In this document: positions 1 to 64,000 of the stretch, in pieces | Position numbering within the stretch: the stretch's first letter is position 1 | How the letters are laid out: every line of letters starts with the position of its first letter | Assembly: GCA_046329555.1 (NCBI GenBank) | Contig: JAXLUK010000002.1 | Span: forward strand, 128,983 to 192,982 | DNA length: 64,000 nt | DNA from: Chitinophagales bacterium | Lineage (GTDB): Bacteria; Bacteroidota; Bacteroidia; Chitinophagales; LD1 | Reading direction: 5' to 3' | Notes under the pieces: generated by a model | The model's database searches: none | Told to the model about the DNA's origin: nothing | What the model saw: the letters and a program-made list of their open reading frames with translations, nothing else | Position numbers and translations under genes: made by a program

Positions 1-2
1 GC

Positions 3-3000
3 TACAACTGGGTTGTTGGTCCTGACTACTATAACACAGGCTATGTAAGCACTTACTACGGCGGCAAAGAATCTACCCATGGTTGCACCTGTACCTATGC
101 TGCGGGGACCTGTCCTTATAATTGTTCCCGTAGAATTGATATCGGCTCAGGTGCAATTTTATTTGCTACGTCGCACATCAAGGGGCCAGTAAATATTACA
201 GCCAGCCAGGGCACCAGCACCAACCAAATTGCCCTGACGTGGGATGCCGGAACAGATATTCCAGATGGCTCTGTGGGTTATCGCATTTACCGCGACGGCG
301 TTTTATACGCAACCATTGGCGGCGCTAATCGCTCCTTTACCGATATCGTAGGTGTTGCCGAAACACACAACTACGACATCCGCACTTACACCAATGGATG
401 GGGTGGCAGCGAATCTTACTACAACGGCTATGTAACCGGTTATACATTCGACACGCACTTCTCGGCAACCGACGGCACGCTTTATGGTAAAACCAAATTA
501 ACCTGGGATAATTTTTCGGCTCTTTCTCCAGATGGTATTGAAGTGTTGCGCGATGGCGTTCAAATTGCAGTAGTTGGTAAAAACAATACACAATACACCG
601 ATTTCGACGGAGTACCTGGCGTAGTATATACCTATTCAATCAGAGGTATTAATGGCAACAGCTATACGCTACCGTATTATAACACCGGCTATGCCCGTCC
701 GAATGGCGTTATCAAAGGGAATGTGCGCACCATTTTTAACGGTGGCGTGAGCGGTGTAACCATTACGGCTACCAGTACCATCAAAGGCATTCCTTATGCT
801 TACACCGCTACTTCAGATGCCTCAGGATTTTATGAGATACGGGATGTTTTCTACGATACCGCAGCAACATATACGATTGTTCCAAGCAAGAATATTCACA
901 AGTTCAATCCAGATACGCTGCGCAGAAATTTAAGCATGAATGCCAATCTGGCCTCACAAGTTGACTTTACCGACACCACTGTGTTTTCTGTATTAGGGAA
1001 AGTTGCATTTGCAGCAGATGCGCACTCCGCTTCAGGTTGTGGCATTGCCGGAGTAGATATATACAAGAACGGGCAATATACAGGTGTAAAAACCGATGCC
1101 AATGGCAGCTATATCCTCACTATACAGGATGAAGGTAATTATGTGATTGAACCACGATACAAGAATCACACCTTCGATACTGCTTCGAAATCGGTTTATG
1201 TAAACGATAACATGTTCAATGTCAATTTCACCGATACGAAGTATGATACGCTTTTTGTAAGTATTAAAGGCGGATGCCGCAATGAGGTAGCACATCATGC
1301 CAATCTGAATATTGCATCCGCAAACGGATGCTGGGTTTATCCTTCCTATTATTTAAGCGGTGCACTTTCCCAGCAATTTTTAGTGGTTCCAGCGCAGTCG
1401 TACACCGTTAATTGTCCGCAAGGGAATGTGTTTTCAGATGCAGTAAACCCTGACCCCAATATTTTCTTCAATGCCATTACTGTAGATCTTTCAGAACGAG
1501 ATTCCGTACAACAAACAGTTTATGATTCAGTAACAGTTACTATACCGGCTGATACGATAACCGCTGTTAACGGCACATTAATCATCACACCGGCGCATAG
1601 TAGTACTCGAGTAGATACCATTCAACAAACGATAGCCTTACAAGGCCGAGCCGATTTCGTGCATCATGGCACATTAGAAGTTCGTGTGCTGCGTTTGGAT
1701 AGCAGTGGCTGTGCACAATACCCATTTGTTCTGGAGCAGGAAAGCCGATACCCTACCCGGGTTGAAATCAGCGAATTCTACGACTATGGTGGCGTGGATA
1801 TCCGTTGTCCGGTTGATTCAGGTGAATTATTGATATATGATGATGTGAGTGATTTGGGGGTTCAAAGTGTGAACTTCTATAATGGCGTCTATAACTACAC
1901 GGTTCGCCCGGGTATCCCGAATATAGCCAATCCTTATACTAAGGTGTTGCAGTTTTTTGTTAACGTAGGAAATGCCCACGCCAATGTACCACTTCAGGTG
2001 TTGGTAACCGGTCATCGCCCTAAAACACAAACCTTCGTTACTAAAACGCCAGAGTTACCATTCTTCGTTTTACACGACCCTCCGGGTGACGGCAGCTATG
2101 CCTACATGATGAAGGATTCCAACTATTCTTACACCTACAATAACCAGTACCAATACGGTGGTGCCGCAGGTATTTATACTGATTGTAATATTGGCGGGGG
2201 CGTGCCTATTCCATTTACCGGAATCACTATTGGCACCGGTGTTCATATTGAAGCGGAAGTTACAACCGGGCGCGACAACACTAACAGAAACGGCCTTACC
2301 ACTAGCTTCCACGCTACCGACCAATTCTCTACATCGGCTAGTCCGGATTTTATCGGTTCGGATGGCGATGTGTTTGTTGGTGGCTCGTTCAACATGATTT
2401 ATGCCTTAACTGATGTTATTAAATTCAACAATTGCGCTGTAGAAAAAGACACGCAGCTAGTGTGGGGTGCCAATGGTTTGGCCACCACCTACATTTATAC
2501 AGAAAAGCATATTCGCGAAACGTTAATTCCCCAATTGGAATTATTGAAATCACTTTCGCATGGCGATACCATTGATCAAATAGATGGATATATCAAGGTT
2601 TGGAAACAAACGCTCCACAATAACCGCCGAAACAGAGATACGGCCGCCACATTTATCGAAAATATATCTTATAGCGGCGGTTCTTCTTTTGACCGCAGCG
2701 CTACCAATTCTACCGATACCAACACCTACGTTGATTACAACATTTACTTAGATGCCAGCTTACAGGCTGGTGTGGTATTCGGTGATATATCGGGTTGGGC
2801 TTTGAATCAGTTTGGTATCAAAGCCAACTTCCGTTGGGTGACTAACCGCACGGATGAAACAACCATATCGAATTCTAAAACAATGGGCTATCATTTAGAA
2901 GATGGTACGCCTGGTGACTTCTTTAGCGTTGATATCAAGAAAGATAAAGTTAATGGAACGCCTTCATTTAAATTGGTGGCTGGAACCAGCTCTTGCCCGC

Positions 3001-5861
3001 ATGAAGCGGGTACACAAGCACGTGATTACCCTGAAATCACTTTGGACAACTACGTTGTAGCCGGTGTTCCACTGAATACACCAGCAAATTTTGTTGCCCA
3101 CCTTTATAACGTTAGTGAAAGTTTAGAAGGAAGAACATACGAAGCCCGCGTGGTACCTGAAAGTAATCTGGATGGCGCCATCATTAAACTGGCTGGACAA
3201 CCCATAAATAATGCGGCTGCCAGCTTCACTATTCCTGCCGGACAACAAATTCCGGCGGTGTTGAGTGTTGAACGCGGACCGCTGGCTTCAGACTACAACA
3301 ACCTGCAGGTGCAAATTTATTCGCCTTGTGATCCTGATCAGGAATTTACCACTAATAAGAATATCGTAACCTTCTCCGCGCATTTCCAAAGCTCTTGCAG
3401 TCCTATCGACATGTTTACGCCAAGCGATGGATGGCTGGTAAATGCAGACAATCACGATTCTTTACTAATCATTTTTAGTGGATACGATGCGTCTAATCCA
3501 AACTTGTTAGAGATTGGATTAGAATACCGCAAAATCGGTCAGTCGGCCTGGCTGTCAGCAACCAATCCACCTATTGCCAAAGCAGCGCTTACTGCCCCTT
3601 ACAAAAACTTCTGGTTCCGAACCAATAGTTTGCCCGATGGTCAATATGAACTGCGCGCCTTTTCCAATTGTGGTGCAGTGCCAGGTGGCCGTACGTATTC
3701 GCCAATTTTACGCGGCACTATCGACCGTAAAACAATCAAACTATACGGCACACCAAGTCCAGCCGATGGTATTCTAAATATTAACGAAAATATTAGCGTC
3801 ACCTTTAATGAGGCAGTTGATTGCAATCAATTCTACAATGCTATCTTCTCGAAATTAGTTAGAGCAGATAACGGACAACCCATACCGCACACGATTACGT
3901 GCAGTGGAAATTCAATTTTAATTGAAACAAATCCCCCTTCGTTACTCGATAGTTTACAGCAGGTAATGCTTACCGCTACAATCGGCAATGTGCGCGATGT
4001 GAATGGTAATCTGTTACCGAACAACGTGGTATGGAGCTTCCTGGTTAACCGTGGCCAAATTTTCTGGGACCCATCTAACAAAAACATCAGCGTAACACAA
4101 GGAACAGCAAGCGCCGGTAATGCTACACTGCGTAATGTTTCTGCATCCACTGCTGATTTTTATCTGGTTTCAAAGCCAGATTGGATGACTATCAACAATA
4201 TTCCCAATCTGGCAAATCCTACCTCCGTACCCGGAAGCAACGGCACCTTCGATGTCAACTTCTCTATTTCCACTACGTTGAATCCTGGCGGATATGATGA
4301 CACTTTAATAGCCACCATTAATGGCTTGCCACAATATCTGATGGTTCATGTTGATGTAACGAAGCCGGCACCAAACTGGACTGTCGACCCCTCAAAATAT
4401 CAGTATAGCATGAACGTTGTTACCAACTTCAGCCTCACCGATATGAATGCACCTTTATCCAGCGATACACGCGATAAAGTAGCGGCATTTGTGAAAGGTG
4501 AATGTCGTGGTGTAGGTAATATCCAATACGTTACGTCATTAGGAAAGTATATTGCATTTCTAACAGTTTATAGCGACAGTGTAGTTGGCGATACGCTTTC
4601 TTTCAGAATGTGGGATGCCCTGCCAGGCACTGAGCATCAGGCCAAAGAAACCTTGCGGTTTGTAAACGACGGCATTGTTGGTCAACCACTGGCACCATTC
4701 ATTTTACATTCGGGAGGCGTATATCAAACTATGACGCTGAAGGCAGGATGGAATTGGTTCTCACTTAATGTTAGAAGCAGTAATATGACCGTAGGTGCGG
4801 TGTTGAAACAATTAAAGCCTTCGAATGGCGATGTTGTAAAAACACTAGGTGCTTATGCGCAGTATTCTACCGCCAGCAATGCCTGGGTTGGCGCGCTGTC
4901 GCAATTCAGCATTGCTAACAGTTACATGATGTATCTCACTAATCCAGATACCCTTCATTTCTTAGGTCAGTTGGTTAAAGACACGATTACCAAATCAGTG
5001 GTAGCAGGATGGAACTGGACTGGTTTCCCACGTCAGGACAACACCTCGCTTTCTGACTATCTCAAATCTTACCCGGCGAGCAACGGCGATATCTTCAAGA
5101 GTCAAACTGCATTTAGCACTTTCACCGGAGGGAGTTGGAACGGTACACTTGCCGGCCTGCAACCTGGTGAAGGCTATAAATTAAAGGCAGCAAACTCCTC
5201 GGTGTTTGATATTACACCTGACCGCAGCTTGCCAAGTTGGCAATTAAATGAAAACGCGTATGAGTACAACATGACCATCACAGCCGTTTTAAAATTCAAT
5301 CATGTACCTTCCCGCGAAAGCCACTTCCTGATTGGCGTATTTAATGGAAGCGCTTGCGTAGGATTGGCGCAGCCTGAGTATTTAACCGCATTGGACGCTT
5401 ACCGCATTTTTGCCACCGTACATGGAGATGCATCTTCGAACAACCAACCGCTTTCGTTTAAAGTCTGGGATTTGGACAATAACATGGAATACCTACCAAC
5501 GTACGATCCACAGAATTTTGTAACCGACGCTAATGTAGCCACGGTAGAATCACCATACGTTCTGGACGTTGCTGTAAATGGAATTAATCAACTGGTGGCT
5601 GAAGGTTATTCGCTATCGCAGAATATTCCAAACCCTTTCAGCACCAATACCCGAATTGAATTTTCAATTCCGAAAGAACAACTGGTAACGATTGAAATCT
5701 TTGACCAATCGGGAAAGATTGTTGCTACGCCGGTTAATGGCAAGTTATCATCGGGCAGACATCAGTTAGACTTTGCTGTAGAGGATTTACCAAAAGGAAT
5801 TTACAGCTACCGAATGACATCTGGCGAATTTTCAAGGACTAAACGAATGGTAATTCTGTAA
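3..5861 (+). CDS. Giant secreted surface protein (5' end lies outside the window) with C-terminal T9SS type A sorting domain
   Basis: Frame 3 is open from nt 3, with no stop before the GTG at 273 used by the ORF track, so the gene continues upstream. It has Fn3-like YRIYRDG / EVLRDG modules and two CarboxypepD_reg-like segments (GVIKGNV..., VLGKVAF...DANGSY). A long uncharacterised core follows. The terminal ~80 aa (NIPNPFSTNTRIEFSIP...GIYSYRM...KRMVIL) are typical of T9SS CTDs. A hairpin terminator follows the stop. Confidence 0.8.
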   Translation, partial: YNWVVGPDYYNTGYVSTYYGGKESTHGCTCTYAAGTCPYNCSRRIDIGSGAILFATSHIKGPVNITASQGTSTNQIALTWDAGTDIPDGSVGYRIYRDGVLYATIGGANRSFTDIVGVAETHNYDIRTYTNGWGGSESYYNGYVTGYTFDTHFSATDGTLYGKTKLTWDNFSALSPDGIEVLRDGVQIAVVGKNNTQYTDFDGVPGVVYTYSIRGINGNSYTLPYYNTGYARPNGVIKGNVRTIFNGGVSGVTITATSTIKGIPYAYTATSDASGFYEIRDVFYDTAATYTIVPSKNIHKFNPDTLRRNLSMNANLASQVDFTDTTVFSVLGKVAFAADAHSASGCGIAGVDIYKNGQYTGVKTDANGSYILTIQDEGNYVIEPRYKNHTFDTASKSVYVNDNMFNVNFTDTKYDTLFVSIKGGCRNEVAHHANLNIASANGCWVYPSYYLSGALSQQFLVVPAQSYTVNCPQGNVFSDAVNPDPNIFFNAITVDLSERDSVQQTVYDSVTVTIPADTITAVNGTLIITPAHSSTRVDTIQQTIALQGRADFVHHGTLEVRVLRLDSSGCAQYPFVLEQESRYPTRVEISEFYDYGGVDIRCPVDSGELLIYDDVSDLGVQSVNFYNGVYNYTVRPGIPNIANPYTKVLQFFVNVGNAHANVPLQVLVTGHRPKTQTFVTKTPELPFFVLHDPPGDGSYAYMMKDSNYSYTYNNQYQYGGAAGIYTDCNIGGGVPIPFTGITIGTGVHIEAEVTTGRDNTNRNGLTTSFHATDQFSTSASPDFIGSDGDVFVGGSFNMIYALTDVIKFNNCAVEKDTQLVWGANGLATTYIYTEKHIRETLIPQLELLKSLSHGDTIDQIDGYIKVWKQTLHNNRRNRDTAATFIENISYSGGSSFDRSATNSTDTNTYVDYNIYLDASLQAGVVFGDISGWALNQFGIKANFRWVTNRTDETTISNSKTMGYHLEDGTPGDFFSVDIKKDKVNGTPSFKLVAGTSSCPHEAGTQARDYPEITLDNYVVAGVPLNTPANFVAHLYNVSESLEGRTYEARVVPESNLDGAIIKLAGQPINNAAASFTIPAGQQIPAVLSVERGPLASDYNNLQVQIYSPCDPDQEFTTNKNIVTFSAHFQSSCSPIDMFTPSDGWLVNADNHDSLLIIFSGYDASNPNLLEIGLEYRKIGQSAWLSATNPPIAKAALTAPYKNFWFRTNSLPDGQYELRAFSNCGAVPGGRTYSPILRGTIDRKTIKLYGTPSPADGILNINENISVTFNEAVDCNQFYNAIFSKLVRADNGQPIPHTITCSGNSILIETNPPSLLDSLQQVMLTATIGNVRDVNGNLLPNNVVWSFLVNRGQIFWDPSNKNISVTQGTASAGNATLRNVSASTADFYLVSKPDWMTINNIPNLANPTSVPGSNGTFDVNFSISTTLNPGGYDDTLIATINGLPQYLMVHVDVTKPAPNWTVDPSKYQYSMNVVTNFSLTDMNAPLSSDTRDKVAAFVKGECRGVGNIQYVTSLGKYIAFLTVYSDSVVGDTLSFRMWDALPGTEHQAKETLRFVNDGIVGQPLAPFILHSGGVYQTMTLKAGWNWFSLNVRSSNMTVGAVLKQLKPSNGDVVKTLGAYAQYSTASNAWVGALSQFSIANSYMMYLTNPDTLHFLGQLVKDTITKSVVAGWNWTGFPRQDNTSLSDYLKSYPASNGDIFKSQTAFSTFTGGSWNGTLAGLQPGEGYKLKAANSSVFDITPDRSLPSWQLNENAYEYNMTITAVLKFNHVPSRESHFLIGVFNGSACVGLAQPEYLTALDAYRIFATVHGDASSNNQPLSFKVWDLDNNMEYLPTYDPQNFVTDANVATVESPYVLDVAVNGINQLVAEGYSLSQNIPNPFSTNTRIEFSIPKEQLVTIEIFDQSGKIVATPVNGKLSSGRHQLDFAVEDLPKGIYSYRMTSGEFSRTKRMVIL

Positions 5862-5871
5862 TGAATACAAT

Positions 5872-5903
5872 TCCCTCCGGTTTTACCGGGGGGATTTTTT
5901 TTA
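5872..5903 (+). terminator. Rho-independent terminator after the giant surface protein gene
   Basis: Stem TCCCTCCGG (5872-5880) pairs with CCGGGGGGA (5886-5894), including one G-U pair. The loop is TTTTA and a T8 run follows at 5895-5903. Confidence 0.7.
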
Positions 5904-6611
5904 TTATAGAACGAGCTGGCGCAACAACTCCCTGTTACCTTCCAACGCATTTCCGATAACTACTACATCGGCACCAGCGTTTGCAGCAGCAGTTAAATGA
6001 TCAGCCGTTCGCAAACCACCGCCAACGATTACAGGTATAGTCACATTCCTTTTTACTGCCTCAATCATCGCCGCAGGAACGGGTTGTAACGCGCCACTTC
6101 CAGCCTCCAGATAAATGGCCTGCAAACCCAGTAACTCTCCGGCCATGGCCGTGGCTACGGCCACATCATTACGGTCAGATGGAATTGGCGCCGTTTGGGT
6201 AATATAGGCAGTTGTCGCTGTTCTTCCTCCATCAATCAATACATAACCAACAGGAATAGCTGGTAACTGCATTTGCCTGATACGCGGTGCCGCAGCCACC
6301 TGCTGACCGATAAGGTATTCGGCATTTCTACCTGAGATTAACGACAGCATTAGCAACGCATCAGCGCGTGTATCCAGCTGCATTTGATTTCCGGGGAAAA
6401 TTACCACCGGAATTGTTGTATTGTTCTTTAACCAACCAACCAAATCATTAAAAGAATCGCCCAGCAGCAAACTACTTCCAACAAAAAAATAATCTAACAA
6501 ACTATCTCTGGCCTGTTCTACCAGAATAGGCCAATCTGATTGGGTGAGTTTATCAGGATCCAGTAATACCGCTACTTTCGGACGCTTTCCCCGGCGCAAA
6601 TCAATCTTCAT
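5904..6611 (-). CDS. Geranylgeranylglyceryl/heptaprenylglyceryl phosphate synthase family protein (PcrB/GGGPS-like)
   Basis: PcrB-like motifs are present: LLDPDK, FFVGSS, VVIFPGN, YLEAGSGA, VGGGLRT and GADVVVIGNA. The start is trimmed to the ATG at 6611 (MKIDLRRGK), because the longer ORF to 6677 would overlap the rnc 3' end. Confidence 0.8.
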   Translation of the reverse strand: MKIDLRRGKRPKVAVLLDPDKLTQSDWPILVEQARDSLLDYFFVGSSLLLGDSFNDLVGWLKNNTTIPVVIFPGNQMQLDTRADALLMLSLISGRNAEYLIGQQVAAAPRIRQMQLPAIPVGYVLIDGGRTATTAYITQTAPIPSDRNDVAVATAMAGELLGLQAIYLEAGSGALQPVPAAMIEAVKRNVTIPVIVGGGLRTADHLTAAANAGADVVVIGNALEGNRELLRQLVL

Positions 6612-6612
6612 A

Positions 6613-7341
6613 TCAGGAAGCTGGTGTTTCGGTTTGCAATTTTTGTAAAGCGCGCATAGCCGCCTGCTGTTCCGCAATCTTCTTGCTAAAACCTTCTCCC
6701 CTGCCTACTGCTTCGCCATCAATAACAGCATCAATAACAAAATAACTGCGGCGGTTGCGCTGCTGTTCTTCTGCCACACGGAACTCGAGACCCTTGGCTT
6801 CTCGCTGTACATAATGATAGATCTTGCTTTTAAAGTCAACATCAGTGGCCTCCACTTCCTCTACATCCACTAAATGTTGCAGCACCCTTTTGAAAATAAA
6901 TTTTCGCGTAGCATCTATACCCGCATCCAAATACAAAGCGCCAATCAATGCTTCAAAAGTATTGCCGCCAATATCTTTGGGCATGCCATTCACCTGGCGC
7001 TTATTCATTTTAATTTTATCGGGCAAACCTAATTTATCCGCAATGGCGTTTAGCGATTTCCGGTTTACCAGCTTCGACCTCATTTCCGTAATAAATCCCT
7101 CCTCTCGGTAGGGATATTTCTTGAATAGAAATTCCGCCACCAACATGTCTAACACCGAGTCTCCCAATAACTCCAGCCGTTCGTTATTCTCGCGGGCATC
7201 ACCATACACCGAACGATGATTGAAAGTTTGTTTATACCACTTCAGTCGGGTGGGCGTAATGCCGGTTATGGCGCGGATATACCGAACTAGTTCTTTATCG
7301 TCGGATAAAACGGTGTTATATGCTTTTCTGATGAAAGACAA
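6613..7341 (-). CDS. rnc: Ribonuclease III
   Basis: It carries the RNase III signature ERLELLGDSVLD. A C-terminal dsRBD-like segment is present (FKSKIYHYVQ...GRGEGFSKKIAEQQAA). Confidence 0.92.
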   Translation of the reverse strand: MSFIRKAYNTVLSDDKELVRYIRAITGITPTRLKWYKQTFNHRSVYGDARENNERLELLGDSVLDMLVAEFLFKKYPYREEGFITEMRSKLVNRKSLNAIADKLGLPDKIKMNKRQVNGMPKDIGGNTFEALIGALYLDAGIDATRKFIFKRVLQHLVDVEEVEATDVDFKSKIYHYVQREAKGLEFRVAEEQQRNRRSYFVIDAVIDGEAVGRGEGFSKKIAEQQAAMRALQKLQTETPAS

Positions 7342-7357
7342 ACGCAGGTACTTTTAA

Positions 7358-7391
7358 CAAAAATAAAAAACGGCGCCGTATTGGCGCCGTT
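7358..7391 (-). terminator. Rho-independent terminator after the PorP/SprF-OmpA gene
   Basis: A perfect 9-bp stem AACGGCGCC / GGCGCCGTT (7369-7391) has the loop GTATT. On the minus strand it is followed by TTTTTATTTTT. Confidence 0.75.
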
Positions 7392-7397
7392 CGCGTT

Positions 7398-8900
7398 TTA
7401 TTCTTTAACTACCTTAAACTCTACCCGTCTGTTTTTCTGACGGCCTTCATCGGTGGTGTTATCTGCAACCGGATATCGCTTACCATAGCCAACATAGCTC
7501 AAACGGCGGGCATTGATGCCATTTTGAATGAGGTATTCATAAACCGCCTTGGCGCGGCGTTCGCTCAATAACTGATTGTATTGTTCACTGGCGATATCAT
7601 CTGTATTTCCTTCAATTTCAATATGCCAGTTCTTACGCTCATTCAATAAAGTAACCAATTGATCCAATTGTTTCTTCGATTCCGGAAGCAACTCCGATTT
7701 ATCCAAATCGAAGAAGATATTGTTCAGCACATAATGTTTACCAATATAACTCTTGGTACCCACCAACTTGCCATTTCTAAAGTCATCGCGATCTTTTGCT
7801 ACTTCGCTTAATAACTTTGAAAGACTATCATTTTCTGCTAACAGCTTTCTTGCTTTTTCATTTTCCGCACGCATCGCTTCGTTATCCTTCTTAGCCTTAT
7901 CTAACTGACGGCGCAGTTGTTCGTTGCGCAGATTGGCTTCATTATTCTGATACATCAAACTATCGATACGAATCTGCGAATCGCGCAGCTTTTTGGAGCT
8001 GCCATCTGCATTACCAAAATGAACGCCTAGAATAACCTCATGCGATCCACCTACATATGATTTGATTTTATTGTTCATGTTAAAATCGTAAGCATAGGCA
8101 ATGGTTACATGCTTAAACAGATCCACGCCGGCGATAGCGGAAACACCATATTCTGTGCGATAGGAAGCGCCCAAAAAAACCATGTGTTTGTAATCTAACA
8201 TCAGCGATGCATCTACCTGCACAGGAGCGCTGTTACCCTTGCGCACAAATACCATTGGTGTGATATTAAACTTCTCTTTGGCAATATTAATCTCGTAAGA
8301 AGCTGATGCCGTAATGTGCCGCGTTAACTGAAACTTCGATTCCTTTAATTGAGAAGTAATTCGCGCACTGGTATTGAGAATTTGCGGCATGGCAAAACCT
8401 ATCCGTAATTTCTTCCATTGGTAGGCGATACCAGCGTTTAAATCGAATGCCGCCCTTCGGCCAGAGTTCACCAGCAAGTAGTTGTCGTCATTGTCATGCG
8501 GATGTGCTTCATTAAAACGTACACGCGTATCCATTAAACCAATGCCTACACCTAGAGCAATCACATGATTTTTCCCTACATGAATTTTCTGTGCATAATT
8601 GATATGCGCGCTAACGCGCTGAATAATGTCGGTATTATCATTAATTACATCCACACCAACACCACTACGGTTCTTCCAGAAAGAGCCTTCGGCTGTGCCA
8701 CCCCGGGTAACAGGGCCGTTTGGATAACCTGTCCACTGATCACGATAGAACAAAAATGCGCGATAGTCGTTATTTATTCCGGTAAACGCGGGATTCAACA
8801 AAAACTGATTAAAGTAATAGGCACTATAAAGCGGCACCTGTTGAGCCTTCACCATCAAGGTGGCTGTTGCTACAGTAAGAAGAATTGCAAACTTTTTCAT
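7398..8900 (-). CDS. PorP/SprF-family T9SS membrane protein fused through a coiled coil to an OmpA-family peptidoglycan-binding domain
   Basis: The N-terminus has a signal peptide plus QQVPLYSAYYFNQFLLNPAFTG, typical of the PorP/SprF beta-barrel family. Residues ~305-375 are a charged heptad-like segment (NEQLRRQLDKAKKDNEAMRAENEKARKLL). The C-terminus is an OmpA_C domain (NIFFDLDKSEL...LSERRAKAVYEYL...GYGKRYP...NRRVEF). Confidence 0.85.
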   Translation of the reverse strand: MKKFAILLTVATATLMVKAQQVPLYSAYYFNQFLLNPAFTGINNDYRAFLFYRDQWTGYPNGPVTRGGTAEGSFWKNRSGVGVDVINDNTDIIQRVSAHINYAQKIHVGKNHVIALGVGIGLMDTRVRFNEAHPHDNDDNYLLVNSGRRAAFDLNAGIAYQWKKLRIGFAMPQILNTSARITSQLKESKFQLTRHITASASYEINIAKEKFNITPMVFVRKGNSAPVQVDASLMLDYKHMVFLGASYRTEYGVSAIAGVDLFKHVTIAYAYDFNMNNKIKSYVGGSHEVILGVHFGNADGSSKKLRDSQIRIDSLMYQNNEANLRNEQLRRQLDKAKKDNEAMRAENEKARKLLAENDSLSKLLSEVAKDRDDFRNGKLVGTKSYIGKHYVLNNIFFDLDKSELLPESKKQLDQLVTLLNERKNWHIEIEGNTDDIASEQYNQLLSERRAKAVYEYLIQNGINARRLSYVGYGKRYPVADNTTDEGRQKNRRVEFKVVKE

Positions 8901-8923
8901 TTCTTATGTTTTGATGATGAGGA

Positions 8924-11900
8924 TTACTTTTTGTTATTGAGCAGGTTAATAGCGCCTTTATAAATCCGGGAATCACCCTTATTTTTCACCGCATAGTAGT
9001 AAGTGCCATCTGGTAGCATATTGCCGTTGTTCTTAAAGGTGCCGTTCCAGTCGTTTACATAAGCGCCACTTTCAAATACTACTTCGCCCCAGCGATTGAA
9101 AATGATCACTTGCGCGGATGGGAACTGGTTCAGATCAATGATCCACACATCGTTCTTGCCGTCGCCATTCGGCGTCATCACATCAGGGAACAACAGATTG
9201 GTATTCGGTGTTACCACTACTTTCACCGAATCGGTAGCCGTACAACCATACATATCCATTACGGTCAGATAATATTGCGCATCTACGCTTGGCGTTGCAA
9301 GTGGGTTCGCCACAATGGCATAATTCAAAGTAGAATCCGGATACCACAGATACGCGAATGGCGGACTACCAGACGCTGATCCTTCCAATTGCGTCCAGCT
9401 GCCACGGGCAACGGTGGTATCTGCACCTGCATCCACAGTTGGCGAAGCATGACCCAGAACTTGCAATGACGCAGAATCAGAAGTGCAGGCATTTGTTGTA
9501 ATGGCTAAGATATTATATACCGAATCTGCAGTTGCGGTTAACACGTGTGGATTATCAGCCACGGCCATGCCGTTTATATAAATTACCGTGTTACCGGCAC
9601 CGGCAGCTGTAAGTGTTACTGACTCTCCTGCGCAAATCACATTGTCGGCATCACTACTGGTTAATGTCGTTCCCGGTTTACCGGCTACAGTGACATTTAT
9701 AAATGCAGATTTCGAACCACAACCATTCAAACTATTTGCTGAAACGCTGATGGTACCGTTGCTGGCCGTATTGCCTAAATCTAGCACAGCAACATTGCCA
9801 CTTTGAACTAAACTGGCATCACTACCTTGGTAAGTCCATGAATAGCTAACACCAGGATCGTTTTGCACAGCAAAGACATGAGCCAGCGTGCCGGCACAGA
9901 ACGCACTATCAGCCTGAACAAATACCGGAGCCGCGGCAACTGCCTTTCCTACAATAGTAACCATGGCCGTATCACGGCAAGTATTGGCATCTATATAAAC
10001 CGCCATGTATGTGCCTGGCGGAACTGCACCTGGATTTGGCGTATTGAAGTTGATCGGCGTGAATCCTCCGAAATTAATACTGTTCAGATTAAACGTATTG
10101 TTTACACAAACAGAATCGATTACATCATTACCCAGATTTGGATTGTTATTCACTACCAGATTCAACGTAATCACGCTATCACAATTTGCGGCATTCGGCA
10201 ATGTGTCGCGATAGGTTCCGGCATTGCTAAGTAGCTGCCCGTTAAATACATAAGTACTACCTAAACAAATAGCCGCATTGACCGTAGTTGCTGAAGGCGA
10301 ACCAACCGTAAGATTCAGCACCACAACGCTATCACAACCACCTACGGCAGCACCCAGTATGGTATCGCGGTAAACACCAGCCGCGGAAAGATTCATTCCG
10401 TTGAACGGATATACACCGCCATTGCAGATACTACCGGAAATTGTAGATGTAATAATTGGCGAAACAGTCAAATTTGTAATTACTACACTATCACATCCGC
10501 TGACAGCCAACAGGGTGTCGCGATAGGTACCGGATGTGGTATAGATATGTTGCCCTACTACCACAGAAGCACCGGTACAAATAGTAGGTGACTGTGTAGT
10601 ACTGATTGCAGGAAGGATGGTGAGATCAGAAACAATGATACTATCACAGGTATTGACAGCTGCAAACGTATCGCTGTACCAACCGCTTGCATAGTAAACA
10701 TGAGTTCCGACCACCAATGAATCATTGGCGCAAAGCACCACATGCTGCGTATCGCGCTGAGAAGGCGTTACGAGTAATTCAGTACTCACTATACTGTCGC
10801 ATAGCGCTGCATTCACTAAAGTATCGGTGTACGTTCCGGCAAGGGTATAAGTATGTGTTCCGATAGTATAAGACCTTCCTTCACAAATGAATATCGACTG
10901 TCCGTAGAAGCTGCTATTCTTAATCTGTAACGTAGTTGTGATAATACTATCACATCCAAAACTATTGGGCAGCGTATCGGTATAAACACCCGCGCTGCTA
11001 TAGGTATGGATACCCACGGTTACTGATTGTCCGTTACAAACCGACAAGCTTTGTGCAAACGAACTGGCTGGATTTACGGTGAGGTTCGTTGTAACGATAC
11101 TATCACATAATACGCCGGCCAGCGTATCTGTATAGGTACCTGTGGCGCCGTAAGTATGCACACCTACTGAAACTGTTTGACCCTGACAAAGCACTAAGGT
11201 TTGATTACCTGTTGCGTACGGACGAACATTTACAGTTGTTACCAGAATACTATCACAGCCGGTTGATGCGGCCAGTGTATCCGTGTAAACACCAGCGGCA
11301 GTATAAACATGCGCGCCCACGGCTACTGATTGACCCGGACAAATATCTACGCTCTGACTAAAATTCACAGGAATTATGGTGACAGTAGTAGTGATAATAC
11401 TATCACACCCAGATACGGCTGCTAATGTATCGGTAAAGACCCCGGCGGCATTATACAGATGTACGCCCACAGAAACACTTTGACCCGGACACAGATTAAA
11501 CGACTGGGCACTCAGTACCGGATTAATAACCGACAAATCTGTAGTAATGATACTATCGCATCCATTTACGCCAGTCAGCGTATCAGCGTATATTCCCGCT
11601 GCATAATAAACCGAATTGCCTACTACAAAACTATCTCCGCTACAAATACTTTGATTTAATGAAGTAGTACTCACGGTAAGTACCGTAAGGTGGGTCACCA
11701 CAATGCTATCGCAGCCTCCTGCTGTAACCAACGTATCATAGTAATCACCAGCGGTAGTATAGGTATTGCCACCCACTACCACTTGTGCGCCCTGACAAAT
11801 TACCGGTGACTGTACTACTGAATCTGCCGGCGTCACCGTGAGATGGTAAACAACTATACTATCGCATCCAACAGATGCGGTAAGTGTATCCTGATAATCG

Positions 11901-14900
11901 CCCGATGCGGTATAGCTGGCAGCACCCACAGCAAAGGATGTACCCTGGCAGATGACCGGATACAAATCCGTTGTAATCTGAGGAAGTATAGTTACATCGA
12001 GATCTATCACGCTGTCGCATGCCAGCATGTTCGTTAATACTACCTGATACAATCCGGTGGCGCTGTAAAATTGACCATTGTACGCAACGCTATCGCCGAA
12101 GCAGGCGCTCAGCGATAATGATGAACCGCCTGGAATCACATATAGGTTTGTTGTCTGGAAACTATCACATCCCGTAACACTGGTTAATGTGTCGTAATAA
12201 GTTCCGGTAAATGAGTAGTAATTCGAACCAACCTGGATATAATCATCTTCGCAAATCACAACATCCTTAACCACAGTATTCTTCGGACGAATATCCAATT
12301 CCGTACTCACAATACTATCGCAGCCGAAGCTGTTAGGAATAGTATCCAAATAAACGCCTGGTACCATATGCACATTAGCTCCGATAAACAACGTGTCGCC
12401 GAAGCAAAGTGTTACGCTCTGACCAAATGAAGTTTGAGGAAGAATAGTAATTGTTGTCGTAATCACGCTATCACAACTGAAGGCATTCGCAATGGTATCT
12501 GTATAGGTACCGGCTGCCTTATAAACATGACCCGCTACAACAGCTGAATCTCCAAGACAAAACTGCAACCACTGCGCATAAGATGAAGTAGGATTAACCG
12601 TTAAATCAGTATATACGATACTGTCACACAGCAGCATATTCTTGAATGTATCAGCATACAACCCGGCAGTTGTATACGTATGCGTTCCTATTGAGAAACT
12701 CTGACCCTGACAAATGGCAACGCTTTGAGAGGTGCTCGCCGGAATGACATACAACGCAGTTGTAACTACGCTGTCGCAGCTATATTGATTAGTTAGAACA
12801 TCGGTAAAAGTTCCTGAGGTAGTATAGGTACTGCCTCCTACCTGAACAGATTGTCCAGCGCATATCATCAAAGACTGAGTGACACTATCAATCGGATTGA
12901 TAAGAATGGAAGTCGTTAAAACACTATCGCAGCCAGTCACCGAAGTGAGCGTATCGGTATAAGTTCCGGTAGTGTTATAAGTGTGGCTTCCTATGGTTAC
13001 ACTTCCTGAACCGCAGAAGGTTAAAGACTGGCTACCTGTAATCAGATTGCGGACGGTAAGATCCGTAGTCACCACACTATCGCAACCTAAACTATTCAGA
13101 AATGTATCTGTATAAACACCAGATGCATTGTAAGTATGGGTGCCTATCGAGTAGCTGGCACCAAAACAAATAGTTACATTTTGAGAAGAAGCAGTATTCG
13201 GATTTACAGTTAAGTCGGTAAATACAATGCTATCACATAACAACGCATTTTGCAGCGTATCGGTATAAGAGCCGGCAACAGTGTATGTATTACTACCAAT
13301 TGAATAACTCTGACCCTGACAAATTGTTACGTTCTGTGAAGTGCTTTGCGGAATTACATAAACATCAGTTATTACAATACTATCACAACCAAACTGATTA
13401 CCTAAGGTATCTATATAACTTCCGGTCAGGCTATAGCTATTGCTGCCCACTTGCACTGTTTGTCCGAAACAAATGGTGAACGACTGACTGATGTGATCAA
13501 TCGGATTGATTGTTAAGTTAGTTGTCAGAATACTATCGCAACCAGTAACGGAAGTTAAGGTGTCAGTATAGGTGCCTGTAGCTGTATATGTATGGCTTCC
13601 CACATTAACACTTCCAGATCCGCAGAAGGTTAAAGACTGGCTACCTGAAATCAGATTGCGGACGGTAAGATTAGTAGTCACCACACTATCGCAACCTAAA
13701 CTATTCAGAAATGTATCTGTATAAACACCAGATGCATTGTAAGTATTGGCGCCTATCGAGTAGCTGGCACCAAAGCAAATGGTTACATTTTGAGAAGAAG
13801 CAGTATTCGGATTAACCGTTAAGTCGGTAAATACAATGCTATCACATAACAACGCATTTTGTAGCGTATCGGTATAAGAGCCGGCAACAGTGTATGTATT
13901 ACTGCCAATTGAATAACTCTGACCCTGACAAATTGTGATATTCTGCGAAGTACTTTGCGGAATTACATTAACTAAGGTAGTCACGATGCTGTCACAACCA
14001 TATTGATTACCCATGGTATCTACATAAGTACCAGTGGTGCTATATATATTGCTTCCAACCTGAACGGTTTGCCCGAAGCAGATTGTAAATGACTGACTGA
14101 TATTATCAATCGGATTTATCGTCAAATCGGTTGTAACAATACTATCGCATCCTGTTACCGACGCTAACGTGTCTGTGTAACTTCCGGTGGTAGTGTAGGT
14201 ATGACTACCTACAACAACACTTCCAGTGCCGCAGAAGGTGAATGACTGATTGCTGGATATTGGATTTAATACGGTAAGATTAGTAGTCACCACGCTATCG
14301 CAACTCAAACTATTTAACAAAGTGTCGGAATACGTTCCTGACGCAGTATAGGTACTGCTGCCAATGCTATAACTTCCACCATAACAAATAGTCACATTTT
14401 GCGACGAACCTGCAGGAATAACATACAATGAAGTGTTCACTACGCTGTCGCAAACATATTGGTTAGCCAAAACATCAGTGTAGCTTCCGGTTGACGTATA
14501 AACGTTTGAACCTACCACAATACTATCGCCGCTGCAAATAGTAAAAGACTGATTGACTGTATCGGTAGGATTAATGACAAGGGTAGAAACCACAACACTA
14601 TCGCAACCGTTGGTAGCTACCAGGGTATCGGTGTAAGTACCTGCGGAAGTATATGTATGAACGCCAACACTTACACTACCACTTCCGCAGAACGTAATTG
14701 TTTGCGTATCCGTGATCAACGGCATTACGTTTAGATTGGTCGTAATAATACTGTCGCATCCGTATGAATTAGCAAAAGTATCCGCATAGAATCCGGTACT
14801 TGAATAGGTATGTGCTCCAATAGTATAAGATGCCCCAAAGCAAATAGCCACCGCCTGCGTATCGTTGGTGGAAGGATTTACTGTGAGATTGGTAGTTACA

Positions 14901-15871
14901 ATGCTGTCGCAGGTATTGGCACCAATCAAGGTATCAAGGTAGGTTCCAGCTACTGTATAAGAGTGGCTGCCAATGGTATAAGTTTGACCATTACAAATTA
15001 CTACATCCTGCGTATCGGCAGTTGGATACAGTAAATTCAATGGAATTTGTACCGAACTATAGCAACCTTTGAAGTAAGGTAATGATACGATAGCTGTGAA
15101 TGAATCATTGGCAATAGGAACCAATTTAGGTTGAACCACTAAGTTGCCGCGCGCAAATTTCACCACACCGCCGCCGGTTTCGCCACCCACAAAATCTCTT
15201 AAATCAACAGTATCTCCAAGACAACTATTGATAGTAGTAGCGGTAAGATCTGGTGATGGATGTACATTGAAGCTATCCAGATAATTATTGATGCAACCCG
15301 GATTTTGCGCATCAATACTATCACCGTCAAACAACACCTGTGTGTAATGCCAACCTAATGCTAACGTAGAGGGGTCGAAAATTCCAGATGGCAATCCATC
15401 TAAAAAGAAACTGCCTACTCCTGCACCAGTAATGGTTACCGTATCCTGTGCCGAATTCTGACAATAATCGCTATACAAACCATCAATGGTTGCCTGAGGA
15501 TAGTAACAAATGCCGTTGGCAGAGAGCGTATCGGTTCCGTTAGTAACAACTACTGAAAAATTCATGCCGTCGATATGACGGCCCGATAATTCATAAACAC
15601 CTGTACCCAAATCTGTGAGGGGCGTTCCCGGAAGAATTGCATCAGGGGCAACAGGAGGATTACCACTGGTAGTTTGATAGAAGCTATCGGCCGCAACCAC
15701 CACCCAGGCATCGCCTAAATTACCATTTACCTGAATAGTTGAATTGAACTGACCGGTACCATTGCCATTGGCGTTATTACTACAAGCACACGGGCTCACC
15801 GAAATAGTTTGCCCCGTGGCCCATCCGGCTATACAACATCCCACTAAAACTGCGTATAAACGTTTCATCAT
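8924..15871 (-). CDS. 2315-aa repetitive adhesin-like protein with T9SS type B (gliding motility-associated, CHU_C-type) C-terminal sorting domain
   Basis: It has a signal peptide followed by 32 tandem ~51-aa Cys-containing units. The C-terminus (FPDVMTPNGDGKNDVWII...FNRWGEVVF...WNG...LPDGTYYY) matches the type B CTD. It lies directly upstream of a PorP/SprF-family gene, the usual pairing for type B cargo. Confidence 0.85.
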   Translation of the reverse strand: MMKRLYAVLVGCCIAGWATGQTISVSPCACSNNANGNGTGQFNSTIQVNGNLGDAWVVVAADSFYQTTSGNPPVAPDAILPGTPLTDLGTGVYELSGRHIDGMNFSVVVTNGTDTLSANGICYYPQATIDGLYSDYCQNSAQDTVTITGAGVGSFFLDGLPSGIFDPSTLALGWHYTQVLFDGDSIDAQNPGCINNYLDSFNVHPSPDLTATTINSCLGDTVDLRDFVGGETGGGVVKFARGNLVVQPKLVPIANDSFTAIVSLPYFKGCYSSVQIPLNLLYPTADTQDVVICNGQTYTIGSHSYTVAGTYLDTLIGANTCDSIVTTNLTVNPSTNDTQAVAICFGASYTIGAHTYSSTGFYADTFANSYGCDSIITTNLNVMPLITDTQTITFCGSGSVSVGVHTYTSAGTYTDTLVATNGCDSVVVSTLVINPTDTVNQSFTICSGDSIVVGSNVYTSTGSYTDVLANQYVCDSVVNTSLYVIPAGSSQNVTICYGGSYSIGSSTYTASGTYSDTLLNSLSCDSVVTTNLTVLNPISSNQSFTFCGTGSVVVGSHTYTTTGSYTDTLASVTGCDSIVTTDLTINPIDNISQSFTICFGQTVQVGSNIYSTTGTYVDTMGNQYGCDSIVTTLVNVIPQSTSQNITICQGQSYSIGSNTYTVAGSYTDTLQNALLCDSIVFTDLTVNPNTASSQNVTICFGASYSIGANTYNASGVYTDTFLNSLGCDSVVTTNLTVRNLISGSQSLTFCGSGSVNVGSHTYTATGTYTDTLTSVTGCDSILTTNLTINPIDHISQSFTICFGQTVQVGSNSYSLTGSYIDTLGNQFGCDSIVITDVYVIPQSTSQNVTICQGQSYSIGSNTYTVAGSYTDTLQNALLCDSIVFTDLTVNPNTASSQNVTICFGASYSIGTHTYNASGVYTDTFLNSLGCDSVVTTDLTVRNLITGSQSLTFCGSGSVTIGSHTYNTTGTYTDTLTSVTGCDSVLTTSILINPIDSVTQSLMICAGQSVQVGGSTYTTSGTFTDVLTNQYSCDSVVTTALYVIPASTSQSVAICQGQSFSIGTHTYTTAGLYADTFKNMLLCDSIVYTDLTVNPTSSYAQWLQFCLGDSAVVAGHVYKAAGTYTDTIANAFSCDSVITTTITILPQTSFGQSVTLCFGDTLFIGANVHMVPGVYLDTIPNSFGCDSIVSTELDIRPKNTVVKDVVICEDDYIQVGSNYYSFTGTYYDTLTSVTGCDSFQTTNLYVIPGGSSLSLSACFGDSVAYNGQFYSATGLYQVVLTNMLACDSVIDLDVTILPQITTDLYPVICQGTSFAVGAASYTASGDYQDTLTASVGCDSIVVYHLTVTPADSVVQSPVICQGAQVVVGGNTYTTAGDYYDTLVTAGGCDSIVVTHLTVLTVSTTSLNQSICSGDSFVVGNSVYYAAGIYADTLTGVNGCDSIITTDLSVINPVLSAQSFNLCPGQSVSVGVHLYNAAGVFTDTLAAVSGCDSIITTTVTIIPVNFSQSVDICPGQSVAVGAHVYTAAGVYTDTLAASTGCDSILVTTVNVRPYATGNQTLVLCQGQTVSVGVHTYGATGTYTDTLAGVLCDSIVTTNLTVNPASSFAQSLSVCNGQSVTVGIHTYSSAGVYTDTLPNSFGCDSIITTTLQIKNSSFYGQSIFICEGRSYTIGTHTYTLAGTYTDTLVNAALCDSIVSTELLVTPSQRDTQHVVLCANDSLVVGTHVYYASGWYSDTFAAVNTCDSIIVSDLTILPAISTTQSPTICTGASVVVGQHIYTTSGTYRDTLLAVSGCDSVVITNLTVSPIITSTISGSICNGGVYPFNGMNLSAAGVYRDTILGAAVGGCDSVVVLNLTVGSPSATTVNAAICLGSTYVFNGQLLSNAGTYRDTLPNAANCDSVITLNLVVNNNPNLGNDVIDSVCVNNTFNLNSINFGGFTPINFNTPNPGAVPPGTYMAVYIDANTCRDTAMVTIVGKAVAAAPVFVQADSAFCAGTLAHVFAVQNDPGVSYSWTYQGSDASLVQSGNVAVLDLGNTASNGTISVSANSLNGCGSKSAFINVTVAGKPGTTLTSSDADNVICAGESVTLTAAGAGNTVIYINGMAVADNPHVLTATADSVYNILAITTNACTSDSASLQVLGHASPTVDAGADTTVARGSWTQLEGSASGSPPFAYLWYPDSTLNYAIVANPLATPSVDAQYYLTVMDMYGCTATDSVKVVVTPNTNLLFPDVMTPNGDGKNDVWIIDLNQFPSAQVIIFNRWGEVVFESGAYVNDWNGTFKNNGNMLPDGTYYYAVKNKGDSRIYKGAINLLNNKK
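10220..15025 (-). repeat. In-frame tandem repeat region: 32 units of ~153 bp (51 aa)
   Basis: The unit motif is C-x-G-x(5,6)-G-x2-Y-x3-G-x-Y-x-D-T-x(5,6)-C-D-S-[IV]-x3-[LV]. I counted 32 CDS[IV] motifs in the translation. The boundaries are approximate. Confidence 0.8.
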
Positions 15872-16059
15872 ATGCGTCGGAAATATGGCGCAAGGATACA
15901 GCGACTTCCTACTTCCCCGCTTCCACTTATAAACAGCCGTTTTATTTTCTGTACAAATCCATCTATTGTCTAATCGGCTGTGCTTTTTACATCAGTTGTG
16001 TACAATTCGGCGTTCTTTAATTACCTATTGCCGCCACAAAAAGCCAATTTTTGAAAACT

Positions 16060-18582
16060 ATGGAAATGGAAGCAGAGCAACCCAAGGGCAGAAAAGCCAA
16101 AGCTAAGACAGACGAAACTGCTGCGCCGGTAAAAAAGAAACCCAAAAGCCGGCCTGCAACTGATTTCGAAGAGGAAGAGTCTGTACCCTTCTGGAAAGAC
16201 GGACGGTTGGCAAAAATTGCCGGTATGTCATTGCTATTGGCGTCTTTCGTTATGGCTGTAGGCTTCACCTCCTATTTGTTCCACGGCGCAGATGACCAAT
16301 CAGAAATTGCCAATCGCACCGTAGATGCACTTACTGACAATTCAGTGAAAGTACACAACAGTATCGGCCGTGTTGGTGCAGTTGCCGCACATGTGCTGGT
16401 GCAGAATTTGTTTGGTCTGGCTTCCTACCTTTTATGCTTGCTCACCTTTGTAATTGGCTTCAATTTACTGCTGCAGAAGAAGATTTTTAATATCCTCAAA
16501 ATCACCTTATATGGCGCGGCCATTATTGTGTGGACCTCTGCCGCGCTGAGCTTTCTGAATCAACTCATTTACCCTTCTTCAGTTTTTAGCTGGGGTGGTG
16601 CATTTGGCGATTATCTCACAGGAACGGAAGGTCAACTCACTGGATTATTACAAACGGTTGGTACAGCAGCATTGCTGGCCGTAACCGCATTGGCCGGCCT
16701 GGTATGGGCCTATAACTTCAACTTTAACTTCCTGATGCGGCCATTTGAACGAACGCATAGCGAAGAGCAAACGGCTCCGGTGGTAAATGAAGTGCCCGAA
16801 TTCAGAGATGAAAGCGAAAACATTTTTGGGAAAGATCAATTGCACACCGAGATTAAACCGGCTGTTGAATTACTGACACCTGATAATTTGGTAGAAGAAG
16901 AAGAATCGGATGAAGAACTGGTGCTTACCACTAAGGTGCCCGCCGAAATTCCGCATCAGTTGGGTGATTTGGAAATCACTAATGCCGGCGATGCCGATTT
17001 GGAATTAGATATTCAACAGGTGAAGGAAGAGCCGGTGGCGACAACAACCGGCGCGCTAACAACCAAGTACGACCCAACGCTTGATTTGTCAAACTACGCC
17101 TTCCCATCTATTGAGTTGTTGGAAGAATACGGCAGCGAAAAAATGAAAATTGATCCGGAAGAATTGGAGCGAAACAAGAACCAAATTATCGCTACACTCA
17201 ATAACTACCAGATTGAAATTTCTAAAATCAAAGCTACTATCGGACCAACCGTTACGCTGTATGAAATCGTTCCTGCGCCAGGTGTAAGAATTTCAAAAAT
17301 TAAAAATCTGGAAGACGATATCGCCCTCAGTTTAGCGGCTTTGGGCATTCGTATAATCGCTCCTATTCCAGGAAAGGGCACTGTGGGTATTGAAGTGCCT
17401 AACATGAATAAAGAGGTGGTGTCCATGCGGTCGCTGCTGGCCTCCGAGAAATTCCAAAACACCAGCGCCGATTTGCCCATTTGTTTAGGCAAAACGATTT
17501 CCAACGAAATTCTCGTAGCGGATCTGGCCAAAATGCCGCACTTGCTGATGGCCGGTGCCACAGGGCAGGGAAAGTCAGTTGGTATCAACTCAATCCTGGT
17601 ATCACTGCTCTACAAAAAACATCCGTCGCAGTTAAAATTTGTGATGGTAGATCCCAAAAAAGTGGAGCTCAGCCTGTATGAAACATTAGAAAAACACTTC
17701 CTCGCCAAACTGCCAAACGAAGAAAACGCCATCATCACCGATACGAAAAAGGTAGTGACCACCTTGAACGCGTTGTGTATGGAAATGGACAACCGTTACG
17801 ATTTATTGAAGAAGGCACAGGTAAGAAATATCAAAGAATACAACCACAAATTCCTGAATCGTCAACTCAATCCGCAGAATGGTCATCAATTTTTACCCTA
17901 TATCGTTTTAGTGGTAGATGAATTTGCTGATTTGATTATGACGGCTGGCAAGGAGGTGGAGATGCCAATTGCCCGTCTGGCGCAGTTGGCCCGCGCCATC
18001 GGTATACACCTCATTCTGGCAACCCAGCGACCATCAGTAAACATTATTACCGGCACCATCAAGGCCAACTTCCCTGCTCGAATCGCATTTAAAACCACTT
18101 CTAAAATTGACTCCAGAACCATTCTGGATGCGGGCGGTTCAGAGCAATTGATAGGCCGTGGCGATATGCTGTTATCACAGGGAAGTGATATGATTCGACT
18201 GCAATGCGGGTTTGTAGATACCCCGGAAGTAGAGCGCGTTCGAGATTTTATTAGTGCGCAGCAAGGCTACCCGGATGCCTTCTTATTGCCTGATTATGTG
18301 GATCCTAATGAACTAAAAGGCGATGGTGATTTTCTGGCAGATGGCGAGCGAGACGAACTTTTTGAGGACGCCGCGCGTATAATAGTTCAGAATCAGATGG
18401 GGTCAACCTCGCTGCTGCAACGCAGAATGAAATTAGGTTATAACCGCGCCGGCCGACTGATGGATCAGTTACACGATGCGGGCATTGTTGGAGAGAATCT
18501 GGGCAGCAAGGCGAGAGAAGTGAAAATCAAGACTGAAGCGGAATTGGAACAGTATTTGCAAAAACTCCGTGAAGTAGTCTGA
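16060..18582 (+). CDS. ftsK: DNA translocase FtsK
   Basis: The N-terminus holds TM helices. The FtsK/SpoIIIE motor has Walker A GATGQGKS and VVDEFADL, and a C-terminal gamma domain is present (STSLLQRRMKLGYNRAGRLMDQL). The ORF track starts at TTG 16051; I prefer the ATG at 16060. Confidence 0.92.
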   Translation: MEMEAEQPKGRKAKAKTDETAAPVKKKPKSRPATDFEEEESVPFWKDGRLAKIAGMSLLLASFVMAVGFTSYLFHGADDQSEIANRTVDALTDNSVKVHNSIGRVGAVAAHVLVQNLFGLASYLLCLLTFVIGFNLLLQKKIFNILKITLYGAAIIVWTSAALSFLNQLIYPSSVFSWGGAFGDYLTGTEGQLTGLLQTVGTAALLAVTALAGLVWAYNFNFNFLMRPFERTHSEEQTAPVVNEVPEFRDESENIFGKDQLHTEIKPAVELLTPDNLVEEEESDEELVLTTKVPAEIPHQLGDLEITNAGDADLELDIQQVKEEPVATTTGALTTKYDPTLDLSNYAFPSIELLEEYGSEKMKIDPEELERNKNQIIATLNNYQIEISKIKATIGPTVTLYEIVPAPGVRISKIKNLEDDIALSLAALGIRIIAPIPGKGTVGIEVPNMNKEVVSMRSLLASEKFQNTSADLPICLGKTISNEILVADLAKMPHLLMAGATGQGKSVGINSILVSLLYKKHPSQLKFVMVDPKKVELSLYETLEKHFLAKLPNEENAIITDTKKVVTTLNALCMEMDNRYDLLKKAQVRNIKEYNHKFLNRQLNPQNGHQFLPYIVLVVDEFADLIMTAGKEVEMPIARLAQLARAIGIHLILATQRPSVNIITGTIKANFPARIAFKTTSKIDSRTILDAGGSEQLIGRGDMLLSQGSDMIRLQCGFVDTPEVERVRDFISAQQGYPDAFLLPDYVDPNELKGDGDFLADGERDELFEDAARIIVQNQMGSTSLLQRRMKLGYNRAGRLMDQLHDAGIVGENLGSKAREVKIKTEAELEQYLQKLREVV

Positions 18583-18587
18583 AAAAC

Positions 18588-19280
18588 ATGTTAAGAATTA
18601 AAAATTGCCGCATATGTATATCATTCTTGTTGTTGTTGTGGCTACCTGGCTGGTCTTGTTCCGCGCAAAAAGGTACCAACATTAACGATCCGGTTGCCGG
18701 TGAAATTCTAGATCGGGTAGCGAAAAAATATCAAGGGCAAGCTCTGGATATAGATTTTACGCTTACTACTGTTCGTCCGAAGTTAAAACCAGACGAGCCC
18801 GATGCTAAATACACCACCAACGAAAACGGAAAGTTACTGCTGAAAGGGAAACGGTTCCGAATCATTTTTGGCGGCCATGAGGTAGTATGCGATGGAAAAA
18901 ACATCTGGACCTATGCGCAATCCGCCAAAGAAGCGCAGCTGAACGAATACGATGAAAACGAAGAAACTTTTTCTCCGTCAAAAATCTTTTCGTTACACCA
19001 ATCCGGATATAGTTATCAGATTAAAGAGAAAAAGAATTTTCAGGGAAAGAATGTGACGGTTATAGAACTATCGCCGGCAAACAGAAAGGTGTCCTTTTTC
19101 AAAATTGATATTGCTGTTGAAGATGGAACTAACACGGTACTGGAATCAAAAGTGTATGAAAAGAACGGTGTGCGTTACATCTATAAAATAAATAAGGCCT
19201 TCCCTAGCAGCGCCACCGACGCAGATTTTGTTTTTGACACTAAAAGTCATCCGGGTGTGAAAGTAGTTGACCTCCGCTAG
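18588..19280 (+). CDS. lolA: LolA-like outer-membrane lipoprotein carrier protein
   Basis: It has a signal peptide and is ~230 aa. It sits immediately downstream of ftsK, a conserved Bacteroidota arrangement, and shows a LolA-like beta-rich pattern. Confidence 0.65.
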   Translation: MLRIKNCRICISFLLLLWLPGWSCSAQKGTNINDPVAGEILDRVAKKYQGQALDIDFTLTTVRPKLKPDEPDAKYTTNENGKLLLKGKRFRIIFGGHEVVCDGKNIWTYAQSAKEAQLNEYDENEETFSPSKIFSLHQSGYSYQIKEKKNFQGKNVTVIELSPANRKVSFFKIDIAVEDGTNTVLESKVYEKNGVRYIYKINKAFPSSATDADFVFDTKSHPGVKVVDLR

Positions 19281-20067
19281 TTACCTTATTGTTCCGGTTA
19301 CCTCCTTCTTTTAACATGGATAAAAATGCCATTGCGAAGGCATGCGCATCGCCCGGCCATCGAGCCGAAACATAGTTTCTGTCCCGAACTATAAATCCAC
19401 GGTTAAGATCCTGCATCGAATCACGCAGCAGCGGAATCGGCCCTTCTTCAAAATCTTCCGGTCGCCTTAACACTTCAGTTACTTCTTTTTGCACAGTTAA
19501 ACCGGGATACGTCAGGTAGTAATCTCCCAACCATAACCGAGTAAGGTGATAGGCAGCCATTTCCTGGCTTCTTAGCAATGCTGTAGTTCGATAGCCATGC
19601 AACACTGACTTGCCAGAAAGTGCGCCTTTACTTCGCGCGGCTAACACTACACCATGACAAATTGCTGCCACAGGTGTATGTTTATCGAAAAATTTCGCAA
19701 CTACTTGTTGCAATAAATCAGATTCTAAATATTCCTTAACCCCCTTATCATGCCCACCGGGCAGCAACAATCCATCAAAATCAACAGCTGTTATATCAGC
19801 ATAAGATAATGGGCGCTTAAATGCTTGCTGTTGTATCATTTCATGATACGCCAGTTGCGCATCAGCGCTGGCTTGCAACAACCATTTCCAGATACCTAAA
19901 TCTTCACCATCCAACATTCTTCGATCGGCCTCAGCTATGCCGCCAGCGGGCGTTGCAAAAAGCACCCGAACGCCGTGACGGTGCAAAATCTGCCAGGGAA
20001 TGGCCACTTCAGTAGGATCGAAGCCATAGTTTGGCAAGGGTATCAGTACTTGAATGCAATTGACCAT
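19240..20067 (-). CDS. DJ-1/PfpI-type (class I glutamine amidotransferase-like) protein
   Basis: It has LLLPGGHDKG...PVAAICHGVVLAA, a nucleophile-elbow Cys-His motif. The start is trimmed to the ATG at 20067 (MVNCIQVLIPLPNYGFDP), which removes the overlap with the upstream globin gene. The 3' end overlaps lolA convergently by 41 bp. Confidence 0.65.
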   Translation of the reverse strand: MVNCIQVLIPLPNYGFDPTEVAIPWQILHRHGVRVLFATPAGGIAEADRRMLDGEDLGIWKWLLQASADAQLAYHEMIQQQAFKRPLSYADITAVDFDGLLLPGGHDKGVKEYLESDLLQQVVAKFFDKHTPVAAICHGVVLAARSKGALSGKSVLHGYRTTALLRSQEMAAYHLTRLWLGDYYLTYPGLTVQKEVTEVLRRPEDFEEGPIPLLRDSMQDLNRGFIVRDRNYVSARWPGDAHAFAMAFLSMLKEGGNRNNKVTSGGQLLSHPDDF

Positions 20068-20077
20068 ATCTTTCGCA

Positions 20078-20464
20078 TTAGGCTCCTCCAATTTGCTGAA
20101 TTTTAAACTGCATGAGCTGAGCGATTTGCTGCCCCTTACGCTTGGCCTCTTCTGCAACCGGCCCAACGAAATGAGCATCTACCGTGCTACACCACAGCAG
20201 CAGCCATTGATTGAATTGCTTTGAAGAAAGTGTTGTTTTACGACTTAGCAATATATGCGCCTGCATCGGGTTGCCGCGATAGGTTGTTTTACCAAATAAA
20301 TTTGCCTCCCAGAAATCATACATCTTTGGCAGATGCGTTTCCCATTCTACTCTGGCAACATCAGTAAATATAAATCCAAGCGTTTCATCTGCTCGTACCT
20401 TCTCGTAAAAACCCTGAACCAGTAAAACAAGGTCTTCTCTATTTGAAATATCGCTCATTGTCAT
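20078..20464 (-). CDS. Group III truncated hemoglobin
   Basis: FYEKVRADETLGFIF...W..HL.KMYDFWEANLFG...YRGNPMQAH...QWLLLW closely parallels the Ctb-type trHb pattern. Confidence 0.78.
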   Translation of the reverse strand: MTMSDISNREDLVLLVQGFYEKVRADETLGFIFTDVARVEWETHLPKMYDFWEANLFGKTTYRGNPMQAHILLSRKTTLSSKQFNQWLLLWCSTVDAHFVGPVAEEAKRKGQQIAQLMQFKIQQIGGA

Positions 20465-20604
20465 TTCGTAAATATCGGCATTTCTGGTATTACGCTACGC
20501 TGCTATACAGCAGCCTATAATAAGTGCAAAACATCTGTATTGCTTCCTTCAACTTTAACAAATTGCTCTATTAAACTTGTTATCCATATTGATATCCAAA
20601 TATC

Positions 20605-21906
20605 ATGAAGCAATTATATCTCCTAGGCAGTTGTCTATGTTTCCTTTTGAATGGCATGGCGCAATCGCTATACTTTCCACCAACAACAGGAAGTACCTGG
20701 GATACCCTTACACCAGCATCACAGCAGTATTGCGCCCCGCAAATCGATAGTTTGTATACCTTCCTCGACAGCAATCAAACCAAGGCATTTATCTTGCTGA
20801 AAGACGGTAAGATTGTATTAGAGAAATACTTCGGAACGCAGAATGTCAACTCTTATTGGCAATGGGCGTCGGCCGGTAAAACCATCACTTCATTCATGGT
20901 GGGTGTAGCACAACAGGAACATCATCTATCCATCAACGATACTTCTTCAAAATATCTCGGAGCTGGCTGGACCTCATGTACCCCCGCTCAGGAAGCGCGC
21001 ATCACTATCCGGAATCAACTTACCATGACTACGGGCTTTGACGATGGCGTTCCGGATAACCATTGTACGCAAGATACCTGCTTTAAATATTTGGCCGACC
21101 CAGGAACAAGGTGGGCCTATCACAATAGCCCTTACACCATTTTGGATAGCGTGATTGCCAGCGCAACGGGGCAATCACTGAATGCCTATACGAACCAGAA
21201 ATTAAAACAACCAACCGGAATGAACGGTCAATTTGTTATGTTGAATGAAGACAATGTTTATTTCAGCAATGCGCGAAGTATGGCGCGTTTTGGCTTGTTG
21301 ATTTTAAACAAAGGAAACTGGAACGGTACCGCGCTGATGACGGATACGGCTTACTTCCGTCAGATGACCAACACATCACAAAATTTGAATCCATCGTATG
21401 GTTACTTATGGTGGTTAAATGGAAAATCTTCTTTCATGATTCCTCAGAGCCAAATGGCATTTAACGGTCCGCTATTCCCTGATGCACCCGCTGATGTAAT
21501 TGCTGCCATGGGCAAAGACGGGCAATTTTTAAACGTAATACCTAGTAGCAACATGGTGTGGATTAGAATGGGTAATGCGCCGGATAATTCATTAGTTCCC
21601 TTTTTACTGAATAATGAAATTTGGAAGTACGTAAATCGTTTACGTTGTTCACCAGAAGGAGTAGAGGCAGTTGAAGGAATTAATGGTATCAGTGTTGCGC
21701 CAAATCCTACTGCAGGCCCTATTCATGTAGAAGTTCCTGTACATGACGGTATTGCTGAAGTATTTAACATGGAAGGAAATCGGCTGATACAAATGAATTT
21801 CAACAGCAACACCTTCCAGTTGGAAACCGCTACATGGCCAACAGGTATCTACCAAATCAAAGTGACCAGCGATCGGGATGTTTTTTCCGGAAGAATTATA
21901 CGCTGA
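20605..21906 (+). CDS. Serine hydrolase (beta-lactamase/transpeptidase-like family) with T9SS type A C-terminal domain
   Basis: It has a signal peptide and an S-x-x-K motif (SAGKT). The last ~75 aa (VAPNPTAGPIHVEVP...GIYQIKVTS...GRIIR) are CTD-like. Confidence 0.72.
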   Translation: MKQLYLLGSCLCFLLNGMAQSLYFPPTTGSTWDTLTPASQQYCAPQIDSLYTFLDSNQTKAFILLKDGKIVLEKYFGTQNVNSYWQWASAGKTITSFMVGVAQQEHHLSINDTSSKYLGAGWTSCTPAQEARITIRNQLTMTTGFDDGVPDNHCTQDTCFKYLADPGTRWAYHNSPYTILDSVIASATGQSLNAYTNQKLKQPTGMNGQFVMLNEDNVYFSNARSMARFGLLILNKGNWNGTALMTDTAYFRQMTNTSQNLNPSYGYLWWLNGKSSFMIPQSQMAFNGPLFPDAPADVIAAMGKDGQFLNVIPSSNMVWIRMGNAPDNSLVPFLLNNEIWKYVNRLRCSPEGVEAVEGINGISVAPNPTAGPIHVEVPVHDGIAEVFNMEGNRLIQMNFNSNTFQLETATWPTGIYQIKVTSDRDVFSGRIIR

Positions 21907-22308
21907 TTACTCCTTGTGTTCCTTCCCCGGAACACAACGTTCTACAATCTGGTGAAAGGTGTCATGCAATTTTGCCAACGACTTTTTGATGGCATCATCG
22001 CTACCATTCTTTTTAACTAAAGCATCTAGCTTCTTGCTATCCTTAGCCAATTGATTAACAGCAGCAGCAACCTTCTTGTTATTAAATGCTTCTGGAATCC
22101 CCCCTTGTTTTAATGCTAAAGCCTTTTCGGCCAATTCACCACTGCGCTTCTTGATGGGCGCTAAATTACCCTCTTCGCTAGGGTGGAATGTTTGCGACAT
22201 CACCTGATGAAAAGCTTTCAACTGCGGCCACTGATCAAACTTGCCTTGGGCGCGTAGCGCGAATGAAACCATCTGAAGGACTAGAAACAATACGATTTTA
22301 TTCATCAT
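21907..22308 (-). CDS. Hypothetical secreted helical protein
   Basis: It has a signal peptide (MMNKIVLFLVLQMVSFALRAQ) and a Lys/Ala-rich helical body. I do not recognise a family. Confidence 0.5.
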   Translation of the reverse strand: MMNKIVLFLVLQMVSFALRAQGKFDQWPQLKAFHQVMSQTFHPSEEGNLAPIKKRSGELAEKALALKQGGIPEAFNNKKVAAAVNQLAKDSKKLDALVKKNGSDDAIKKSLAKLHDTFHQIVERCVPGKEHKE

Positions 22309-22370
22309 ACAAACAAAATTTTAATTAGATAAAAGCTGATTGATTTAAATGCTGTGATGGTGCATCGCCC

Positions 22371-22889
22371 TTACTTCGCCTTACCCTCTTCTACCAGCTT
22401 TTCCAGCTTTTCAATAAAAGTAAGCGTAGCAGGGCACCGCGGAATATTTTCCTGATAGGTTTTTTCTTGCACCTGATAGAAAAAGTCGCGACGTACATGA
22501 TGCGGAAATCCGCTGCAATCAGATGGACGAATGTCGTATATCGCGCACTTGTTGTCTTTTCGCAAATGCTGACAAGGTTGATTCTTGTTGACGATATCTC
22601 CATTGTCGTCATCCACTTCAAGGTATTTATCCCAGTACTCGTTGAACGTCATACCTAAGTGCGCGGCAATGCGTTTTACTTCTGCGCGAGTAAAGGTGGG
22701 CGTCATCGTTTTACAACAGTTAGCGCAATCCAGGCAATCTATTTCCTTCCACATCTCGGCATCTGCCTGTTTAGATAGGGCGAAGATATTTTTGGGATTC
22801 CGGCGTTTTAATTTTTTTAGAAAAGCATCGAGGGCCTTTTTGCGTTGCCGGCCACGCCTAATTAACCGCTGTATTTCACAAGTTTGCAT
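22371..22889 (-). CDS. YkgJ-family cysteine-cluster (Fe-S/Zn-binding) protein
   Basis: It has the motif CLDCANCCKTMTP plus downstream Cys residues (QPCQHL, NKCAIY, DCSGFP), as in the UPF0153/YkgJ family. Confidence 0.7.
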   Translation of the reverse strand: MQTCEIQRLIRRGRQRKKALDAFLKKLKRRNPKNIFALSKQADAEMWKEIDCLDCANCCKTMTPTFTRAEVKRIAAHLGMTFNEYWDKYLEVDDDNGDIVNKNQPCQHLRKDNKCAIYDIRPSDCSGFPHHVRRDFFYQVQEKTYQENIPRCPATLTFIEKLEKLVEEGKAK

Positions 22890-22969
22890 CAGTAAGATTG
22901 GAATTGTGGGGCAAGATAAAAAGAGGAAGGGATTGTAACCGAATTTTCTAATAACAGATGAAATCAGGG

Positions 22970-23004
22970 AAATAAAAAACCCTCGCCCCGTGAGGGGGAG
23001 GGTC
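22970..23004 (-). terminator. Rho-independent terminator after the Ala-rich lipoprotein gene
   Basis: Stem CCCTC-G-CCCC (22980-22989) pairs with GGGGGAGGG (22994-23002): 9 bp with one bulge, loop GTGA. On the minus strand it is followed by TTTTTTATTT. Confidence 0.7.
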
Positions 23005-23025
23005 TTTTATAAGAACTTTAAAGAA

Positions 23026-23304
23026 TTACTTCTTAACTTCTTTAGCTACTTCTTTAACTGCACCAGCGGCAGCACCAGCAGCTTCTTTCATTTTGTCAGC
23101 AGCTTCGCCCACTTTAGCAGCAGCAGTGTCTACAGCTGTAGTTGCAGCAGCAGCAGCAGTGTCAACAGCAGCAGCTGTAGCTTCAGTAGCAGCAGCGGCA
23201 ACAGAGTCAACATTTGGAGTTTCAGTGGTTTCAGCAGGTTTGTTGTTGCAGGCAGCCATTACTACTCCTGCGGCAACAGCGAAAACGAAGAATAATTTTT
23301 TCAT
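23026..23304 (-). CDS. Small alanine-rich lipoprotein
   Basis: It has a lipoprotein signal peptide with a lipobox Cys (MKKLFFVFAVAAGVVMAAC) and then an Ala/Thr-rich low-complexity body. A terminator lies downstream. The competing ORFs on the opposite strand have no signal peptide and look like GCN-repeat artefacts. Confidence 0.55.
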   Translation of the reverse strand: MKKLFFVFAVAAGVVMAACNNKPAETTETPNVDSVAAAATEATAAAVDTAAAAATTAVDTAAAKVGEAADKMKEAAGAAAGAVKEVAKEVKK

Positions 23305-23389
23305 TTTTTGCCTTTAGTTTTTTTGTTGGTTAATAATTAGGCGCGAAAGTAGGATTTTTTTTCATTCCCCACCAAACTTTTCTTAATAT

Positions 23390-24703
23390 TTATTTTTCCC
23401 TGAAAAACAGATTCACTGGCACCCCCTTGAAATCCCAGTTGGCCCGGAGGCGCTTTTCGAGGTAATTTTTATACCCTTCCCGGATATACTTCGGATGATT
23501 GGTAAACAGGGCAAACGAGGGAATATTGGTTGGCAACTGCGTTAAGTACTTGATGCTCACTAATTTACCCGATACTGCCGGCGGAGGATACCGCTCAATT
23601 TCACGACCCATCACCTCATTTAACTCTGCCGTAGGAATCCGCCTGCGCATATTAACATACACCTCCTCTACAGCCTCAAGCAATCGGAATATCCGCTGAT
23701 GCTCCATGGCACTGGTAAACAAAATGGGCACATCATTGAAAGGCGCCAGTTTATTCTTTAAATATTCTTCAAACTCTTTCACCGTATTGGAATGCTTGTC
23801 GGGCACCAAATCCCATTTATTCAGTACCACAATAATACCACGGCGCTTTTTAACCGCCATCCGGAATATAGTGAGGTCTTGCTGCGCAATTTCCTGCATG
23901 GCATCCAATACTACGACGGCAATATCAGATTCGTCCATGGCCTTTACCGCCCTGATAACCGAGTAAAACTCCAGGTTCTCATGTACCTTCGATTTTCTGC
24001 GGATACCGGCCGTATCAATCAAGATCAATTCCTTTCCATACTTGTTATAATGTGTATGGATGCTATCGCGCGTGGTACCGGCAATGGGCGTTACGATGTT
24101 TCTAGATTCGCCTAATAGTGCATTGACCAGCGACGATTTGCCCACATTAGGCTGCCCTACAATACATACTTTAGGAATATCAGCCTGTTCTATTTTATCA
24201 TGCTCAGCCGGCGGCATACGTTCTGAAATGGCATCCATAAGCTCGCCGGTGCCGCTACCACTAATCCCCGCAATGAAGAATACATGCTCAAAGCCCAAAC
24301 TGTAGAACTCATTAGCCTGATACATGCGCTCCGCATTGTCAACCTTATTCACTACCAGCAAAACTTGTTTCGAATTGCGCCGCAGCAATCTGGCCACTTC
24401 ATCATCCAAATCAGTAATACCGCAACTGGCATCCACCATAAACAACAGTAAAGACGCTTCTTCCATCGCAATGAGCACCTGCTCGCGAATATGCTTTTCA
24501 AAAACATCTTCACTGCGCGGAACAAATCCGCCGGTGTCAATCACATTAAACGTTCTGCCAGCCCATTCACTTTCGCCGTAGATACGATCACGCGTAACGC
24601 CACTAATATCATCAATAATGGCCTTTTTCTCGCCTATCAGGCGATTGAACAGCGTGCTTTTTCCCACATTTGGACGGCCAACAATGGCTACCGTAAATCC
24701 CAT
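23390..24703 (-). CDS. der: Ribosome biogenesis GTPase Der (EngA)
   Basis: It has two tandem GTPase domains (GRPNVGKSTLFN and GQPNVGKSSLVN, each with DTAG/NKxD) plus a KH-like C-terminus. Confidence 0.93.
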   Translation of the reverse strand: MGFTVAIVGRPNVGKSTLFNRLIGEKKAIIDDISGVTRDRIYGESEWAGRTFNVIDTGGFVPRSEDVFEKHIREQVLIAMEEASLLLFMVDASCGITDLDDEVARLLRRNSKQVLLVVNKVDNAERMYQANEFYSLGFEHVFFIAGISGSGTGELMDAISERMPPAEHDKIEQADIPKVCIVGQPNVGKSSLVNALLGESRNIVTPIAGTTRDSIHTHYNKYGKELILIDTAGIRRKSKVHENLEFYSVIRAVKAMDESDIAVVVLDAMQEIAQQDLTIFRMAVKKRRGIIVVLNKWDLVPDKHSNTVKEFEEYLKNKLAPFNDVPILFTSAMEHQRIFRLLEAVEEVYVNMRRRIPTAELNEVMGREIERYPPPAVSGKLVSIKYLTQLPTNIPSFALFTNHPKYIREGYKNYLEKRLRANWDFKGVPVNLFFREK

Positions 24704-24808
24704 AATGCGGCGAAGATACGCTTTTTCATACGCCCTAACTTATCTGCTCAATTTGTGGAATCTTGCATCTTTGACATCTAACTTGCGAACAACATTAAAA
24801 GTATAACC

Positions 24809-25543
24809 ATGAAGCGCATTTCATCTGTTTTCATTCTATCCTTGCTATCATTATCATTATTTAGTCAAAACCCCATTGCTACTACTATGGCCAGTACTAT
24901 CAATTTACAAGGACATGCTTCCGGGAAATACGCCCCGGATTTGATGGTGATTGATTTCACCGTGCAGTCGAGAAACAAAACCCATCAAACGGCTTTAGCG
25001 CAAATGCAGCAGGCCAGTGCCGATTTAGTAGCCCGCCTGAATAAATTGGGGTTCACCAAAGAACAAATCAAACTCACCGCATACAATGTGAATCAGGAGT
25101 TCGACTACTCCGACAACCGTCAGCGCCTGAAAGGATATGTGGCCAGTCAAAGCCTGCACCTGGAGTTCAAAACAGATATGGCAAAACTAAGCACGGTATT
25201 CAAATCGTTTGCCGATGCACCAAGTCAGGACATTTCCTACAATTACGGCACTGATTTTTCTAAAGATTTGAAAGAAAAAATCAGAACTGAATTATTGCCA
25301 GCGGCCATACGCGAGGCGCAATCGAAGGCCGAATTAATTGCATCCACAGCCAAGTTGAAAATTACTGGCATTAAAGATATCAGCTACAATGTAGCGGTAC
25401 CAGTTCCTGCACCAATGTTTATGCGTGCAATGGCTATGAAAGAAGAAAATGCAGATGCTGCCGGAGTACCAGATGTGAGTATCAACGAAACAGAATTCAT
25501 GGAAGATATTCAGATCATCTATCTGGCAGAGATGATTCGGTAA
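24809..25543 (+). CDS. SIMPL-domain (DUF541, YggE-like) periplasmic protein
   Basis: It has a signal peptide and is ~240 aa. The PDLMVIDFTV...LKGY.ASQSL pattern parallels E. coli YggE. Confidence 0.65.
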   Translation: MKRISSVFILSLLSLSLFSQNPIATTMASTINLQGHASGKYAPDLMVIDFTVQSRNKTHQTALAQMQQASADLVARLNKLGFTKEQIKLTAYNVNQEFDYSDNRQRLKGYVASQSLHLEFKTDMAKLSTVFKSFADAPSQDISYNYGTDFSKDLKEKIRTELLPAAIREAQSKAELIASTAKLKITGIKDISYNVAVPVPAPMFMRAMAMKEENADAAGVPDVSINETEFMEDIQIIYLAEMIR

Positions 25544-25555
25544 ACATTTCCAGAA

Positions 25556-25603
25556 GTAAAAAGAAAAGGCCGCAAGCATCAACTTGCAGCCTTTTCTTTT
25601 TAA
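25556..25603. terminator. Bidirectional hairpin terminator between convergent genes
   Basis: A 13-bp stem with one mismatch, AAAAGGCCGCAAG (25564-25576) / CTTGCAGCCTTTT (25583-25595), is flanked by A-rich sequence on the left and T-rich sequence on the right. Confidence 0.7.
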
Positions 25604-25615
25604 AGCGTTAACTTC

Positions 25616-26668
<1,053 letters not shown>

Positions 26669-26708
26669 GGATATGTTTTAGTGATGCGAAAATAAACTTT
26701 CCACAAAA

Positions 26709-28943
26709 CTACTCCATACATTCTTTCACAGCCATCACTACATGACTCTTGCCTTGTTGGGTGACCCGCAAAAAGTAAATCCCGGTTGCACCGGTAAATG
26801 GAATCTGAACATGATTAACGCCTTCTTTGCAAAAAATTGACCATTGATTAACTAATGCACCGTTTTGATTTAAACACGCAATATCCGCTGTGCCTTCTGC
26901 TGCTGTAAACTCTAAAACAGCATTTACTGAAACAGGATTGGGATATAATCTAATCGTTTGCTTGTCGCTCGTTTCATTAATCCCGTTAGCGATTGCCTGC
27001 GCCATTAAAACAGCGCCATAACCATTAACTTTACCATGGCCCCAATCATTGTTTCCAGTTGCCGGCAAAGCCGTAGTAAATGAATCCTGAATGGCTGTGG
27101 TGGCCAGAATTTGCTTGATCTGCGTTGGCGTTAAATTGGGTTTAATCTGCAGCAATAGAGCAACAATACCGGCAGTAGCAGGCGATGCCATAGAGGTACC
27201 TGACAAGACGGCGTAATAGCGTTTTCTTGAAAAAGCAGAATCATAGAATGAATACACATTGGAACTAAAATCACCGCCACTGGGTAAAAAGTTTCCGTCG
27301 TAAGAATTCACTGCAGAAGCCACACCCATTCCGGGTGCAGTGATTTCAGGCTTAACCCGACCATCTACCGTAGGTCCGCGGCTGGAAAACGGAACCAGAT
27401 CATGTAAGCGGGCATAGCTGCCGTAACTCACTGTTTGACTACTAATATTTCTGAAAGAAATTTTTGATGCATAAGCACCAACCGTAATGGCAGAAATGGT
27501 GGTGCCAATATCACTCACCGTATAATCTGTATTTCCTTCTGTTGCCCATGCCTTTCCATAAGCAGTAAATGAACCAATATAGTTGGTGGCATTGCTCACA
27601 TAACCCTGAAAAACCTGCACCTGATTATCGGTGCTGGTTACAGAAAGCAATACAGAATCAGGGGTGCGATTTTCAATACCCAGATAAAAACGTGCTTTGC
27701 CATTAAATGCTGCGGTCTGCGAGGTAAATTGCACAAAGCAGGTATCTCCGTTACTTCCAACAAGCGCATACTGCGCTAATTGATTACTGGTACACACCAA
27801 TGGCGTATGTTGCTGTACACCGTTCTTGTATAAAGAAACAACTACACAGGCTGATTTTGAAGGTGTGGCCCAGATATCGATCCAGGTTCGAGGCTTGGCA
27901 TTATATGGATTCACTACAACAAAGGAATGTAATGCAGTATCTGTGGATGTAAAACTCTTCATCAGGTGATTCCTGGTATCGCCGGTATTACCAGCAGCGC
28001 AAACAAAAATTTTACCAGGGCCCGTTAACGCATCGCATGCCTGACCAAAAAGTGATGAGCCGTCGTGCGGGCCAACCCCACTACCCCAACTAAGATTAAT
28101 GACGCATGGCTTACCAACTGATTGCGCATAACGATAGATATAATTCATACCATCTACCATATCACTCATGCCAGTATTTTGCCATTGCAGGCTATCAGTT
28201 AGAATGCCTACCAATACGATTTCGCTTTCGAATGCCATACCCCGAAAACGACCATTAGCGGCGCCAGGCGCGCGGCCGCTTCCGGCAGCAATTCCAGCTA
28301 CATGCGAGCCGTGTGAATTGTTGATATTGTCGGAATGTGCAGCAAACAATGCGCTGCTATCGGTAATTTCTGTTCCATATGAAAATCCGGATGGCGGTGT
28401 GCCGGGCGTTTTTTCTAACCACGCCCGCTTAATTCGATAGGTTGTACCCGTGGTATCGAAAAATGAAGGATGTGAAAAGTCGAAACCAATATCTACAATA
28501 CCTACCACCACATCTTTTCCGGTATAAGGCATGGGCAGATTAATACCTGCCTGGACGGAATCAACCCGCGTTGCCACCCGCACAGAATCCAAATATCGGC
28601 CAATAGGCTGATCAAATTCTATATATTGAATACCCGGCAACTGCGTAAAAGCAAATACCTGCTTCAATGGAATTTGAACCGTATACACCGAACCTGCACG
28701 CGTACCAATGTGCACACCTAATTGGCGTAGGGGCGTTTCATCAAAATGCGCCTGCACTTTAATGAATGCGCTAATACAAATTCCTGTCGAAGTTTGTTTG
28801 TAAACAAAATCAGGAAGAATGGGTGGCTGGTCGGCTCCGGCAGTGATTGCCAAATAACGTTGCGCATGAATATCTAAGGCTGCCTGTTGAGCACTCAATA
28901 TCTCGGTCAGGCATAAAAGAAAAAGAAGTAACCGGTATTTCAT
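26709..28943 (-). CDS. S8-family (subtilisin-like) serine peptidase with T9SS type A C-terminal domain
   Basis: The catalytic triad contexts are present: VGIVDIG (Asp), HGSHVAGIAAG (His) and GTSMASPATAG (Ser). The C-terminus (IRLYPNPVS...GIYFLRVT) is CTD-like. Confidence 0.9.
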   Translation of the reverse strand: MKYRLLLFLLCLTEILSAQQAALDIHAQRYLAITAGADQPPILPDFVYKQTSTGICISAFIKVQAHFDETPLRQLGVHIGTRAGSVYTVQIPLKQVFAFTQLPGIQYIEFDQPIGRYLDSVRVATRVDSVQAGINLPMPYTGKDVVVGIVDIGFDFSHPSFFDTTGTTYRIKRAWLEKTPGTPPSGFSYGTEITDSSALFAAHSDNINNSHGSHVAGIAAGSGRAPGAANGRFRGMAFESEIVLVGILTDSLQWQNTGMSDMVDGMNYIYRYAQSVGKPCVINLSWGSGVGPHDGSSLFGQACDALTGPGKIFVCAAGNTGDTRNHLMKSFTSTDTALHSFVVVNPYNAKPRTWIDIWATPSKSACVVVSLYKNGVQQHTPLVCTSNQLAQYALVGSNGDTCFVQFTSQTAAFNGKARFYLGIENRTPDSVLLSVTSTDNQVQVFQGYVSNATNYIGSFTAYGKAWATEGNTDYTVSDIGTTISAITVGAYASKISFRNISSQTVSYGSYARLHDLVPFSSRGPTVDGRVKPEITAPGMGVASAVNSYDGNFLPSGGDFSSNVYSFYDSAFSRKRYYAVLSGTSMASPATAGIVALLLQIKPNLTPTQIKQILATTAIQDSFTTALPATGNNDWGHGKVNGYGAVLMAQAIANGINETSDKQTIRLYPNPVSVNAVLEFTAAEGTADIACLNQNGALVNQWSIFCKEGVNHVQIPFTGATGIYFLRVTQQGKSHVVMAVKECME

Positions 28944-28976
28944 GCCGGTGAAGGTAATAAATATGGCTATGCCATT

Positions 28977-29390
28977 TTACTTGGCACAGGTAAACTGCAC
29001 CGCGATCGAAATTGGTGTGCCAGCGCCGGTATCTATATTCGTAGTGTATACCAAATTGTGATCGTCTAGCTTTACAATATTATACTTTGTGGTGCTGCCG
29101 TTGGTATTCAAAACAGAAATCTCATCGCCACTTTTGTTGATGTTATATAAAAAGTTGCTTGGCGTTACATTAGGCAAGCTTAGCGTGCCACCACAATGGG
29201 TATCATGGGTTGAACAACGTTCAAATTTCACTGTAGCATTTGCATATCCCAGGGAAGCCAAATCCAATGTGATGCCAAAAACTGAAGCCTTTTTATAGGT
29301 CCAAGTACCTTCTAATTTATTCAGTGCCTGCTGATCTTTTGCACAGGCCATGATGAAGATTAACGGAAAAACAAAAATGATTTTTTTCAT
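28977..29390 (-). CDS. Small lipoprotein of unknown function (lipocalin-like GTWTY motif)
   Basis: It has a lipoprotein signal with a Cys (MKKIIFVFPLIFIMAC). Its start is 8 nt downstream of the PorU-like gene stop. Confidence 0.5.
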   Translation of the reverse strand: MKKIIFVFPLIFIMACAKDQQALNKLEGTWTYKKASVFGITLDLASLGYANATVKFERCSTHDTHCGGTLSLPNVTPSNFLYNINKSGDEISVLNTNGSTTKYNIVKLDDHNLVYTTNIDTGAGTPISIAVQFTCAK

Positions 29391-29398
29391 AGTCGCGT

Positions 29399-32300
29399 TT
29401 ATCGCAAAATTACCAGCTTCCCAAAACCCTGCTTGAAATATTTATCGATATTGGTATTGTTGAAGAATCTGGCGGTGTTACCATTAGAATTCATATGATC
29501 CATCTGACGCCCATCCAAATTACTAATCACACGATAGAAATAAACACCATTAGCCAACTTATCGCCATACTGATCGCGGCCATCCCAAGCATATCGGGTG
29601 AGGTTATGTCCGATATGAATATCACCCAATTCCTCTTTCGTAATTTCTTTAACCACGCGACCGGTAATGGTCATAATTTGAATTTTAAGGTAGGTGGGAA
29701 CTTCACTTCCCGTCAGCGTAAAGTCAAAGCGTGTTGAAGTGCTGAATGGATTCGGATAATTAAGCACACTCGACACCATCGGTTTCGTAATAATTTCGAA
29801 AGTAGTGCGGTAATCGTAATGCACGTTTCCAACATACTGATTGGAACTCACGCCGCTGCTATTGCCGTTATTGTCCCGATCCTTAACCAGTAATTCATAG
29901 GTACCATCTACGGTAAAAGCTGGCTTCAGCTCAATTTTCGCCTTATTCATTTTAGAAATATCACCGCTGGCCGGATAGAACGAAAGCACATTACCATCGT
30001 AGGGAAAATATACTGGTTGTGAAACGCCTGGATACTTGATATACACCTGCATCAAAGAGGTATCTTTCAACGCCTGATTTTTGTTTTCATCCCGAAGAGA
30101 AATCAGAATATTAGGTTTGGCAGAAACAATATCGCCATTCATAATATGCTGTCCGTCGAAAGTAACATCCAGCAGCGGATTAATTTTATCGCCTACTGCA
30201 TTAAAGTCGATGAATGCAAAATTATTAAAGTGGAAACGCTCGGGCTGATGTTTAGTGTCAATTGGATTAGCTTCAATGCTTAATCTATTCTTTCCTTCGT
30301 AAACTGAATTTAGCAGGGGCTGCCGGAACTGCAGAATCATCGTATCCAACGCATACAACGAATCTTGCTTAATGATAAACGATTGCTGACTTTGATTCTG
30401 CAAACTTTGCAAGACATACTTCGTTCGCATACTATCCATATTGTAAGTGGAAACATTCTCTAATGCGATTCCCACATTTACAGAATCTCCAATTCCAATG
30501 GTGTCGCGCTGAATTTTGAAATACGCCGTTGGATTCATAGCGGCCTCCGGCACTTCTTTATACAATACTCTCCAATAGTAATTCTGTGATGGCGTATGCG
30601 TGCTATCGTCGCGCGTATACATTCTCAGCCGCACGAAAGGATACTGCGCAGCGTTCACGAAATTCAAAGTTGTATCCAGCGTGGTTGTTTGCAACAGTAC
30701 ATTTTGCGTTCCGTTCTGACGTACACCTATTATTTCAACGTACTGCTGATCCACCGCGGTATTTTCGGCGCGACGGTATCGCCAGTGCACGGATCCCCAT
30801 TCGTTTGCCGGGCCAATCAAAGTTGATTCATAGGTACCTGATTGACGCTTTACGCGAAAGTCGAAACTACTTGAAATTGCAGTATTATAATCTGTTCCAA
30901 TAATTTGTTTGGAATTACCAGGCACGCCTTTCTGGAAAAAGAAAATATAAGGAGCAGCACGGTTGCTATCTACATACAACTGCAGCAAACTGGCGCCAAA
31001 ACCAATCAACTTATTTTTAAGCGTTGCCGGCATCGTACTCCAGTTAGGCCGGTTATCGCTGTACATCACCACATAAGCGCCATTGGGTATGCTATCCAGG
31101 AAATTACTAACCACCTGCGCCCAAGGAATTCCCAGCGATGGATGCGTTGTGTTATCAAAATGAAAATCAAATCCGCTTTGATTAAGGGTTTGCGAAGCGC
31201 AATGATAATTACCGAATCTTCCAAAGTTGGTACCGGTATTTACGCTTTCCCAAATTTCCAGATTATTGGTATCCACTACTCCGAAGGTAATGCCGTTTGT
31301 GCCATTGAGGGCAAATCCACAACTACCCATGCGATAGCGATGTTGGTTGACGCCGTTTAATTGCCATTCCAAATTTGCAGCAGGCAGTTGCCCCCCAGTG
31401 GCATTACTCCATCCGGCCATTGCGTACATACTGTTTAGTCCGCTGTTGTATTTGAACACGCGGTCGCTGTCTAAATAAATCTCTTCGGAATAATTATCCT
31501 TCTTCCATTGATAATAGTGCGACTGATTCCAACCGGGATATTCATCTTTTAAATACAGAAAAGACGAATACTTCCAGCCCTTCGTTAATCCTCCTGCCGA
31601 ATCGGTTCCCACTCTCCAGTAGTACACCGTACTATCGGAAAAAGAAACTGGTACAGTCCAGTGCAAAACACCTCCTTTTTGCGTCACCGTGCCCTGTGCC
31701 AGAATAGTTTGAAATCGCTCCGAAGTATCCAGTTGAAACCGGTAGGTTCTTTCAGGTGCGAAAATATTCACAGTACTGGCTTTAAGCACCGGATTTTGTT
31801 TCGGCACAATAGCGAATTCGTAAGGCCAGATGGGAATTACATCATCACTTTGAATGTAGGTGCTAAACAGCTCCAAACTGCCATTATTTGTTTCGCTCAT
31901 CTCATCGATGCGCGTTTTCGATTCAACAAAAACCTGGAAATCATTCGGACCATAACCATAACTACGGTTATACAACGTAGGAAGTTTAAAAGAGAAAGTG
32001 TCGCGGTAGTACGTGGCACGAACCATTTTCTTATAAATAAATTGCGCGTTGGTGCCGGTTCCATTACCAGTGGTGTCAATTTTTCGGGTAAGCGTAATTT
32101 CAATCGAATCTTTAATAGCTCTGCCCAGATTAGCTACAATGATATTCACCAAAAAAGAGTCGCTTGCAGCATCAATAGTGGTTGGTGTAAAATACACCGA
32201 CTCATTGTCAATTTGATAATCTGGTTTTGGATACTGATACAACTTAACAGCCGGATCGCCGTGCAACGTCATCTCGTAGTTGATGAACATATCAAAATCG

Positions 32301-34606
32301 CTAGAGCCAAAAATGGAATCGTTATCCCGATAAGCGGCTTGTAGTGCCTTACCCCAGGATGTATTATAAGCGCTTGAGCGCAACCGGTCGTAAACAAAGG
32401 TTCCGTAATTATACAAATTACCACTAATAGACGAGCCGCTGGTTGCAGTAAAGATAATCGCTCCCTTACCCGGAGTCAGTACAAATCGTTCACTAAATGT
32501 AGATGGCTGCGAAGCAGAAATAGCGTCGTGAATACTTCCCGCAAAACAACCATTAGAATAGATGATCGGATAGCGTTCGTAGTTCGTCCAGTTCTCTGGT
32601 TGATCAATATCAATGTCAGTTGCCGTACCGGCAGAATGCCCGAAAAGCGACATTAACGCCACACCTGAGTCGCGGCGCTGCGCAATTGCTTCTTTCTGCG
32701 TAACATCTATTGGTGCCGAAGATGTCTTATAGTAAGAAGTAACATGAGTACCCCAACTAGTATCCTGAATTCGGGTGGTCCAATCATCGATATAGGAAGC
32801 CAGTTCTGCTTGTTCTATAGATGTTTCACCACCTCCGAAATGCATCACTTGCTTCATCCAATCCTTTTCAGCCTTTGTTTGATAAGGATCACCCGCGCGA
32901 GCCTGCAAACTTTCATACTGCCGAACTTTCGCCAGGTAATCACGAACTTGTTCAGGGCGCTGAGCCGCCAATCGACCTACCGCCAACAACGGAGCATTAC
33001 TTCCTCTTCTGGTAGCCAATAAATTATCTGAAGCCGGTCTGCCCCAAGTTGGCACTAAACAAGCCGCATACGCCTGTGCAGCACTTTGCCCGCCACCACC
33101 TTGTAATATTTCGCGGTAGTCGCGCCCCTTTCCGATAATGAAAAGGTATTCTGGTTTTTTATTCCAGTTATCGTAGGCGTACTCAATGAAATTGCGTATC
33201 GCCAGAGGTGTTTTGCGAATTCCGTAGCCAAATTGATCAAACAGTTGGTCGATGTCATAAACAGTCCGCGCATCAAACTTTCCGGTAGCCGGATTTGCCG
33301 TCTTATCGCGATATTTCCGAAATTCTTCCACCTGATTCACGCCTAAACTATCTGCAAACAAAGCGCGATTTGAAATAATGATATAGTCGCTTTGTGCGGC
33401 TGCCGCCCGATAGTCGCGAAAGGTCACTGAATCCATACTGGCAATACTGGTTGCGGCATTTGGATTGGAACGAATGAACATTTCCCGCTCTCCAGCTACT
33501 GCAGGTATTACATAGGTTCTTGTAGTACTAGACAAGGCGTTGGACGAAGGAATCATCAAACCATTCGTAAGATCATACAACATGGGCTGCACGCCGGCTG
33601 TTGCATAATTTTGCAAACGGAAGAAACGTGGATTAGTACCCTCACGCAAACGCCACAGAAAATCAGGTGTTCCGCTGAAATCAAATTTTCTGGGATATTC
33701 TAAATCTGCATATAAAATCAAATCCTGATTACCCACACCCTGACTAGGTTGCAGCTCCTCCGTTTTAATCGTATTACTGGCTAAAATAGAATCAATTCGA
33801 ACCTGTGTTACGGTAGGATTATATCCCCATGAATAAAACTGCTTCTGCCAGTAAGGCGTGCCATTCCAGGATAACCGAAGCCAGTGATCTTCCGGACTTC
33901 TGGTAAAAATATAACATCTGCGTATACCGTATTGCGGTCCGTTAGTGTACAGCTTTTGCGTGGTTAAGGTTACTGAACCAGGCGAAGTATTACTAAACCA
34001 GCCTGAGCCAAAACCTTCCGCTTCGTCCCATATTGATTTAAAAATCAGAGAAGTACCCACCTGATAGGCTTTTCCACCAGTGAAGGTAGCCGTATATGTT
34101 TGGCGGGTTACCTGCCAGAAATACAACTCCTCAGGCAAAGCCAGCGTGGTAGCCAGGCTGGTATCATTAGCTACTTGCTGATAACGCCTGTTATTCGTCT
34201 GGTTGTTCACTACCAGAAAATAAATTGAGGTATCGGTGAAATTGCTTTTATAAATATGCGGCTGCCATCCCGATTTTGGATATAATACGGAATCCATATC
34301 GGCAATATTCTTCCTGCCATAGAATTCTATAAAATCAGTGGCGCCTAAGCTAGTTGTGTTGGAAAGATAAATGGGCTCTTGCGTACCGTTGTGATACAGC
34401 GCAATATTGGCGGGATTAACAGAACTAATATTGGGAATGGCCGCGCTTAAAGTGCTGTACGGTATTCGATAAAAACCATCGGTGGTGATTTTTATCTTGT
34501 AATGCACCAGTGAATAATCTATCCACTCGTTTCCATAGCGAAGCGGCTGCGCACCTAAACGCCAGACCAACAACATCAACATGAAAAACAGTAGCCGTTT
34601 ATTCAT
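29399..34606 (-). CDS. PorU-like T9SS C-terminal signal peptidase / sortase (peptidase C25 family), unusually long at 1735 aa
   Basis: The N-terminus (GNEWIDYSLVHYKIKITTDGFYRIPY) is typical of PorU. A caspase-fold His/Cys dyad is present: LFGHSAG (His codon 32636-32638) and YSNGCFAG (Cys codon 32546-32548). About 945 aa follow the protease domain. A CTD-like segment (LNYPNPFSTSTRFDFTL...GVYFYRV) lies near the C-terminus. Confidence 0.75.
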   Translation of the reverse strand: MNKRLLFFMLMLLVWRLGAQPLRYGNEWIDYSLVHYKIKITTDGFYRIPYSTLSAAIPNISSVNPANIALYHNGTQEPIYLSNTTSLGATDFIEFYGRKNIADMDSVLYPKSGWQPHIYKSNFTDTSIYFLVVNNQTNNRRYQQVANDTSLATTLALPEELYFWQVTRQTYTATFTGGKAYQVGTSLIFKSIWDEAEGFGSGWFSNTSPGSVTLTTQKLYTNGPQYGIRRCYIFTRSPEDHWLRLSWNGTPYWQKQFYSWGYNPTVTQVRIDSILASNTIKTEELQPSQGVGNQDLILYADLEYPRKFDFSGTPDFLWRLREGTNPRFFRLQNYATAGVQPMLYDLTNGLMIPSSNALSSTTRTYVIPAVAGEREMFIRSNPNAATSIASMDSVTFRDYRAAAAQSDYIIISNRALFADSLGVNQVEEFRKYRDKTANPATGKFDARTVYDIDQLFDQFGYGIRKTPLAIRNFIEYAYDNWNKKPEYLFIIGKGRDYREILQGGGGQSAAQAYAACLVPTWGRPASDNLLATRRGSNAPLLAVGRLAAQRPEQVRDYLAKVRQYESLQARAGDPYQTKAEKDWMKQVMHFGGGETSIEQAELASYIDDWTTRIQDTSWGTHVTSYYKTSSAPIDVTQKEAIAQRRDSGVALMSLFGHSAGTATDIDIDQPENWTNYERYPIIYSNGCFAGSIHDAISASQPSTFSERFVLTPGKGAIIFTATSGSSISGNLYNYGTFVYDRLRSSAYNTSWGKALQAAYRDNDSIFGSSDFDMFINYEMTLHGDPAVKLYQYPKPDYQIDNESVYFTPTTIDAASDSFLVNIIVANLGRAIKDSIEITLTRKIDTTGNGTGTNAQFIYKKMVRATYYRDTFSFKLPTLYNRSYGYGPNDFQVFVESKTRIDEMSETNNGSLELFSTYIQSDDVIPIWPYEFAIVPKQNPVLKASTVNIFAPERTYRFQLDTSERFQTILAQGTVTQKGGVLHWTVPVSFSDSTVYYWRVGTDSAGGLTKGWKYSSFLYLKDEYPGWNQSHYYQWKKDNYSEEIYLDSDRVFKYNSGLNSMYAMAGWSNATGGQLPAANLEWQLNGVNQHRYRMGSCGFALNGTNGITFGVVDTNNLEIWESVNTGTNFGRFGNYHCASQTLNQSGFDFHFDNTTHPSLGIPWAQVVSNFLDSIPNGAYVVMYSDNRPNWSTMPATLKNKLIGFGASLLQLYVDSNRAAPYIFFFQKGVPGNSKQIIGTDYNTAISSSFDFRVKRQSGTYESTLIGPANEWGSVHWRYRRAENTAVDQQYVEIIGVRQNGTQNVLLQTTTLDTTLNFVNAAQYPFVRLRMYTRDDSTHTPSQNYYWRVLYKEVPEAAMNPTAYFKIQRDTIGIGDSVNVGIALENVSTYNMDSMRTKYVLQSLQNQSQQSFIIKQDSLYALDTMILQFRQPLLNSVYEGKNRLSIEANPIDTKHQPERFHFNNFAFIDFNAVGDKINPLLDVTFDGQHIMNGDIVSAKPNILISLRDENKNQALKDTSLMQVYIKYPGVSQPVYFPYDGNVLSFYPASGDISKMNKAKIELKPAFTVDGTYELLVKDRDNNGNSSGVSSNQYVGNVHYDYRTTFEIITKPMVSSVLNYPNPFSTSTRFDFTLTGSEVPTYLKIQIMTITGRVVKEITKEELGDIHIGHNLTRYAWDGRDQYGDKLANGVYFYRVISNLDGRQMDHMNSNGNTARFFNNTNIDKYFKQGFGKLVILR

Positions 34607-35728
34607 TTACTCCTTGGTTTCCGCTTTTTTCTTCTTGATATTAATATCCAAGCGCAGGCTAACTACGTGCGAATACAAACCGTTGTTTCTGGAAGCATCC
34701 TTAATGGCCGTTAAGTTGGCCAGCGCATAATCTATTTGTACTACTTTAATTCGCACACCTGCACCCACTGATGGCGCAACTGCATAATGTTGTTTACCGT
34801 CCTCGGCATAATACCGCTGAATATTGTTGATGCCCGCGCGGATATATCCAATGCGGAATAAATCCAATTCCAGACCGGCTGCAATATCCATGCTGATGGG
34901 CTTACCGGCCACCAGCATATTTCTTTTTCCATCGGTAGAAAAAATGAAATCCACTTCGGGGCGGATGAAGAATTTATTCTTGACATTAATCTCGTAACCA
35001 ATACCCAGGTTAATCAATGGCGTACGTAGTTCAGTAGAATTTTTAGGCAACTCATTTCCTGTAGCAACTAATACGGCTTTCTCGGCATCCGTAAAATTAA
35101 ACGACCAAGAAGTGAAGGTAGAGGTAATATCGCGAAGCGAAAGGCCGGTGCGTAATCCTTTCCAACGATATTGCAGTCCCAAATCAATTCCAAAGCCATA
35201 TGCGTGCGCAAACTTTCCTACTTGCCGATAAATAATCTTGACCGAACCACCTGCTGTCAACCCCTTAATGGGAAATTTTTGCGCATAGTGAATATTGAAA
35301 GAATAATCAGCAGTGCTGAACGAAGTAATTTTGCTGTAATCAGGTGTGCCATCGGGGCCATACAAGAACAATGTATTGGGAATGTCATCCACTCCAAAAC
35401 GCTGGAAGGTGAAACCAATAACCCGTTTCTTCTCATCAAAAGGCACCGCTGCGGCCACTACATCAAACTTTCCAATTCCCGCAAACCATTCGGCATGCGT
35501 TAAACCCACCTGAAAAGTATTATTGATTTGCGCCAACCCCGCCGGATTGAAATATCCGGCAAAAGCATCATCGCGGAAAGCCGATTGCGCATTGCCCAAA
35601 GACAGGCCCTTGGCATCGGCGCCAATATCCATAAACTCATTACTGTACTTGCGTACTTCTGCCTGTGCTAAAACCTGCGCAGCCCACACCACGCTTCCCA
35701 CTATGAAAATAGCCTTTCTCAACTTCAT
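34607..35728 (-). CDS. PorV/PorQ-family T9SS outer-membrane beta-barrel protein (PorV-paralog-like)
   Basis: It has a signal peptide followed by NEFMDIGADAKGLSLGNAQSAF.DDAFAGYFNPAGLA, the family's N-terminal signature. Alternating beta-strand sequence continues to the C-terminus. Its stop codon (34607-34609) abuts the ATG of the PorU-like gene (34604-34606). Confidence 0.7.
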   Translation of the reverse strand: MKLRKAIFIVGSVVWAAQVLAQAEVRKYSNEFMDIGADAKGLSLGNAQSAFRDDAFAGYFNPAGLAQINNTFQVGLTHAEWFAGIGKFDVVAAAVPFDEKKRVIGFTFQRFGVDDIPNTLFLYGPDGTPDYSKITSFSTADYSFNIHYAQKFPIKGLTAGGSVKIIYRQVGKFAHAYGFGIDLGLQYRWKGLRTGLSLRDITSTFTSWSFNFTDAEKAVLVATGNELPKNSTELRTPLINLGIGYEINVKNKFFIRPEVDFIFSTDGKRNMLVAGKPISMDIAAGLELDLFRIGYIRAGINNIQRYYAEDGKQHYAVAPSVGAGVRIKVVQIDYALANLTAIKDASRNNGLYSHVVSLRLDINIKKKKAETKE

Positions 35729-35734
35729 TCGTTT

Positions 35735-36394
35735 TTAAATCGCCAGCAATTGCTGGCTGCTATAACGTACGTTCCCCGAAATCTGTTGCATGCCCTGCTG
35801 TAATTTTTCAGCATCACCGGCTTCAACTGATGTGCGCGTTACCCGCTCACTGATGCGACACAACCCCTCAACCGCACCGGCATACGTCTGCAGCCGGTGC
35901 AGATACTGCACCTCAGAGAATATCCGAAATCTACGAAAAAAATCCGGGGCTGCTGTCAACATTCCGGAAGCCAAAAAGTAACCCTGTACAATTTCCTCGT
36001 CAACTTGCTGAATATGAGCGTAAAAATCGCCGGCCAGACTGGGGTCAGCCTTTAACAACTCCACATCCAGGGCTAATTCCACGCCTATATGCGCCAAAAA
36101 AGACAATCGGTACTTTTCTCGGGAAACCCCTAGCGCCAGCCAATTTTCAAGCAATTGCCGAACCAGTTGATGAAACGCCGGATGCTGATGAAAATACTGA
36201 TCGGCGTGGTAATGCCGCAATACCCCTTCCTGAATATGCGACTGAACTTCCGGGTATGCATTTCCCTGGCGGTGCCGTAAGTTATGGTTGTAATGCCGCG
36301 TAAAACCGGGCATCAAATCGGGCATCATCGCCCCTAAAGAAAAATAGGGTTGTTGCCGGTGGCGGTCAATCACGTAATGCGACAGGAAATGCAT
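35735..36394 (-). CDS. Hypothetical protein, possibly acyl carrier protein phosphodiesterase (AcpH)-like
   Basis: The trimmed start MHFLSHYV..., together with the HYHADQYFH and HIGVELALD motifs, weakly recalls AcpH (MNFLAHLHL...). The longer ORF to 36523 would overlap tyrS. Its stop is 6 nt upstream of the PorV-like gene start. Confidence 0.4.
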   Translation of the reverse strand: MHFLSHYVIDRHRQQPYFSLGAMMPDLMPGFTRHYNHNLRHRQGNAYPEVQSHIQEGVLRHYHADQYFHQHPAFHQLVRQLLENWLALGVSREKYRLSFLAHIGVELALDVELLKADPSLAGDFYAHIQQVDEEIVQGYFLASGMLTAAPDFFRRFRIFSEVQYLHRLQTYAGAVEGLCRISERVTRTSVEAGDAEKLQQGMQQISGNVRYSSQQLLAI

Positions 36395-36458
36395 ACAGGA
36401 AAGTAAAAAATTGCCTGTAATTGTTGCCGGAAAAGGCTTTACTTCTATTTTCGTTGGC

Positions 36459-37733
36459 ATGGTGAAGAATTTTATTGAAGAGTTGCGTTGGCGCGGCATG
36501 CTGAAAGATATCATGCCGGGCACCGAGGAGTTGTTAATGAAGGAAGTGGTGACCGGTTATATCGGATTCGACCCAACAGCCGATTCGCTGGGGGTTGGCA
36601 ATTTGGTACAGATTATGACCTTACTGCACTTCCAGCAATGTGGCCACAAACCTGTAGCGCTGATCGGTGGCGCTACGGGCATGGTGGGCGACCCATCCGG
36701 AAAAAGTGCAGAACGCAATTTATTGGATGAAGCCACCTTGCAACGCAATTTGGAAGCGCAGCAAAAACAATTGGAAAAATTTCTGGATTTTTCAGGAGCC
36801 AACGCCGCTGTCATCGTCAATAATTATGATTGGTTCAGGAATTTTTCATTTCTGGAATTCATCAGAGATGTGGGGAAGCATATTTCTGTAAATTATATGA
36901 TGGCCAAAGACAGCGTGCAAAACCGACTGGAAGATGGCATGAGCTTCACTGAATTTTCTTACCAGCTAGTGCAGGGGTATGATTTCTATTATTTATGGAA
37001 AGAACATGGCGTAAAACTGCAAATGGGTGGCAGCGACCAATGGGGAAACATTACCACCGGTACCGAGTTAATCAGGCGGAAGGCCGGCGGAGAAGGTTTT
37101 GCGTTAACAACGCCCTTGATTAAAAAGGCGGATGGTACCAAGTTTGGTAAATCGGAAGGAGGCAATGTATGGCTTGATCCTGCCAAAACTTCCCCTTATC
37201 AGTTTTACCAATTCTGGCTGAACGCAGCCGATGCAGACGCATCTACTTTCATTCGCATTTTTAGTTTTAAAGGAAGGGAAGAAATTGAAGCACTGGAAAG
37301 CCAACACCGCGAAGCTCCACATCAGCGCTTATTGCAAAAAACACTGGCTGCAGAACTTACGGCGCGCGTGCATTCAAACGAAGCCCTGCAACACGCCCTG
37401 AATACCACGCAAATTTTGTTTCATACTGATGCGCTGGAATCGCTGCAACAACTCCATGCCAAAGATTTGGAAGACGCCTTTGACGCTTCAGCCACTTTTC
37501 GCCTTTCGAAAGAAGTTTTCGAAGCCACCGATATCGTTAGTTTACTGGGCGAAAAAACAGCCATCTTCCCTTCTAAAGGTGAAGCCCGAAAAATGCTGCA
37601 GGCCAACGGCGTAAGCATCAACAAACAAAAAGTTGGCGTTGACTACAAGCTACAATCCAGTGAACTGCTATTTGGCAACTCATTACTGATTCAAAAAGGA
37701 AAGAAAAATTGGTTCCTCATTATTGTTGTTTAA
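36459..37733 (+). CDS. tyrS: Tyrosine--tRNA ligase
   Basis: It has the class I motifs (GFDPTADSLGVGNL; KFGKSEGG as KMSKS) and a C-terminal S4-like domain. The start is set at the ATG at 36459 (MVKNFIEELRWRG). Confidence 0.92.
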   Translation: MVKNFIEELRWRGMLKDIMPGTEELLMKEVVTGYIGFDPTADSLGVGNLVQIMTLLHFQQCGHKPVALIGGATGMVGDPSGKSAERNLLDEATLQRNLEAQQKQLEKFLDFSGANAAVIVNNYDWFRNFSFLEFIRDVGKHISVNYMMAKDSVQNRLEDGMSFTEFSYQLVQGYDFYYLWKEHGVKLQMGGSDQWGNITTGTELIRRKAGGEGFALTTPLIKKADGTKFGKSEGGNVWLDPAKTSPYQFYQFWLNAADADASTFIRIFSFKGREEIEALESQHREAPHQRLLQKTLAAELTARVHSNEALQHALNTTQILFHTDALESLQQLHAKDLEDAFDASATFRLSKEVFEATDIVSLLGEKTAIFPSKGEARKMLQANGVSINKQKVGVDYKLQSSELLFGNSLLIQKGKKNWFLIIVV

Positions 37734-37763
37734 ACGCTTCGAAGCAATTGATACTTTTACACG

Positions 37764-38078
37764 ATGAAAAGCACCGTTAAAATGATAGCCGCACTTGCCG
37801 TAATCCTGGCCTTAGCATCCTGCGGCACACCGCCTACAGCCTGCATAACCGTAGTAACGCCTACCGACAGCATTCGCGTTGGAAAGCCAGTGCAATTTGA
37901 TGGCACATGCAGCGCGGATGAGAAGTCGTATCGTTGGGATTTTAGCAATGGTGAAATCAGCACATCCGGACAGCCAACCATGACTTTTGATTCTGCCCGC
38001 GATTACGAGATATTTTTGTTGGTAACTAACGACCGTAAAACGGCGAATACTTCAAAAACCATTACTGTAAAACCCTAA
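37764..38078 (+). CDS. Small PKD-domain lipoprotein
   Basis: It has a lipoprotein signal (ALAVILALASC). A single PKD-like domain follows (GKPVQFDGTCS...YRWDFSNG...YEIFLLVTND). Confidence 0.7.
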   Translation: MKSTVKMIAALAVILALASCGTPPTACITVVTPTDSIRVGKPVQFDGTCSADEKSYRWDFSNGEISTSGQPTMTFDSARDYEIFLLVTNDRKTANTSKTITVKP

Positions 38079-38128
38079 TGTAAAGGCTGATAACTGTTAT
38101 TTGAGGCAGCAAATCGACGAAAATCCCT

Positions 38129-39376
38129 TTACAACGCAGCGAAAATTGCTGATGCGTTATGGCCGCCAAAACCAAAGGTATTGGATAAAGCGGCTCTTAT
38201 TTTCCTGGGCTGCGCCTGATTGAAAGTAAGATTCAGTTTTGAATCAATTTCTGGATCGTCAGTAAAGTGATTGATGGTTGGCGGCACCAACTGATGTTGA
38301 ATAGCCAGCACACAGGCAATGGCTTCCACCGCTCCGGCAGCACCCAATAAATGTCCGGTCATAGATTTGGTACTGCTAATATTCATCTGATACACATGTT
38401 CGCCAAACACCGATGCAATGGCCTTCAATTCCGCATTATCCCCCAGTGGTGTTGAGGTGCCATGGGTATTCACGTAATCGATATCTTCGGGTTTCATTCC
38501 CGCATCTTCCAAACAAAACTGCATACCTCTGATGGCGCCCTGCCCCTCGGGATGTGGTGCCGTAAGGTGATAAGCATCCGCGCTGAGGCCGCCGCCTTTC
38601 AATTCACAGTAAATTTTTGCACCGCGGGCAATAGCGTGTTCATATTCTTCTAACACTAAAGCACCCGCTCCTTCTCCCATCACAAAACCATCCCGGTCTT
38701 TATCATAAGGACGGGAAGCAGTAGCAGGATCATCGTTTCGTTCACTCAGCGCCTTCATAGAAGAAAATCCGCCGATACCGCCCTTGGTTACTGAGCCTTC
38801 AGAGCCACCGGCTACAATAACATCTGCCTTGCCTAACCGAATCAGGTTGAAAGCATCTATCAGCGCAATAGTAGAAGAAGCACAAGCGGCAACAGGACTG
38901 TAATTCGGCCCACATAATCCATGTTTCATGGAGATATGTCCGGCAGCGATGTCAACAATAATCTTTGGAATGAAAAATGGATTAAACCTAGGGGTGCCAT
39001 CACCCTTGGCGAAACCGCCAATTTCTTCTTCGAAAATATGTAAACCTCCAATGCCGGCCGACCAAATCACACCAGCACGATAACGATCTAACCGATCAGA
39101 AATAAAACCTGAATCGCGAATGGCTTCGTCGGCCGCCACCATAGCATACTGCGCAAAATTGTCGAGCCGCTTTACTTCTTTTCGATCAATAAACTGGGTG
39201 ACATCAAAGTTTTTGAGCTCACACGCAATTTTGGTTTTAAACTTTTCAGTATCGAAAGAAGTAATAGCTGCACACCCGCTTAGACCCTCCGCCAACCCCT
39301 GCCAAAAGTCAGGAACGGTGTTGCCAATGGGTGTGAGGGCACCAAGGCCCGTTACAACAACCCGCTTCAGTTGCAT
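38129..39376 (-). CDS. fabF: Beta-ketoacyl-ACP synthase II
   Basis: It has the KAS II active-site contexts (ACASS, HGTSTPLGD, GHLLGAAG, FGFGGHN). It lies directly downstream of acpP. Confidence 0.93.
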   Translation of the reverse strand: MQLKRVVVTGLGALTPIGNTVPDFWQGLAEGLSGCAAITSFDTEKFKTKIACELKNFDVTQFIDRKEVKRLDNFAQYAMVAADEAIRDSGFISDRLDRYRAGVIWSAGIGGLHIFEEEIGGFAKGDGTPRFNPFFIPKIIVDIAAGHISMKHGLCGPNYSPVAACASSTIALIDAFNLIRLGKADVIVAGGSEGSVTKGGIGGFSSMKALSERNDDPATASRPYDKDRDGFVMGEGAGALVLEEYEHAIARGAKIYCELKGGGLSADAYHLTAPHPEGQGAIRGMQFCLEDAGMKPEDIDYVNTHGTSTPLGDNAELKAIASVFGEHVYQMNISSTKSMTGHLLGAAGAVEAIACVLAIQHQLVPPTINHFTDDPEIDSKLNLTFNQAQPRKIRAALSNTFGFGGHNASAIFAAL

Positions 39377-39386
39377 GAAAAAGAAA

Positions 39387-39623
39387 TTAAGCTAACGTCT
39401 TCTCGAGGTACGAAATGGCTTGGCCAACCGTTGTAATGGTTTCAGCCTGTTCGTCGGGAATAGAGATATTGAATTCTTTTTCGAATTCCATGATAAGCTC
39501 CACAGTATCCAAAGAATCTGCTCCCAGGTCAGTAGTAAAGCTGGCCTCATTAGTCACCTGGCTTTCTTCCACTCCCAGTTTATCTACAATAATCTTCTTA
39601 ACCCGTTCAGCAATTGTTGCCAT
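39387..39623 (-). CDS. acpP: Acyl carrier protein
   Basis: The 78-aa product [12 protein letters not shown]...[16 protein letters not shown] carries the phosphopantetheine Ser motif DSLD. The start is trimmed from the longer ORF. Confidence 0.93.
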
Positions 39624-39685
39624 GATCTGTATTTTGGTTTGAGCCGCAAAAATAGTATTACGCAGGAAACTTAAAAGCGAAAATT

Positions 39686-40261
39686 TCACTCCTCAATCGC
39701 TACCACCTCCCGCACTTCGGGCACCATGCGCTTTAACAATCCTTCAATACCATTTTTTAACGTGATAGAAGCAGACGGACAACCACTGCATGAACCTTGC
39801 AGTACTACGCTTACCACGCCATCACTAAAGGACCGGAAAGAGATATGTCCGCCATCGCCTTCTACGGCTGGCTTAACATACTTTTCTAACAAATTCACAA
39901 TTTTTGCTTCCGGATTATCAGCAACCGGCGCTTCAGGGTCAACAGGTTGCGCCCTATTCCAAAGCGCTTCCGTTACCGCTTTCTTGCCGCTGGCCAGAAA
40001 TTGGCGAATCGCCTCACGCAAACCACTGGTAATTTCATACCATTCTACTTCAGCTACCTTGGTAACCGTTACAAAATTCTGACTTAAAAATACCTGCTTT
40101 ACGTAGGGCAAATCAAAGAGCATCAACGCCAAAGGCGATTCTGCTGCACTTTCTTTTGATTTAAATTCAGCAACATCATTGGGCAATAAATGATGATTAG
40201 TAACAAACTTCAGGCTCTCAGGATTAGGCGTTTCTTCCGTATAAATTTCCACCAATATCAT
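39686..40261 (-). CDS. NifU-family Fe-S cluster assembly protein (Nfu_N + NifU C-terminal domain)
   Basis: The N-terminus is [10 protein letters not shown] (Nfu_N). The C-terminus has the GSCSGCPSA CxxC motif. Confidence 0.82.
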
Positions 40262-40347
40262 CCCGCAAAATTAGCAACTTACACGCTACCACATAAAAAA
40301 ACCGCCTCACGGTTACGCAAGACGGTCATTGATTTTTGAACTCGTTT

Positions 40348-40818
40348 TTATCTTTGATTTTCAACGTATTCCACGGGCTCTATGTATTGAATACCAGAAA
40401 GCACCTGTGGTTCATACACCTTGGATGTACCATCCTTAGCCACTACTTTGATGCGATAAAAGCAATCTAGATTAGCGGTAAAAGGTTTCTCATCACTGAT
40501 ACCGATGTAATTTTTACTGTTGTTGAGATGCTCGGCCACCTTTACGGTCTTGCAGGGCACAAACATGGATCCGTTCTGACTTTTCTCTATCACAACGGCA
40601 TCTATTGAGCGCAAGCTTTTGGAATAAAGGTACATCATCACTTCATCGCCAATGCGCTCCATTTCGAAACTTACTTCATTAGCGGCCAACGGCTTAAACA
40701 GCCATTTCCCTTTCTGAGAAGCAATTACCGGTGCACTGGTAGAACCGGCCGGAACACCAGCGGTCAACATCGAAAATACAACGCTCAAAGAGGCCAGTGT
40801 AAAGATCCATTTTTTCAT
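40348..40818 (-). CDS. Hypothetical secreted protein
   Basis: It has a signal peptide. I do not recognise a family. Confidence 0.45.
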   Translation of the reverse strand: MKKWIFTLASLSVVFSMLTAGVPAGSTSAPVIASQKGKWLFKPLAANEVSFEMERIGDEVMMYLYSKSLRSIDAVVIEKSQNGSMFVPCKTVKVAEHLNNSKNYIGISDEKPFTANLDCFYRIKVVAKDGTSKVYEPQVLSGIQYIEPVEYVENQR

Positions 40819-40899
40819 AATACAAGAATTTCTACCTGTATTACGGCGGTTTCGAATAAAGGTTACAGAAAAAATCTATTTAACCCCGAAAACAACAAT

Positions 40900-41550
40900 T
40901 TACTGATTGCCGTGCAACTGAATATGCATCCGCACTGGATTCAGATAGTAGGCGTAACTGCCATTAAATGACGGACAGCAGTGGGCGTCATCCGCCTTGT
41001 ACAACTGAAACTCCCCGTTAATAGAGTCACCATAAACCATGGTCGTAGTGCCGTCTAAATATTGATTGGTAACTTCCGGCAGGGTAGAATCGGTGGAGCG
41101 CTTCCGATTATATTCAATCAGAATATTCTTCCGGATTTCTTCCATCAGATGGGCGTCTTCCTTTCCATCGGCGTAAATTAACTTGGCATAAGCCGGCGTT
41201 CCACCATTGTGACCACTGCAATTTTCGCTTTGGAAATACAGCAGCAACTCATTCTCTCCATCATCATTTAAATCAGTTTGAACGGTTGTTACATCGCGGT
41301 CGCTGGCCGGCCAGGCATTATCCTGGTTCGGATTCTTAGCCTGCCATCCTCTAACAGAATCGCCGCCTGCTTCGCGGCACGGACTTCCCAGTTGCTTGCT
41401 GTCCAATAACTCTTTCTTCCATTTCGCTACAGCAACCGCTGGTTCAGGTAATGTACGCGCAGGTTCCTGCTCGTTACCATTGCCCGATGACAGATGACAA
41501 CCCGAAAGGGGCAGCACAATAAAAAGCCAAAAACGCACAGCTATTTTCAT
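40900..41550 (-). CDS. Hypothetical lipoprotein
   Basis: It has a signal peptide with a Cys (LPLSGC). I do not recognise a family. Confidence 0.45.
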   Translation of the reverse strand: MKIAVRFWLFIVLPLSGCHLSSGNGNEQEPARTLPEPAVAVAKWKKELLDSKQLGSPCREAGGDSVRGWQAKNPNQDNAWPASDRDVTTVQTDLNDDGENELLLYFQSENCSGHNGGTPAYAKLIYADGKEDAHLMEEIRKNILIEYNRKRSTDSTLPEVTNQYLDGTTTMVYGDSINGEFQLYKADDAHCCPSFNGSYAYYLNPVRMHIQLHGNQ

Positions 41551-41674
41551 GAATTCGATGGCCTAAGATAATAATTCAATAAATTTCAACTTAGCGTTGA
41601 AGCGCCTCAGCCTTTCCTAAATTTCGCTAACAAGGCAACGCCTTCTTTCAAAATTCCTATTTTGTGCGCCTTCC

Positions 41675-43036
41675 ATGAGAGTGCTCGTTTGTTTTCTATG
41701 CTGCTGGTGTTTGCCGGCACTGGCCCAAAAACCGGCCGTCGATAAAATTATTGCTGTTGTTGGCGATAATATCATTCTGCAATCAGAAGTTGAAGTACAG
41801 GTTCAACAACAGCTGGCCAATGGCGCTACGGTGATTACCGACACCAACGACCTGCGCTGCCGGATTTTTGACAATATGATGCTGGAGAAACTGTTTGTGG
41901 CACAGGCAACACTTGATTCACTGGTGGTTTCGCAGGAAGAAATTGATGCCGAATTAGATCGCCGGGTAAAGTACTTTATCAACCTGTTTGGTTCCAGAGA
42001 AAAACTGGAAGAATACAATGGCAAGACCATTGCCGAATTGAAAGACGAATTTACAGATGATGTAAAAAGTCAGTTGCTGAGTGATAAGATGCGGGGCAAG
42101 GTGTTTCAGGGCATGAAGGTATCGCCAAAAGAAGTGACCGAATTCTTCAATAAAATTCCGAAAGACAGTATTCCTTACTTCAACAGCGAGGTGGAAATTG
42201 CGCAGATTGTGATGTTTCCCAAAGTGAGTGAAGCGCAGAAAGAACTCGCCCGCAAGAAACTGGAACGCATCAAGGGCGATATCGAAAAAGGCGCCGATTT
42301 CTCTACGCAGGCTATTTTATATTCTGAAGACCCGGGATCAGCCAGCGATGGTGGTAACCTGGGTATTGTGGAACGGGGCGAACTGGTGCCTGAATTCGAA
42401 GCCGTGGCATTTAAACTAGATGAACATAAAATGAGTGATATAACCGAAACACCTTTCGGTTATCACTTGATTATGGTAGATGAAAAACGCGGCAACCGGT
42501 TAAAACTGCGCCATATCCTGATTAAGCCTAAATCGCTGCTGGCCGATATGGAAATGGTAAAAGACCGGATGGACTCCATTCAACATCAACTTTCTGTTGA
42601 TAGCATGAGCTTCCGCGAAGCAGTAAAGTACTTCTCTGACGATGAAAACTCAAAAGGTTCCGGCGGTATGATGACCAATCCGAAAACCGGCAATACAGTT
42701 TTTGAGAAATCTGAGGTGGATGGCTCGCTCATTTTCACCATCGACAATTTAAAGGTTGGCCAGGTTTCTGCCGTATTGCCCTACACCACCATGGAACGCA
42801 CTGGTGAGAAAAAAGATGGCTACCGCATCATCTTGCTCAAATCAGAAACACGTCCGCATAAAGCCAGTTTAGCCACTGACTATTCCCGCATTCAGGCCGC
42901 GGCCAAGAAGCGCAAAGAACAGGAGGAACTGGCCAGGTGGATCGGCCTGAATAAAGATCATGCCTTTATTAAAATTGAAGCGCCATACGATGCCTGCAAG
43001 CAGGTGCAAAAATGGCTGAAACAAGAAAAGCAATAG
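41675..43036 (+). CDS. SurA-like periplasmic peptidyl-prolyl isomerase (parvulin type)
   Basis: It has a signal peptide, a SurA_N-like region and a PpiC rotamase motif (GGNLG...FGYHLIMV). Confidence 0.8.
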   Translation: MRVLVCFLCCWCLPALAQKPAVDKIIAVVGDNIILQSEVEVQVQQQLANGATVITDTNDLRCRIFDNMMLEKLFVAQATLDSLVVSQEEIDAELDRRVKYFINLFGSREKLEEYNGKTIAELKDEFTDDVKSQLLSDKMRGKVFQGMKVSPKEVTEFFNKIPKDSIPYFNSEVEIAQIVMFPKVSEAQKELARKKLERIKGDIEKGADFSTQAILYSEDPGSASDGGNLGIVERGELVPEFEAVAFKLDEHKMSDITETPFGYHLIMVDEKRGNRLKLRHILIKPKSLLADMEMVKDRMDSIQHQLSVDSMSFREAVKYFSDDENSKGSGGMMTNPKTGNTVFEKSEVDGSLIFTIDNLKVGQVSAVLPYTTMERTGEKKDGYRIILLKSETRPHKASLATDYSRIQAAAKKRKEQEELARWIGLNKDHAFIKIEAPYDACKQVQKWLKQEKQ

Positions 43037-43039
43037 TTC

Positions 43040-43999
43040 ATGTATCAATCAGATGTAGAAGCGCTGGATGCGTTTGCGCAGCGCTATAAGGAATTGAAAG
43101 CCGAAATCGGCAAGGTGATTGTTGGTCAGGAAGCGGTAGTATCCAATATCCTGATTTCTATTTTTTGCGATGGTCACTCGCTCTTGGTTGGCGTGCCCGG
43201 CTTGGCCAAAACCCTCACCGTGCAAACCATTGCGCGCATCCTGGATTTAAGTTTCAGCCGCATCCAGTTTACGCCCGATTTGATGCCCTCCGATATCATC
43301 GGTTCCGAAATTTTAGATGAAACGCGGAATTTTAAATTCAACCGCGGACCCATTTTCTCCAACATTATTCTGGCCGATGAAATTAACCGTACGCCGCCGA
43401 AAACACAGTCGGCACTGCTGGAAGCCATGCAGGAACGCAGCGTTACGGTGGCGGGGCACAAGCACTCGCTGGATTTGCCCTTTTTTGTATTAGCCACACA
43501 AAACCCCATTGAACAGGAAGGAACGTATCCGCTGCCGGAAGCGCAGCTCGACCGCTTCATGTTTTCTATTCACCTGGATTACCCCAGTCTGGAAGAAGAA
43601 ATCAATGTAGTGAAATCAACTACCTCAGGCGTGAAAGTTGATTTGCAGAAGCGTTTATCGGGTCAGGAAATTTTGTTTTTCCAGCAGTTGATGCGTAAAA
43701 TTCCGATTGCTGATAATGTTTTGGAATATGCGGTTCGGCTGGCTGCAAAAACGCGTCCGAATCGCCCTGATTCGTTGCCCATGGTGAACAATTACATCGG
43801 CTGGGGTGCTGGTCCGCGTGCCTCGCAATATTTGGTATTAGGAGCGAAATGTCATGCCGCAACCCGGGGCAAGTATTCGCCGGACATTGACGATGTGAAA
43901 GCGGTTGCGCTGCCTATTTTACGCCACCGCGTATTCAAGAATTACAAGGCCGAAGCCGAGGGACTCAGCATTGAAAAAATCATCGGCGATTTGCTGTAA
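43040..43999 (+). CDS. MoxR-family AAA+ ATPase
   Basis: It has Walker A GVPGLAKT, Walker B ILADEINR and the typical MoxR length and C-terminus. Confidence 0.9.
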   Translation: MYQSDVEALDAFAQRYKELKAEIGKVIVGQEAVVSNILISIFCDGHSLLVGVPGLAKTLTVQTIARILDLSFSRIQFTPDLMPSDIIGSEILDETRNFKFNRGPIFSNIILADEINRTPPKTQSALLEAMQERSVTVAGHKHSLDLPFFVLATQNPIEQEGTYPLPEAQLDRFMFSIHLDYPSLEEEINVVKSTTSGVKVDLQKRLSGQEILFFQQLMRKIPIADNVLEYAVRLAAKTRPNRPDSLPMVNNYIGWGAGPRASQYLVLGAKCHAATRGKYSPDIDDVKAVALPILRHRVFKNYKAEAEGLSIEKIIGDLL

Positions 44000-44446
44000 A
44001 GCATAGCCGTTTTGCAGAAAGAAATTGCGGTATGGAAGTGCGCTATGCTCAACAATTGAAAGCGCTGCGTTCCGAACATCCAATTGTAGTACCGGTTGAT
44101 TAGATGATGATGGCGGCTGCCTTCGCTGCGCTGCGGCACCGTGCTGCTACAGGGTACGCTTCGCTTCCGCCCGCCACGCCTTCGGCTGGCGGGCCGCTCG
44201 CTGTGCTCGCGCCTTACGCATCACTGCCGCGCGATGGGCACCGGGGCGCATAACCGCACCAGCGCCCCGCATACAACGCGAACGTTCAACCCATCAACCA
44301 TTCGATATTTCAATATCGTACGGTATAAAAAAGTCCTGCTTTCATATGCCTGTATGGATTGTCTAAAACATGCAGCCAGAAAACCCAATCGACGTAGTTG
44401 CACCGATTTAGATTTACCAAACCAATTAGCATGACAAAATCGCCTA

Positions 44447-46024
44447 TTACTGAATAACTACTCTTCCAACATAGGTGTTGCCTGCCTGCCGCACCTCCAC
44501 CATATAAGTGCCTCTACTAATTTCACCCAAATGAATAGGGTTGACGGCTTGTTTAACTACGCGAACTACGGCTCCGCCTTCATCTACCAACTTAATAGAA
44601 GCTTCTTCTGAAATGGCATCCCCGTTGGGCAACTGTATGGTAAACGTACCATGGTTTGGACTGGCGAAAATACGCAATTCGCCTATGGTTTGCTTTGGCG
44701 TTTCACGAATGCCATTGACTTGAGCTAGTTTGGCGAGAAAAAAATCTGAACCTTGGTTTACATCAACATGCAGATTATATGAACCAAAATGGTTGTCACC
44801 CGGATTAAGGCTACCCGTAAAATATACGGCACCTTGTGCATCTACGGCAAAGTCCCGGTAATCAGCAAAAGGCAGTGCCACTAATCCCTTGCACACGCCA
44901 TTCGTATCAAACCGTGCCACGAAATGATCAACAGCGCCAGGTTTTGTTTGAGTAGATGTTATAGTAAATCCGTCAACTGTAAACTGTCCCAGAAAGGCTG
45001 CGTACATGAAAATTTCACCATTAGCGGCCATAACCATCGGACCTCCCGAAACAATGTTGGTTGAGCTTAAAATCCTACTCCAAGCCACATGACGATTTGA
45101 ATCCAATTTTACCAGATAAAAGTTGGTAGCTGTACCAGAAATATGTCGTAATGAGTCATCGCTGAAAGCAATGCTAGAATCAATATTCCCAGCGAAGTAC
45201 ATACTCGATTTTGAATCGATTAAAAAATTAATGTTGGCATCATTGATGGGCATCGACCATTTCAAGGAACCATTGCTTTGCAATGCGCAAAATATAGTTT
45301 GAACCGGAAATGCACTAGGTAAAAAAGGAACTAATTGAGACTGTAGGGTATCGAATGTAAATGCAGAGTCATTAGCCATGAAGCAATAGAGCGTGTTATT
45401 CGCATACTGCATGGCGCCATAAGCGTTATTTGCGCCATTGCTATTTTTCATCCACTTAACTTTACCATTTCCATTAACGTGCGCAATAACATGCTCCGAC
45501 CAATTAAACCCGGGCCGTCTAACACAAAAAGTGTCTATACACGGTCCGTCATAATTCGCACCTCCATATACGTAAACCCCATTGGAGTCGTCAGGAAAGA
45601 CCTTCGTTGCGTAAATGAAGTTTTTGAATTTTTTTGTGACATGTAATGCTGTATCGTACGTCGATAAAAACAAAGAAGTGTCATCGGATCCCGTGAAATA
45701 GATATTGCCTTTTTGCATCTCCATGGAAATGGCGTAGGTAGAACTACCGAAAAATGGAAAGTTGAATGGCGATCCTCCAATCAGTTGGCCGGTATTCGTA
45801 AATTTTGCTAACAGTAATCCCTTTTTGACATAACTATTATTCCATAGATGTAATGAATCGTTGTAGGAAATAGTAGCATAAATATTACCCACGCTGTCAA
45901 CACTCACTGACTTACCTTTTCCATCACCGGACTTTCCTTGAATAGCCCATTGCCATTGCCCAAGTGCAGCAGCGTGAATAAACAGAAAGAAAACAATCTG
46001 TATTGCCAAAAACCTGTTTCTCAT
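44447..46024 (-). CDS. Secreted beta-propeller-like protein with T9SS type A C-terminal domain
   Basis: It has a signal peptide and repeated blade-like segments (GNIY.T, VY.TG). The C-terminus (RIFASPNHGTFTIQLP...GTYMVEVRQ...GRVVIQ) is CTD-like. Confidence 0.7.
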   Translation of the reverse strand: MRNRFLAIQIVFFLFIHAAALGQWQWAIQGKSGDGKGKSVSVDSVGNIYATISYNDSLHLWNNSYVKKGLLLAKFTNTGQLIGGSPFNFPFFGSSTYAISMEMQKGNIYFTGSDDTSLFLSTYDTALHVTKKFKNFIYATKVFPDDSNGVYVYGGANYDGPCIDTFCVRRPGFNWSEHVIAHVNGNGKVKWMKNSNGANNAYGAMQYANNTLYCFMANDSAFTFDTLQSQLVPFLPSAFPVQTIFCALQSNGSLKWSMPINDANINFLIDSKSSMYFAGNIDSSIAFSDDSLRHISGTATNFYLVKLDSNRHVAWSRILSSTNIVSGGPMVMAANGEIFMYAAFLGQFTVDGFTITSTQTKPGAVDHFVARFDTNGVCKGLVALPFADYRDFAVDAQGAVYFTGSLNPGDNHFGSYNLHVDVNQGSDFFLAKLAQVNGIRETPKQTIGELRIFASPNHGTFTIQLPNGDAISEEASIKLVDEGGAVVRVVKQAVNPIHLGEISRGTYMVEVRQAGNTYVGRVVIQ

Positions 46025-46228
46025 AAACTTTCCTTAACTAATTTAAAAAAGTATTGATTGTTCGTGGTTTTACAACTAACCTGATAAACACCTGATGCTC
46101 ATTTTCTACATTAATATTTCCCCCTGATCAATTAATCGCCAGAATGCCGCCATCCCCATCACATCGGTAACAGCAACAGTGATATTTGAATTTAGAACAG
46201 CGGAACCATCAAGCGCAAACATGGCCCA

Positions 46229-47505
46229 CCACACGCAGTGGCACCTAAAATGCGCGAGGTGGCGAAGGCTTCCTATTACCAATCCCGTAGGGATCGCATC
46301 GCTGCATCGCAATGACTGATGCGATTAATTTAATCGTTATGCATAACGCGGAAAATTATTCCATAGGCGGCACAATTTCGTTTTATGCGACCCCTACGGG
46401 GTCAGGTTATATTTCCGCTTAATGTTACCGATCCCGTGGGTATCGCATCGCTGCATCTCAATGATTGATGCGATTAATTTAATCGTTATGCATAACGCGG
46501 AAAATTATTACATAGGCGGCGCAATTTCGTTTTATGCGACCCCTACGGGTCGTAAAACAAACGCTTCCGGGGGAGCTACAGATATATGACCCCTACGGGG
46601 TCAGGTTAGATTCCCGTTTCGTGTTTCCAATCCCGTAGGGATCGCATCTCGGTAACCCGACAGATATATGACCCCTACGGGGTCAGGTTATATTTCCGCT
46701 TAATGTTACCGATCCCGGAGGGATCGCAACGCTGCATCGCAATGATTGATGCGATTAATTTAATCGTTATGCATAACGCGGAAAATTATTCCATAGGCGG
46801 CGCAATTTCGTTTTATGCGACCCCTACGGGGTCGTAATACAAAACGCTTCCGGGGGAGCTACAGATATATGACCCCTACGGGGTCAGGTTATGTTTCCGC
46901 TTAATATTACCAATCTCGTGGGTATCGCATCTCGTTAACCCGACAGATATATGACCCCTACGGGGTCAGGTTAGATTCCCGTTTCGTGTTACCGATCCCG
47001 TGGGTATCGCATCGCCGTAGCCTACGTGAACGATCATTCGAAATTCGGATTCGATGTCCGATGGTTCGATATTCGATGTTGGAAAAATATGAATCACAGA
47101 TTTTAAAATTGGCGTTAACGATGACTTCCCTTAACGAGTGATGCTTAAAAGAATGCCGCTCATCAGGCTTCTTGTTACCGATCCCGGAGGGATCGCATCG
47201 CTGTAGCCTACGTGAACGATCATTCGAAATTCGGATTCGATGTTCGATGGTTCGATATTGGATGTTGGGAAAATATGAATCACAGATTTTAAAATTGGCG
47301 TTTACGATGATTTCCCTTAACGAGTGATGCTTAAAAGAATGCAGCTCATCAGGCTTCTTGTTACCGATCCCGGAGGGATCGCATGGCTGTAGCCCGATGA
47401 TGCGCCAGCCAACGACCCCGTAGGGGTCGCATGTTTGGGAATGTTCCATTTTGCTGTCAATGGCAGCCACACGCAGTGGCGCCTAAAATGCGCGAGGTGG
47501 CGAAG
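46229..47505. repeat. Non-coding mosaic array of palindromic hairpin repeats (REP/BIME-like), bounded by 39-bp direct repeats
   Basis: There are eight copies of TTACC-GATCCC-NNN-GGGATC-GCATC and eight of GACCCC-TAC-GGGGTC, joined by reused linkers. The nested units run 46276-46424 (149 bp), 46425-46705 (281), 46706-46988 (283), 46989-47174 (186) and 47175-47360 (186). Direct repeats CCACACGCAGTGGC[A/G]CCTAAAATGCGCGAGGTGGCGAAG sit at 46229-46267 and 47467-47505. Confidence 0.85.
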
Positions 47506-47678
47506 TGGAAAGCCCACAGCGCACGAGGTACGAGTGCGCGAGGACTTGCAACGAAGCAACCGACCCCGAAGGCAGCGAAGTCTCTTGTTGCTTCAGCGCC
47601 ATGATGCGCTGCCGAAGGGGGCGCGCCCAAATAACGAGCCCCTAACACCTTGTCAACTTTTTCCCCATCTTTCACGCC

Positions 47679-48245
47679 GTGAAACGTCTGGCCATTTTTG
47701 CATCGGGCGGCGGCAGTAATGCCCGGGCCTTATTCGAATATTTTAAAGACGACAACCGCATCCAATTGCCCCTGGTGATTGCCAACAAAGAAGGTGCAGG
47801 CGTTTTTGGCGTGGCGGCTTCATTCGGCGCTACCGCTGTTTGGGTTAAAAAATCGCAACTGAACAACCCTGATTTCTTATTGCCATTGTTGCAACAACAT
47901 CGCATAGACGGCATTTTACTGGCGGGATTTTTGTTGTTGATTCCTCCGTACCTGGTGGCGGCATATCCCCAGGCGATATTGAACATCCATCCCGCCTTGC
48001 TGCCCAAATTCGGCGGCGCCGGCATGCACGGGCATCATGTACACGAGGCCGTTTTAGCCGCGGGCGAAACCGTGAGCGGTCCGACGGTTCATTTGGTGAA
48101 TGAACAATACGACGAGGGCCGCATTCTTGCCCAACAAACGGTGCCTGTGCTGCCCGACGATACGGCTGAAACACTGGCCCGACGCGTGCTGGAAGCCGAG
48201 CACCAACTGTATCCCAAAACCGTTGCTGCGTATTTTATTCGATAA
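47679..48245 (+). CDS. purN: Phosphoribosylglycinamide formyltransferase
   Basis: It shows the LAIFASGGGSN, LAGFL.L.P and NIHPALLPKFGG.GMHG..VH PurN motifs. It uses a GTG start. Confidence 0.88.
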   Translation: MKRLAIFASGGGSNARALFEYFKDDNRIQLPLVIANKEGAGVFGVAASFGATAVWVKKSQLNNPDFLLPLLQQHRIDGILLAGFLLLIPPYLVAAYPQAILNIHPALLPKFGGAGMHGHHVHEAVLAAGETVSGPTVHLVNEQYDEGRILAQQTVPVLPDDTAETLARRVLEAEHQLYPKTVAAYFIR

Positions 48246-48276
48246 AATTGTAAAGTTGCACCACTAATTATTGCTT

Positions 48277-49017
48277 ATGCAGGAAGGTTTTAGGCCGGTA
48301 TCGAATACGCGCGACAGCTCGCTGATTGGACAACTGAAGTTTTATGGCAGAATGGTGCTTGACCTTCAGATTCTCACCATTTTTCGCGATTTACGGAAAA
48401 CGCTGCCGGGCTTTCAGGGTAAAGTGTTAGATGTGGGCTGCGGCCAATCGCCCTACCGATATATGTTAGACGCCACGAAGACCGAATATTTTGGCATTGA
48501 CATCGTGGACGCAGAAAAATTTGATTACGACAATTCGGGCATCACACCGTTTAATGGTCGCGATATTCCATTCCCTGACAACCATTTTGACGCCTTGCTG
48601 TGTACTGAAGTATTAGAGCATGTTGAGCAATACCAAGTGCTGGTGAACGAAATGCACCGCGTGCTGAAACCCGGCGGCGAGGGCATTATCACTATACCCT
48701 GGAGCGCCCGCTACCACTATATTCCGTGGGATTATTTCCGGTACACTCCGTCTGCTTTAAAAACTATTTTTTCAGGCTTTACCGAAGTAAACATCACGAA
48801 CCGCGGCACCGATTTGGCGGTTATTGGCAACAAGGTGATTGTACTTTTTTTCCGCAATTTATTGCCGGCAGCGGCCTGGCGCTGGCTGTTGGTGCCTTTG
48901 TGGATCGCCCTGCTGCCCTTCTTAGGCCTTGCCGTGGTAGTGGCGCATTTGTCGCTCTGGCTGAACTGGGGTACCGATGAAGATCCGCTGGGATATACCT
49001 TACGGGTAAGGAAGTAA
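48277..49017 (+). CDS. Class I SAM-dependent methyltransferase with C-terminal membrane helices
   Basis: It has SAM motif I VLDVGCGQSPY and LKPGG. The hydrophobic C-terminus reads LLPAAAWRWLLVPLWIALLPFLGLAVVVA. I prefer the ATG at 48277 over the TTG at 48271. Confidence 0.7.
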   Translation: MQEGFRPVSNTRDSSLIGQLKFYGRMVLDLQILTIFRDLRKTLPGFQGKVLDVGCGQSPYRYMLDATKTEYFGIDIVDAEKFDYDNSGITPFNGRDIPFPDNHFDALLCTEVLEHVEQYQVLVNEMHRVLKPGGEGIITIPWSARYHYIPWDYFRYTPSALKTIFSGFTEVNITNRGTDLAVIGNKVIVLFFRNLLPAAAWRWLLVPLWIALLPFLGLAVVVAHLSLWLNWGTDEDPLGYTLRVRK

Positions 49018-49046
49018 TTCCTATTTTCCCGCTTCAAAATTAGTTC

Positions 49047-49682
49047 ATGGCAGAAAAGAAAAGCGGACTGCACGCTATTATCAGCACCCCGTTTGTGTAC
49101 AACCTGGTTCAGTGGGTGGCCGGGGCGCGTTTGTACCGCGAACGGATGACCGCCAATTACATCAAACCCTTTGAAGGCTGCCGGATACTGGATATCGGCT
49201 GCGGAACAGGCGAATATGTAGAGTACTTTGATAAGCGCGTCAAGCAATTTGAATATTACGGATTTGACGGCGAAGCGGCGTATATTGAATGGGGCCAGCA
49301 ACGTTATCGCGATGATGCGCGGGTGCATTTATTTCATAAAATTTTGACAGAAGAAGAAATTCGCGAGTTCAACAATTTCGATATTGTGATTGCCACCGGC
49401 GTGATGCACCATTTGGATGACGAATTAGTGGTTTCGCTGTTGCAATTGGCGAAGAAAGCACTGAAGCCCGGCGGAAAATTAGTGACGTATGATCCAGGAA
49501 ATTACCAAGACGCTAACGCCATAGAAACGTTCTTTGTGAACAACGACCGCGGACGCAGCATTCGATTTCAGGAAGGCTATGAGGCGTTGATTAAGCAGGT
49601 ATTCCCGCGGTTCACGGCTCATGTGCCGTACTTAACCTGGTTCAAGGTGCGCAACATTGTGTTTGAATGTTATAACGACTAA
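49047..49682 (+). CDS. Class I SAM-dependent methyltransferase
   Basis: It has SAM motif I ILDIGCGTGEY, plus VIATGVMHHL and LKPGGKL. Confidence 0.7.
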   Translation: MAEKKSGLHAIISTPFVYNLVQWVAGARLYRERMTANYIKPFEGCRILDIGCGTGEYVEYFDKRVKQFEYYGFDGEAAYIEWGQQRYRDDARVHLFHKILTEEEIREFNNFDIVIATGVMHHLDDELVVSLLQLAKKALKPGGKLVTYDPGNYQDANAIETFFVNNDRGRSIRFQEGYEALIKQVFPRFTAHVPYLTWFKVRNIVFECYND

Positions 49683-49684
49683 GT

Positions 49685-51613
49685 ATGTCAAAAGAAAAAA
49701 AAGCGCCGGCGCGGCCGGCTAAAAAAGCGACTACCGCTCCGCTTTTCGATTTTAGTAATACGTTGAGCGAACAGCAATCAACCTGGTTTAAGTACGTCTT
49801 CTTTGGTTTGGCGCTGCTCATCTTTTTGGTGCGGCCGATGGTGAGCAATCAGTTTGGTCCTTCCAGCGACGAAACCTACCACCGCGCTATTGGCGATTTG
49901 AGTTACGACTACCTTTCTACCTTTGGTAAGAACGATTCCATTTTTCGTTATGCCGGTAATGGTCGTGAAGATGCGGCGCTGTTGTTGAATTACGGTCCAC
50001 TACTGGAGGTTTCTGCTGCGGCTATCTACAAGAATTTTGGAACAGATGTTTTTCATACGCGCCATGCGGTGATTACGGTATTCACATTTTTGTTGTTTTT
50101 CTTTTGCGGACTGGCGGCTTATGAAGTGGGCGGTTGGCGCGCTGCGTTGATTGCGATGTTGTTTATGCTGGTGAGTCCGCGGTTGTTGGGTGAAGCGTTC
50201 AACAACCCCAAGGACCCGCCCTTTGCCGCCGGGTATATGATGGCGGTGTACGGCTTGCTGCGCTATGTAAAGCAATTACCGCGCCCTGATTGGAAATCGG
50301 CGGTGATTGTTTTGGTAGGAATTGGTTTGGCCTTCAGCATTCGTGTGGGCGCTATTATTTTGTATCCGTTCTTGTTTCTTTTTGTTGGATTGGCCGTATT
50401 GATGAACGACGAGTGGCGGACGCGTTTTCTGGCTTTCGATTTCAAATACTACCAGAAGTTGCTGTTGCAGCTAGCCGCAATAGTAGCAGGCTCGTGGCTG
50501 ATTGGCATTATCGCCTGGCCAGCCGCGCTGCGCGCTCCGATATCGCATCCATTTTATGCGTTGAAGATTCAGAGTACTTATCCTACGGTTATTCGCGTAT
50601 TGTTCGATGGCGCATATATTCCCTCTAACGAAGTGCCATGGAATTACAACCCGACGTACATTGCGTTGACCTCGCCGTTGATTGTTATTTTAGGATTAGT
50701 TATTGGTATTGCCTTGTTGCCGTGGCTCAGAAAAACATTCAACGGTTATGCGTTGTTTATGTTGCTGTTTGTATCGGTGTTTCCATTGGCATACATCATC
50801 TACAAACATTCGGCCTTGCTGAACGGATGGCGCCACAGTTATTTCACCTATACCGGTATAGCCGTTTTTGCAGCGCTTACTTTTGAAGGCTTGTTGCGCC
50901 TGGCAAAAACAAGAGCCATACAAGGCGTTGTGTACGGCGCATTGGCTATTGGTATTTTACTTCCGGCCACTTTCATTGTGAAGAATTTCCCGGTAGTGTA
51001 TACTTATTTTAATGAATTAGCCGGAGGCGTGAGCGGTACTTATGGCGATTACCAGTTAGATTATTACGCGTGTAGTGCTGCACCGGCTGCCGAATGGCTG
51101 GCAAAAAATGTTCCTTATGATCCGAAATTGAAGATTGTTTCAAATAACCCTTGGGAGCTGAATGTAGTTTGGGAAAGTGCGCATTCAAAATTCACATCTT
51201 CGTATATCCGCTTCCGTGAGCGCAACGAGCAAGACTGGGATTACGCCGTATTTCTTCCGCAGTTTGTGGATCCTTACATGATGAAGAAAGGATTCTTCCC
51301 GCCGAAAGGAACGGTGCATACCGTAACTGTTGATGGTTGCGTGGTGGCTTGTGTAGTGAAGCGCGAGTCGAAAGATGATTTTGCAGGAATAGAAGCGTTG
51401 AAGAAAAATGATTTGAATACAGCGCTGCCGCTACTGGAGAAAGCTGTTCAGGAAAACAATACGAATGAAATTGCGTGGGCCTATCTGGGTGTGGCTTATG
51501 CTTATGCCGGAAAGCGCGCCGAAGCATTGAATGCGCTCAGCAATTCCATGAATATTTCTCCGGAATATCAGTTGCCACAGATGTATTATCAACAAATCAG
51601 TCAAAGCCGATAA
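49685..51613 (+). CDS. Polytopic GT-C-fold membrane glycosyltransferase (family 39/83, ArnT/PMT-like) with C-terminal TPR segment
   Basis: More than 10 hydrophobic segments are present. A DE-type first-loop motif (SSDETYH) and NPKDPPF resemble ArnT/PMT-type enzymes. The C-terminus (AWAYLGVAYAYAGKRAEAL) is TPR-like. The family assignment is tentative. Confidence 0.55.
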   Translation: MSKEKKAPARPAKKATTAPLFDFSNTLSEQQSTWFKYVFFGLALLIFLVRPMVSNQFGPSSDETYHRAIGDLSYDYLSTFGKNDSIFRYAGNGREDAALLLNYGPLLEVSAAAIYKNFGTDVFHTRHAVITVFTFLLFFFCGLAAYEVGGWRAALIAMLFMLVSPRLLGEAFNNPKDPPFAAGYMMAVYGLLRYVKQLPRPDWKSAVIVLVGIGLAFSIRVGAIILYPFLFLFVGLAVLMNDEWRTRFLAFDFKYYQKLLLQLAAIVAGSWLIGIIAWPAALRAPISHPFYALKIQSTYPTVIRVLFDGAYIPSNEVPWNYNPTYIALTSPLIVILGLVIGIALLPWLRKTFNGYALFMLLFVSVFPLAYIIYKHSALLNGWRHSYFTYTGIAVFAALTFEGLLRLAKTRAIQGVVYGALAIGILLPATFIVKNFPVVYTYFNELAGGVSGTYGDYQLDYYACSAAPAAEWLAKNVPYDPKLKIVSNNPWELNVVWESAHSKFTSSYIRFRERNEQDWDYAVFLPQFVDPYMMKKGFFPPKGTVHTVTVDGCVVACVVKRESKDDFAGIEALKKNDLNTALPLLEKAVQENNTNEIAWAYLGVAYAYAGKRAEALNALSNSMNISPEYQLPQMYYQQISQSR

Positions 51614-51624
51614 TTGAAGCGATT

Positions 51625-53106
51625 ATGCTAAAGAAAATACTAGTTGCCAACCGTGGCGAAATTGCCTTACGCGTGATGCGTTCGGCGCGTGAGATGGGTA
51701 TTAAAACTGTTGCTGTTTATTCAGAAGCCGACCGCCATTCTCCGCACGTAAAATATGCAGACGAAGCAGTTTGTGTTGGTCCGCCGGCATCTAAAGATTC
51801 GTACTTGCGCGGAGAAAAAATTGTAGAGGCGGCCAAGCGGTTAGGTGTGGATGGGATTCACCCCGGTTATGGATTTTTATCGGAGAATGCAGCCTTTGCG
51901 AAATTGGTAGAAGAGCATGGCATTACGTTCATTGGGCCTACACCCGAGGCTATTGAAATTATGGGCGATAAATTATCGGCCAAGGAAGCGGCAAAGAAGT
52001 TCAGCATCCCGATGGTGCCGGGTAGTGATGGCGCCATTACCGACACGGCTGCGGCTATTGCTTTATGTAAAACAATTGGATTCCCGGTATTGATTAAGGC
52101 CAGCGCTGGTGGCGGAGGCAAGGGCATGCGGGTTGTGGAGAAAGAAGAAGAACTGGAAGAACAGATGCACCGCGCGCAGAGTGAGGCGCTATCGGCTTTC
52201 GGGGATGGCAGTGTATTTATTGAAAAATATGTAGGCAGTCCGAAACATATTGAGGTGCAGGTTTTGGCAGATAACTATGGCAATACCGTTTATCTTTTTG
52301 AGCGGGAATGCAGCGTGCAACGGCGTCATCAGAAGGTGGTGGAAGAAGCGCCTTCATCCTGTTTAGATGAAGCTAAGCGCAAAGCCATTGGCGAAGCGGC
52401 GGTGATGGTAGCCAAAAGTTGCGCCTACATTGGCGCGGGAACGGTTGAGTTTTTGGTAGATGAACAACTCAATTTCTATTTCCTGGAAATGAACACCCGG
52501 TTGCAGGTAGAGCATCCGGTAACGGAAATGATTACGGGAATTGATTTGGTAAAAGAACAAATTCGCATTGCATCGGGCATGGCGTTATCGTTCACCCAAA
52601 ACGATTTAAGCATCAATGGGCATGCTATTGAATTGCGCGTTTATGCAGAAGATCCAACCAATAACTTCCTGCCCGATATTGGTCAATTGGTGCAATACAA
52701 AAAGCCGGAAGGACCGGGCATTCGGGTTGATGATGGATTTGAAGAAGGCATGTCGATTCCGATTTATTACGACCCGATGATTGCCAAATTAGTGGCTCAT
52801 GGAGCAACGCGGGAAGAGGCGATTCAGCGGATGCTGCGGGCTATTTCAGAATACCGCATCACTGGAGTGCGCAATACGCTGCAGTTCGGTGCCTTTGTAT
52901 TAAAGCATCCAGATTTTGTTTCCGGAAAGTTTGACACCCATTTTGTGGGCAAGCATTTCAAGCCGGAATATTTAAAGCAGGAAGACGCTGCAGAAAAAGA
53001 AATTGCCGCCTTAATTGCGGCAGAAATTTTCCAGCAAAAGCCAGCCTCAAGCGCTGCCAATACCGCCAGCGCTCCAGTGAGTAATTGGGTGAAAAACCGC
53101 ACCTAG
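51625..53106 (+). CDS. accC: Acetyl-CoA (acyl-CoA) carboxylase biotin carboxylase subunit
   Basis: It has KILVANRGEIALRV and an ATP-grasp region (GGGGKGMR, EMNTRLQVEHPVTE). The start is set at the ATG at 51625 (MLKKILVANRGE). Confidence 0.87.
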   Translation: MLKKILVANRGEIALRVMRSAREMGIKTVAVYSEADRHSPHVKYADEAVCVGPPASKDSYLRGEKIVEAAKRLGVDGIHPGYGFLSENAAFAKLVEEHGITFIGPTPEAIEIMGDKLSAKEAAKKFSIPMVPGSDGAITDTAAAIALCKTIGFPVLIKASAGGGGKGMRVVEKEEELEEQMHRAQSEALSAFGDGSVFIEKYVGSPKHIEVQVLADNYGNTVYLFERECSVQRRHQKVVEEAPSSCLDEAKRKAIGEAAVMVAKSCAYIGAGTVEFLVDEQLNFYFLEMNTRLQVEHPVTEMITGIDLVKEQIRIASGMALSFTQNDLSINGHAIELRVYAEDPTNNFLPDIGQLVQYKKPEGPGIRVDDGFEEGMSIPIYYDPMIAKLVAHGATREEAIQRMLRAISEYRITGVRNTLQFGAFVLKHPDFVSGKFDTHFVGKHFKPEYLKQEDAAEKEIAALIAAEIFQQKPASSAANTASAPVSNWVKNRT

Positions 53107-55910
53107 TGCGCCTCCAGCCAATTTTCACCTACACCCATTTCTGCTTCAATCGGAACTTTTGTGGCGATGGCTTTGGTCATCTTTTCATAAATCACCGGCT
53201 TCACCTGATCTAACTCGCTGCGGTGTACGTCGAATACCAATTCATCATGCACCTGAAGCGTTAGCTTTGATTTAAAGTTTCTGCGTTTGAATTCATCGTG
53301 GATGCCAATCATGGCTAATTTGATCAAATCAGCAGCACTTCCCTGAACCGGTGAGTTGATGGCGTTGCGCTCTGCAAATCCGCGAACCGTAAAATTTTTG
53401 GAGTTGATATCTTTCAAAATTCGCCGGCGACCCATGATGGTTTGCACGTAGCCGTGGGTTCTTGCAAACTGAATGTTATCATTCATGTATTGCTTGATTT
53501 TGGGAAACTGCTTAAAGTAGTTTTCAATAATCTCCTTGGCCTCTCCCCTGCTAACACCAATATTTTCTGCCAATCCGAAAGCACCCTGGCCGTAGATAAT
53601 ACCGAAGTTAACGCTCTTGGCTTTGTAGCGCATTTCCTTGGTTACACTTTCTAAAGCCACCCCATACACCTTAGCAGCCGTAGCCGTATGGATATCCAAT
53701 TTGTTCGCAAATGCTTCCAGCATGTTTTCATCGCCCGACAATTCTGCCACTAACCGCAACTCAATTTGTGAATAGTCGGCTGATAGCAATACATGGTGGG
53801 CATCACGCGCTACAAAAGCCTGCCGAACTTTACGTCCGCGTTCAGTGCGGATTGGGATGTTTTGCAGGTTCGGATTATCACTGCTCAATCTGCCTGTAGC
53901 AGCCACAGCCTGCCGGAAGGTTGAATGTACGCGTCCGGTTTTGGGATGAATCAATTCAGGCAAGGCATCTACATAAGTAGATTTCAATTTAGCCAGTTCG
54001 CGATAGTCCAAAATTTTTCCGGCAATGGGATATTCATGCGCCAGCTTTGCCAACGCATCTTCATTAGTGGAAAGTTGTCCGGTTGCGGTTTTCTTTCCTT
54101 CAAACGGCAACTTCATTTCTACATATAACAAATCGCTCAACTGCCGCGGCGAATCCACATTAAATTCACGCCCTGCCAGTTGATAAATTTCGTCGCGTAC
54201 TTTTAACAAATCACTTTCCAGCTCCCGCGAATATTGTCTTAAAAAATCAGCATCAATTTTCACGCCTTCATATTCCATATCCGCCAACACTGCTATCAAT
54301 GGGTGTTCCACTTGCTGCAGCACTTTTTCCACTTCCATTTTTTCACATTGCGGTTGGAACAACTGCTTTAGTTGCAGGGTCACATCAGCATCTTCCGCGG
54401 CGTACTCCGTGATTTTATCCAGAGGCACATCGCGCATTGTGCCCTGGTTTTTGCCTTTCTTGCCAATTAATTCTTCAATAGCCACCGGCGTATATCCCAA
54501 ATAAGTTTCGCTGAGATAATCCATGCCGTGTTTTAAATCGGGCTCTAACAGATAATGGGCCAGCATGGTGTCATACACCGGTAATTGTACGTTTACACCA
54601 TACTTCTTCAACACCAGCCAGTCGAATTTTACATTCTGTCCTACTTTAACTTTTTCTACACTTTCAAAGCAGAACTGATACCGCTTCAATAACGCCATTG
54701 CTTGCTGTTGGTCAGCGGGCACCGGAACATAATAGGCTGTTCCCGGCTCAAACGAAAAACTTAATCCCACTAATTCGAGTGAGTGAATTTCAAGCGAAGT
54801 TGTTTCAGTATCGAAACAAAACTCAGTGGCTTGCTCCAATTTCCTGATTAGTTCCTGATGTTGCGCTTCATCCGTAACGGCTACGTACTGATGCGGTGTG
54901 TTGTGAATAGTTTTTCCTTTCACCACTTCAGGTTCAGCCGCGGGCTGCTGGCCAAATAAATCGGCTTGTTGTGCCACTGAAGCTTGTTGTACCGGCTGGC
55001 CTGTTGATGTATTGGCAGAATAGGTATCGCCTAATATTCGTTTACCCAGTGTACGAAATTCCAATTCTGAAAAAACTGCGGCTAAAGCATCGCGGTCAGG
55101 CGATTCCAGTAACAGCTCATCATCACTCACCTCAATCGCGACATCTAATTTTATTGTAGCTAGTTTTTTCGACAACAAACCTTGTTCTGCGAATTGCGCA
55201 ATATTCTCGCCTACTTTCCCTTTCACTTTTGAGGCATTGGCAATAACCGCTTCCATGCTACCGTATTCCTTAATTAGCTTCTTGGCCGTTTTCTCACCTA
55301 CGCCGGGAATACCGGGAATATTATCTACCGCATCGCCCCACATTCCCAGTATATCTATCACCTGCACCGGATCTTCCACTTCCCATTTTTCTTTCACTTC
55401 AGGAACGCCCATAATTTCTACATCACCACCCTTATATCCGGGCTTGTAAATAAAGATGTTGGGTGCCACCAGTTGCGCATAATCTTTATCAGGAGTTACC
55501 ATGTACACCAGATGACCTTCAGCAGCTTTTCGTTTAGCCACCGTGCCAATGATATCATCAGCTTCGTAGCCTTCATATTCCAACACCGGAATATTCCAGG
55601 CACGGATAATTCGTTTGATATAAGGAACGGCAAAGCGTATATCTTCAGGAGTTTCCTGTCGGTTGGCTTTATAATCTGCAAAATCTGCTTCGCGTTCCAC
55701 AGAACCGCCTAAATCAAAAACCACCGCCAGATGGGTAGGCTTTTCTTTCTGAATCAAATCATAAAGCGTATTTACAAAACCACTGATGGCAGAAACATTT
55801 TGTCCCTTTGAATTGATGAGCGGATTGCGACTAAAGGCGAAATAGGCCCGAAAAATCAGGGCGTAGGCATCCAGTAGAAATAGCTTATTGTCTTTCCATT
55901 CGGTACTCAT
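53103..55910 (-). CDS. polA: DNA polymerase I
   Basis: It has a 5'-3' exonuclease N-terminus, a 3'-5' exonuclease-like middle and a family A polymerase domain (DYSQIELR, QVHDELVF). Confidence 0.95.
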   Translation of the reverse strand: MSTEWKDNKLFLLDAYALIFRAYFAFSRNPLINSKGQNVSAISGFVNTLYDLIQKEKPTHLAVVFDLGGSVEREADFADYKANRQETPEDIRFAVPYIKRIIRAWNIPVLEYEGYEADDIIGTVAKRKAAEGHLVYMVTPDKDYAQLVAPNIFIYKPGYKGGDVEIMGVPEVKEKWEVEDPVQVIDILGMWGDAVDNIPGIPGVGEKTAKKLIKEYGSMEAVIANASKVKGKVGENIAQFAEQGLLSKKLATIKLDVAIEVSDDELLLESPDRDALAAVFSELEFRTLGKRILGDTYSANTSTGQPVQQASVAQQADLFGQQPAAEPEVVKGKTIHNTPHQYVAVTDEAQHQELIRKLEQATEFCFDTETTSLEIHSLELVGLSFSFEPGTAYYVPVPADQQQAMALLKRYQFCFESVEKVKVGQNVKFDWLVLKKYGVNVQLPVYDTMLAHYLLEPDLKHGMDYLSETYLGYTPVAIEELIGKKGKNQGTMRDVPLDKITEYAAEDADVTLQLKQLFQPQCEKMEVEKVLQQVEHPLIAVLADMEYEGVKIDADFLRQYSRELESDLLKVRDEIYQLAGREFNVDSPRQLSDLLYVEMKLPFEGKKTATGQLSTNEDALAKLAHEYPIAGKILDYRELAKLKSTYVDALPELIHPKTGRVHSTFRQAVAATGRLSSDNPNLQNIPIRTERGRKVRQAFVARDAHHVLLSADYSQIELRLVAELSGDENMLEAFANKLDIHTATAAKVYGVALESVTKEMRYKAKSVNFGIIYGQGAFGLAENIGVSRGEAKEIIENYFKQFPKIKQYMNDNIQFARTHGYVQTIMGRRRILKDINSKNFTVRGFAERNAINSPVQGSAADLIKLAMIGIHDEFKRRNFKSKLTLQVHDELVFDVHRSELDQVKPVIYEKMTKAIATKVPIEAEMGVGENWLEAH

Positions 55911-55963
55911 AGCAGTATTGCGCCGCTACATTGATGCGGCCATGCAATTTAGTATTCTGCCAG

Positions 55964-56365
55964 TTACTTACTTCCAGAAAAAGGAATCAACACGACCACC
56001 GAGTTATCGGCTTTATTTTTTGCCGTTAGATTCATGGCAATGGTATTGGTGCCGAACGTGCCGCTTCCCTCCAAAGTATATACACCAGTTGTGTTCTTCA
56101 AGGTTACGTCTTCGGACACCGTAAACTGTGTAGCGCTCGACAATTTGGCTCCGGCAATGGTAACGTAGGTGTCGTTGGAGGAAGTAGTGAGTTGAATTTC
56201 TACGGTTTTCTCATCTATGGCTGTTACCAGGGCTTTGTTGTAGTTGGTGTAGATGCCTGTGGCACTATAGGTACCCGTATTTCCCGCGGTATAGTTAACC
56301 GCCGTTTTGCACGATGACAAAATCAACAACAGCAGGATGAAATTGAAAAAAATGGTCTTTTTCAT
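55964..56365 (-). CDS. Hypothetical lipoprotein
   Basis: It has a lipoprotein signal (LLLLILSSC). I do not recognise a family. Confidence 0.5.
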   Translation of the reverse strand: MKKTIFFNFILLLLILSSCKTAVNYTAGNTGTYSATGIYTNYNKALVTAIDEKTVEIQLTTSSNDTYVTIAGAKLSSATQFTVSEDVTLKNTTGVYTLEGSGTFGTNTIAMNLTAKNKADNSVVVLIPFSGSK

Positions 56366-56394
56366 AAATACAATGCTACAGGTATTGAAACAAT

Positions 56395-57276
56395 CTACGC
56401 CCTAACACCCAGCACCTTGGCTACGGTATCGCCAATAGCTGCCGGAGAATCCACCACATGCAATCCGCATTCGCGCATGATGCGCATCTTGGCTGCGGCC
56501 GTATCGTCGGCACCGCCGATAATAGCGCCGGCATGACCCATGCGGCGACCCGGAGGAGCGGTTTGTCCGGCGATAAAGCCTACCACAGGCTTTTTGTTGC
56601 CATTGGCCTTGATCCAGCGTGCGGCATCGGCTTCAAGACTTCCGCCAATTTCACCTATCATCACAATGGCATCCGTTTCAGGGTCATTCATAAATAACTC
56701 AACGGCTTCTTTAGTTGTTGTACCGATAATAGGGTCGCCACCAATACCAATAGCGGTAGAAACGCCCAATCCAGCTTTAGCCACCTGATCAGCGGCCTCA
56801 TATGTTAACGTGCCCGATTTGGAGACAATACCAACTCGACCCGGCTTAAACACAAAGCCTGGCATGATACCCACTTTGGCTTCTCCGGAGGTAATGACAC
56901 CAGGGCAGTTCGGACCGATGAGGCGCGATTTGCGCTGGCTCAGGTAATTCTTCGCCATCACCATATCCTGAACAGGAATACCTTCTGTGATACAAACAAT
57001 CAGTTCGATGCCGGCATCGGCGGCCTCCATAATGGCATCAGCGGCGAATGCCGGTGGAACGAAAATAATAGAGACATTACAGTCGGTTGCAGCCTTGGCC
57101 TGCGCTACTGAATTAAAAACGGGCTTATCCAAATGCTTTTCACCACCTTTTCCCGGAGTAACGCCACCAATAACATTGGTGCCGTATTCAATCATTTGGG
57201 TAGCATGGAAAGTGCCTTCCTTTCCTGTAAAACCCTGCACTAAAATGCGGCTATGCTTATTTACCAATACGCTCAT
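56395..57276 (-). CDS. sucD: Succinate--CoA ligase subunit alpha
   Basis: It has the SucD hallmarks [20 protein letters not shown] and RMGHAGAII. Confidence 0.94.
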
Positions 57277-57291
57277 ATGCTTCTTATAATT

Positions 57292-57843
57292 TTATGCTAT
57301 GTTGTTTTTAATCAATGTCTTTATCTCCAGCGCTTGTTGCACATGGCGATATTCATGAGCAACAATAATATCAAAAGCTTTCTCTAAAGTATAAACAATC
57401 TTATTATTCGCCGGAGAGGCAATAACCACCTGCTTGCCCAGCAAATCGGCTGAACCTGCAATCATTTCATGCAAAGCGCTTTGATGTGCTTCAAATTGTT
57501 TGAGAATTTCCGGGATATTCCCTGAAGCAGGCTCCCAAATCGGGAAGGTTTTCATGGGTCGTTTACGATCCGGCTGAACACTGCCCAGTATCATATTCCC
57601 AATGGCATTGACCAGCCATTTCCAACTACCCAAAAATGAAACTTTATAAGTACCGTTGCGCAGTTGTTGAATGATTGGCGGATAAGTATTATTAACGGTA
57701 ATCAGATGATGAAGATTTTCTGCTATGCTCCATACGGCCGGTGCCGGTTTCCAATTTAACTGGTCTTCAGATAAATCTCCAAAATGGCGCTTCACTTCCT
57801 GCGTCACCTGATCAACTTGCTGCGTCCAACGTAGGGTATCCAT
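57292..57843 (-). CDS. DinB-family (four-helix bundle, metal-binding) protein
   Basis: It shows the DinB_2-like pattern (W.PAP..WSIAENLHHL ... AHEYRHVQQ). Confidence 0.68.
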   Translation of the reverse strand: MDTLRWTQQVDQVTQEVKRHFGDLSEDQLNWKPAPAVWSIAENLHHLITVNNTYPPIIQQLRNGTYKVSFLGSWKWLVNAIGNMILGSVQPDRKRPMKTFPIWEPASGNIPEILKQFEAHQSALHEMIAGSADLLGKQVVIASPANNKIVYTLEKAFDIIVAHEYRHVQQALEIKTLIKNNIA

Positions 57844-58601
57844 TATCGGTTTGCGGCTTTTCTTAAATCTTTGAGGAAGTCGGAAGCGAAAATAAAATCA
57901 AACAATTCGCCATCATTAATATTCATGATCTCGCTGGATGGCCCCTCCCAATATTTTAGTCCTTCGTGAAGAAATACCACTTTGTCGCCAATACCCATCA
58001 CGCTATTCATATCGTGCGTATTGATGACCGTGGTCATCTTGTATTCCATCGTGATTTCTTTAATCAAATCATCGATCACCAACGACGTTTTAGGATCCAA
58101 TCCGCTATTGGGTTCATCGCAGAATAGATAACGTGGATTCAGCACAATGGCCCGGGCAATTCCCACCCGTTTCTTCATACCACCGGATAATTCGCCCGGA
58201 TACTTTTTGTTGGTATTCACCATGTTTACCTGAGCCAGACATTCATTCACGCGATCTCGTTTTTCAGCCGCTGTTTTATCGGTAAACATATCCAGCGGAA
58301 AACGAATATTTTCCTCCACCGACATCGAATCAAAAAGCGCAGAACCCTGAAACAGCATACCTATTTCACGGCGAATCAGTTTTCGCTCATGAAAATCCAT
58401 CTTCGTAAAATCCCTGCCGTCGTACAACACCTCACCCGAATCGGGTTCTATGAGACCCACCATAGTTTTCAGGGTAACTGTTTTACCGCTGCCTGATTTA
58501 CCAATAATCAGATTGCATTTCCCGGCTTCAAAAACCGCTGAAATACCCTTCAATACTTGTTGAGGGCCAAACGATTTTTTTATGTCTTTGATTTCTATCA
58601 C
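57843..58601 (-). CDS. ABC transporter ATP-binding protein (MlaF-like)
   Basis: It has Walker A GKSGSGKT, the signature LSGGMKKRV and Walker B LFCDEP. It is adjacent to an MlaE-type permease gene. Confidence 0.87.
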   Translation of the reverse strand: MIEIKDIKKSFGPQQVLKGISAVFEAGKCNLIIGKSGSGKTVTLKTMVGLIEPDSGEVLYDGRDFTKMDFHERKLIRREIGMLFQGSALFDSMSVEENIRFPLDMFTDKTAAEKRDRVNECLAQVNMVNTNKKYPGELSGGMKKRVGIARAIVLNPRYLFCDEPNSGLDPKTSLVIDDLIKEITMEYKMTTVINTHDMNSVMGIGDKVVFLHEGLKYWEGPSSEIMNINDGELFDFIFASDFLKDLRKAANR

Positions 58602-59345
58602 TTATCCGAGTAAGAAGAAGGCAACGAAGAAGTTTACAATAATCACAAAGATGCTACTGAGCACCACCGCCTGTGTACTGGCTTTGCCAATTTCAAGTGC
58701 GCCCCCGCTTACATAGTATCCTTTATAACAAGGAACAGAAGAAACGATAAAGGCAAACAACACTGATTTGATGAGCATCACGATTACATCCCAATTCTTC
58801 ATGTAATCCTGCAAGCCTCGTACGTATTCAGCGGTGGTAAAAAATTTACCCATTACGCCTGCCGCCCAGCCGCCAATAATGCCCAGGAACACCGCAATAA
58901 CAATCAACATGGGCACCACAATTAATGAGGCGATAATTTTAGGGCCAATGAGATAGGAACGGGTATTGACGCCCATAATTTCATAGGCGTCGATTTGTTC
59001 CGAAATGCGCATAGAGCCCAGTTCAGTAGCAATATTGGAGCCTACTTTACCTGCTAACAATAATGCTGTTAGTGTGGGCGCCATTTCCAAAATGAGCGAT
59101 TTGCGCACAATAGAACCCATCCACCACATGGGCACCAAACCAATACCGCGCAATTGATACGCAAACTGTACTGCCGTAACTGCTCCGATGAAGGTGGAAA
59201 TGATAGCAATGATGGTGAGTGATCCAATACCGATATCGTTCATCTGCCGGAAGATTTCCTTGTAGTACATGCTACCTTTTTCGGGCTTGCTGATACTGTG
59301 CCGCACCATTAAAAGATAATTCCCGAAATCTTCAAAAATTCCCAC
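58602..59345 (-). CDS. MlaE-family ABC transporter permease
   Basis: It has the length and TM pattern of MlaE/YrbE permeases. It abuts the ATPase gene. Confidence 0.82.
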   Translation of the reverse strand: MGIFEDFGNYLLMVRHSISKPEKGSMYYKEIFRQMNDIGIGSLTIIAIISTFIGAVTAVQFAYQLRGIGLVPMWWMGSIVRKSLILEMAPTLTALLLAGKVGSNIATELGSMRISEQIDAYEIMGVNTRSYLIGPKIIASLIVVPMLIVIAVFLGIIGGWAAGVMGKFFTTAEYVRGLQDYMKNWDVIVMLIKSVLFAFIVSSVPCYKGYYVSGGALEIGKASTQAVVLSSIFVIIVNFFVAFFLLG

Positions 59346-59398
59346 AGCAGCGAAGATAAAAAATAAGGCAGGAGCGCGAAGTGCGAATCAACGGCGTT

Positions 59399-59429
59399 CC
59401 AATAAAAAAGGGGATCCGAAGATCCCCTT
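59399..59429 (-). terminator. Rho-independent terminator after the PpiD-like gene
   Basis: A perfect 10-bp stem AAAGGGGATC / GATCCCCTTT (59406-59429) has the loop CGAA. On the minus strand it is followed by TTTTTTATT. Confidence 0.75.
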
Positions 59430-59449
59430 TCCTTTTCATTTATGGTCAA

Positions 59450-61609
59450 TTAGTTTGATTCGAAGTTCAGTCGTTCGTCTTCTACATTAGCCAGTTTCTT
59501 CAACGTTTCCTGAGCGCCGCGGCCAGCCTTTCCGGCAGCCTGCTGTTGTAACTGCTGCATGTACTGCGTTAAATCAGTGGCTTTCGGCGGATCGATGCCA
59601 TTAATTTTCTGCACAACATAAACGCCCTGATTTCCCATTACCGGAGCCGACATTTTTCCATTAGCCAGACTTATACCCGCAGCAATAACAGCCGGCTCAT
59701 AGGCGCCACTTCCCAACATGGGGTTGGCAAACATCACGCGATCGGCCTGCTGTGCTTCTTTGCCCAATTTTGCCGCTAAAGCATCAACGCTGGCCGCGTT
59801 TGCATCCTTGATTTTCTTCGACAACAACTCAAATTTCTTGTCGCGGGTGCAGAACATTTTTACTTGTTCTTTAACCGATTCCAGGTCTGGTGTGCCTTTT
59901 GCTCGAACTGCTTCCAAATAAGCCACCACGTGTTTTTTATCGATAGTTTTTATTGGCGATACATCACCGCGCTGGGCATCATAAGCCCATTTTACAATGC
60001 TGCGCGCGTTGCCCAGGCCCATCAGCATAAAATCCTGTTTGCGCACAGCCATCAGGTCTTTCACTTGTTCAGGATGTGCCTTGGCAAAAGCCTTGAATTT
60101 ATCTTCACTACCGTTATCGCCGGCAAACTTGCTGGCTTCTGCATAAATTGTACGCTCCGTTTCAGGAGAAGGCAGAATTGACTTGGTAAAATAAGCCACT
60201 TTCACGCCGGGCTTCGATGGCTTTTCTTCCACCACCTGTAAAAACTTAATGGCGTTTTCCTGCTGAGAAACATAGCGGTAAGCCTTTCCTAATGTGGCAT
60301 TATGGAATACGATGCTTTTATAGAAAGCATCTTTCTGCGGATCATTAGCTTTTACCCAGCCTATCAAACCGCCATTCACCTTGCTATTATTATCATCAGA
60401 GTATTGGGCGGCAATAGCACCAAAATCTGCACCGAAAGAATCAATGGCGCGATATAAGCTATCAATCAGCTTGAAGCGAGCATTACGACCCGCCTCGTCT
60501 TTCACCTGATTAAAAGAGAACACCACTTCGCTAACGCGAACAGAATCACTCATCATTTTCCGGGCAGAAATTTTTGCCAATTTGTACATGCCGCCTTCTA
60601 CATAAGGCCCAATAACCGTTCCCACCGGCATCGACATCAAAGAATCTTTAACAACGTTTCCAGCCAATTGATCGGCAGTTTCATATAAATCAACAAAAGC
60701 CGTTTCGCTTTGAATTTTCACAAACATAGAATCTTCACTCTTGTTCTTACCGCCTTTGAATTCTTCCATTTTCTCTGCCAATGAACGCAACACCGCAGCA
60801 GAATCTTTTGAAGATGGTAGAATATCGAAAGCTACGTAGCGCACTTTGCGTGTTTCTTCTTCCTGACGGAAACGCGCTTTGTGATCATTGAGGTACTTTT
60901 TCAGCTCGTCATCAGTAATTTTCAAATCATTATCATTCACCTCGGCATAAGGCAAAGCCACAAAGCGGAGGTCGGCGGTTTTATTGGCATCCTCATAAGC
61001 CATTTCAGCCATCCAGCTCGGCGTGGTCAAGCCTTTTTGAACCAAGGTAGAATATTTTTCAACCAATTCTGACTTCTTCACTTCCTTTTCGAAAGCAGCC
61101 CATTGACGGCGCTTTGTTCCCGGCTCCTGGCCTTGCTCATCGCGATCCAATTGCTGCATGTACATCTTCACAAATTGCGGATCAAATTGTCCGGTTTGCG
61201 GATTCGTAAACTGTTGTTGAACGTAAGGATGTACATTCTTTCCGGTGAAAATCTCAACTAACTCATCATCCGTAACAGTGAGGCCGGAGTTGGCATAGGC
61301 CTTCTCCATGATTTTATTATTCACCATTTCCTCCCAGGTCTGCATCCGGATTTGCGTCTTCATATCATCGGTGATATTCTGGCCGCGCATCCGCTCTTCC
61401 ATATTCTTGGTATTCTCATCCACCTGTTTCTGGTAATCCTGATAGGCAATTCCTTCACCAGCTACGGTGCCGATATTATTCGACCGGCCGCCTTTCAGTA
61501 CACTGAATTGCGAATTTGTTGCATCCATCACCAGAAAGCCGACGATACTCAAGGCAATTGCACCTACCAGTACCCCCGAATGTTTTCTGATCTCACCTAT
61601 TACTGCCAT
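59450..61609 (-). CDS. PpiD-like periplasmic chaperone / peptidyl-prolyl isomerase (SurA N-terminal domain family)
   Basis: It has an N-terminal TM anchor (VLVGAIALSIVGFLV), is ~720 aa long and has SurA_N-like and parvulin-like regions. Confidence 0.72.
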   Translation of the reverse strand: MAVIGEIRKHSGVLVGAIALSIVGFLVMDATNSQFSVLKGGRSNNIGTVAGEGIAYQDYQKQVDENTKNMEERMRGQNITDDMKTQIRMQTWEEMVNNKIMEKAYANSGLTVTDDELVEIFTGKNVHPYVQQQFTNPQTGQFDPQFVKMYMQQLDRDEQGQEPGTKRRQWAAFEKEVKKSELVEKYSTLVQKGLTTPSWMAEMAYEDANKTADLRFVALPYAEVNDNDLKITDDELKKYLNDHKARFRQEEETRKVRYVAFDILPSSKDSAAVLRSLAEKMEEFKGGKNKSEDSMFVKIQSETAFVDLYETADQLAGNVVKDSLMSMPVGTVIGPYVEGGMYKLAKISARKMMSDSVRVSEVVFSFNQVKDEAGRNARFKLIDSLYRAIDSFGADFGAIAAQYSDDNNSKVNGGLIGWVKANDPQKDAFYKSIVFHNATLGKAYRYVSQQENAIKFLQVVEEKPSKPGVKVAYFTKSILPSPETERTIYAEASKFAGDNGSEDKFKAFAKAHPEQVKDLMAVRKQDFMLMGLGNARSIVKWAYDAQRGDVSPIKTIDKKHVVAYLEAVRAKGTPDLESVKEQVKMFCTRDKKFELLSKKIKDANAASVDALAAKLGKEAQQADRVMFANPMLGSGAYEPAVIAAGISLANGKMSAPVMGNQGVYVVQKINGIDPPKATDLTQYMQQLQQQAAGKAGRGAQETLKKLANVEDERLNFESN

Positions 61610-61680
61610 TGCTTAACTCTTTGATTTTTTAAAAGGAGGCGCAAAGTAAACTTTTTTAGGCAAAAACGTTGAAAAATGGC

Positions 61681-62304
61681 CTAAATACCTAGCTTCTCAG
61701 TCACCAACTGCCTGATTTGCAGCGCAAGTGCCGCTGCTGGCTGGTTTGCTGGCAAACTATAGATAACCTCCCGGGTATCTAAAAGACTGAAAGCTGCCTG
61801 ATACTGCTTGCGCACCGCCTCCAGATTTTCCAGTGTTTCATACAGTTCGGTGCCAGGGCGATTTTGCTGAATCCTCGCCATCGCATCTTCCGGGGTCATG
61901 TCCAGAAAAATATGGGCATCGGGGCGTAGCAACTGCGCGCATAGCGAATTGGCGGCAATCACCCAATCCAGCGACATATGTACGCTGTGATAAGCGTATG
62001 AGGAAAAATAATACCGGTCGGAAATAACCGTGGTACCTTGCTTCAAGTGATGCAACAATCCGTCTTCTTCATCAGTTATATGATGTAACCGGTCGGCCAG
62101 AAATAGACCCGCTATGGTGGTATGATCAGCCTTCATCTTTCCTTTAAAAATATCCCTGATCATGACGCCGATAGGGCTGCCCGTTGGTTCGCAGGTTAGA
62201 TGCACCGCCTGGCCTTCGGCTCGCAGCTTTTCTGCCAACAGGCGAGCCTGCGTGCTTTTTCCACTGCCATCTATTCCTTCAAAAACAATAAAACGTGCCT
62301 TCAC
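61681..62304 (-). CDS. tmk: Thymidylate kinase (dTMP kinase)
   Basis: It has FIVFEGIDGSGKSTQ (P-loop) and DRY. The ORF is open to 62418, but that start would overlap crtI. A GTG at 62304 (VKARFIVFEG) gives a canonical N-terminus, so the start is uncertain. Confidence 0.78.
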   Translation of the reverse strand: MKARFIVFEGIDGSGKSTQARLLAEKLRAEGQAVHLTCEPTGSPIGVMIRDIFKGKMKADHTTIAGLFLADRLHHITDEEDGLLHHLKQGTTVISDRYYFSSYAYHSVHMSLDWVIAANSLCAQLLRPDAHIFLDMTPEDAMARIQQNRPGTELYETLENLEAVRKQYQAAFSLLDTREVIYSLPANQPAAALALQIRQLVTEKLGI

Positions 62305-62401
62305 GGCGGCAATATCGGAATTTTGAATGACGTGATTACTGCTGAAAACGCCACGCAATGAACTTATTGTAGCAGTAAATGTTGTAGAGGTGATTTCACA
62401 A

Positions 62402-63871
62402 ATGTCAAAGATTGCCATTATAGGATCTGGTTTTTCGGGCTTGAGTGCAGCGGCCTACCTCTCGAAGGCCGGCCATGAAGTGCATATCTTTGAAAAAAAC
62501 GCATCACCAGGTGGAAGAGCCCGCCAATGGGAAACAACTGGCTTCACTTTCGATATGGGTCCTAGTTGGTACTGGATGCCGGAAGTGTTTGAGAAGTTCT
62601 ATGCTGATTTTGGGAAAAAGTCATCTGATTTTTATGAGTTAAAAAGATTGGATCCCGCATTCGACGTGGTTTTCAAAGGCGGCGAGCGGGAGGGTATTCC
62701 CGACAATTTCGATGCTTTGTGTAATTGGTTTGAGAAACAGGAAACGGGCGCAGGAAGTAAGTTGCGCCAGTTCATGGATGAGGCAGCTTACAAATATCAA
62801 GTAGGAATTGATGAGTTGGTGTATAAGCCGGGGCTCTCCTGGATAGAATTTGCAGATTGGAAATTGGCTACTGGTGTACTGCGCTTACAGGTTTTCAGCT
62901 CGTTCAGTAAACATGTTCGGCGTTATTTTAAGAATGAAAAGCTGATTGCGTTAATGGAGTTTCCGGTGCTTTTCCTGGGGGCCATGCCGGAAGACACGCC
63001 AGCCTTATACAGTTTGATGAACTATGCCGGCCTGAAGTTGGGAACCTGGTATCCGATGGGAGGCTTCGGTAAAATTGTATCTGCATTTGTTTCTATAGCC
63101 TGTAGCCAAGGCGCACAAATGCACCTGCAAGCGGCCGTATCCAAAATTGTTACCGACGGTAAACGTGCAACTGGTTTGATGGTTAATGGTATAGAAGAGC
63201 ACTTTGAAGTAATCATTTCCGGCGCCGACTACCACCATACCGAAACTTTGCTGGATGTAGCCTACAGAAATTACTCGGAGGATTATTGGAAGCATCGCAC
63301 TTTCGCGCCTTCTTGCTTGTTGTATTATATCGGATTGAACAAAAAGATATCCGGACTATCCCATCATACTTTATTTTTCGACGAGCCGCTGCATCCGCAT
63401 GCTATAGAAATTTACAAAAAACCGCAATGGCCCAAAAATCCGTTGTTCTATGTATGTTGTCCGTCAAAAACAGATTCCTCTGTTGCACCTGAAAACGCAG
63501 AAAACATATTTCTCCTGATGCCTATCGCTCCTGGATTGAAAGATGATGAATCGGTACGGGAGCAATACTTTCAGGAAATGGTTCGACGAATTAAACAACA
63601 AACCGGCGAGGATATTTCCCGGCACTTGGTGGTGAAACGAAGTTACTGCGTCAGTGATTTTGTGCATGACTACCATGCGTATGGCGGAAATGCCTATGGA
63701 TTAGCAAACACCTTATTTCAAACAGCCGTTTTTAAACCTAAAATGATTAACCGGAAATTGCCCAATTTGTTTTACACCGGCCAACTCACTGTGCCCGGCC
63801 CGGGTGTTCCTCCTGCTATCATTTCCGGGAAAGTAGTGGCGCAATTAGTTCAACAAAAATTATCATCATGA
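62402..63871 (+). CDS. crtI: Phytoene desaturase
   Basis: It has the FAD-binding motif IAIIGSGFSGLSAAAYL...FEKN..PGGRA, is ~490 aa long, and is followed by crtB with an ATGA overlap. Confidence 0.85.
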   Translation: MSKIAIIGSGFSGLSAAAYLSKAGHEVHIFEKNASPGGRARQWETTGFTFDMGPSWYWMPEVFEKFYADFGKKSSDFYELKRLDPAFDVVFKGGEREGIPDNFDALCNWFEKQETGAGSKLRQFMDEAAYKYQVGIDELVYKPGLSWIEFADWKLATGVLRLQVFSSFSKHVRRYFKNEKLIALMEFPVLFLGAMPEDTPALYSLMNYAGLKLGTWYPMGGFGKIVSAFVSIACSQGAQMHLQAAVSKIVTDGKRATGLMVNGIEEHFEVIISGADYHHTETLLDVAYRNYSEDYWKHRTFAPSCLLYYIGLNKKISGLSHHTLFFDEPLHPHAIEIYKKPQWPKNPLFYVCCPSKTDSSVAPENAENIFLLMPIAPGLKDDESVREQYFQEMVRRIKQQTGEDISRHLVVKRSYCVSDFVHDYHAYGGNAYGLANTLFQTAVFKPKMINRKLPNLFYTGQLTVPGPGVPPAIISGKVVAQLVQQKLSS

Positions 63872-64000
63872 AAACCTTGTACGATCAGGTTTCACGGCAA
63901 TGCAGCCGCTTGATTACACGGCAATACAGCACCAGTTTTTCACTGGGGATATGGTTTCTGGAAAAACCTTTACGGGAGCCTATTTATTCTATTTACGGTA
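63868..64000 (+). CDS. crtB: Phytoene synthase (3' end outside the window)
   Basis: The translation MKTLYDQVSRQCSRLITRQYSTSFSLGIWFLEKPLREPIYSIYG contains the squalene/phytoene synthase N-terminal motif YSTSFSLG. The window edge truncates it. Confidence 0.75.
   Translation, partial: MKTLYDQVSRQCSRLITRQYSTSFSLGIWFLEKPLREPIYSIYG

What the first reader, a model, noticed from the sequence alone, without database searches (positions are those of the whole stretch)
46229..47505. 1.3-kb non-coding mosaic array of palindromic hairpins with BIME/REP-like grammar upstream of purN
About 1.65 kb with no credible ORF lies between the start of the 525-aa T9SS cargo gene (46024, minus) and purN (47679, plus). 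Its core reuses a small vocabulary of modules, all in direct orientation. Hairpin P1 (TTACC-GATCCC-NNN-GGGATC-GCATC) has cores starting at 46281, 46430, 46629, 46711, 46912, 46994, 47180 and 47366. Hairpin P2 (GACCCC-TAC-GGGGTC) has cores at 46389, 46538, 46588, 46670, 46819, 46871 and 46953, plus one copy with the loop inverted at 47414. The linkers are X (~90 bp, 3 copies), Z (~36 bp, 2), W (~21 bp, 2), Y (~21 bp, 5 copies in two variants) and V (~155 bp, 2). The modules are nested. P1-X-P2-Y occupies 46276-46424. A ~282-bp higher-order unit P1-X-P2-Z-P2-Y-P1-W-P2-Y then occurs twice (46425-46705 and 46706-46988). Two 186-bp P1-V units follow (46989-47174 and 47175-47360), and then a truncated unit. 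This arrangement of hairpins joined by fixed linkers resembles enterobacterial BIMEs built from REP elements. I know of no characterised equivalent in this phylum. It could be a RAYT-type substrate, a structured RNA array, or a protein-binding or insulator region.
Basis: seen in the sequence. Interest (0 to 1): 0.8.

Follow-up and report, generated by a model that had tools for sequence, protein, structure and literature searches.

The report
REP-like hairpin array of IS200-type enzyme
The 1.3-kb non-coding stretch upstream of purN is a real cluster of small DNA hairpins from a widespread, apparently undescribed repeat family that in other genomes flanks a domesticated IS200-like (Y1/HUH) gene previously thought to have no partner repeats.

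Summary
The array is real. Tandem periods are 149, 283, 82 and 186 nt at 87-95% identity, with 16 hairpins and no credible ORF. Short-read contigs from an independent sample match both edges and break inside it.

One correction: P2 is the reverse complement of a P1-type hairpin, so orientations alternate and P1-X-P2 and P1-W-P2 are inverted doublets.

The hairpins belong to a family, [N4]CC-GNA-GG[N4'] followed by RYAT-N5-TAG, found in Bacteroidota, Ignavibacteria, Verrucomicrobia and Planctomycetes. Members are 85% intergenic, multi-copy and often clustered, and their stems covary.

Y1_Tnp was the top neighbouring protein family (10 of 133 flanking ORFs). Reciprocally, 79 of 80 metagenomic loci chosen only by that protein carry family hairpins within 400 nt (10-12 per kb versus 0.25 per kb).

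The protein matches TnpA_Y1 subclass 1.2 (DHIH, WQ, YIxNQKEHH), which the literature lists as having no REPs.

Best reading: a BIME-like orphan cluster of ssDNA hairpins that are substrates of this enzyme, later amplified by tandem duplication. Catalysis and mobility are inferred. The window holds no Y1 gene and no other family copies, and the source genome could not be searched.

Verdict: new variant of a known kind; interest 0.6.

The parts
46229..46267 (+). Left copy of the 39-bp direct repeat bounding the array (CCACACGCAGTGGCACCTAAAATGCGCGAGGTGGCGAAG)
   Evidence: (D6): only two copies in the window, none expected by chance; no match in any fetched locus. Its role is unexplained.
46281..46403 (.). 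Inverted doublet 1: P1 hairpin (+ oriented, 46281-46295), X linker, P2 hairpin (- oriented, 46389-46403). It is REPIN-like.
   Evidence: I24; as ssDNA it folds into one long hairpin whose stem is P1 paired with P2, with dG -25.4 and -27.0 kcal/mol and z -3.6 and -4.3.
46430..46551 (.). Inverted doublet 2 (P1-X-P2). P1 has one stem mismatch (GATCCCGTGGGTATC) and P2 has a 1-nt deletion (GACCCCTACGGGTC).
   Evidence: It is part of the 149-nt and 283-nt repeats.
46574..46606 (-). P2 hairpin (core 46588-46602) with the canonical family tail on the minus strand: GACCCCGTAGGGGTC-ATAT-ATCTG-TAG-C
   Evidence: full-length match to the covariance model built from other genomes, 20.3 bits, E = 0.021. One search gives the consensus.
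46629..46684 (.). Compact doublet P1-W-P2: two hairpin+tail modules joined tail to tail (GGGATC-GCATCTCGGTAACC|CGACAGATATAT-GACCCC)
   Evidence: sequence; long-hairpin alternative fold, z -2.5 and -2.6; generic long-hairpin models align across it.
46711..46833 (.). Inverted doublet 3 (P1-X-P2), in the second copy of the 283-nt higher-order unit
46857..46889 (-). P2 hairpin (core 46871-46885) with the canonical tail ATATATCTGTAGC on the minus strand
   Evidence: 20.3 bits, E = 0.021, full-length model match.
46912..46967 (.). Second compact doublet P1-W-P2. Its P1 is degenerate (AATCTCGTGGGTATC).
   Evidence: D5.
46989..47174 (+). First 186-nt P1-V unit. The hairpin is at 46994-47008 with tail GCATCGCCGTAGCC; the V linker is not significantly structured.
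   Evidence: 186 nt x2.2, 94%. (V: z -0.8). V has no match elsewhere.
47175..47360 (+). Second 186-nt P1-V unit. The hairpin is at 47180-47194 with the canonical tail GCATCGCTGTAGCC.
47361..47466 (+). Terminal truncated unit: P1 (47366-47380, tail GCATGGCTGTAGCC), a 6-bp hairpin, then a + oriented GACCCCGTAGGGGTC (47414-47428) followed by GCATGTTTG
   Evidence: three hairpins, z -3.6; best model hit in the window, 21.3 bits, E = 0.012; 47408-47437 is 30/30 identical to loci of a Bacteroidales MAG.
47467..47505 (+). Right copy of the 39-bp direct repeat
44447..46024 (-). Left flanking gene (525 aa, weak T9SS C-terminal sorting domain). This is context, not part of the element.
   Evidence: Por_Secre_tail E = 3.4e-5, below Pfam's cutoff. 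Logan contig L207 is identical to window 44152-46346 and ends inside the first X linker.
47679..48245 (+). Right flanking gene purN. This is context.
   Evidence: Logan contig L001 starts at window 47549.

Best explanation
**What it is.** The region is an orphan, BIME-like cluster of REP-like DNA hairpins. Its basic module is a 15-nt hairpin (a 6-bp stem with inner CC/GG and a GNA triloop) plus a tail of about 12-14 nt, RYAT-N5-(G/A)TAG. The same module occurs in many genomes of the FCB group and the PVC group.

**How it most likely works.** In those genomes the module flanks, on both sides, a small IS200-like Y1/HUH gene matching TnpA_Y1 subclass 1.2. I infer that this enzyme recognises the hairpin on single-stranded DNA and cuts and rejoins near the conserved tail, as IS200/IS605 TnpA and E. 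coli TnpA-REP do with their hairpins. That activity would seed modules head to head and tail to tail.

**How the array grew.** In this Chitinophagales genome the seeded modules were then amplified by unequal recombination or replication slippage into the 149-, 283- and 186-nt higher-order repeats. The array encodes nothing. Any present role, such as a spacer, terminator or insulator between the divergent T9SS-cargo gene and purN, would be secondary.

**Shown versus inferred.** Shown: the anatomy, family membership, stem covariation, intergenic dispersal, and the two-way association with the Y1 gene. Inferred: binding, cleavage at or near TAG, mobility, and that the source genome encodes the enzyme.
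For: **Array is real and structured**
- Repeat periods and motif counts far exceed chance.
- Units differ by 5-13%, so they are not assembler stutter.
- Two short-read contigs from sample SRR26348422 are identical to both edges and break inside the array.

**Family**
Several genomes carry 5-10 copies.
- Outside the searched pattern, T at +20 and TAG at +24 to +26 are conserved (63% and 73/66/52%).
- Any perfect 6-bp hairpin followed by NNAT-N5-TAG occurs 142 times, versus about 3 expected and 7 in the mirrored control. About half have different stems that are still complementary.
- Of 195 sites selected by the tail alone, 80% have a hairpin immediately upstream, versus 1% in the downstream control.
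- On the tail-anchored alignment, 73.4% of cells pair versus 55.4% when shuffled, there are 172 double changes versus 68, and the covariation score is 0.448 versus 0.188 (0/500 each). Slid registers score at most 0.21, and G-T pairs are rare.
- 85% of copies are intergenic, and they are rare between divergent genes.
- 52 of 105 loci without a Y1 gene contain clusters of at least 3 hairpins.

**Enzyme link**
- Y1_Tnp is the most recurrent neighbour, matching 10 of 133 flanking ORFs; the next family matches 3.
- All 10 genes are flanked by hairpin arrays.
- Reciprocal test: 79 of 80 loci chosen only by the protein have family hairpins within 400 nt. Density is 10.4-11.6 per kb next to the gene, 0.25 per kb beyond 1 kb, and 0.08 per kb inside the gene.
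- Flanking orientation is inverted.
- Stem types track Y1 relatedness: Jaccard index 0.64 falling to 0.10, Mantel r 0.35, 0 of 2000 permutations.

**Membership of the window's modules**
- A covariance model built only from other genomes places 17 of its 20 window hits in the 1.2-kb array, with the orientations I assigned.

**DNA-level function**
- Loops are GNA triloops.
- Pairing is strictly Watson-Crick.
- Copies occur in both orientations relative to neighbouring genes.
Against: - No Y1 gene lies in the 64-kb window, and the rest of the source genome could not be searched. The enzyme's presence there is assumed.
- No other family copy lies in the 62.7 kb outside the array. A high-copy REP family would be expected to show several, so copy number in this genome may be low.
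- Only 5 of the 16 hairpins carry the canonical N5-TAG tail, and 4 hairpins have stem defects. The X, V, Y, Z and W linkers are unique to this genome.
- Individual covariance-model E-values are marginal (0.012-0.4), because the model is only 33 nt long.
- The array sits between divergent genes, which is rare for the family (4 of 90).
- The raw number of 19-mer hits is not far above my own estimate of chance (about 70 for a 34-bit pattern in 1.2 Tb). Some hits in coding regions of unrelated phyla look like chance matches.
- The association could reflect the Y1 gene inserting into hairpin clusters, and not the enzyme acting on them.
- The stem-versus-protein correlation is confounded by shared descent.
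- No biochemistry exists for subclass 1.2.
Confidence: 0.68

Rival explanations
1. The hairpins act as RNA. The array would be a set of transcription terminators or attenuators, mRNA-stabilising stem-loops, or small RNAs between the two divergent genes.
For: - Seven terminator-like sites (hairpin plus T-rich tract) lie on the + strand of the array, versus 2.6 +/- 2.0 in shuffles.
- The family is depleted between divergent genes and common at gene ends. That is also how terminators and E. coli REPs are distributed.
Against: - No Rfam family matches at the gathering threshold in the window or in 12 related loci. Only noise appears at E <= 10.
- Hairpins occur in both orientations within arrays and relative to neighbouring genes.
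- Stem changes are almost all Watson-Crick on both sides, with few G-U pairs (34 one-sided versus 172 two-sided). An RNA read from one strand would tolerate G-U pairs.
- Loops are GNA triloops, typical of DNA mini-hairpins (the stability claim is from my own knowledge).
- The tight two-sided clustering around one particular gene family has no RNA explanation.
Confidence: 0.12
2. The array is mainly a protein-binding or nucleoid-structuring region, with gyrase-, IHF- or Pol I-type binding as at E. coli BIMEs, or an insulator. It would be kept for host benefit and be independent of any Y1 enzyme.
For: - The exact 15-19-nt core is shared across phyla and is 30/30 identical between this Chitinophagales genome and a Bacteroidales MAG. 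That is more conservation than species-specific REPs usually show and hints at a conserved reader.
- E. coli BIMEs bind such proteins (summarised in PMC6006769).
Against: - Nothing here tests protein binding.
- Several copies in the array are decaying, with stem mismatches and lost tails, which argues against selection on each site.
- The only recurrent neighbouring protein is the Y1 enzyme.
- This reading does not exclude the best explanation. It could be a secondary role of the same elements.
Confidence: 0.1
3. P1-X-P2 is a conventional MITE: terminal inverted repeats mobilised by a DDE transposase, later duplicated in tandem.
For: P1-X-P2 is about 123 nt long with terminal inverted repeats of 16-19 nt (I7 and I24).
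Against: - No target-site duplication flanks the units.
- The same hairpins occur as singletons, in V units, and tail to tail with no internal sequence.
- The X linker occurs nowhere else.
- The family associates with Y1_Tnp genes and not with DDE transposases.
Confidence: 0.04
4. The array, or its copy number, is an assembly artefact of a metagenome-assembled genome.
For: - The source is a MAG.
- Short-read assemblies of the same organism cannot cross the region.
Against: - Both edges, including the first P1 and 50 nt of X, are reproduced exactly in independent contigs.
- Repeat units differ at 5-13% of positions, so they can be told apart.
- Comparable arrays exist in isolate genomes, for example a 189-nt x3.5 array in Terrimonas rubra KCTC 23299.
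- The exact number of internal units remains unverified.
Confidence: 0.04

Closest known systems
Enterobacterial REP/BIME elements with their RAYT (TnpA-REP, class 2 Y1) in a REPtron
   Same: - Short extragenic palindromes.
- Inverted doublets (REPIN-like).
- Mosaic clusters with fixed linkers repeated in tandem.
- Dispersed orphan copies, plus a Y1/HUH gene flanked on both sides by the same hairpins in inverted orientation.
   Different: - There is no GT[AG]G tetranucleotide at the 5' foot. The conserved (G/A)TAG lies 9-10 nt 3' of the hairpin.
- The hairpin is shorter, with a 6-bp stem and a 3-nt loop.
- The associated protein is class 1, IS200-like (Y---Q--HH), and not class 2 (Y---NP). It fails NCBI's RAYT model.
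- The core sequence is shared across phyla, not species-specific.
IS200/IS605 insertion sequences (TnpA of IS608 and ISDra2) and their subterminal hairpins
   Same: - The enzyme family is the same: PF01797 and NF033573, with closest solved structures 2XM3 and 2A6M.
- Small hairpins are read as ssDNA.
- A conserved short sequence about 10 nt 3' of the hairpin recalls the right-end cleavage-site geometry of IS608. That geometry is from my own knowledge of the literature and was not tested here.
   Different: - The gene is not bounded by one left-end and one right-end hairpin in direct orientation. It is flanked by arrays in inverted orientation.
- Most hairpin copies are orphans far from any Y1 gene (105 of 115 loci).
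- PMC6006769 reports subclass 1.2 as low-copy and lacking IS properties.
- No tnpB gene was seen next to these Y1 genes.
REP-like structures of Bacteroidetes RAYT subclasses 2.6 and 2.4 (Quentin et al. 2018, PMC6006769, Table S1)
   Same: They occur in the same phylum and follow the same idea of a Y1 gene flanked by palindromes with copies elsewhere. The 2.6 type has a GCTAG, GCTGG or GGTAG foot followed by a hairpin. That layout resembles the composite 'tail-TAG + second hairpin' form seen in 14% of my family's copies.
   Different: It is a different sequence family (GCTGG-CGCGAGCT-TNT-AGCTCGTGCC). I verified it next to subclass-2.6-like RayT genes in L119-L121, where the GAYCCC hairpin is absent. 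The proteins also differ: about 181 aa with YIHNNP, versus about 153 aa with YIxNQKEHH.
GTAG- and CGTC-tagged palindromic repeats (Di Nocera et al. 2013, PMC3733652)
   Same: Both are surveys or families of small tagged palindromes. That paper reports GTAG repeats in the PVC group and Chloroflexi, and CGTC repeats in Bacteroidetes and Chlorobi.
   Different: In those families the tag sits at one end of the palindrome. Here GTA is the loop, and the TAG is separated from the stem by 9-10 nt. The exact sequences were not found in any held paper.

Membership tests
REP/BIME (RAYT-associated, canonical) | Short imperfect palindromes, extragenic, present in multiple dispersed copies | tested here: met
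   85% of family copies are intergenic. Single genomes among the fetched loci hold 5-10 copies. Copy number in the source genome itself could not be tested, and the rest of the window has none.
REP/BIME (RAYT-associated, canonical) | GT[AG]G tetranucleotide 0-2 nt 5' of the hairpin foot | tested here: not met
   The position profile shows only a C at -1 on the 5' side. The conserved TAG is at +24 to +26, which is 9-10 nt 3' of the stem.
REP/BIME (RAYT-associated, canonical) | Mosaic clusters: REPs in alternating orientation separated by a small set of linkers, repeated in tandem | tested here: met
   Orientation alternates and the P1-X-P2 and P1-W-P2 doublets repeat with 149-, 283- and 82-nt periods.
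REP/BIME (RAYT-associated, canonical) | Cognate class-2 TnpA-REP/RAYT gene (Y---NP motif; NCBIfam NF047646) flanked by the same REPs | tested here: not met
   The flanked gene scores about 32 bits against NF047646 (cutoff 80) and has Y---Q--HH. Genuine subclass-2.6-like RayT genes are flanked by a different REP.
REPtron-like system of TnpA_Y1 subclass 1.2 (proposed here) | Y1 protein of about 150 aa with DH[IV]H, WQ and YIxNQKEHH motifs | tested here: met
   Alignment A2 of 10 neighbouring ORFs matches the signature in PMC6006769 Table 1. Pfam Y1_Tnp E = 1e-26.
REPtron-like system of TnpA_Y1 subclass 1.2 (proposed here) | Gene flanked on both sides by the hairpin family, with orphan copies elsewhere | tested here: met
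   79 of 80 protein-selected loci qualify, with about 45-fold enrichment next to the gene. 105 of 115 motif-selected loci have no Y1 gene next to the motif.
REPtron-like system of TnpA_Y1 subclass 1.2 (proposed here) | The window's hairpins match a model of the family built from other genomes | tested here: met
   17 of the 20 covariance-model hits in the 64-kb window fall in the array. The best E-values are 0.012-0.021, which are individually marginal.
REPtron-like system of TnpA_Y1 subclass 1.2 (proposed here) | The source genome encodes the cognate Y1 gene | not testable with these tools
   There is none in the 64-kb window. The source MAG could not be fetched by exact-protein look-up.
IS200/IS605 insertion sequence | tnpA (with or without tnpB) bounded by one left-end and one right-end subterminal hairpin on the same strand, present as identical multiple copies | tested here: not met
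   The window has no tnpA. In related loci the hairpins form arrays in inverted orientation around the gene. PMC6006769 reports low copy number and no IS features.
MITE (terminal inverted repeats plus target-site duplication) | Terminal inverted repeats with flanking target-site duplication; dispersed full-length copies | tested here: not met
   Terminal inverted repeats are present for P1-X-P2. No duplication flanks the units, and the X linker is absent from all loci and from the rest of the window.
Known RNA families (Rfam 15) | Match at or above a family's gathering score | tested here: not met
   Zero hits in the window. Only noise at E <= 10 in 46000-47700. Nothing relevant in 12 related loci.
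CRISPR array | Identical direct repeats separated by unique spacers | tested here: not met
   The 'spacers' (X, Y, Z, W, V) are themselves repeated and the hairpins alternate in orientation. The only CRISPR-DR model hit has E = 5. cas genes were not searched for.

The most novel reading that the evidence does not exclude
The hairpin+tail is not just a co-evolving selfish REP. On this reading it is a conserved single-stranded-DNA signal, shared almost letter for letter across at least four phyla and read by a domesticated IS200-like enzyme (TnpA_Y1 subclass 1.2) that serves the host. The host function might lie in replication or repair, or in defence, given that some of these Y1 genes sit inside type I restriction-modification operons. 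Arrays like this one would then be functional landing pads or punctuation marks, not debris.
Probability: 0.2. Interest if true: 0.85.

Novelty: new variant of a known kind. Interest (0 to 1): 0.6.

Why it matters
REP/RAYT systems are the textbook case of a domesticated transposase with its genomic repeats, but they are understood almost only in Proteobacteria. The one published survey of the Y1 superfamily lists subclass 1.2 (Cyanobacteria and Bacteroidetes) as IS200-like but with no IS features and no repeats, which leaves its substrate and role unknown.

The evidence here points to a defined candidate substrate: a 15-nt GNA-loop hairpin with a conserved tail. It also shows a REPtron-like arrangement in 79 of 80 independent loci. 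That makes the question directly testable with oligonucleotides and a 150-aa protein.

If it holds, a class-1 (IS200-type) enzyme would have independently evolved the REP lifestyle. It would also give annotators a way to recognise these repeat clusters in Bacteroidota genomes, where they currently break short-read assemblies and go unlabelled.

Tried and rejected
1. **Regex searches for HUH...Y motifs** in the fetched loci found nothing. The Pfam scan of neighbouring ORFs then found the genes.
2. **The abundant Bacteroidota RayT family as partner.** I fished it out with a bait sequence written from memory. It is about 181 aa and subclass-2.6-like. I rejected it because its genes are flanked by a different REP, GCTGG-CGCGAGCT...AGCTCGTGCC.
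3. **A second hairpin right after TAG, as in the canonical REP layout.** It is present in only 14% of copies versus 4% at random, so it is a lineage-specific composite and not a defining feature.
4. **A strict three-hairpin 'canonical unit' downstream of the Y1 gene.** It was found in only 3 of 67 loci under my definition. The GAYCCY central hairpin was found in 9 of 67. The reason is that stems differ between Y1 lineages, so no single unit consensus holds.
5. **Rfam** at gathering and permissive thresholds returned nothing relevant. ARAGORN found no tRNA or tmRNA.
6. **Retrieving the source genome** via its PolA failed because the protein is not on record in the contig index.
7. **Literature searches** for the sequence itself and for REPs of IS200-like enzymes in Bacteroidota found only PMC6006769. 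The Chryseobacterium RayT paper concerns gene location only.
8. **Viral contigs** gave only two matches, from near-identical contigs, so the motif is not phage-borne.
9. **The window's linkers and the 39-bp flank** were searched against all loci and the rest of the window without result.
Full report
**1. The observation**

Window 46229-47505 is a dense nest of repeats.
- Tandem Repeats Finder reports periods of 149 nt (x1.8, 94% matches), 283 nt (x2.2, 91%), 186 nt (x2.2, 94%) and two 82-nt sub-repeats.
- Either motif is expected fewer than 0.1 times by chance in the 64-kb window, and neither occurs outside the array.
- Only short ORFs and one 170-aa reverse-strand ORF running through the repeats are listed.
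- The neighbours are a 525-aa protein with a weak T9SS sorting domain and purN.
- PolA in the window is 100% identical to a protein of a Chitinophagales MAG. The next relatives are about 75% identical.

**2. A correction that changes the grammar**

P2 is not a second kind of hairpin. ATGCGACCCCTACGGG is the reverse complement of the P1-type CCCGTAGGGRTCGCAT (I7 and I24). The only difference is a compensatory T-A to C-G change in the stem.

Orientation therefore alternates along the array: -> <- -> <- <- -> <- -> <- <- -> <- -> -> -> ->.
- P1-X-P2 (three copies) is an inverted doublet. As single-stranded DNA it folds into one long hairpin, with dG -25 to -27 kcal/mol and z -3.6 and -4.3.
- P1-W-P2 (two copies) is a compact doublet in which two hairpin+tail modules abut tail to tail.
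- The V linker is not significantly structured, with z -0.8.
- The whole array is bounded by a 39-bp direct repeat. I cannot explain this repeat.

**3. Is it an artefact?**

Two short-read contigs from one public sample are identical to window 44152-46346 and to the window from 47549 onward. One reads through the left boundary, the first P1 and 50 nt of X. Both stop at the array.

Units differ at 5-13% of positions, so they can be told apart. The edges and the existence of the array are therefore sound. The exact number of internal units still needs long reads.

**4. The hairpins belong to a family found in many genomes**

The raw count is not the argument. By my own estimate a 34-bit pattern gives about 70 chance matches in 1.2 Tb, and a few hits inside genes of unrelated phyla look like chance. 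The argument is what surrounds the hits.
- They are concentrated in Bacteroidota, Ignavibacteria, Balneolaceae, Verrucomicrobia and Planctomycetes.
- Single genomes hold 5-10 of them.
- Positions outside the searched pattern are conserved: C at -1, T at +20, and TAG at +24 to +26.

Generalising, any perfect 6-bp hairpin followed by NNAT-N5-TAG occurs 142 times in about 0.8 Mb of loci. About 3 are expected, and the mirrored control gives 7. Roughly half carry other stems that remain complementary, such as GATGCC/GGCATC, TTTTCC/GGAAAA and TGTCCC/GGGACA. Loops are overwhelmingly GNA.

**5. The structure is under constraint, probably as DNA**

To avoid circularity I selected sites by the tail alone.
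- 156 of 195 such sites have a perfect stem of at least 5 bp ending 0-3 nt upstream. The downstream control gives 2 of 195.
- On the gapless, tail-anchored alignment, 73.4% of cells pair versus 55.4% in shuffles.
- There are 172 changes on both sides versus 68 in shuffles.
- The covariation score is 0.448 versus 0.188. None of 500 shuffles reaches any of these three values.
- Slid registers score at most 0.21, and all seven pairs show compensatory changes.

One-sided (G-T type) changes are few. Copies lie in either orientation relative to neighbouring genes, and no Rfam family matches. From my own knowledge, C-GNA-G loops are typical of very stable DNA mini-hairpins. Together these points favour a DNA-level hairpin over an RNA element.

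**6. Distribution**

85% of copies are intergenic. They are rare between divergent genes, with 4 of 90 cases.

Half of the loci without a Y1 gene hold clusters of at least 3 hairpins, and six hold at least 8. Terrimonas rubra has a non-coding gap of about 1 kb with a 189-nt x3.5 array of two such hairpins. The window's array, with 16 hairpins in 1.2 kb, is at the large end of a continuum.

In multi-copy genomes the shared core sits inside genome-specific repeats of 150-300 nt. In the same way, the window's linkers match nothing elsewhere. Only the core is shared: window 47408-47437 is 30/30 identical to loci of a Bacteroidales MAG.

**7. The associated gene**

My motif regexes found no HUH gene. 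An unbiased Pfam scan of the 133 ORFs immediately flanking the motif then put Y1_Tnp first, with 10 members and best E = 4.7e-28. The next family has 3 members.

The ten proteins are 146-169 aa and 54-69% identical to one another. They carry DHIH, WQEG and YIxNQKEHH. That is the signature of TnpA_Y1 subclass 1.2 in Quentin et al. 2018 (PMC6006769): DH[IV]H, WQ, YIKNQKEHH, median 148 aa, Cyanobacteria and Bacteroidetes.
- They pass NCBI's IS200/IS605 model and fail its RAYT model.
- Their closest solved relatives are ISDra2 and IS608 TnpA.
- All ten genes are flanked by arrays of the hairpin family.

**8. Reciprocal test**

Because those loci were chosen by the hairpin, I scanned metagenomes with the protein alignment alone and kept 80 loci.
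- 79 of 80 have a family-type hairpin within 400 nt of the gene.
- Density is 10.4-11.6 per kb in the 100 nt on either side of the gene.
- It falls to 0.25 per kb beyond 1 kb, and is 0.08 per kb inside the gene.
- Upstream hairpins are mostly in the gene's orientation (84 versus 33) and downstream ones mostly inverted (64 versus 28). This resembles a REPtron and differs from the direct left and right ends of an IS200/IS605 element.
- Stem types shared between loci fall with protein divergence: Jaccard index 0.64 at 80% identity or more, 0.10 below 50%; Mantel r 0.35, 0 of 2000 permutations.

That last result fits enzyme-hairpin co-evolution, but shared descent of whole loci is a confound. The window's GACCCC and GATCCC stems belong to one of the two major types.

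**9. Not the known Bacteroidota RAYT-REP pair**

A separate, very conserved RayT family (about 181 aa, YIHNNP, subclass-2.6-like) is flanked by GCTGG-CGCGAGCT-TNT-AGCTCGTGCC. That is the type listed in Quentin's Table S1. So REP-like repeats are already described in this phylum, but they are a different family with a different enzyme.

**10. Do the window's modules belong to the family?**

A covariance model built only from other genomes' tail-anchored sites gives 20 hits at E <= 10 in the whole window.
- 17 lie in the array.
- P1 copies are called on the + strand and P2 copies on the - strand.
- The best hits are 47413-47436 (E = 0.012) and the two full-length hairpin+tail copies at 46574-46606 and 46857-46889 (E = 0.021).

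Individually these are marginal, because the model has only 33 positions. Their concentration is not marginal. Five of the 16 hairpins keep the canonical N5-TAG tail, two have TAA, and four hairpins have stem defects. The array is therefore partly decayed.

**11. Mechanism (inferred)**

By analogy with IS200/IS605 TnpA and E. coli TnpA-REP, which bind hairpins on single-stranded DNA and cut at a short sequence nearby (established literature, summarised in PMC6006769), I propose the following.
- The subclass-1.2 enzyme recognises the GNA-loop hairpin and acts at or near the conserved tail.
- This activity disperses modules and joins them head to head and tail to tail.
- The 149-, 283- and 186-nt higher-order repeats then arose by ordinary unequal recombination or replication slippage.

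In the window, sequences downstream of the P1 hairpins stay alike through GCATCGCTG-TA(G/A)CC and then diverge into V, W or the terminal unit. In W, two tails abut exactly. Both points fit a module boundary just after the tail.

**12. Weak points**
- The window has no Y1 gene and no other family copy in 62.7 kb.
- The source genome could not be searched.
- The array lies between divergent genes, which is unusual for the family.
- The association could mean that the gene inserts into hairpin clusters.
- There is no biochemistry for subclass 1.2.

**13. Novelty**

[quoted passage not shown] The hairpin sequence appears in no held paper, and other searches found nothing.

Within the limits of that library, the hairpin family and its link to subclass 1.2 appear undescribed. 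The window's array is one orphan cluster of the family. I rate it a new variant of a known kind (REP/BIME with a Y1 enzyme), with interest 0.6.

Noticed in passing
L202 (GCA_019638435.1 JAHBTT010000001.1 47471-53932), L203-L206: In Chitinophagales, subclass-1.2-like Y1 genes sit inside type I restriction-modification operons, in the order hsdR, Y1 (its start overlaps the hsdR stop), hsdM, a second Y1 of 145 aa, a small ORF, then hsdS. Exactly one three-hairpin unit starts 4 nt after the first Y1 stop codon.
   Followed up: partly
window 46229-46267 and 47467-47505: A 39-bp direct repeat (38 of 39 identical) brackets the whole array, and the similarity extends a few bases further left with an indel. 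It matches nothing in any fetched locus. It could be a long duplication made when the array formed, or another small repeat. It remains unexplained.
   Followed up: partly
window 47506-47678: The stretch between the array and purN is GC-rich (about 56%) and holds further hairpins (GCGCAC...GTGCGC and GAAGCAAC...GTTGCTTC). It loosely resembles the GCGCGAGC-type REP of subclass 2.6 RayT genes. The short-read contig L001 starts only at 47549, inside this stretch.
   Followed up: no
L119 and L120 (JGI contigs), L121 (Pontibacter locisalis JBHULU010000001.1): Subclass-2.6-like RayT genes are flanked by GCTGG-CGCGAGCT-TNT-AGCTCGTGCC palindromes. L119 holds three Y1_Tnp genes within 8.5 kb, each followed by the same palindrome.
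   Followed up: partly
L047, L052, L054, L068, L069, L076, L113 (Phycisphaerales JACKHI010000001.1); L009 and others (Bacteroidales STF2_19); L021 and others (Porphyromonas S30M_St_68): In these genomes the shared hairpin is the core of a genome-specific repeat of about 150-300 nt with several further GC-rich hairpins, present in at least 7-10 copies. None matches Rfam.
   Followed up: partly
L098 5024-6601 (Bacteroidales STF1_159): 25 family hairpins lie in 1.6 kb next to a Y1 gene, including a run of TTTTTCC-TAC-GGAAAAA hairpins at a 42-nt spacing. This is the largest cluster seen.
   Followed up: no
window 8924-15871 (minus strand, 2315-aa ORF) and neighbouring ORFs: A very large ORF is built of diverged repeats with periods of 150-153 and 609 nt, so the periodicity is at the protein level. 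Other giant ORFs lie at 273-5861 and 29399-34606. One weak covariance-model hit (14038-14070, E = 0.035) falls inside the first ORF and is probably chance.
   Followed up: no
L002 and L003 (IMG/VR contigs): These are the only two viral contigs carrying the 19-mer. Their flanks are identical to each other, with the hairpin between two copies of a CGTAAG...CTTACG palindrome.
   Followed up: no

What the first reader, a model, noticed from the sequence alone, without database searches (positions are those of the whole stretch)
46281..47428. The two hairpin families are reverse complements of each other with a compensatory stem substitution
P1 with its flank reads GATCCC-GTA-GGGATC-GCA. The reverse complement of P2 with its flank (TGC-GACCCC-TAC-GGGGTC) reads GACCCC-GTA-GGGGTC-GCA. 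P2 is therefore an inverted P1 in which the third stem pair has changed from T:A to C:G on both arms, preserving pairing. The copy at 47414-47431 (GACCCCGTAGGGGTCGCA) carries the P2 stem in the P1 orientation, which links the two families. Other copies change only loop bases (GTA, GTG, GGA) or weaken one pair (GGGTATC, AATCTC). Paired changes of this kind are expected if the hairpin, as DNA cruciform or RNA stem, is under selection rather than being a passive duplicate.
Basis: seen in the sequence. Interest (0 to 1): 0.6.

Follow-up and report, generated by a model that had tools for sequence, protein, structure and literature searches.

The report
REP-like hairpin array tied to IS200-like transposase
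The two "hairpin families" are two stem versions of one ~35-40-base repeated DNA element, stacked 16 times in one gap between genes. In other bacteria the same element brackets a small single-strand-DNA transposase gene, a link the reference survey of these enzymes did not report.

Summary
Sixteen copies of a 6-bp-stem, 3-nt-loop hairpin lie at 46276-47442 and nowhere else in the 64 kb. P2 is an inverted P1 with T:A changed to C:G at one stem pair.

They are one element: a short head, the hairpin, and a 3' tail (R)CATRTTTRTAG. Copies abut in alternating orientation, like a BIME, and were multiplied by tandem duplications with periods of 82, 149, 186 and 283 nt.

The same element forms arrays in six phyla. 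In 7 of 118 hairpin-selected genome loci, and in 47 of 79 protein-selected metagenome loci, inverted copies bracket a ~150-aa HUH Y1 transposase of "subclass 1.2". Quentin et al. 2018 list that subclass as having no associated structures.

Stem pairing is maintained through abundant double-sided changes. Left and right copies at the gene often differ by a compensatory pair, once exactly as P1 and P2 do. G·T pairs are almost absent, which points to DNA-level pairing.

Locally the evidence is weak. There is one compensatory difference, inherited by duplication and older than this array, and 5 of 8 P1 copies carry uncompensated stem defects. No Y1 gene lies in the window.

Verdict: a REP/BIME-like cluster, most likely the substrate of a subclass-1.2 Y1 transposase. 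It is a new variant of a known kind.

The parts
46276..47442 (.). Whole array: 16 copies of a ~34-40-nt hairpin-plus-tail element in alternating orientation. It lies in the 1.65-kb gap between two divergent genes.
   Evidence: model R1: 16 hits at E<=0.019, none elsewhere. (independent model R2: 10 hits at E<0.01).
46276..46309 (+). Element 1, P1 stem: ttacc AATCCC gta GGGATC gcatcgctgcatcg. A·C mismatch at the outer pair.
   Evidence: 28.1 bits.
46375..46408 (-). Element 2, P2 stem. Read on its own strand: aacct GACCCC gta GGGGTC gcataaaacg.
   Evidence: 26.9 bits.
46425..46458 (+). Element 3, decayed P1: GATCCC gtg GGTATC, with a C·T mismatch.
   Evidence: predicted hairpin energy 0 kcal/mol.
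46524..46556 (-). Element 4, P2 stem with a 1-nt deletion (GACCCCTACGGG-TC).
   Evidence: 17.3 bits.
46574..46607 (-). Element 5, P2 stem with the canonical tail. Own strand: GACCCC gta GGGGTC atatatcTGTAGc.
   Evidence: 35.8 bits; 31.5 bits, E=6.6e-7.
46624..46657 (+). Element 6, P1 stem: AATCCC gta GGGATC gcatctcggtaacc.
46656..46689 (-). Element 7, P2 stem. Its tail overlaps the tail of element 6, forming a tail-to-tail doublet of hairpins 46629-46684.
46706..46739 (+). Element 8, P1 stem: GATCCC gga GGGATC.
46805..46838 (-). Element 9, P2 stem with the TGC flank.
46857..46890 (-). Element 10, P2 stem with tail ATATATCTGTAGC.
46907..46940 (+). Element 11, the most decayed P1: AATCTC gtg GGTATC, with three stem defects.
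   Evidence: (17.4 bits).
46939..46972 (-). Element 12, P2 stem.
46989..47022 (+). Element 13, decayed P1: GATCCC gtg GGTATC gcatcgcCGTAGcc.
47175..47208 (+). Element 14, intact P1: GATCCC gga GGGATC gcatcgcTGTAGcc.
47361..47394 (+). Element 15, intact P1: GATCCC gga GGGATC gcatggcTGTAGcc.
47409..47442 (+). Element 16, P2 stem in the + orientation: ccaac GACCCC gta GGGGTC gcatgtttggg. Bases 47408-47437 are 100% identical to two loci of a Bacteroidales MAG.
   Evidence: 30.6 bits.
46281..46403 (+). 123-nt tail-to-tail doublet: P1, an 85-nt spacer, then inverted P2. It recurs at 46430-46552 and 46711-46833. As a single strand it folds into one long hairpin with a T·G and an A·C mismatch at the P1/P2 difference.
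   Evidence: period 149. (z = -3.25 as DNA, -4.42 as RNA).
46389..47015 (+). Higher-order tandem duplication: period 283 nt, 2.2 copies, 91% matches. It contains two 82-nt sub-arrays.
46983..47394 (+). 186-nt tandem repeat, 2.2 copies, 94% matches. Each unit is P1 plus a 168-nt spacer that contains TTCGATG heptamer runs.
46229..46267 (+). Left copy of a 39-nt direct repeat that brackets the array.
47467..47505 (+). Right copy of the 39-nt direct repeat (97% identical).
44447..46024 (-). Left flanking gene: 525-aa secreted protein with a weak match to the T9SS C-terminal sorting domain. It is transcribed away from the array.
   Evidence: E=3.4e-5; 24.5 bits, below the curated cut-off of 27.
47679..48245 (+). 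Right flanking gene: formyltransferase of the purN type. It is transcribed away from the array.
   Evidence: Formyl_trans_N, E=2.5e-41.

Best explanation
The stretch is a BIME-like cluster of a REP-like DNA element. Each element has three parts: a short head (AATGTTACC-like), a 6-bp GC-rich stem with an R-T-A triloop, and a 3' tail (R)CATRTTTRTAG. P1 and P2 are two stem alleles of this one element, T:A and C:G at the fourth pair from the loop. They are placed in opposite orientations, so elements abut head-to-head and tail-to-tail about every 41 nt, or enclose an 85-nt spacer.

Shown:
- The element family is the one whose inverted copies bracket a ~150-aa HUH Y1 transposase of subclass 1.2 in other genomes.
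- The tails of those bracketing copies point inward toward the gene.
- Stem pairing in the family is maintained by compensatory changes.
- The left and right copies at a Y1 gene are often different stem alleles.

Inferred mechanism:
- The Y1 dimer recognises the hairpin in single-stranded DNA, as IS608 and ISDra2 TnpA and E. coli TnpA-REP do.
- It cuts and rejoins near the conserved tail and moves single elements or tail-to-tail doublets in trans, often next to existing copies.
- Only copies with an intact stem are propagated. That would explain covariation without any benefit to the host.
- Keeping the two partners of a doublet as different stem alleles leaves each local hairpin perfect while putting a T·G and an A·C mismatch into the long inter-element hairpin. 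This should favour the local hairpins and avoid a long perfect palindrome.
- This particular array was then enlarged by ordinary tandem duplication, and its P1 copies are now decaying.
For: Anatomy:
- 16 copies in alternating orientation with head, stem, loop and tail in register.
- Tandem periods of 82, 149, 186 and 283 nt.

Same element elsewhere:
- A genome scan with GAYCCCGTAGGGRTCRYA returned arrays in Bacteroidota, Ignavibacteria, Planctomycetota, Verrucomicrobiota, Acidobacteriota and a cyanobacterium.

Association with the Y1 gene:
- 7 of the 118 hairpin-selected loci carry a Y1 gene directly bracketed by the hairpins.
- It is the most recurrent ORF family in the non-coding loci.
- It matches Pfam Y1_Tnp at 3.5e-28 and NCBIfam transpos_IS200 at 76.9 bits, above the cut-off of 55.
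- Its invariant motifs are DHxH, WQ and YIxxQxxHH.

Reciprocal test, on 80 metagenome loci chosen by protein only:
- 47 of 79 usable loci have an upstream/downstream inverted repeat, against 9 of 79 in a mismatched-locus control. That repeat is the stem, RTA loop, stem and CATGTTTATAG tail.
- Perfect GC hairpins occur at 1.65 per kb within 200 nt of the gene, against 0.12 per kb more than 600 nt away.

The window copies belong to that family:
- Model R2, built only from those Y1-flanking elements, finds 10 window copies at E<0.01 on the correct strand and nothing outside the array.

Covariation:
-.
- G·T pairs fill only 5 of 784 cells.
- Uncompensated intermediates fold at -2.0 kcal/mol, against -3.7 for P1 and -4.7 for P2.
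- L140 shows AATCCC/GGGATG upstream and AACCCC/GGGGTG downstream of one gene, which is the P1/P2 difference.

Closest solved proteins:
- ISDra2 and IS608 TnpA, both hairpin-binding single-strand-DNA transposases.
Against: - No Y1 gene or remnant lies in the 64-kb window, and the rest of this genome is unavailable. The link to a Y1 enzyme in this organism is therefore by family membership only.
- All copies sit in one intergenic region. Dispersal and high copy number, which are hallmarks of REPs, are unshown for this genome.
- About 40% of the Y1 loci (32 of 79) showed no clear inverted repeat within 200 nt.
- Binding, cleavage and mobility are untested.
- The canonical 5' GT[AG]G foot of REPs is absent.
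- The hairpin positions used for searches were anchored on the best palindrome, and alignment A3 is fitted to the model. Both choices lean towards pairing.
- Covariation of a palindrome is equally expected for a dimeric double-strand-DNA binding site.
- The array lies between divergent gene starts, which is not the usual 3' location of REPs.
Confidence: 0.75

Rival explanations
1. The element is the end of an ordinary IS200-type insertion sequence, and the array consists of its miniature non-autonomous derivatives (PATE or MITE-like). On this view it is selfish and mobile as a unit, not a REP system served by a domesticated, single-copy enzyme.
For: - The Y1 protein passes the NCBIfam IS200 model and fails the RAYT model.
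- Its nearest solved structures are IS608 and ISDra2 TnpA.
- The hairpin-to-hairpin unit around the gene is about 600-700 bp, the size of IS200.
- Its patchy distribution across phyla, and a 30-nt identity between this window and a Bacteroidales MAG, suggest horizontal movement.
- The 123-nt doublet has the same ends as the gene-bearing unit.
Against: - IS200/IS605 ends are not inverted repeats; their two hairpins are read on the same strand (established knowledge of IS608). Here the flanks are true inverted repeats, asymmetric tail included, as in REPtrons.
- Quentin et al. 2018 (PMC6006769) report low gene copy number for subclass 1.2 and low identity between its copies, and conclude it 'does not share IS properties'.
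- Solo elements and arrays greatly outnumber genes in the fetched loci.
Confidence: 0.13
2. The palindrome is a double-stranded binding site for a dimeric protein, such as a regulator of the divergent promoters or a nucleoid or restriction-type protein. The mirrored changes would then reflect two-fold symmetry of the site, not hairpin formation.
For: - Symmetric half-site changes would give the same counts.
- The near-absence of G·T pairs fits any DNA-level constraint.
- The array lies between two divergent gene starts.
Against: - The centre and the 3' tail are asymmetric and oriented: A at the third loop position in 82-88% of copies, and a conserved CATRTTTRTAG on one side only.
- The model discriminates strands by about 20 bits.
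- The only specifically associated gene is a single-strand-DNA hairpin enzyme.
- 16 copies in 1.2 kb, several of them broken, is not how operators look.
- C-RNA-G triloops are known to be unusually stable DNA mini-hairpins (own knowledge).
Confidence: 0.05
3. The hairpins act as RNA: transcribed stem-loops that terminate, stabilise or process the neighbouring mRNAs, or form a small RNA precursor.
For: - As RNA, the 146-nt segment 46270-46415 that contains the 123-nt doublet folds well (-48 kcal/mol, z = -4.42).
- Three inverted copies are followed by a T-rich run and were flagged as terminator-like: 7 sites found against 2.6 expected.
- REPs in E. coli are known to affect mRNA stability (abstract of PMC3479197).
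Against: - No Rfam family matches. The best hits are miRNA-precursor noise at E>=0.2.
- G·U pairs, which are tolerated in RNA, are almost absent (5 of 784 cells; 0 T-G among 68 non-coding matches).
- Copies lie in both orientations within one array, so any transcript would carry half of them as the complement with a different loop and tail.
- The array is upstream of both neighbouring genes, not at their 3' ends.
Confidence: 0.04
4. The array has no function or selection at all. A chance palindrome was amplified by local slippage or unequal recombination, and the P1/P2 difference is an accident.
For: - Most local copies are products of tandem duplication.
- 5 of 8 P1 copies have uncompensated defects.
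- Only one compensatory difference exists locally.
- There are no copies elsewhere in the 64 kb.
Against: - The same ~34-nt element, tail included, recurs in arrays in six phyla and at Y1 genes.
- 67 of 68 non-coding matches are Watson-Crick at the disputed pair.
- The window shares a 30-nt identity with a Bacteroidales MAG.
Confidence: 0.03

Closest known systems
REP elements, BIME clusters and REPINs with their RAYT / TnpA-REP Y1 transposases (E. coli, Pseudomonas, Stenotrophomonas; Nunvar 2010 PMC2817692; Di Nocera 2013 PMC3733652; Quentin 2018 PMC6006769)
   Same: - Short GC-rich extragenic palindromes.
- Clusters with regularly alternating orientation.
- Inverted doublets that can fold into one long hairpin.
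- Doublets made of partners with different stems: Di Nocera reports heterodimers whose elements differ in stem sequence, and writes complementary nucleotide changes within REP families using degenerate (IUB) codes. From my own knowledge, the Y and Z REPs of E. coli BIMEs are a further example.
- A Y1 HUH gene bracketed by inverted copies, as in a REPtron.
   Different: - There is no GT[AG]G tetranucleotide at the 5' foot of the hairpin. GTA sits in the loop, and a conserved TRTAG lies 9-12 nt 3' of the stem.
- The stem is only 5-7 bp, below the 7-bp minimum used by the published REP detector.
- The associated enzyme is not class 2 (Y---NP motif). It is IS200-like subclass 1.2 (Y---Q--HH) and scores 35 bits against a cut-off of 80 on the RAYT model.
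- High genomic copy number is not shown for this genome.
TnpA-Y1 subclass 1.2 (Quentin et al. 2018, PMC6006769)
   Same: The associated proteins show DH[IV]H, WQ and YIxNQKEHH, are 142-160 aa long, and have a conserved C-terminal extension. They occur in Bacteroidetes and Cyanobacteria.
   Different: [quoted passage not shown]
- Its supplement lists no such hairpins.
- Here the genes are bracketed by inverted hairpin-plus-tail elements in 47 of 79 loci.
- They are also found in Ignavibacteria, Planctomycetota and Acidobacteriota.
IS200/IS605 family insertion sequences (IS200, IS608, ISDra2) and their miniature derivatives (PATEs)
   Same: - The Y1 HUH transposase fold and motifs; nearest PDB entries are 2xm3 and 2a6m.
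- Recognition of short hairpins near the element ends.
- A unit of about 0.6-0.7 kb.
   Different: - The ends here are inverted repeats of each other, whereas IS608-type left and right hairpins lie on one strand.
- Solo elements form BIME-like arrays.
- The literature reports low gene copy number for this subclass.
Class 3 and subclass 2.6 Y1 genes with 'atypical secondary structures' (Quentin et al. 2018)
   Same: They are Y1 genes in Bacteroidetes, Planctomycetes and Acidobacteria flanked by non-canonical hairpins, and copies of those hairpins occur elsewhere in the genome.
   Different: - The protein motifs differ: NH[LIV]H with YIH[QN]NP for subclass 2.6, and NHVH with YV..EQ for class 3.
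- Class 3 hairpins have a CnGA foot.
- None of these genes was found next to the hairpins in the fetched loci.

Membership tests
REP / BIME elements (RAYT-associated) | Short (20-40 nt) GC-rich palindrome located outside genes | tested here: met
   A 15-nt hairpin within a ~34-nt conserved element. The array lies in a 1.65-kb intergenic gap, and the only long ORF across it (170 aa) has no Pfam match.
REP / BIME elements (RAYT-associated) | Conserved GT[AG]G tetranucleotide 0-2 nt 5' of the hairpin foot | tested here: not met
   The 5' flank is TTACC or AACCT. GTA occupies the loop: 24 of 58 Y1-flanking copies read GTA, and 45 of 58 fit R-N-A. A conserved TRTAG lies 9-12 nt 3' of the stem.
REP / BIME elements (RAYT-associated) | Clusters with regularly spaced copies in alternating orientation (BIME) | tested here: met
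   Orientation alternates with 41-nt spacing across hairpin starts 46588, 46629, 46670 and 46711, and again across 46871, 46912, 46953 and 46994.
REP / BIME elements (RAYT-associated) | High copy number dispersed around the genome | not testable with these tools
   Only 64 kb of this genome is available, and all 16 copies are at one locus.
REP / BIME elements (RAYT-associated) | Cognate Y1 gene of the TnpA-REP / RAYT class (Y---NP motif; NCBIfam REP_Tyr_transpos) | tested here: not met
   The associated Y1 scores 35.2 bits against a cut-off of 80 on REP_Tyr_transpos. Its motif is YIxNQxxHH.
REP / BIME elements (RAYT-associated) | Y1 gene bracketed by inverted copies of the element (REPtron) | tested here: met
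   Met in related loci: 47 of 79 protein-selected loci against 9 of 79 in the control, and 7 hairpin-selected loci. Not observable in the window, which holds no Y1 gene.
TnpA-Y1 subclass 1.2 (the associated protein, in related loci) | DH[IV]H, WQ and Y---Q--HH motifs, about 148 aa, with a conserved C-terminal extension | tested here: met
   Invariant D54, H55, H57, W95, Q96, Y115, I116, Q119, H122 and H123; lengths 142-160 aa.
IS200/IS605 insertion sequences | Y1 HUH transposase (Pfam Y1_Tnp; NCBIfam transpos_IS200) | tested here: met
   Y1_Tnp at E=3.5e-28; transpos_IS200 at 76.9 bits, above the cut-off of 55. This applies to the gene in related loci, not to the window.
IS200/IS605 insertion sequences | Left and right subterminal hairpins on the same strand, with ends that are not inverted repeats | tested here: not met
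   The upstream and downstream copies are reverse complements of each other, including the asymmetric tail.
IS200/IS605 insertion sequences | Several near-identical full-length copies per genome | not testable with these tools
   No complete genome could be read. Quentin 2018 reports low copy number for the subclass and low identity between its copies.
MITE with terminal inverted repeats (DDE-transposase type) | Target-site duplication flanking the unit | tested here: not met
   The flanks of the 123-nt doublet read TTACC on the left and AGGTT on the right. They extend the inverted repeat and are not direct duplicates (read directly).
CRISPR array | Same-orientation repeats separated by unique spacers, with cas genes nearby | tested here: not met
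   The repeats lie in both orientations and the spacers are themselves repeated. The only CRISPR-related Rfam hit has E=5.6.
Intrinsic terminators | GC stem followed directly by a T-run, at 3' ends of genes | tested here: inconclusive
   Seven terminator-like sites were found against 2.6 expected, three of them P2 copies followed by AGGTTATATT. However, the array is upstream of both neighbouring genes, and most copies lack a T-run.

The most novel reading that the evidence does not exclude
The hairpin-plus-tail element and the subclass-1.2 Y1 transposase together form a previously unrecognised REP/RAYT-type partnership that spans several phyla. It would have arisen from the IS200-like branch independently of the canonical class-2 RAYTs. 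Its recognition layout is different: a 5-7-bp stem, an R-T-A triloop and a 3' CATRTTTRTAG tail in place of a 5' GTAG foot. Its doublets systematically pair two stem alleles that differ by compensatory substitutions.
Probability: 0.45. Interest if true: 0.7.

Novelty: new variant of a known kind. Interest (0 to 1): 0.6.

Why it matters
REP elements and their domesticated transposases are a model for how selfish DNA and host genomes settle into long-term coexistence. So far, firm element-enzyme pairs are known mainly for class-2 RAYTs in Proteobacteria.

This finding would matter in four ways:
- It would give subclass 1.2, an orphan Y1 group described as having neither IS nor REP properties, a concrete DNA partner in Bacteroidota, Ignavibacteria, Planctomycetota, Acidobacteriota, Verrucomicrobiota and cyanobacteria.
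- It would supply a testable substrate for biochemistry: hairpin, loop and tail.
- It would show that published REP detectors, which require a 5' GTAG and a stem of at least 7 bp, miss a whole family.
- It would provide a natural set of compensatory stem variants with which to ask why doublet partners are kept different.

For annotation, it explains why short-read assemblies break at this locus. The only other contig found for this organism ends inside the array.

Tried and rejected
- Rfam, at gathering thresholds over the whole window and at E<=10 over 45900-47800: only miRNA-precursor and CRISPR-repeat noise.
- Y1 gene or remnant in the window, by phmmer and by an 81-sequence HMM against all six-frame pieces: best E=1.1, so nothing.
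- Identifying the organism or finding more of its genome: the exact-protein look-up gave only a 2.2-kb Logan contig (SRR26348422) that ends in the array. BLAST of the window against all fetched loci found nothing from the same organism.
- Exact-sequence searches of the paper library for the hairpins: no relevant paper.
- Searches for later work on subclass 1.2: none beyond Quentin 2018.
- First attempt to find the exact GAYCCC...GGGRTC hairpin at protein-selected Y1 genes: only 11 of 80 loci. This looked like a failure until a sequence-agnostic inverted-repeat search showed that the stems differ by lineage.
- Raw pair-3 table: it looked poor, with 30 T-G. Those 30 proved to be conserved coding sequences in Burkholderiales, Planctomycetota and other high-GC genomes, and were separated out.
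- Viral origin: chance-level hairpin hits and no close Y1 in IMG/VR.
- The GC-rich stretch 47445-47680 as a structured leader of purN: z = -0.76, not supported.
- CRISPR, DDE-type MITE and terminator readings: rejected in the membership tests.
Full report
**1. The observation**

The intergenic region 46025-47678 lies between a gene on the - strand for a secreted protein (44447-46024; weak match to the T9SS C-terminal sorting domain, below Pfam's cut-off) and a purN-type formyltransferase gene on the + strand (47679-48245). It contains 16 copies of a hairpin with a 6-bp stem and a 3-nt loop.

- Eight copies on the + strand have the stem GATCCC/GGGATC (P1).
- Seven copies on the - strand, and one on the + strand at 47414, have GACCCC/GGGGTC (P2).
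- The degenerate pattern gives 14 matches against 0.23 expected.
- A covariance model run without filters finds the 16 copies and nothing else in the 64 kb.

- The TGC flank is present in only 3 of the 7 inverted copies.
- The variant GGTATC breaks a C:G pair, and the predicted hairpin is lost.
- One copy has a 1-nt deletion.
- Three P1 copies have an A·C mismatch at the outer pair.

**2. P1 and P2 are one element, and the array is a mosaic built by duplication**

When all copies are read in their own orientation they align beyond the hairpin.
- The head is TTACC in P1 and AACCT in P2.
- The tail is GCATCGCTGTAGCC in P1 and ATATATCTGTAGCT in P2.

Elements abut head-to-head with a 26-nt junction and tail-to-tail with a 23-nt junction in which the tails overlap. 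This gives a 41-nt period with alternating orientation. In three places they instead enclose an 85-nt spacer, forming a 123-nt doublet, or a 168-nt spacer.

Tandem Repeats Finder shows higher-order duplications with periods of 149, 283, 82 and 186 nt at 87-94% identity. The 16 copies are therefore a handful of lineages multiplied by segmental duplication.

As a single strand, the segment holding the 123-nt doublet (46270-46415, 146 nt) folds into one long hairpin (z = -3.25 as DNA, -4.42 as RNA). In that fold the P1/P2 difference appears as an interruption of the stem. By base identity the opposed bases there are T·G and A·C.

**3. Local evidence for selection is weak**

Within the window there is one compensatory difference, P1 against P2, inherited by all copies.
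- Among the eight P1 copies there are seven uncompensated stem substitutions (A1 three times, T12 three times, T5 once).
- Five of the eight P1 copies are imperfect, and three are predicted not to fold.
- The eight P2 copies are intact apart from one deletion.

**4. The same element is widespread**

I scanned one genome per species with GAYCCCGTAGGGRTCRYA. This pattern allows all four Y×R combinations at the disputed pair.

Many loci are arrays of the same hairpin, with GACCCC and GATCCC stems, loops GTA, GAA, GGA, GCA and AGA, and an RCAT tail. Spacing is often about 50 nt. They occur in Bacteroidota, Ignavibacteria, Planctomycetota, Verrucomicrobiota, Acidobacteriota and a cyanobacterium. 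Window bases 47408-47437 are identical to two loci of a Bacteroidales MAG.

Splitting the matches by context gives:

| Context | C-G | T-A | C-A | T-G |
|---|---|---|---|---|
| Non-coding | 56 | 11 | 1 | 0 |
| Inside long ORFs | 11 | 21 | 0 | 30 |

The ORF matches are conserved genes of Burkholderiales, Planctomycetota and other high-GC genomes. Outside genes, the pair is Watson-Crick in 67 of 68 cases, in either version.

**5. The associated gene**

Seven of the 118 loci carry a 142-160-aa ORF directly bracketed by the hairpins. It is the most recurrent ORF family among the non-coding loci.
- It matches Pfam Y1_Tnp at E=3.5e-28.
- It passes NCBIfam transpos_IS200 (76.9 bits, cut-off 55) and fails REP_Tyr_transpos (35 bits, cut-off 80).
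- Its invariant residues give DHxH, WQ and YIxxQxxHH. These are the motifs of "subclass 1.2" in Quentin et al. 2018 (PMC6006769).
- The nearest solved structures are ISDra2 and IS608 TnpA.

In gene orientation, a forward copy (stem, GTA, stem, CACAT...) lies 15-100 nt upstream of the start. An inverted copy lies 13-70 nt past the stop, so the tails point inward.

**6. Reciprocal test**

I fetched 80 metagenome loci by protein similarity alone. I then looked for the best ungapped match between the 200 nt upstream of the gene and the reverse complement of the 200 nt downstream. This makes no assumption about hairpins.
- A score of 12 or more was reached in 47 of 79 usable loci, against 9 of 79 when upstream and downstream came from different loci.
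- The repeat is almost always a stem of 5-7 bp, an R-T-A or GTTA loop, the complementary stem, and the tail (R)CATGTTTATAG or ACTGTTTGTAG.
- Perfect GC-rich tri- or tetraloop hairpins occur at 1.65 per kb within 200 nt of the gene and at 0.12 per kb beyond 600 nt.
- Stems differ by lineage: CGACCCC, TCGCTCC, AGCTCC, CGACTCC, GCACTCC, AATCCC, AAGCCCC, TTGCCGC, GCATTCC.

Model R2 was built only from these Y1-flanking elements, with no window or hairpin-selected sequences. It finds 10 of the window's copies at E<0.01 (best 6.6e-7) on the correct strand, and its 13 best hits in the window all lie in the array. The window elements therefore belong to this family.

**7. Covariation**

- On the ungapped alignment of 71 elements, 87% of cells pair against 69.5% after shuffling (0 of 500 shuffles reach this). 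There are 113 cells changed on both sides against 44.8 expected. The inner five pairs are essentially always paired; for example one pair reads AU 39, GC 29, UA 2, other 1, and another reads CG 56, UA 15, other 0.
- On 112 distinct elements from the genome loci, 98% of cells pair. The disputed pair reads CG 83, UA 28, AU 1 and none unpaired. Only 5 of 784 cells are G·U.
- Comparing the upstream with the downstream copy of the same gene, loci in clear register show 10 compensatory double changes in the inner five pairs and 1 uncompensated change. Loops differ in about half of the loci.
- L140 has AATCCC/GGGATG upstream and AACCCC/GGGGTG downstream, which is the window's P1/P2 difference. L160, L166, L171 and L174 show analogous swaps.

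Caveats:
- The hairpin register was set by the best palindrome, and alignment A3 is fitted to the model.
- The pair-3 table and the inverted-repeat test do not share that bias.
- Copies are related by descent, so the shuffle counts are not probabilities.

**8. Interpretation**

The stretch is a BIME-like cluster of a REP-like element whose family is the flanking and target DNA of subclass-1.2 Y1 transposases. The near-absence of G·T pairs, the oriented loop and tail, and an enzyme family known to bind single-strand-DNA hairpins together favour a DNA hairpin over an RNA stem or a duplex operator. Covariation alone cannot exclude a duplex operator.

The following points are inferred, not shown:
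- The enzyme acts in trans on single elements or tail-to-tail doublets.
- Only copies with intact stems propagate, which would yield compensatory patterns without host benefit.
- Pairing two stem alleles in a doublet keeps each local hairpin perfect while placing T·G and A·C mismatches in the long inter-element hairpin.

Growth of this array by tandem duplication is shown.

**9. Comparison with what is known**

Several features are established for REPs:
- Alternating-orientation clusters (abstract of PMC2817692, seen).
- Doublets of elements with different stems, and complementary stem changes within families (PMC3733652).
- Y1 genes bracketed by REP sequences, the REPtron structure (PMC6006769).

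What differs:
- There is no 5' GT[AG]G foot.
- The stem is very short.
- A 3' tail is conserved.
- The enzyme comes from the IS200-like branch.

Quentin et al. describe subclass 1.2 as lacking typical terminal structures. They list no REP for it in their main table or supplement. Their detector required GTAG or GTGG 5' of a stem of at least 7 bp, which would miss these elements. I found no later paper in the held library. Subscription literature was not searchable.

**10. Limits**

- No Y1 gene lies in the window, and the rest of the genome could not be retrieved.
- Copy number and dispersal in this organism are unknown.
- No inverted repeat was detected at 32 of the 79 Y1 loci.
- No biochemical test was possible.
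- The system is not viral: hairpin hits in IMG/VR are at chance level and no close Y1 was found there.

Noticed in passing
window 46229-46267 and 47467-47505: A 39-nt direct repeat (97% identical) brackets the whole array. It ends 8 nt before the first element and starts 24 nt after the last. It contains its own 5-bp hairpin GCCAC-ACGCA-GTGGC. Its origin is unknown: it could be a duplication made at insertion or a second repeat family.
   Followed up: partly
window 47445-47680: A GC-rich stretch (about 56% GC) upstream of purN holds several short GC hairpins and recurring GCGCGAGG and GCGAAG words. It has no Rfam match, and its RNA fold is no better than shuffles (z = -0.76).
   Followed up: partly
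window 47050-47080 and 47236-47266: Short TTCGATG heptamer runs (4.3 copies) lie inside each 168-nt spacer of the 186-nt tandem repeat.
   Followed up: no
window 47408-47437; L017:3819-3848; L099:7105-7134: A 30-nt exact identity (GCCAACGACCCCGTAGGGGTCGCATGTTTG) links the window's last element to two loci of Bacteroidales MAG STF2_19. This suggests a shared sub-family or horizontal spread.
   Followed up: partly
window 10100-15000: A long run of diverged repeats of about 150-153 nt (60-75% identical, spacing 150, 153 and 609 nt). It looks like a repetitive-domain coding region.
   Followed up: no
L001 (Logan contig SRR26348422_1410791): The only other assembly holding the neighbouring 525-aa protein is a 2.2-kb contig that ends at window position 46346, inside the first doublet. 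The array therefore appears to break short-read assembly.
   Followed up: partly
L094:3100-4500 (Porphyromonadaceae bacterium FC4): The Y1 gene here is surrounded by several different hairpin families besides GACCCC-NNN-GGGGTC. Examples are CCCCGAC-NNNN-GTCGGGG and GCACCCC-GCA-GGGGTGC, repeated on both sides in longer composite units.
   Followed up: partly
L078:2919-3300; L029:4638-4813; L021:43-302: In some genomes the elements form head-to-tail direct tandem arrays with a 47-51-nt period, not alternating ones. This hints that the full element is about 50 nt, or that insertion occurs at a fixed distance from an existing copy.
   Followed up: no
L104, L038, L032, L067, L069, L008, L088 (Planctomycetota, Verrucomicrobiota, Acidobacteriota): Copies in these phyla carry the same stems but have the tail GCAGC instead of CATRT. 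This is possibly a distinct sub-family with its own enzyme specificity.
   Followed up: no
L002, L016, L035, L039, L045 and others; L036, L061, L064, L080 and others: The 18-mer with an unpaired T-G at the disputed pair (GATCCCGTAGGGGTC) recurs inside two conserved protein-coding genes of Burkholderiales and of Planctomycetota, Acidobacteriota and Myxococcota. These are coding homology, unrelated to the repeat.
   Followed up: yes
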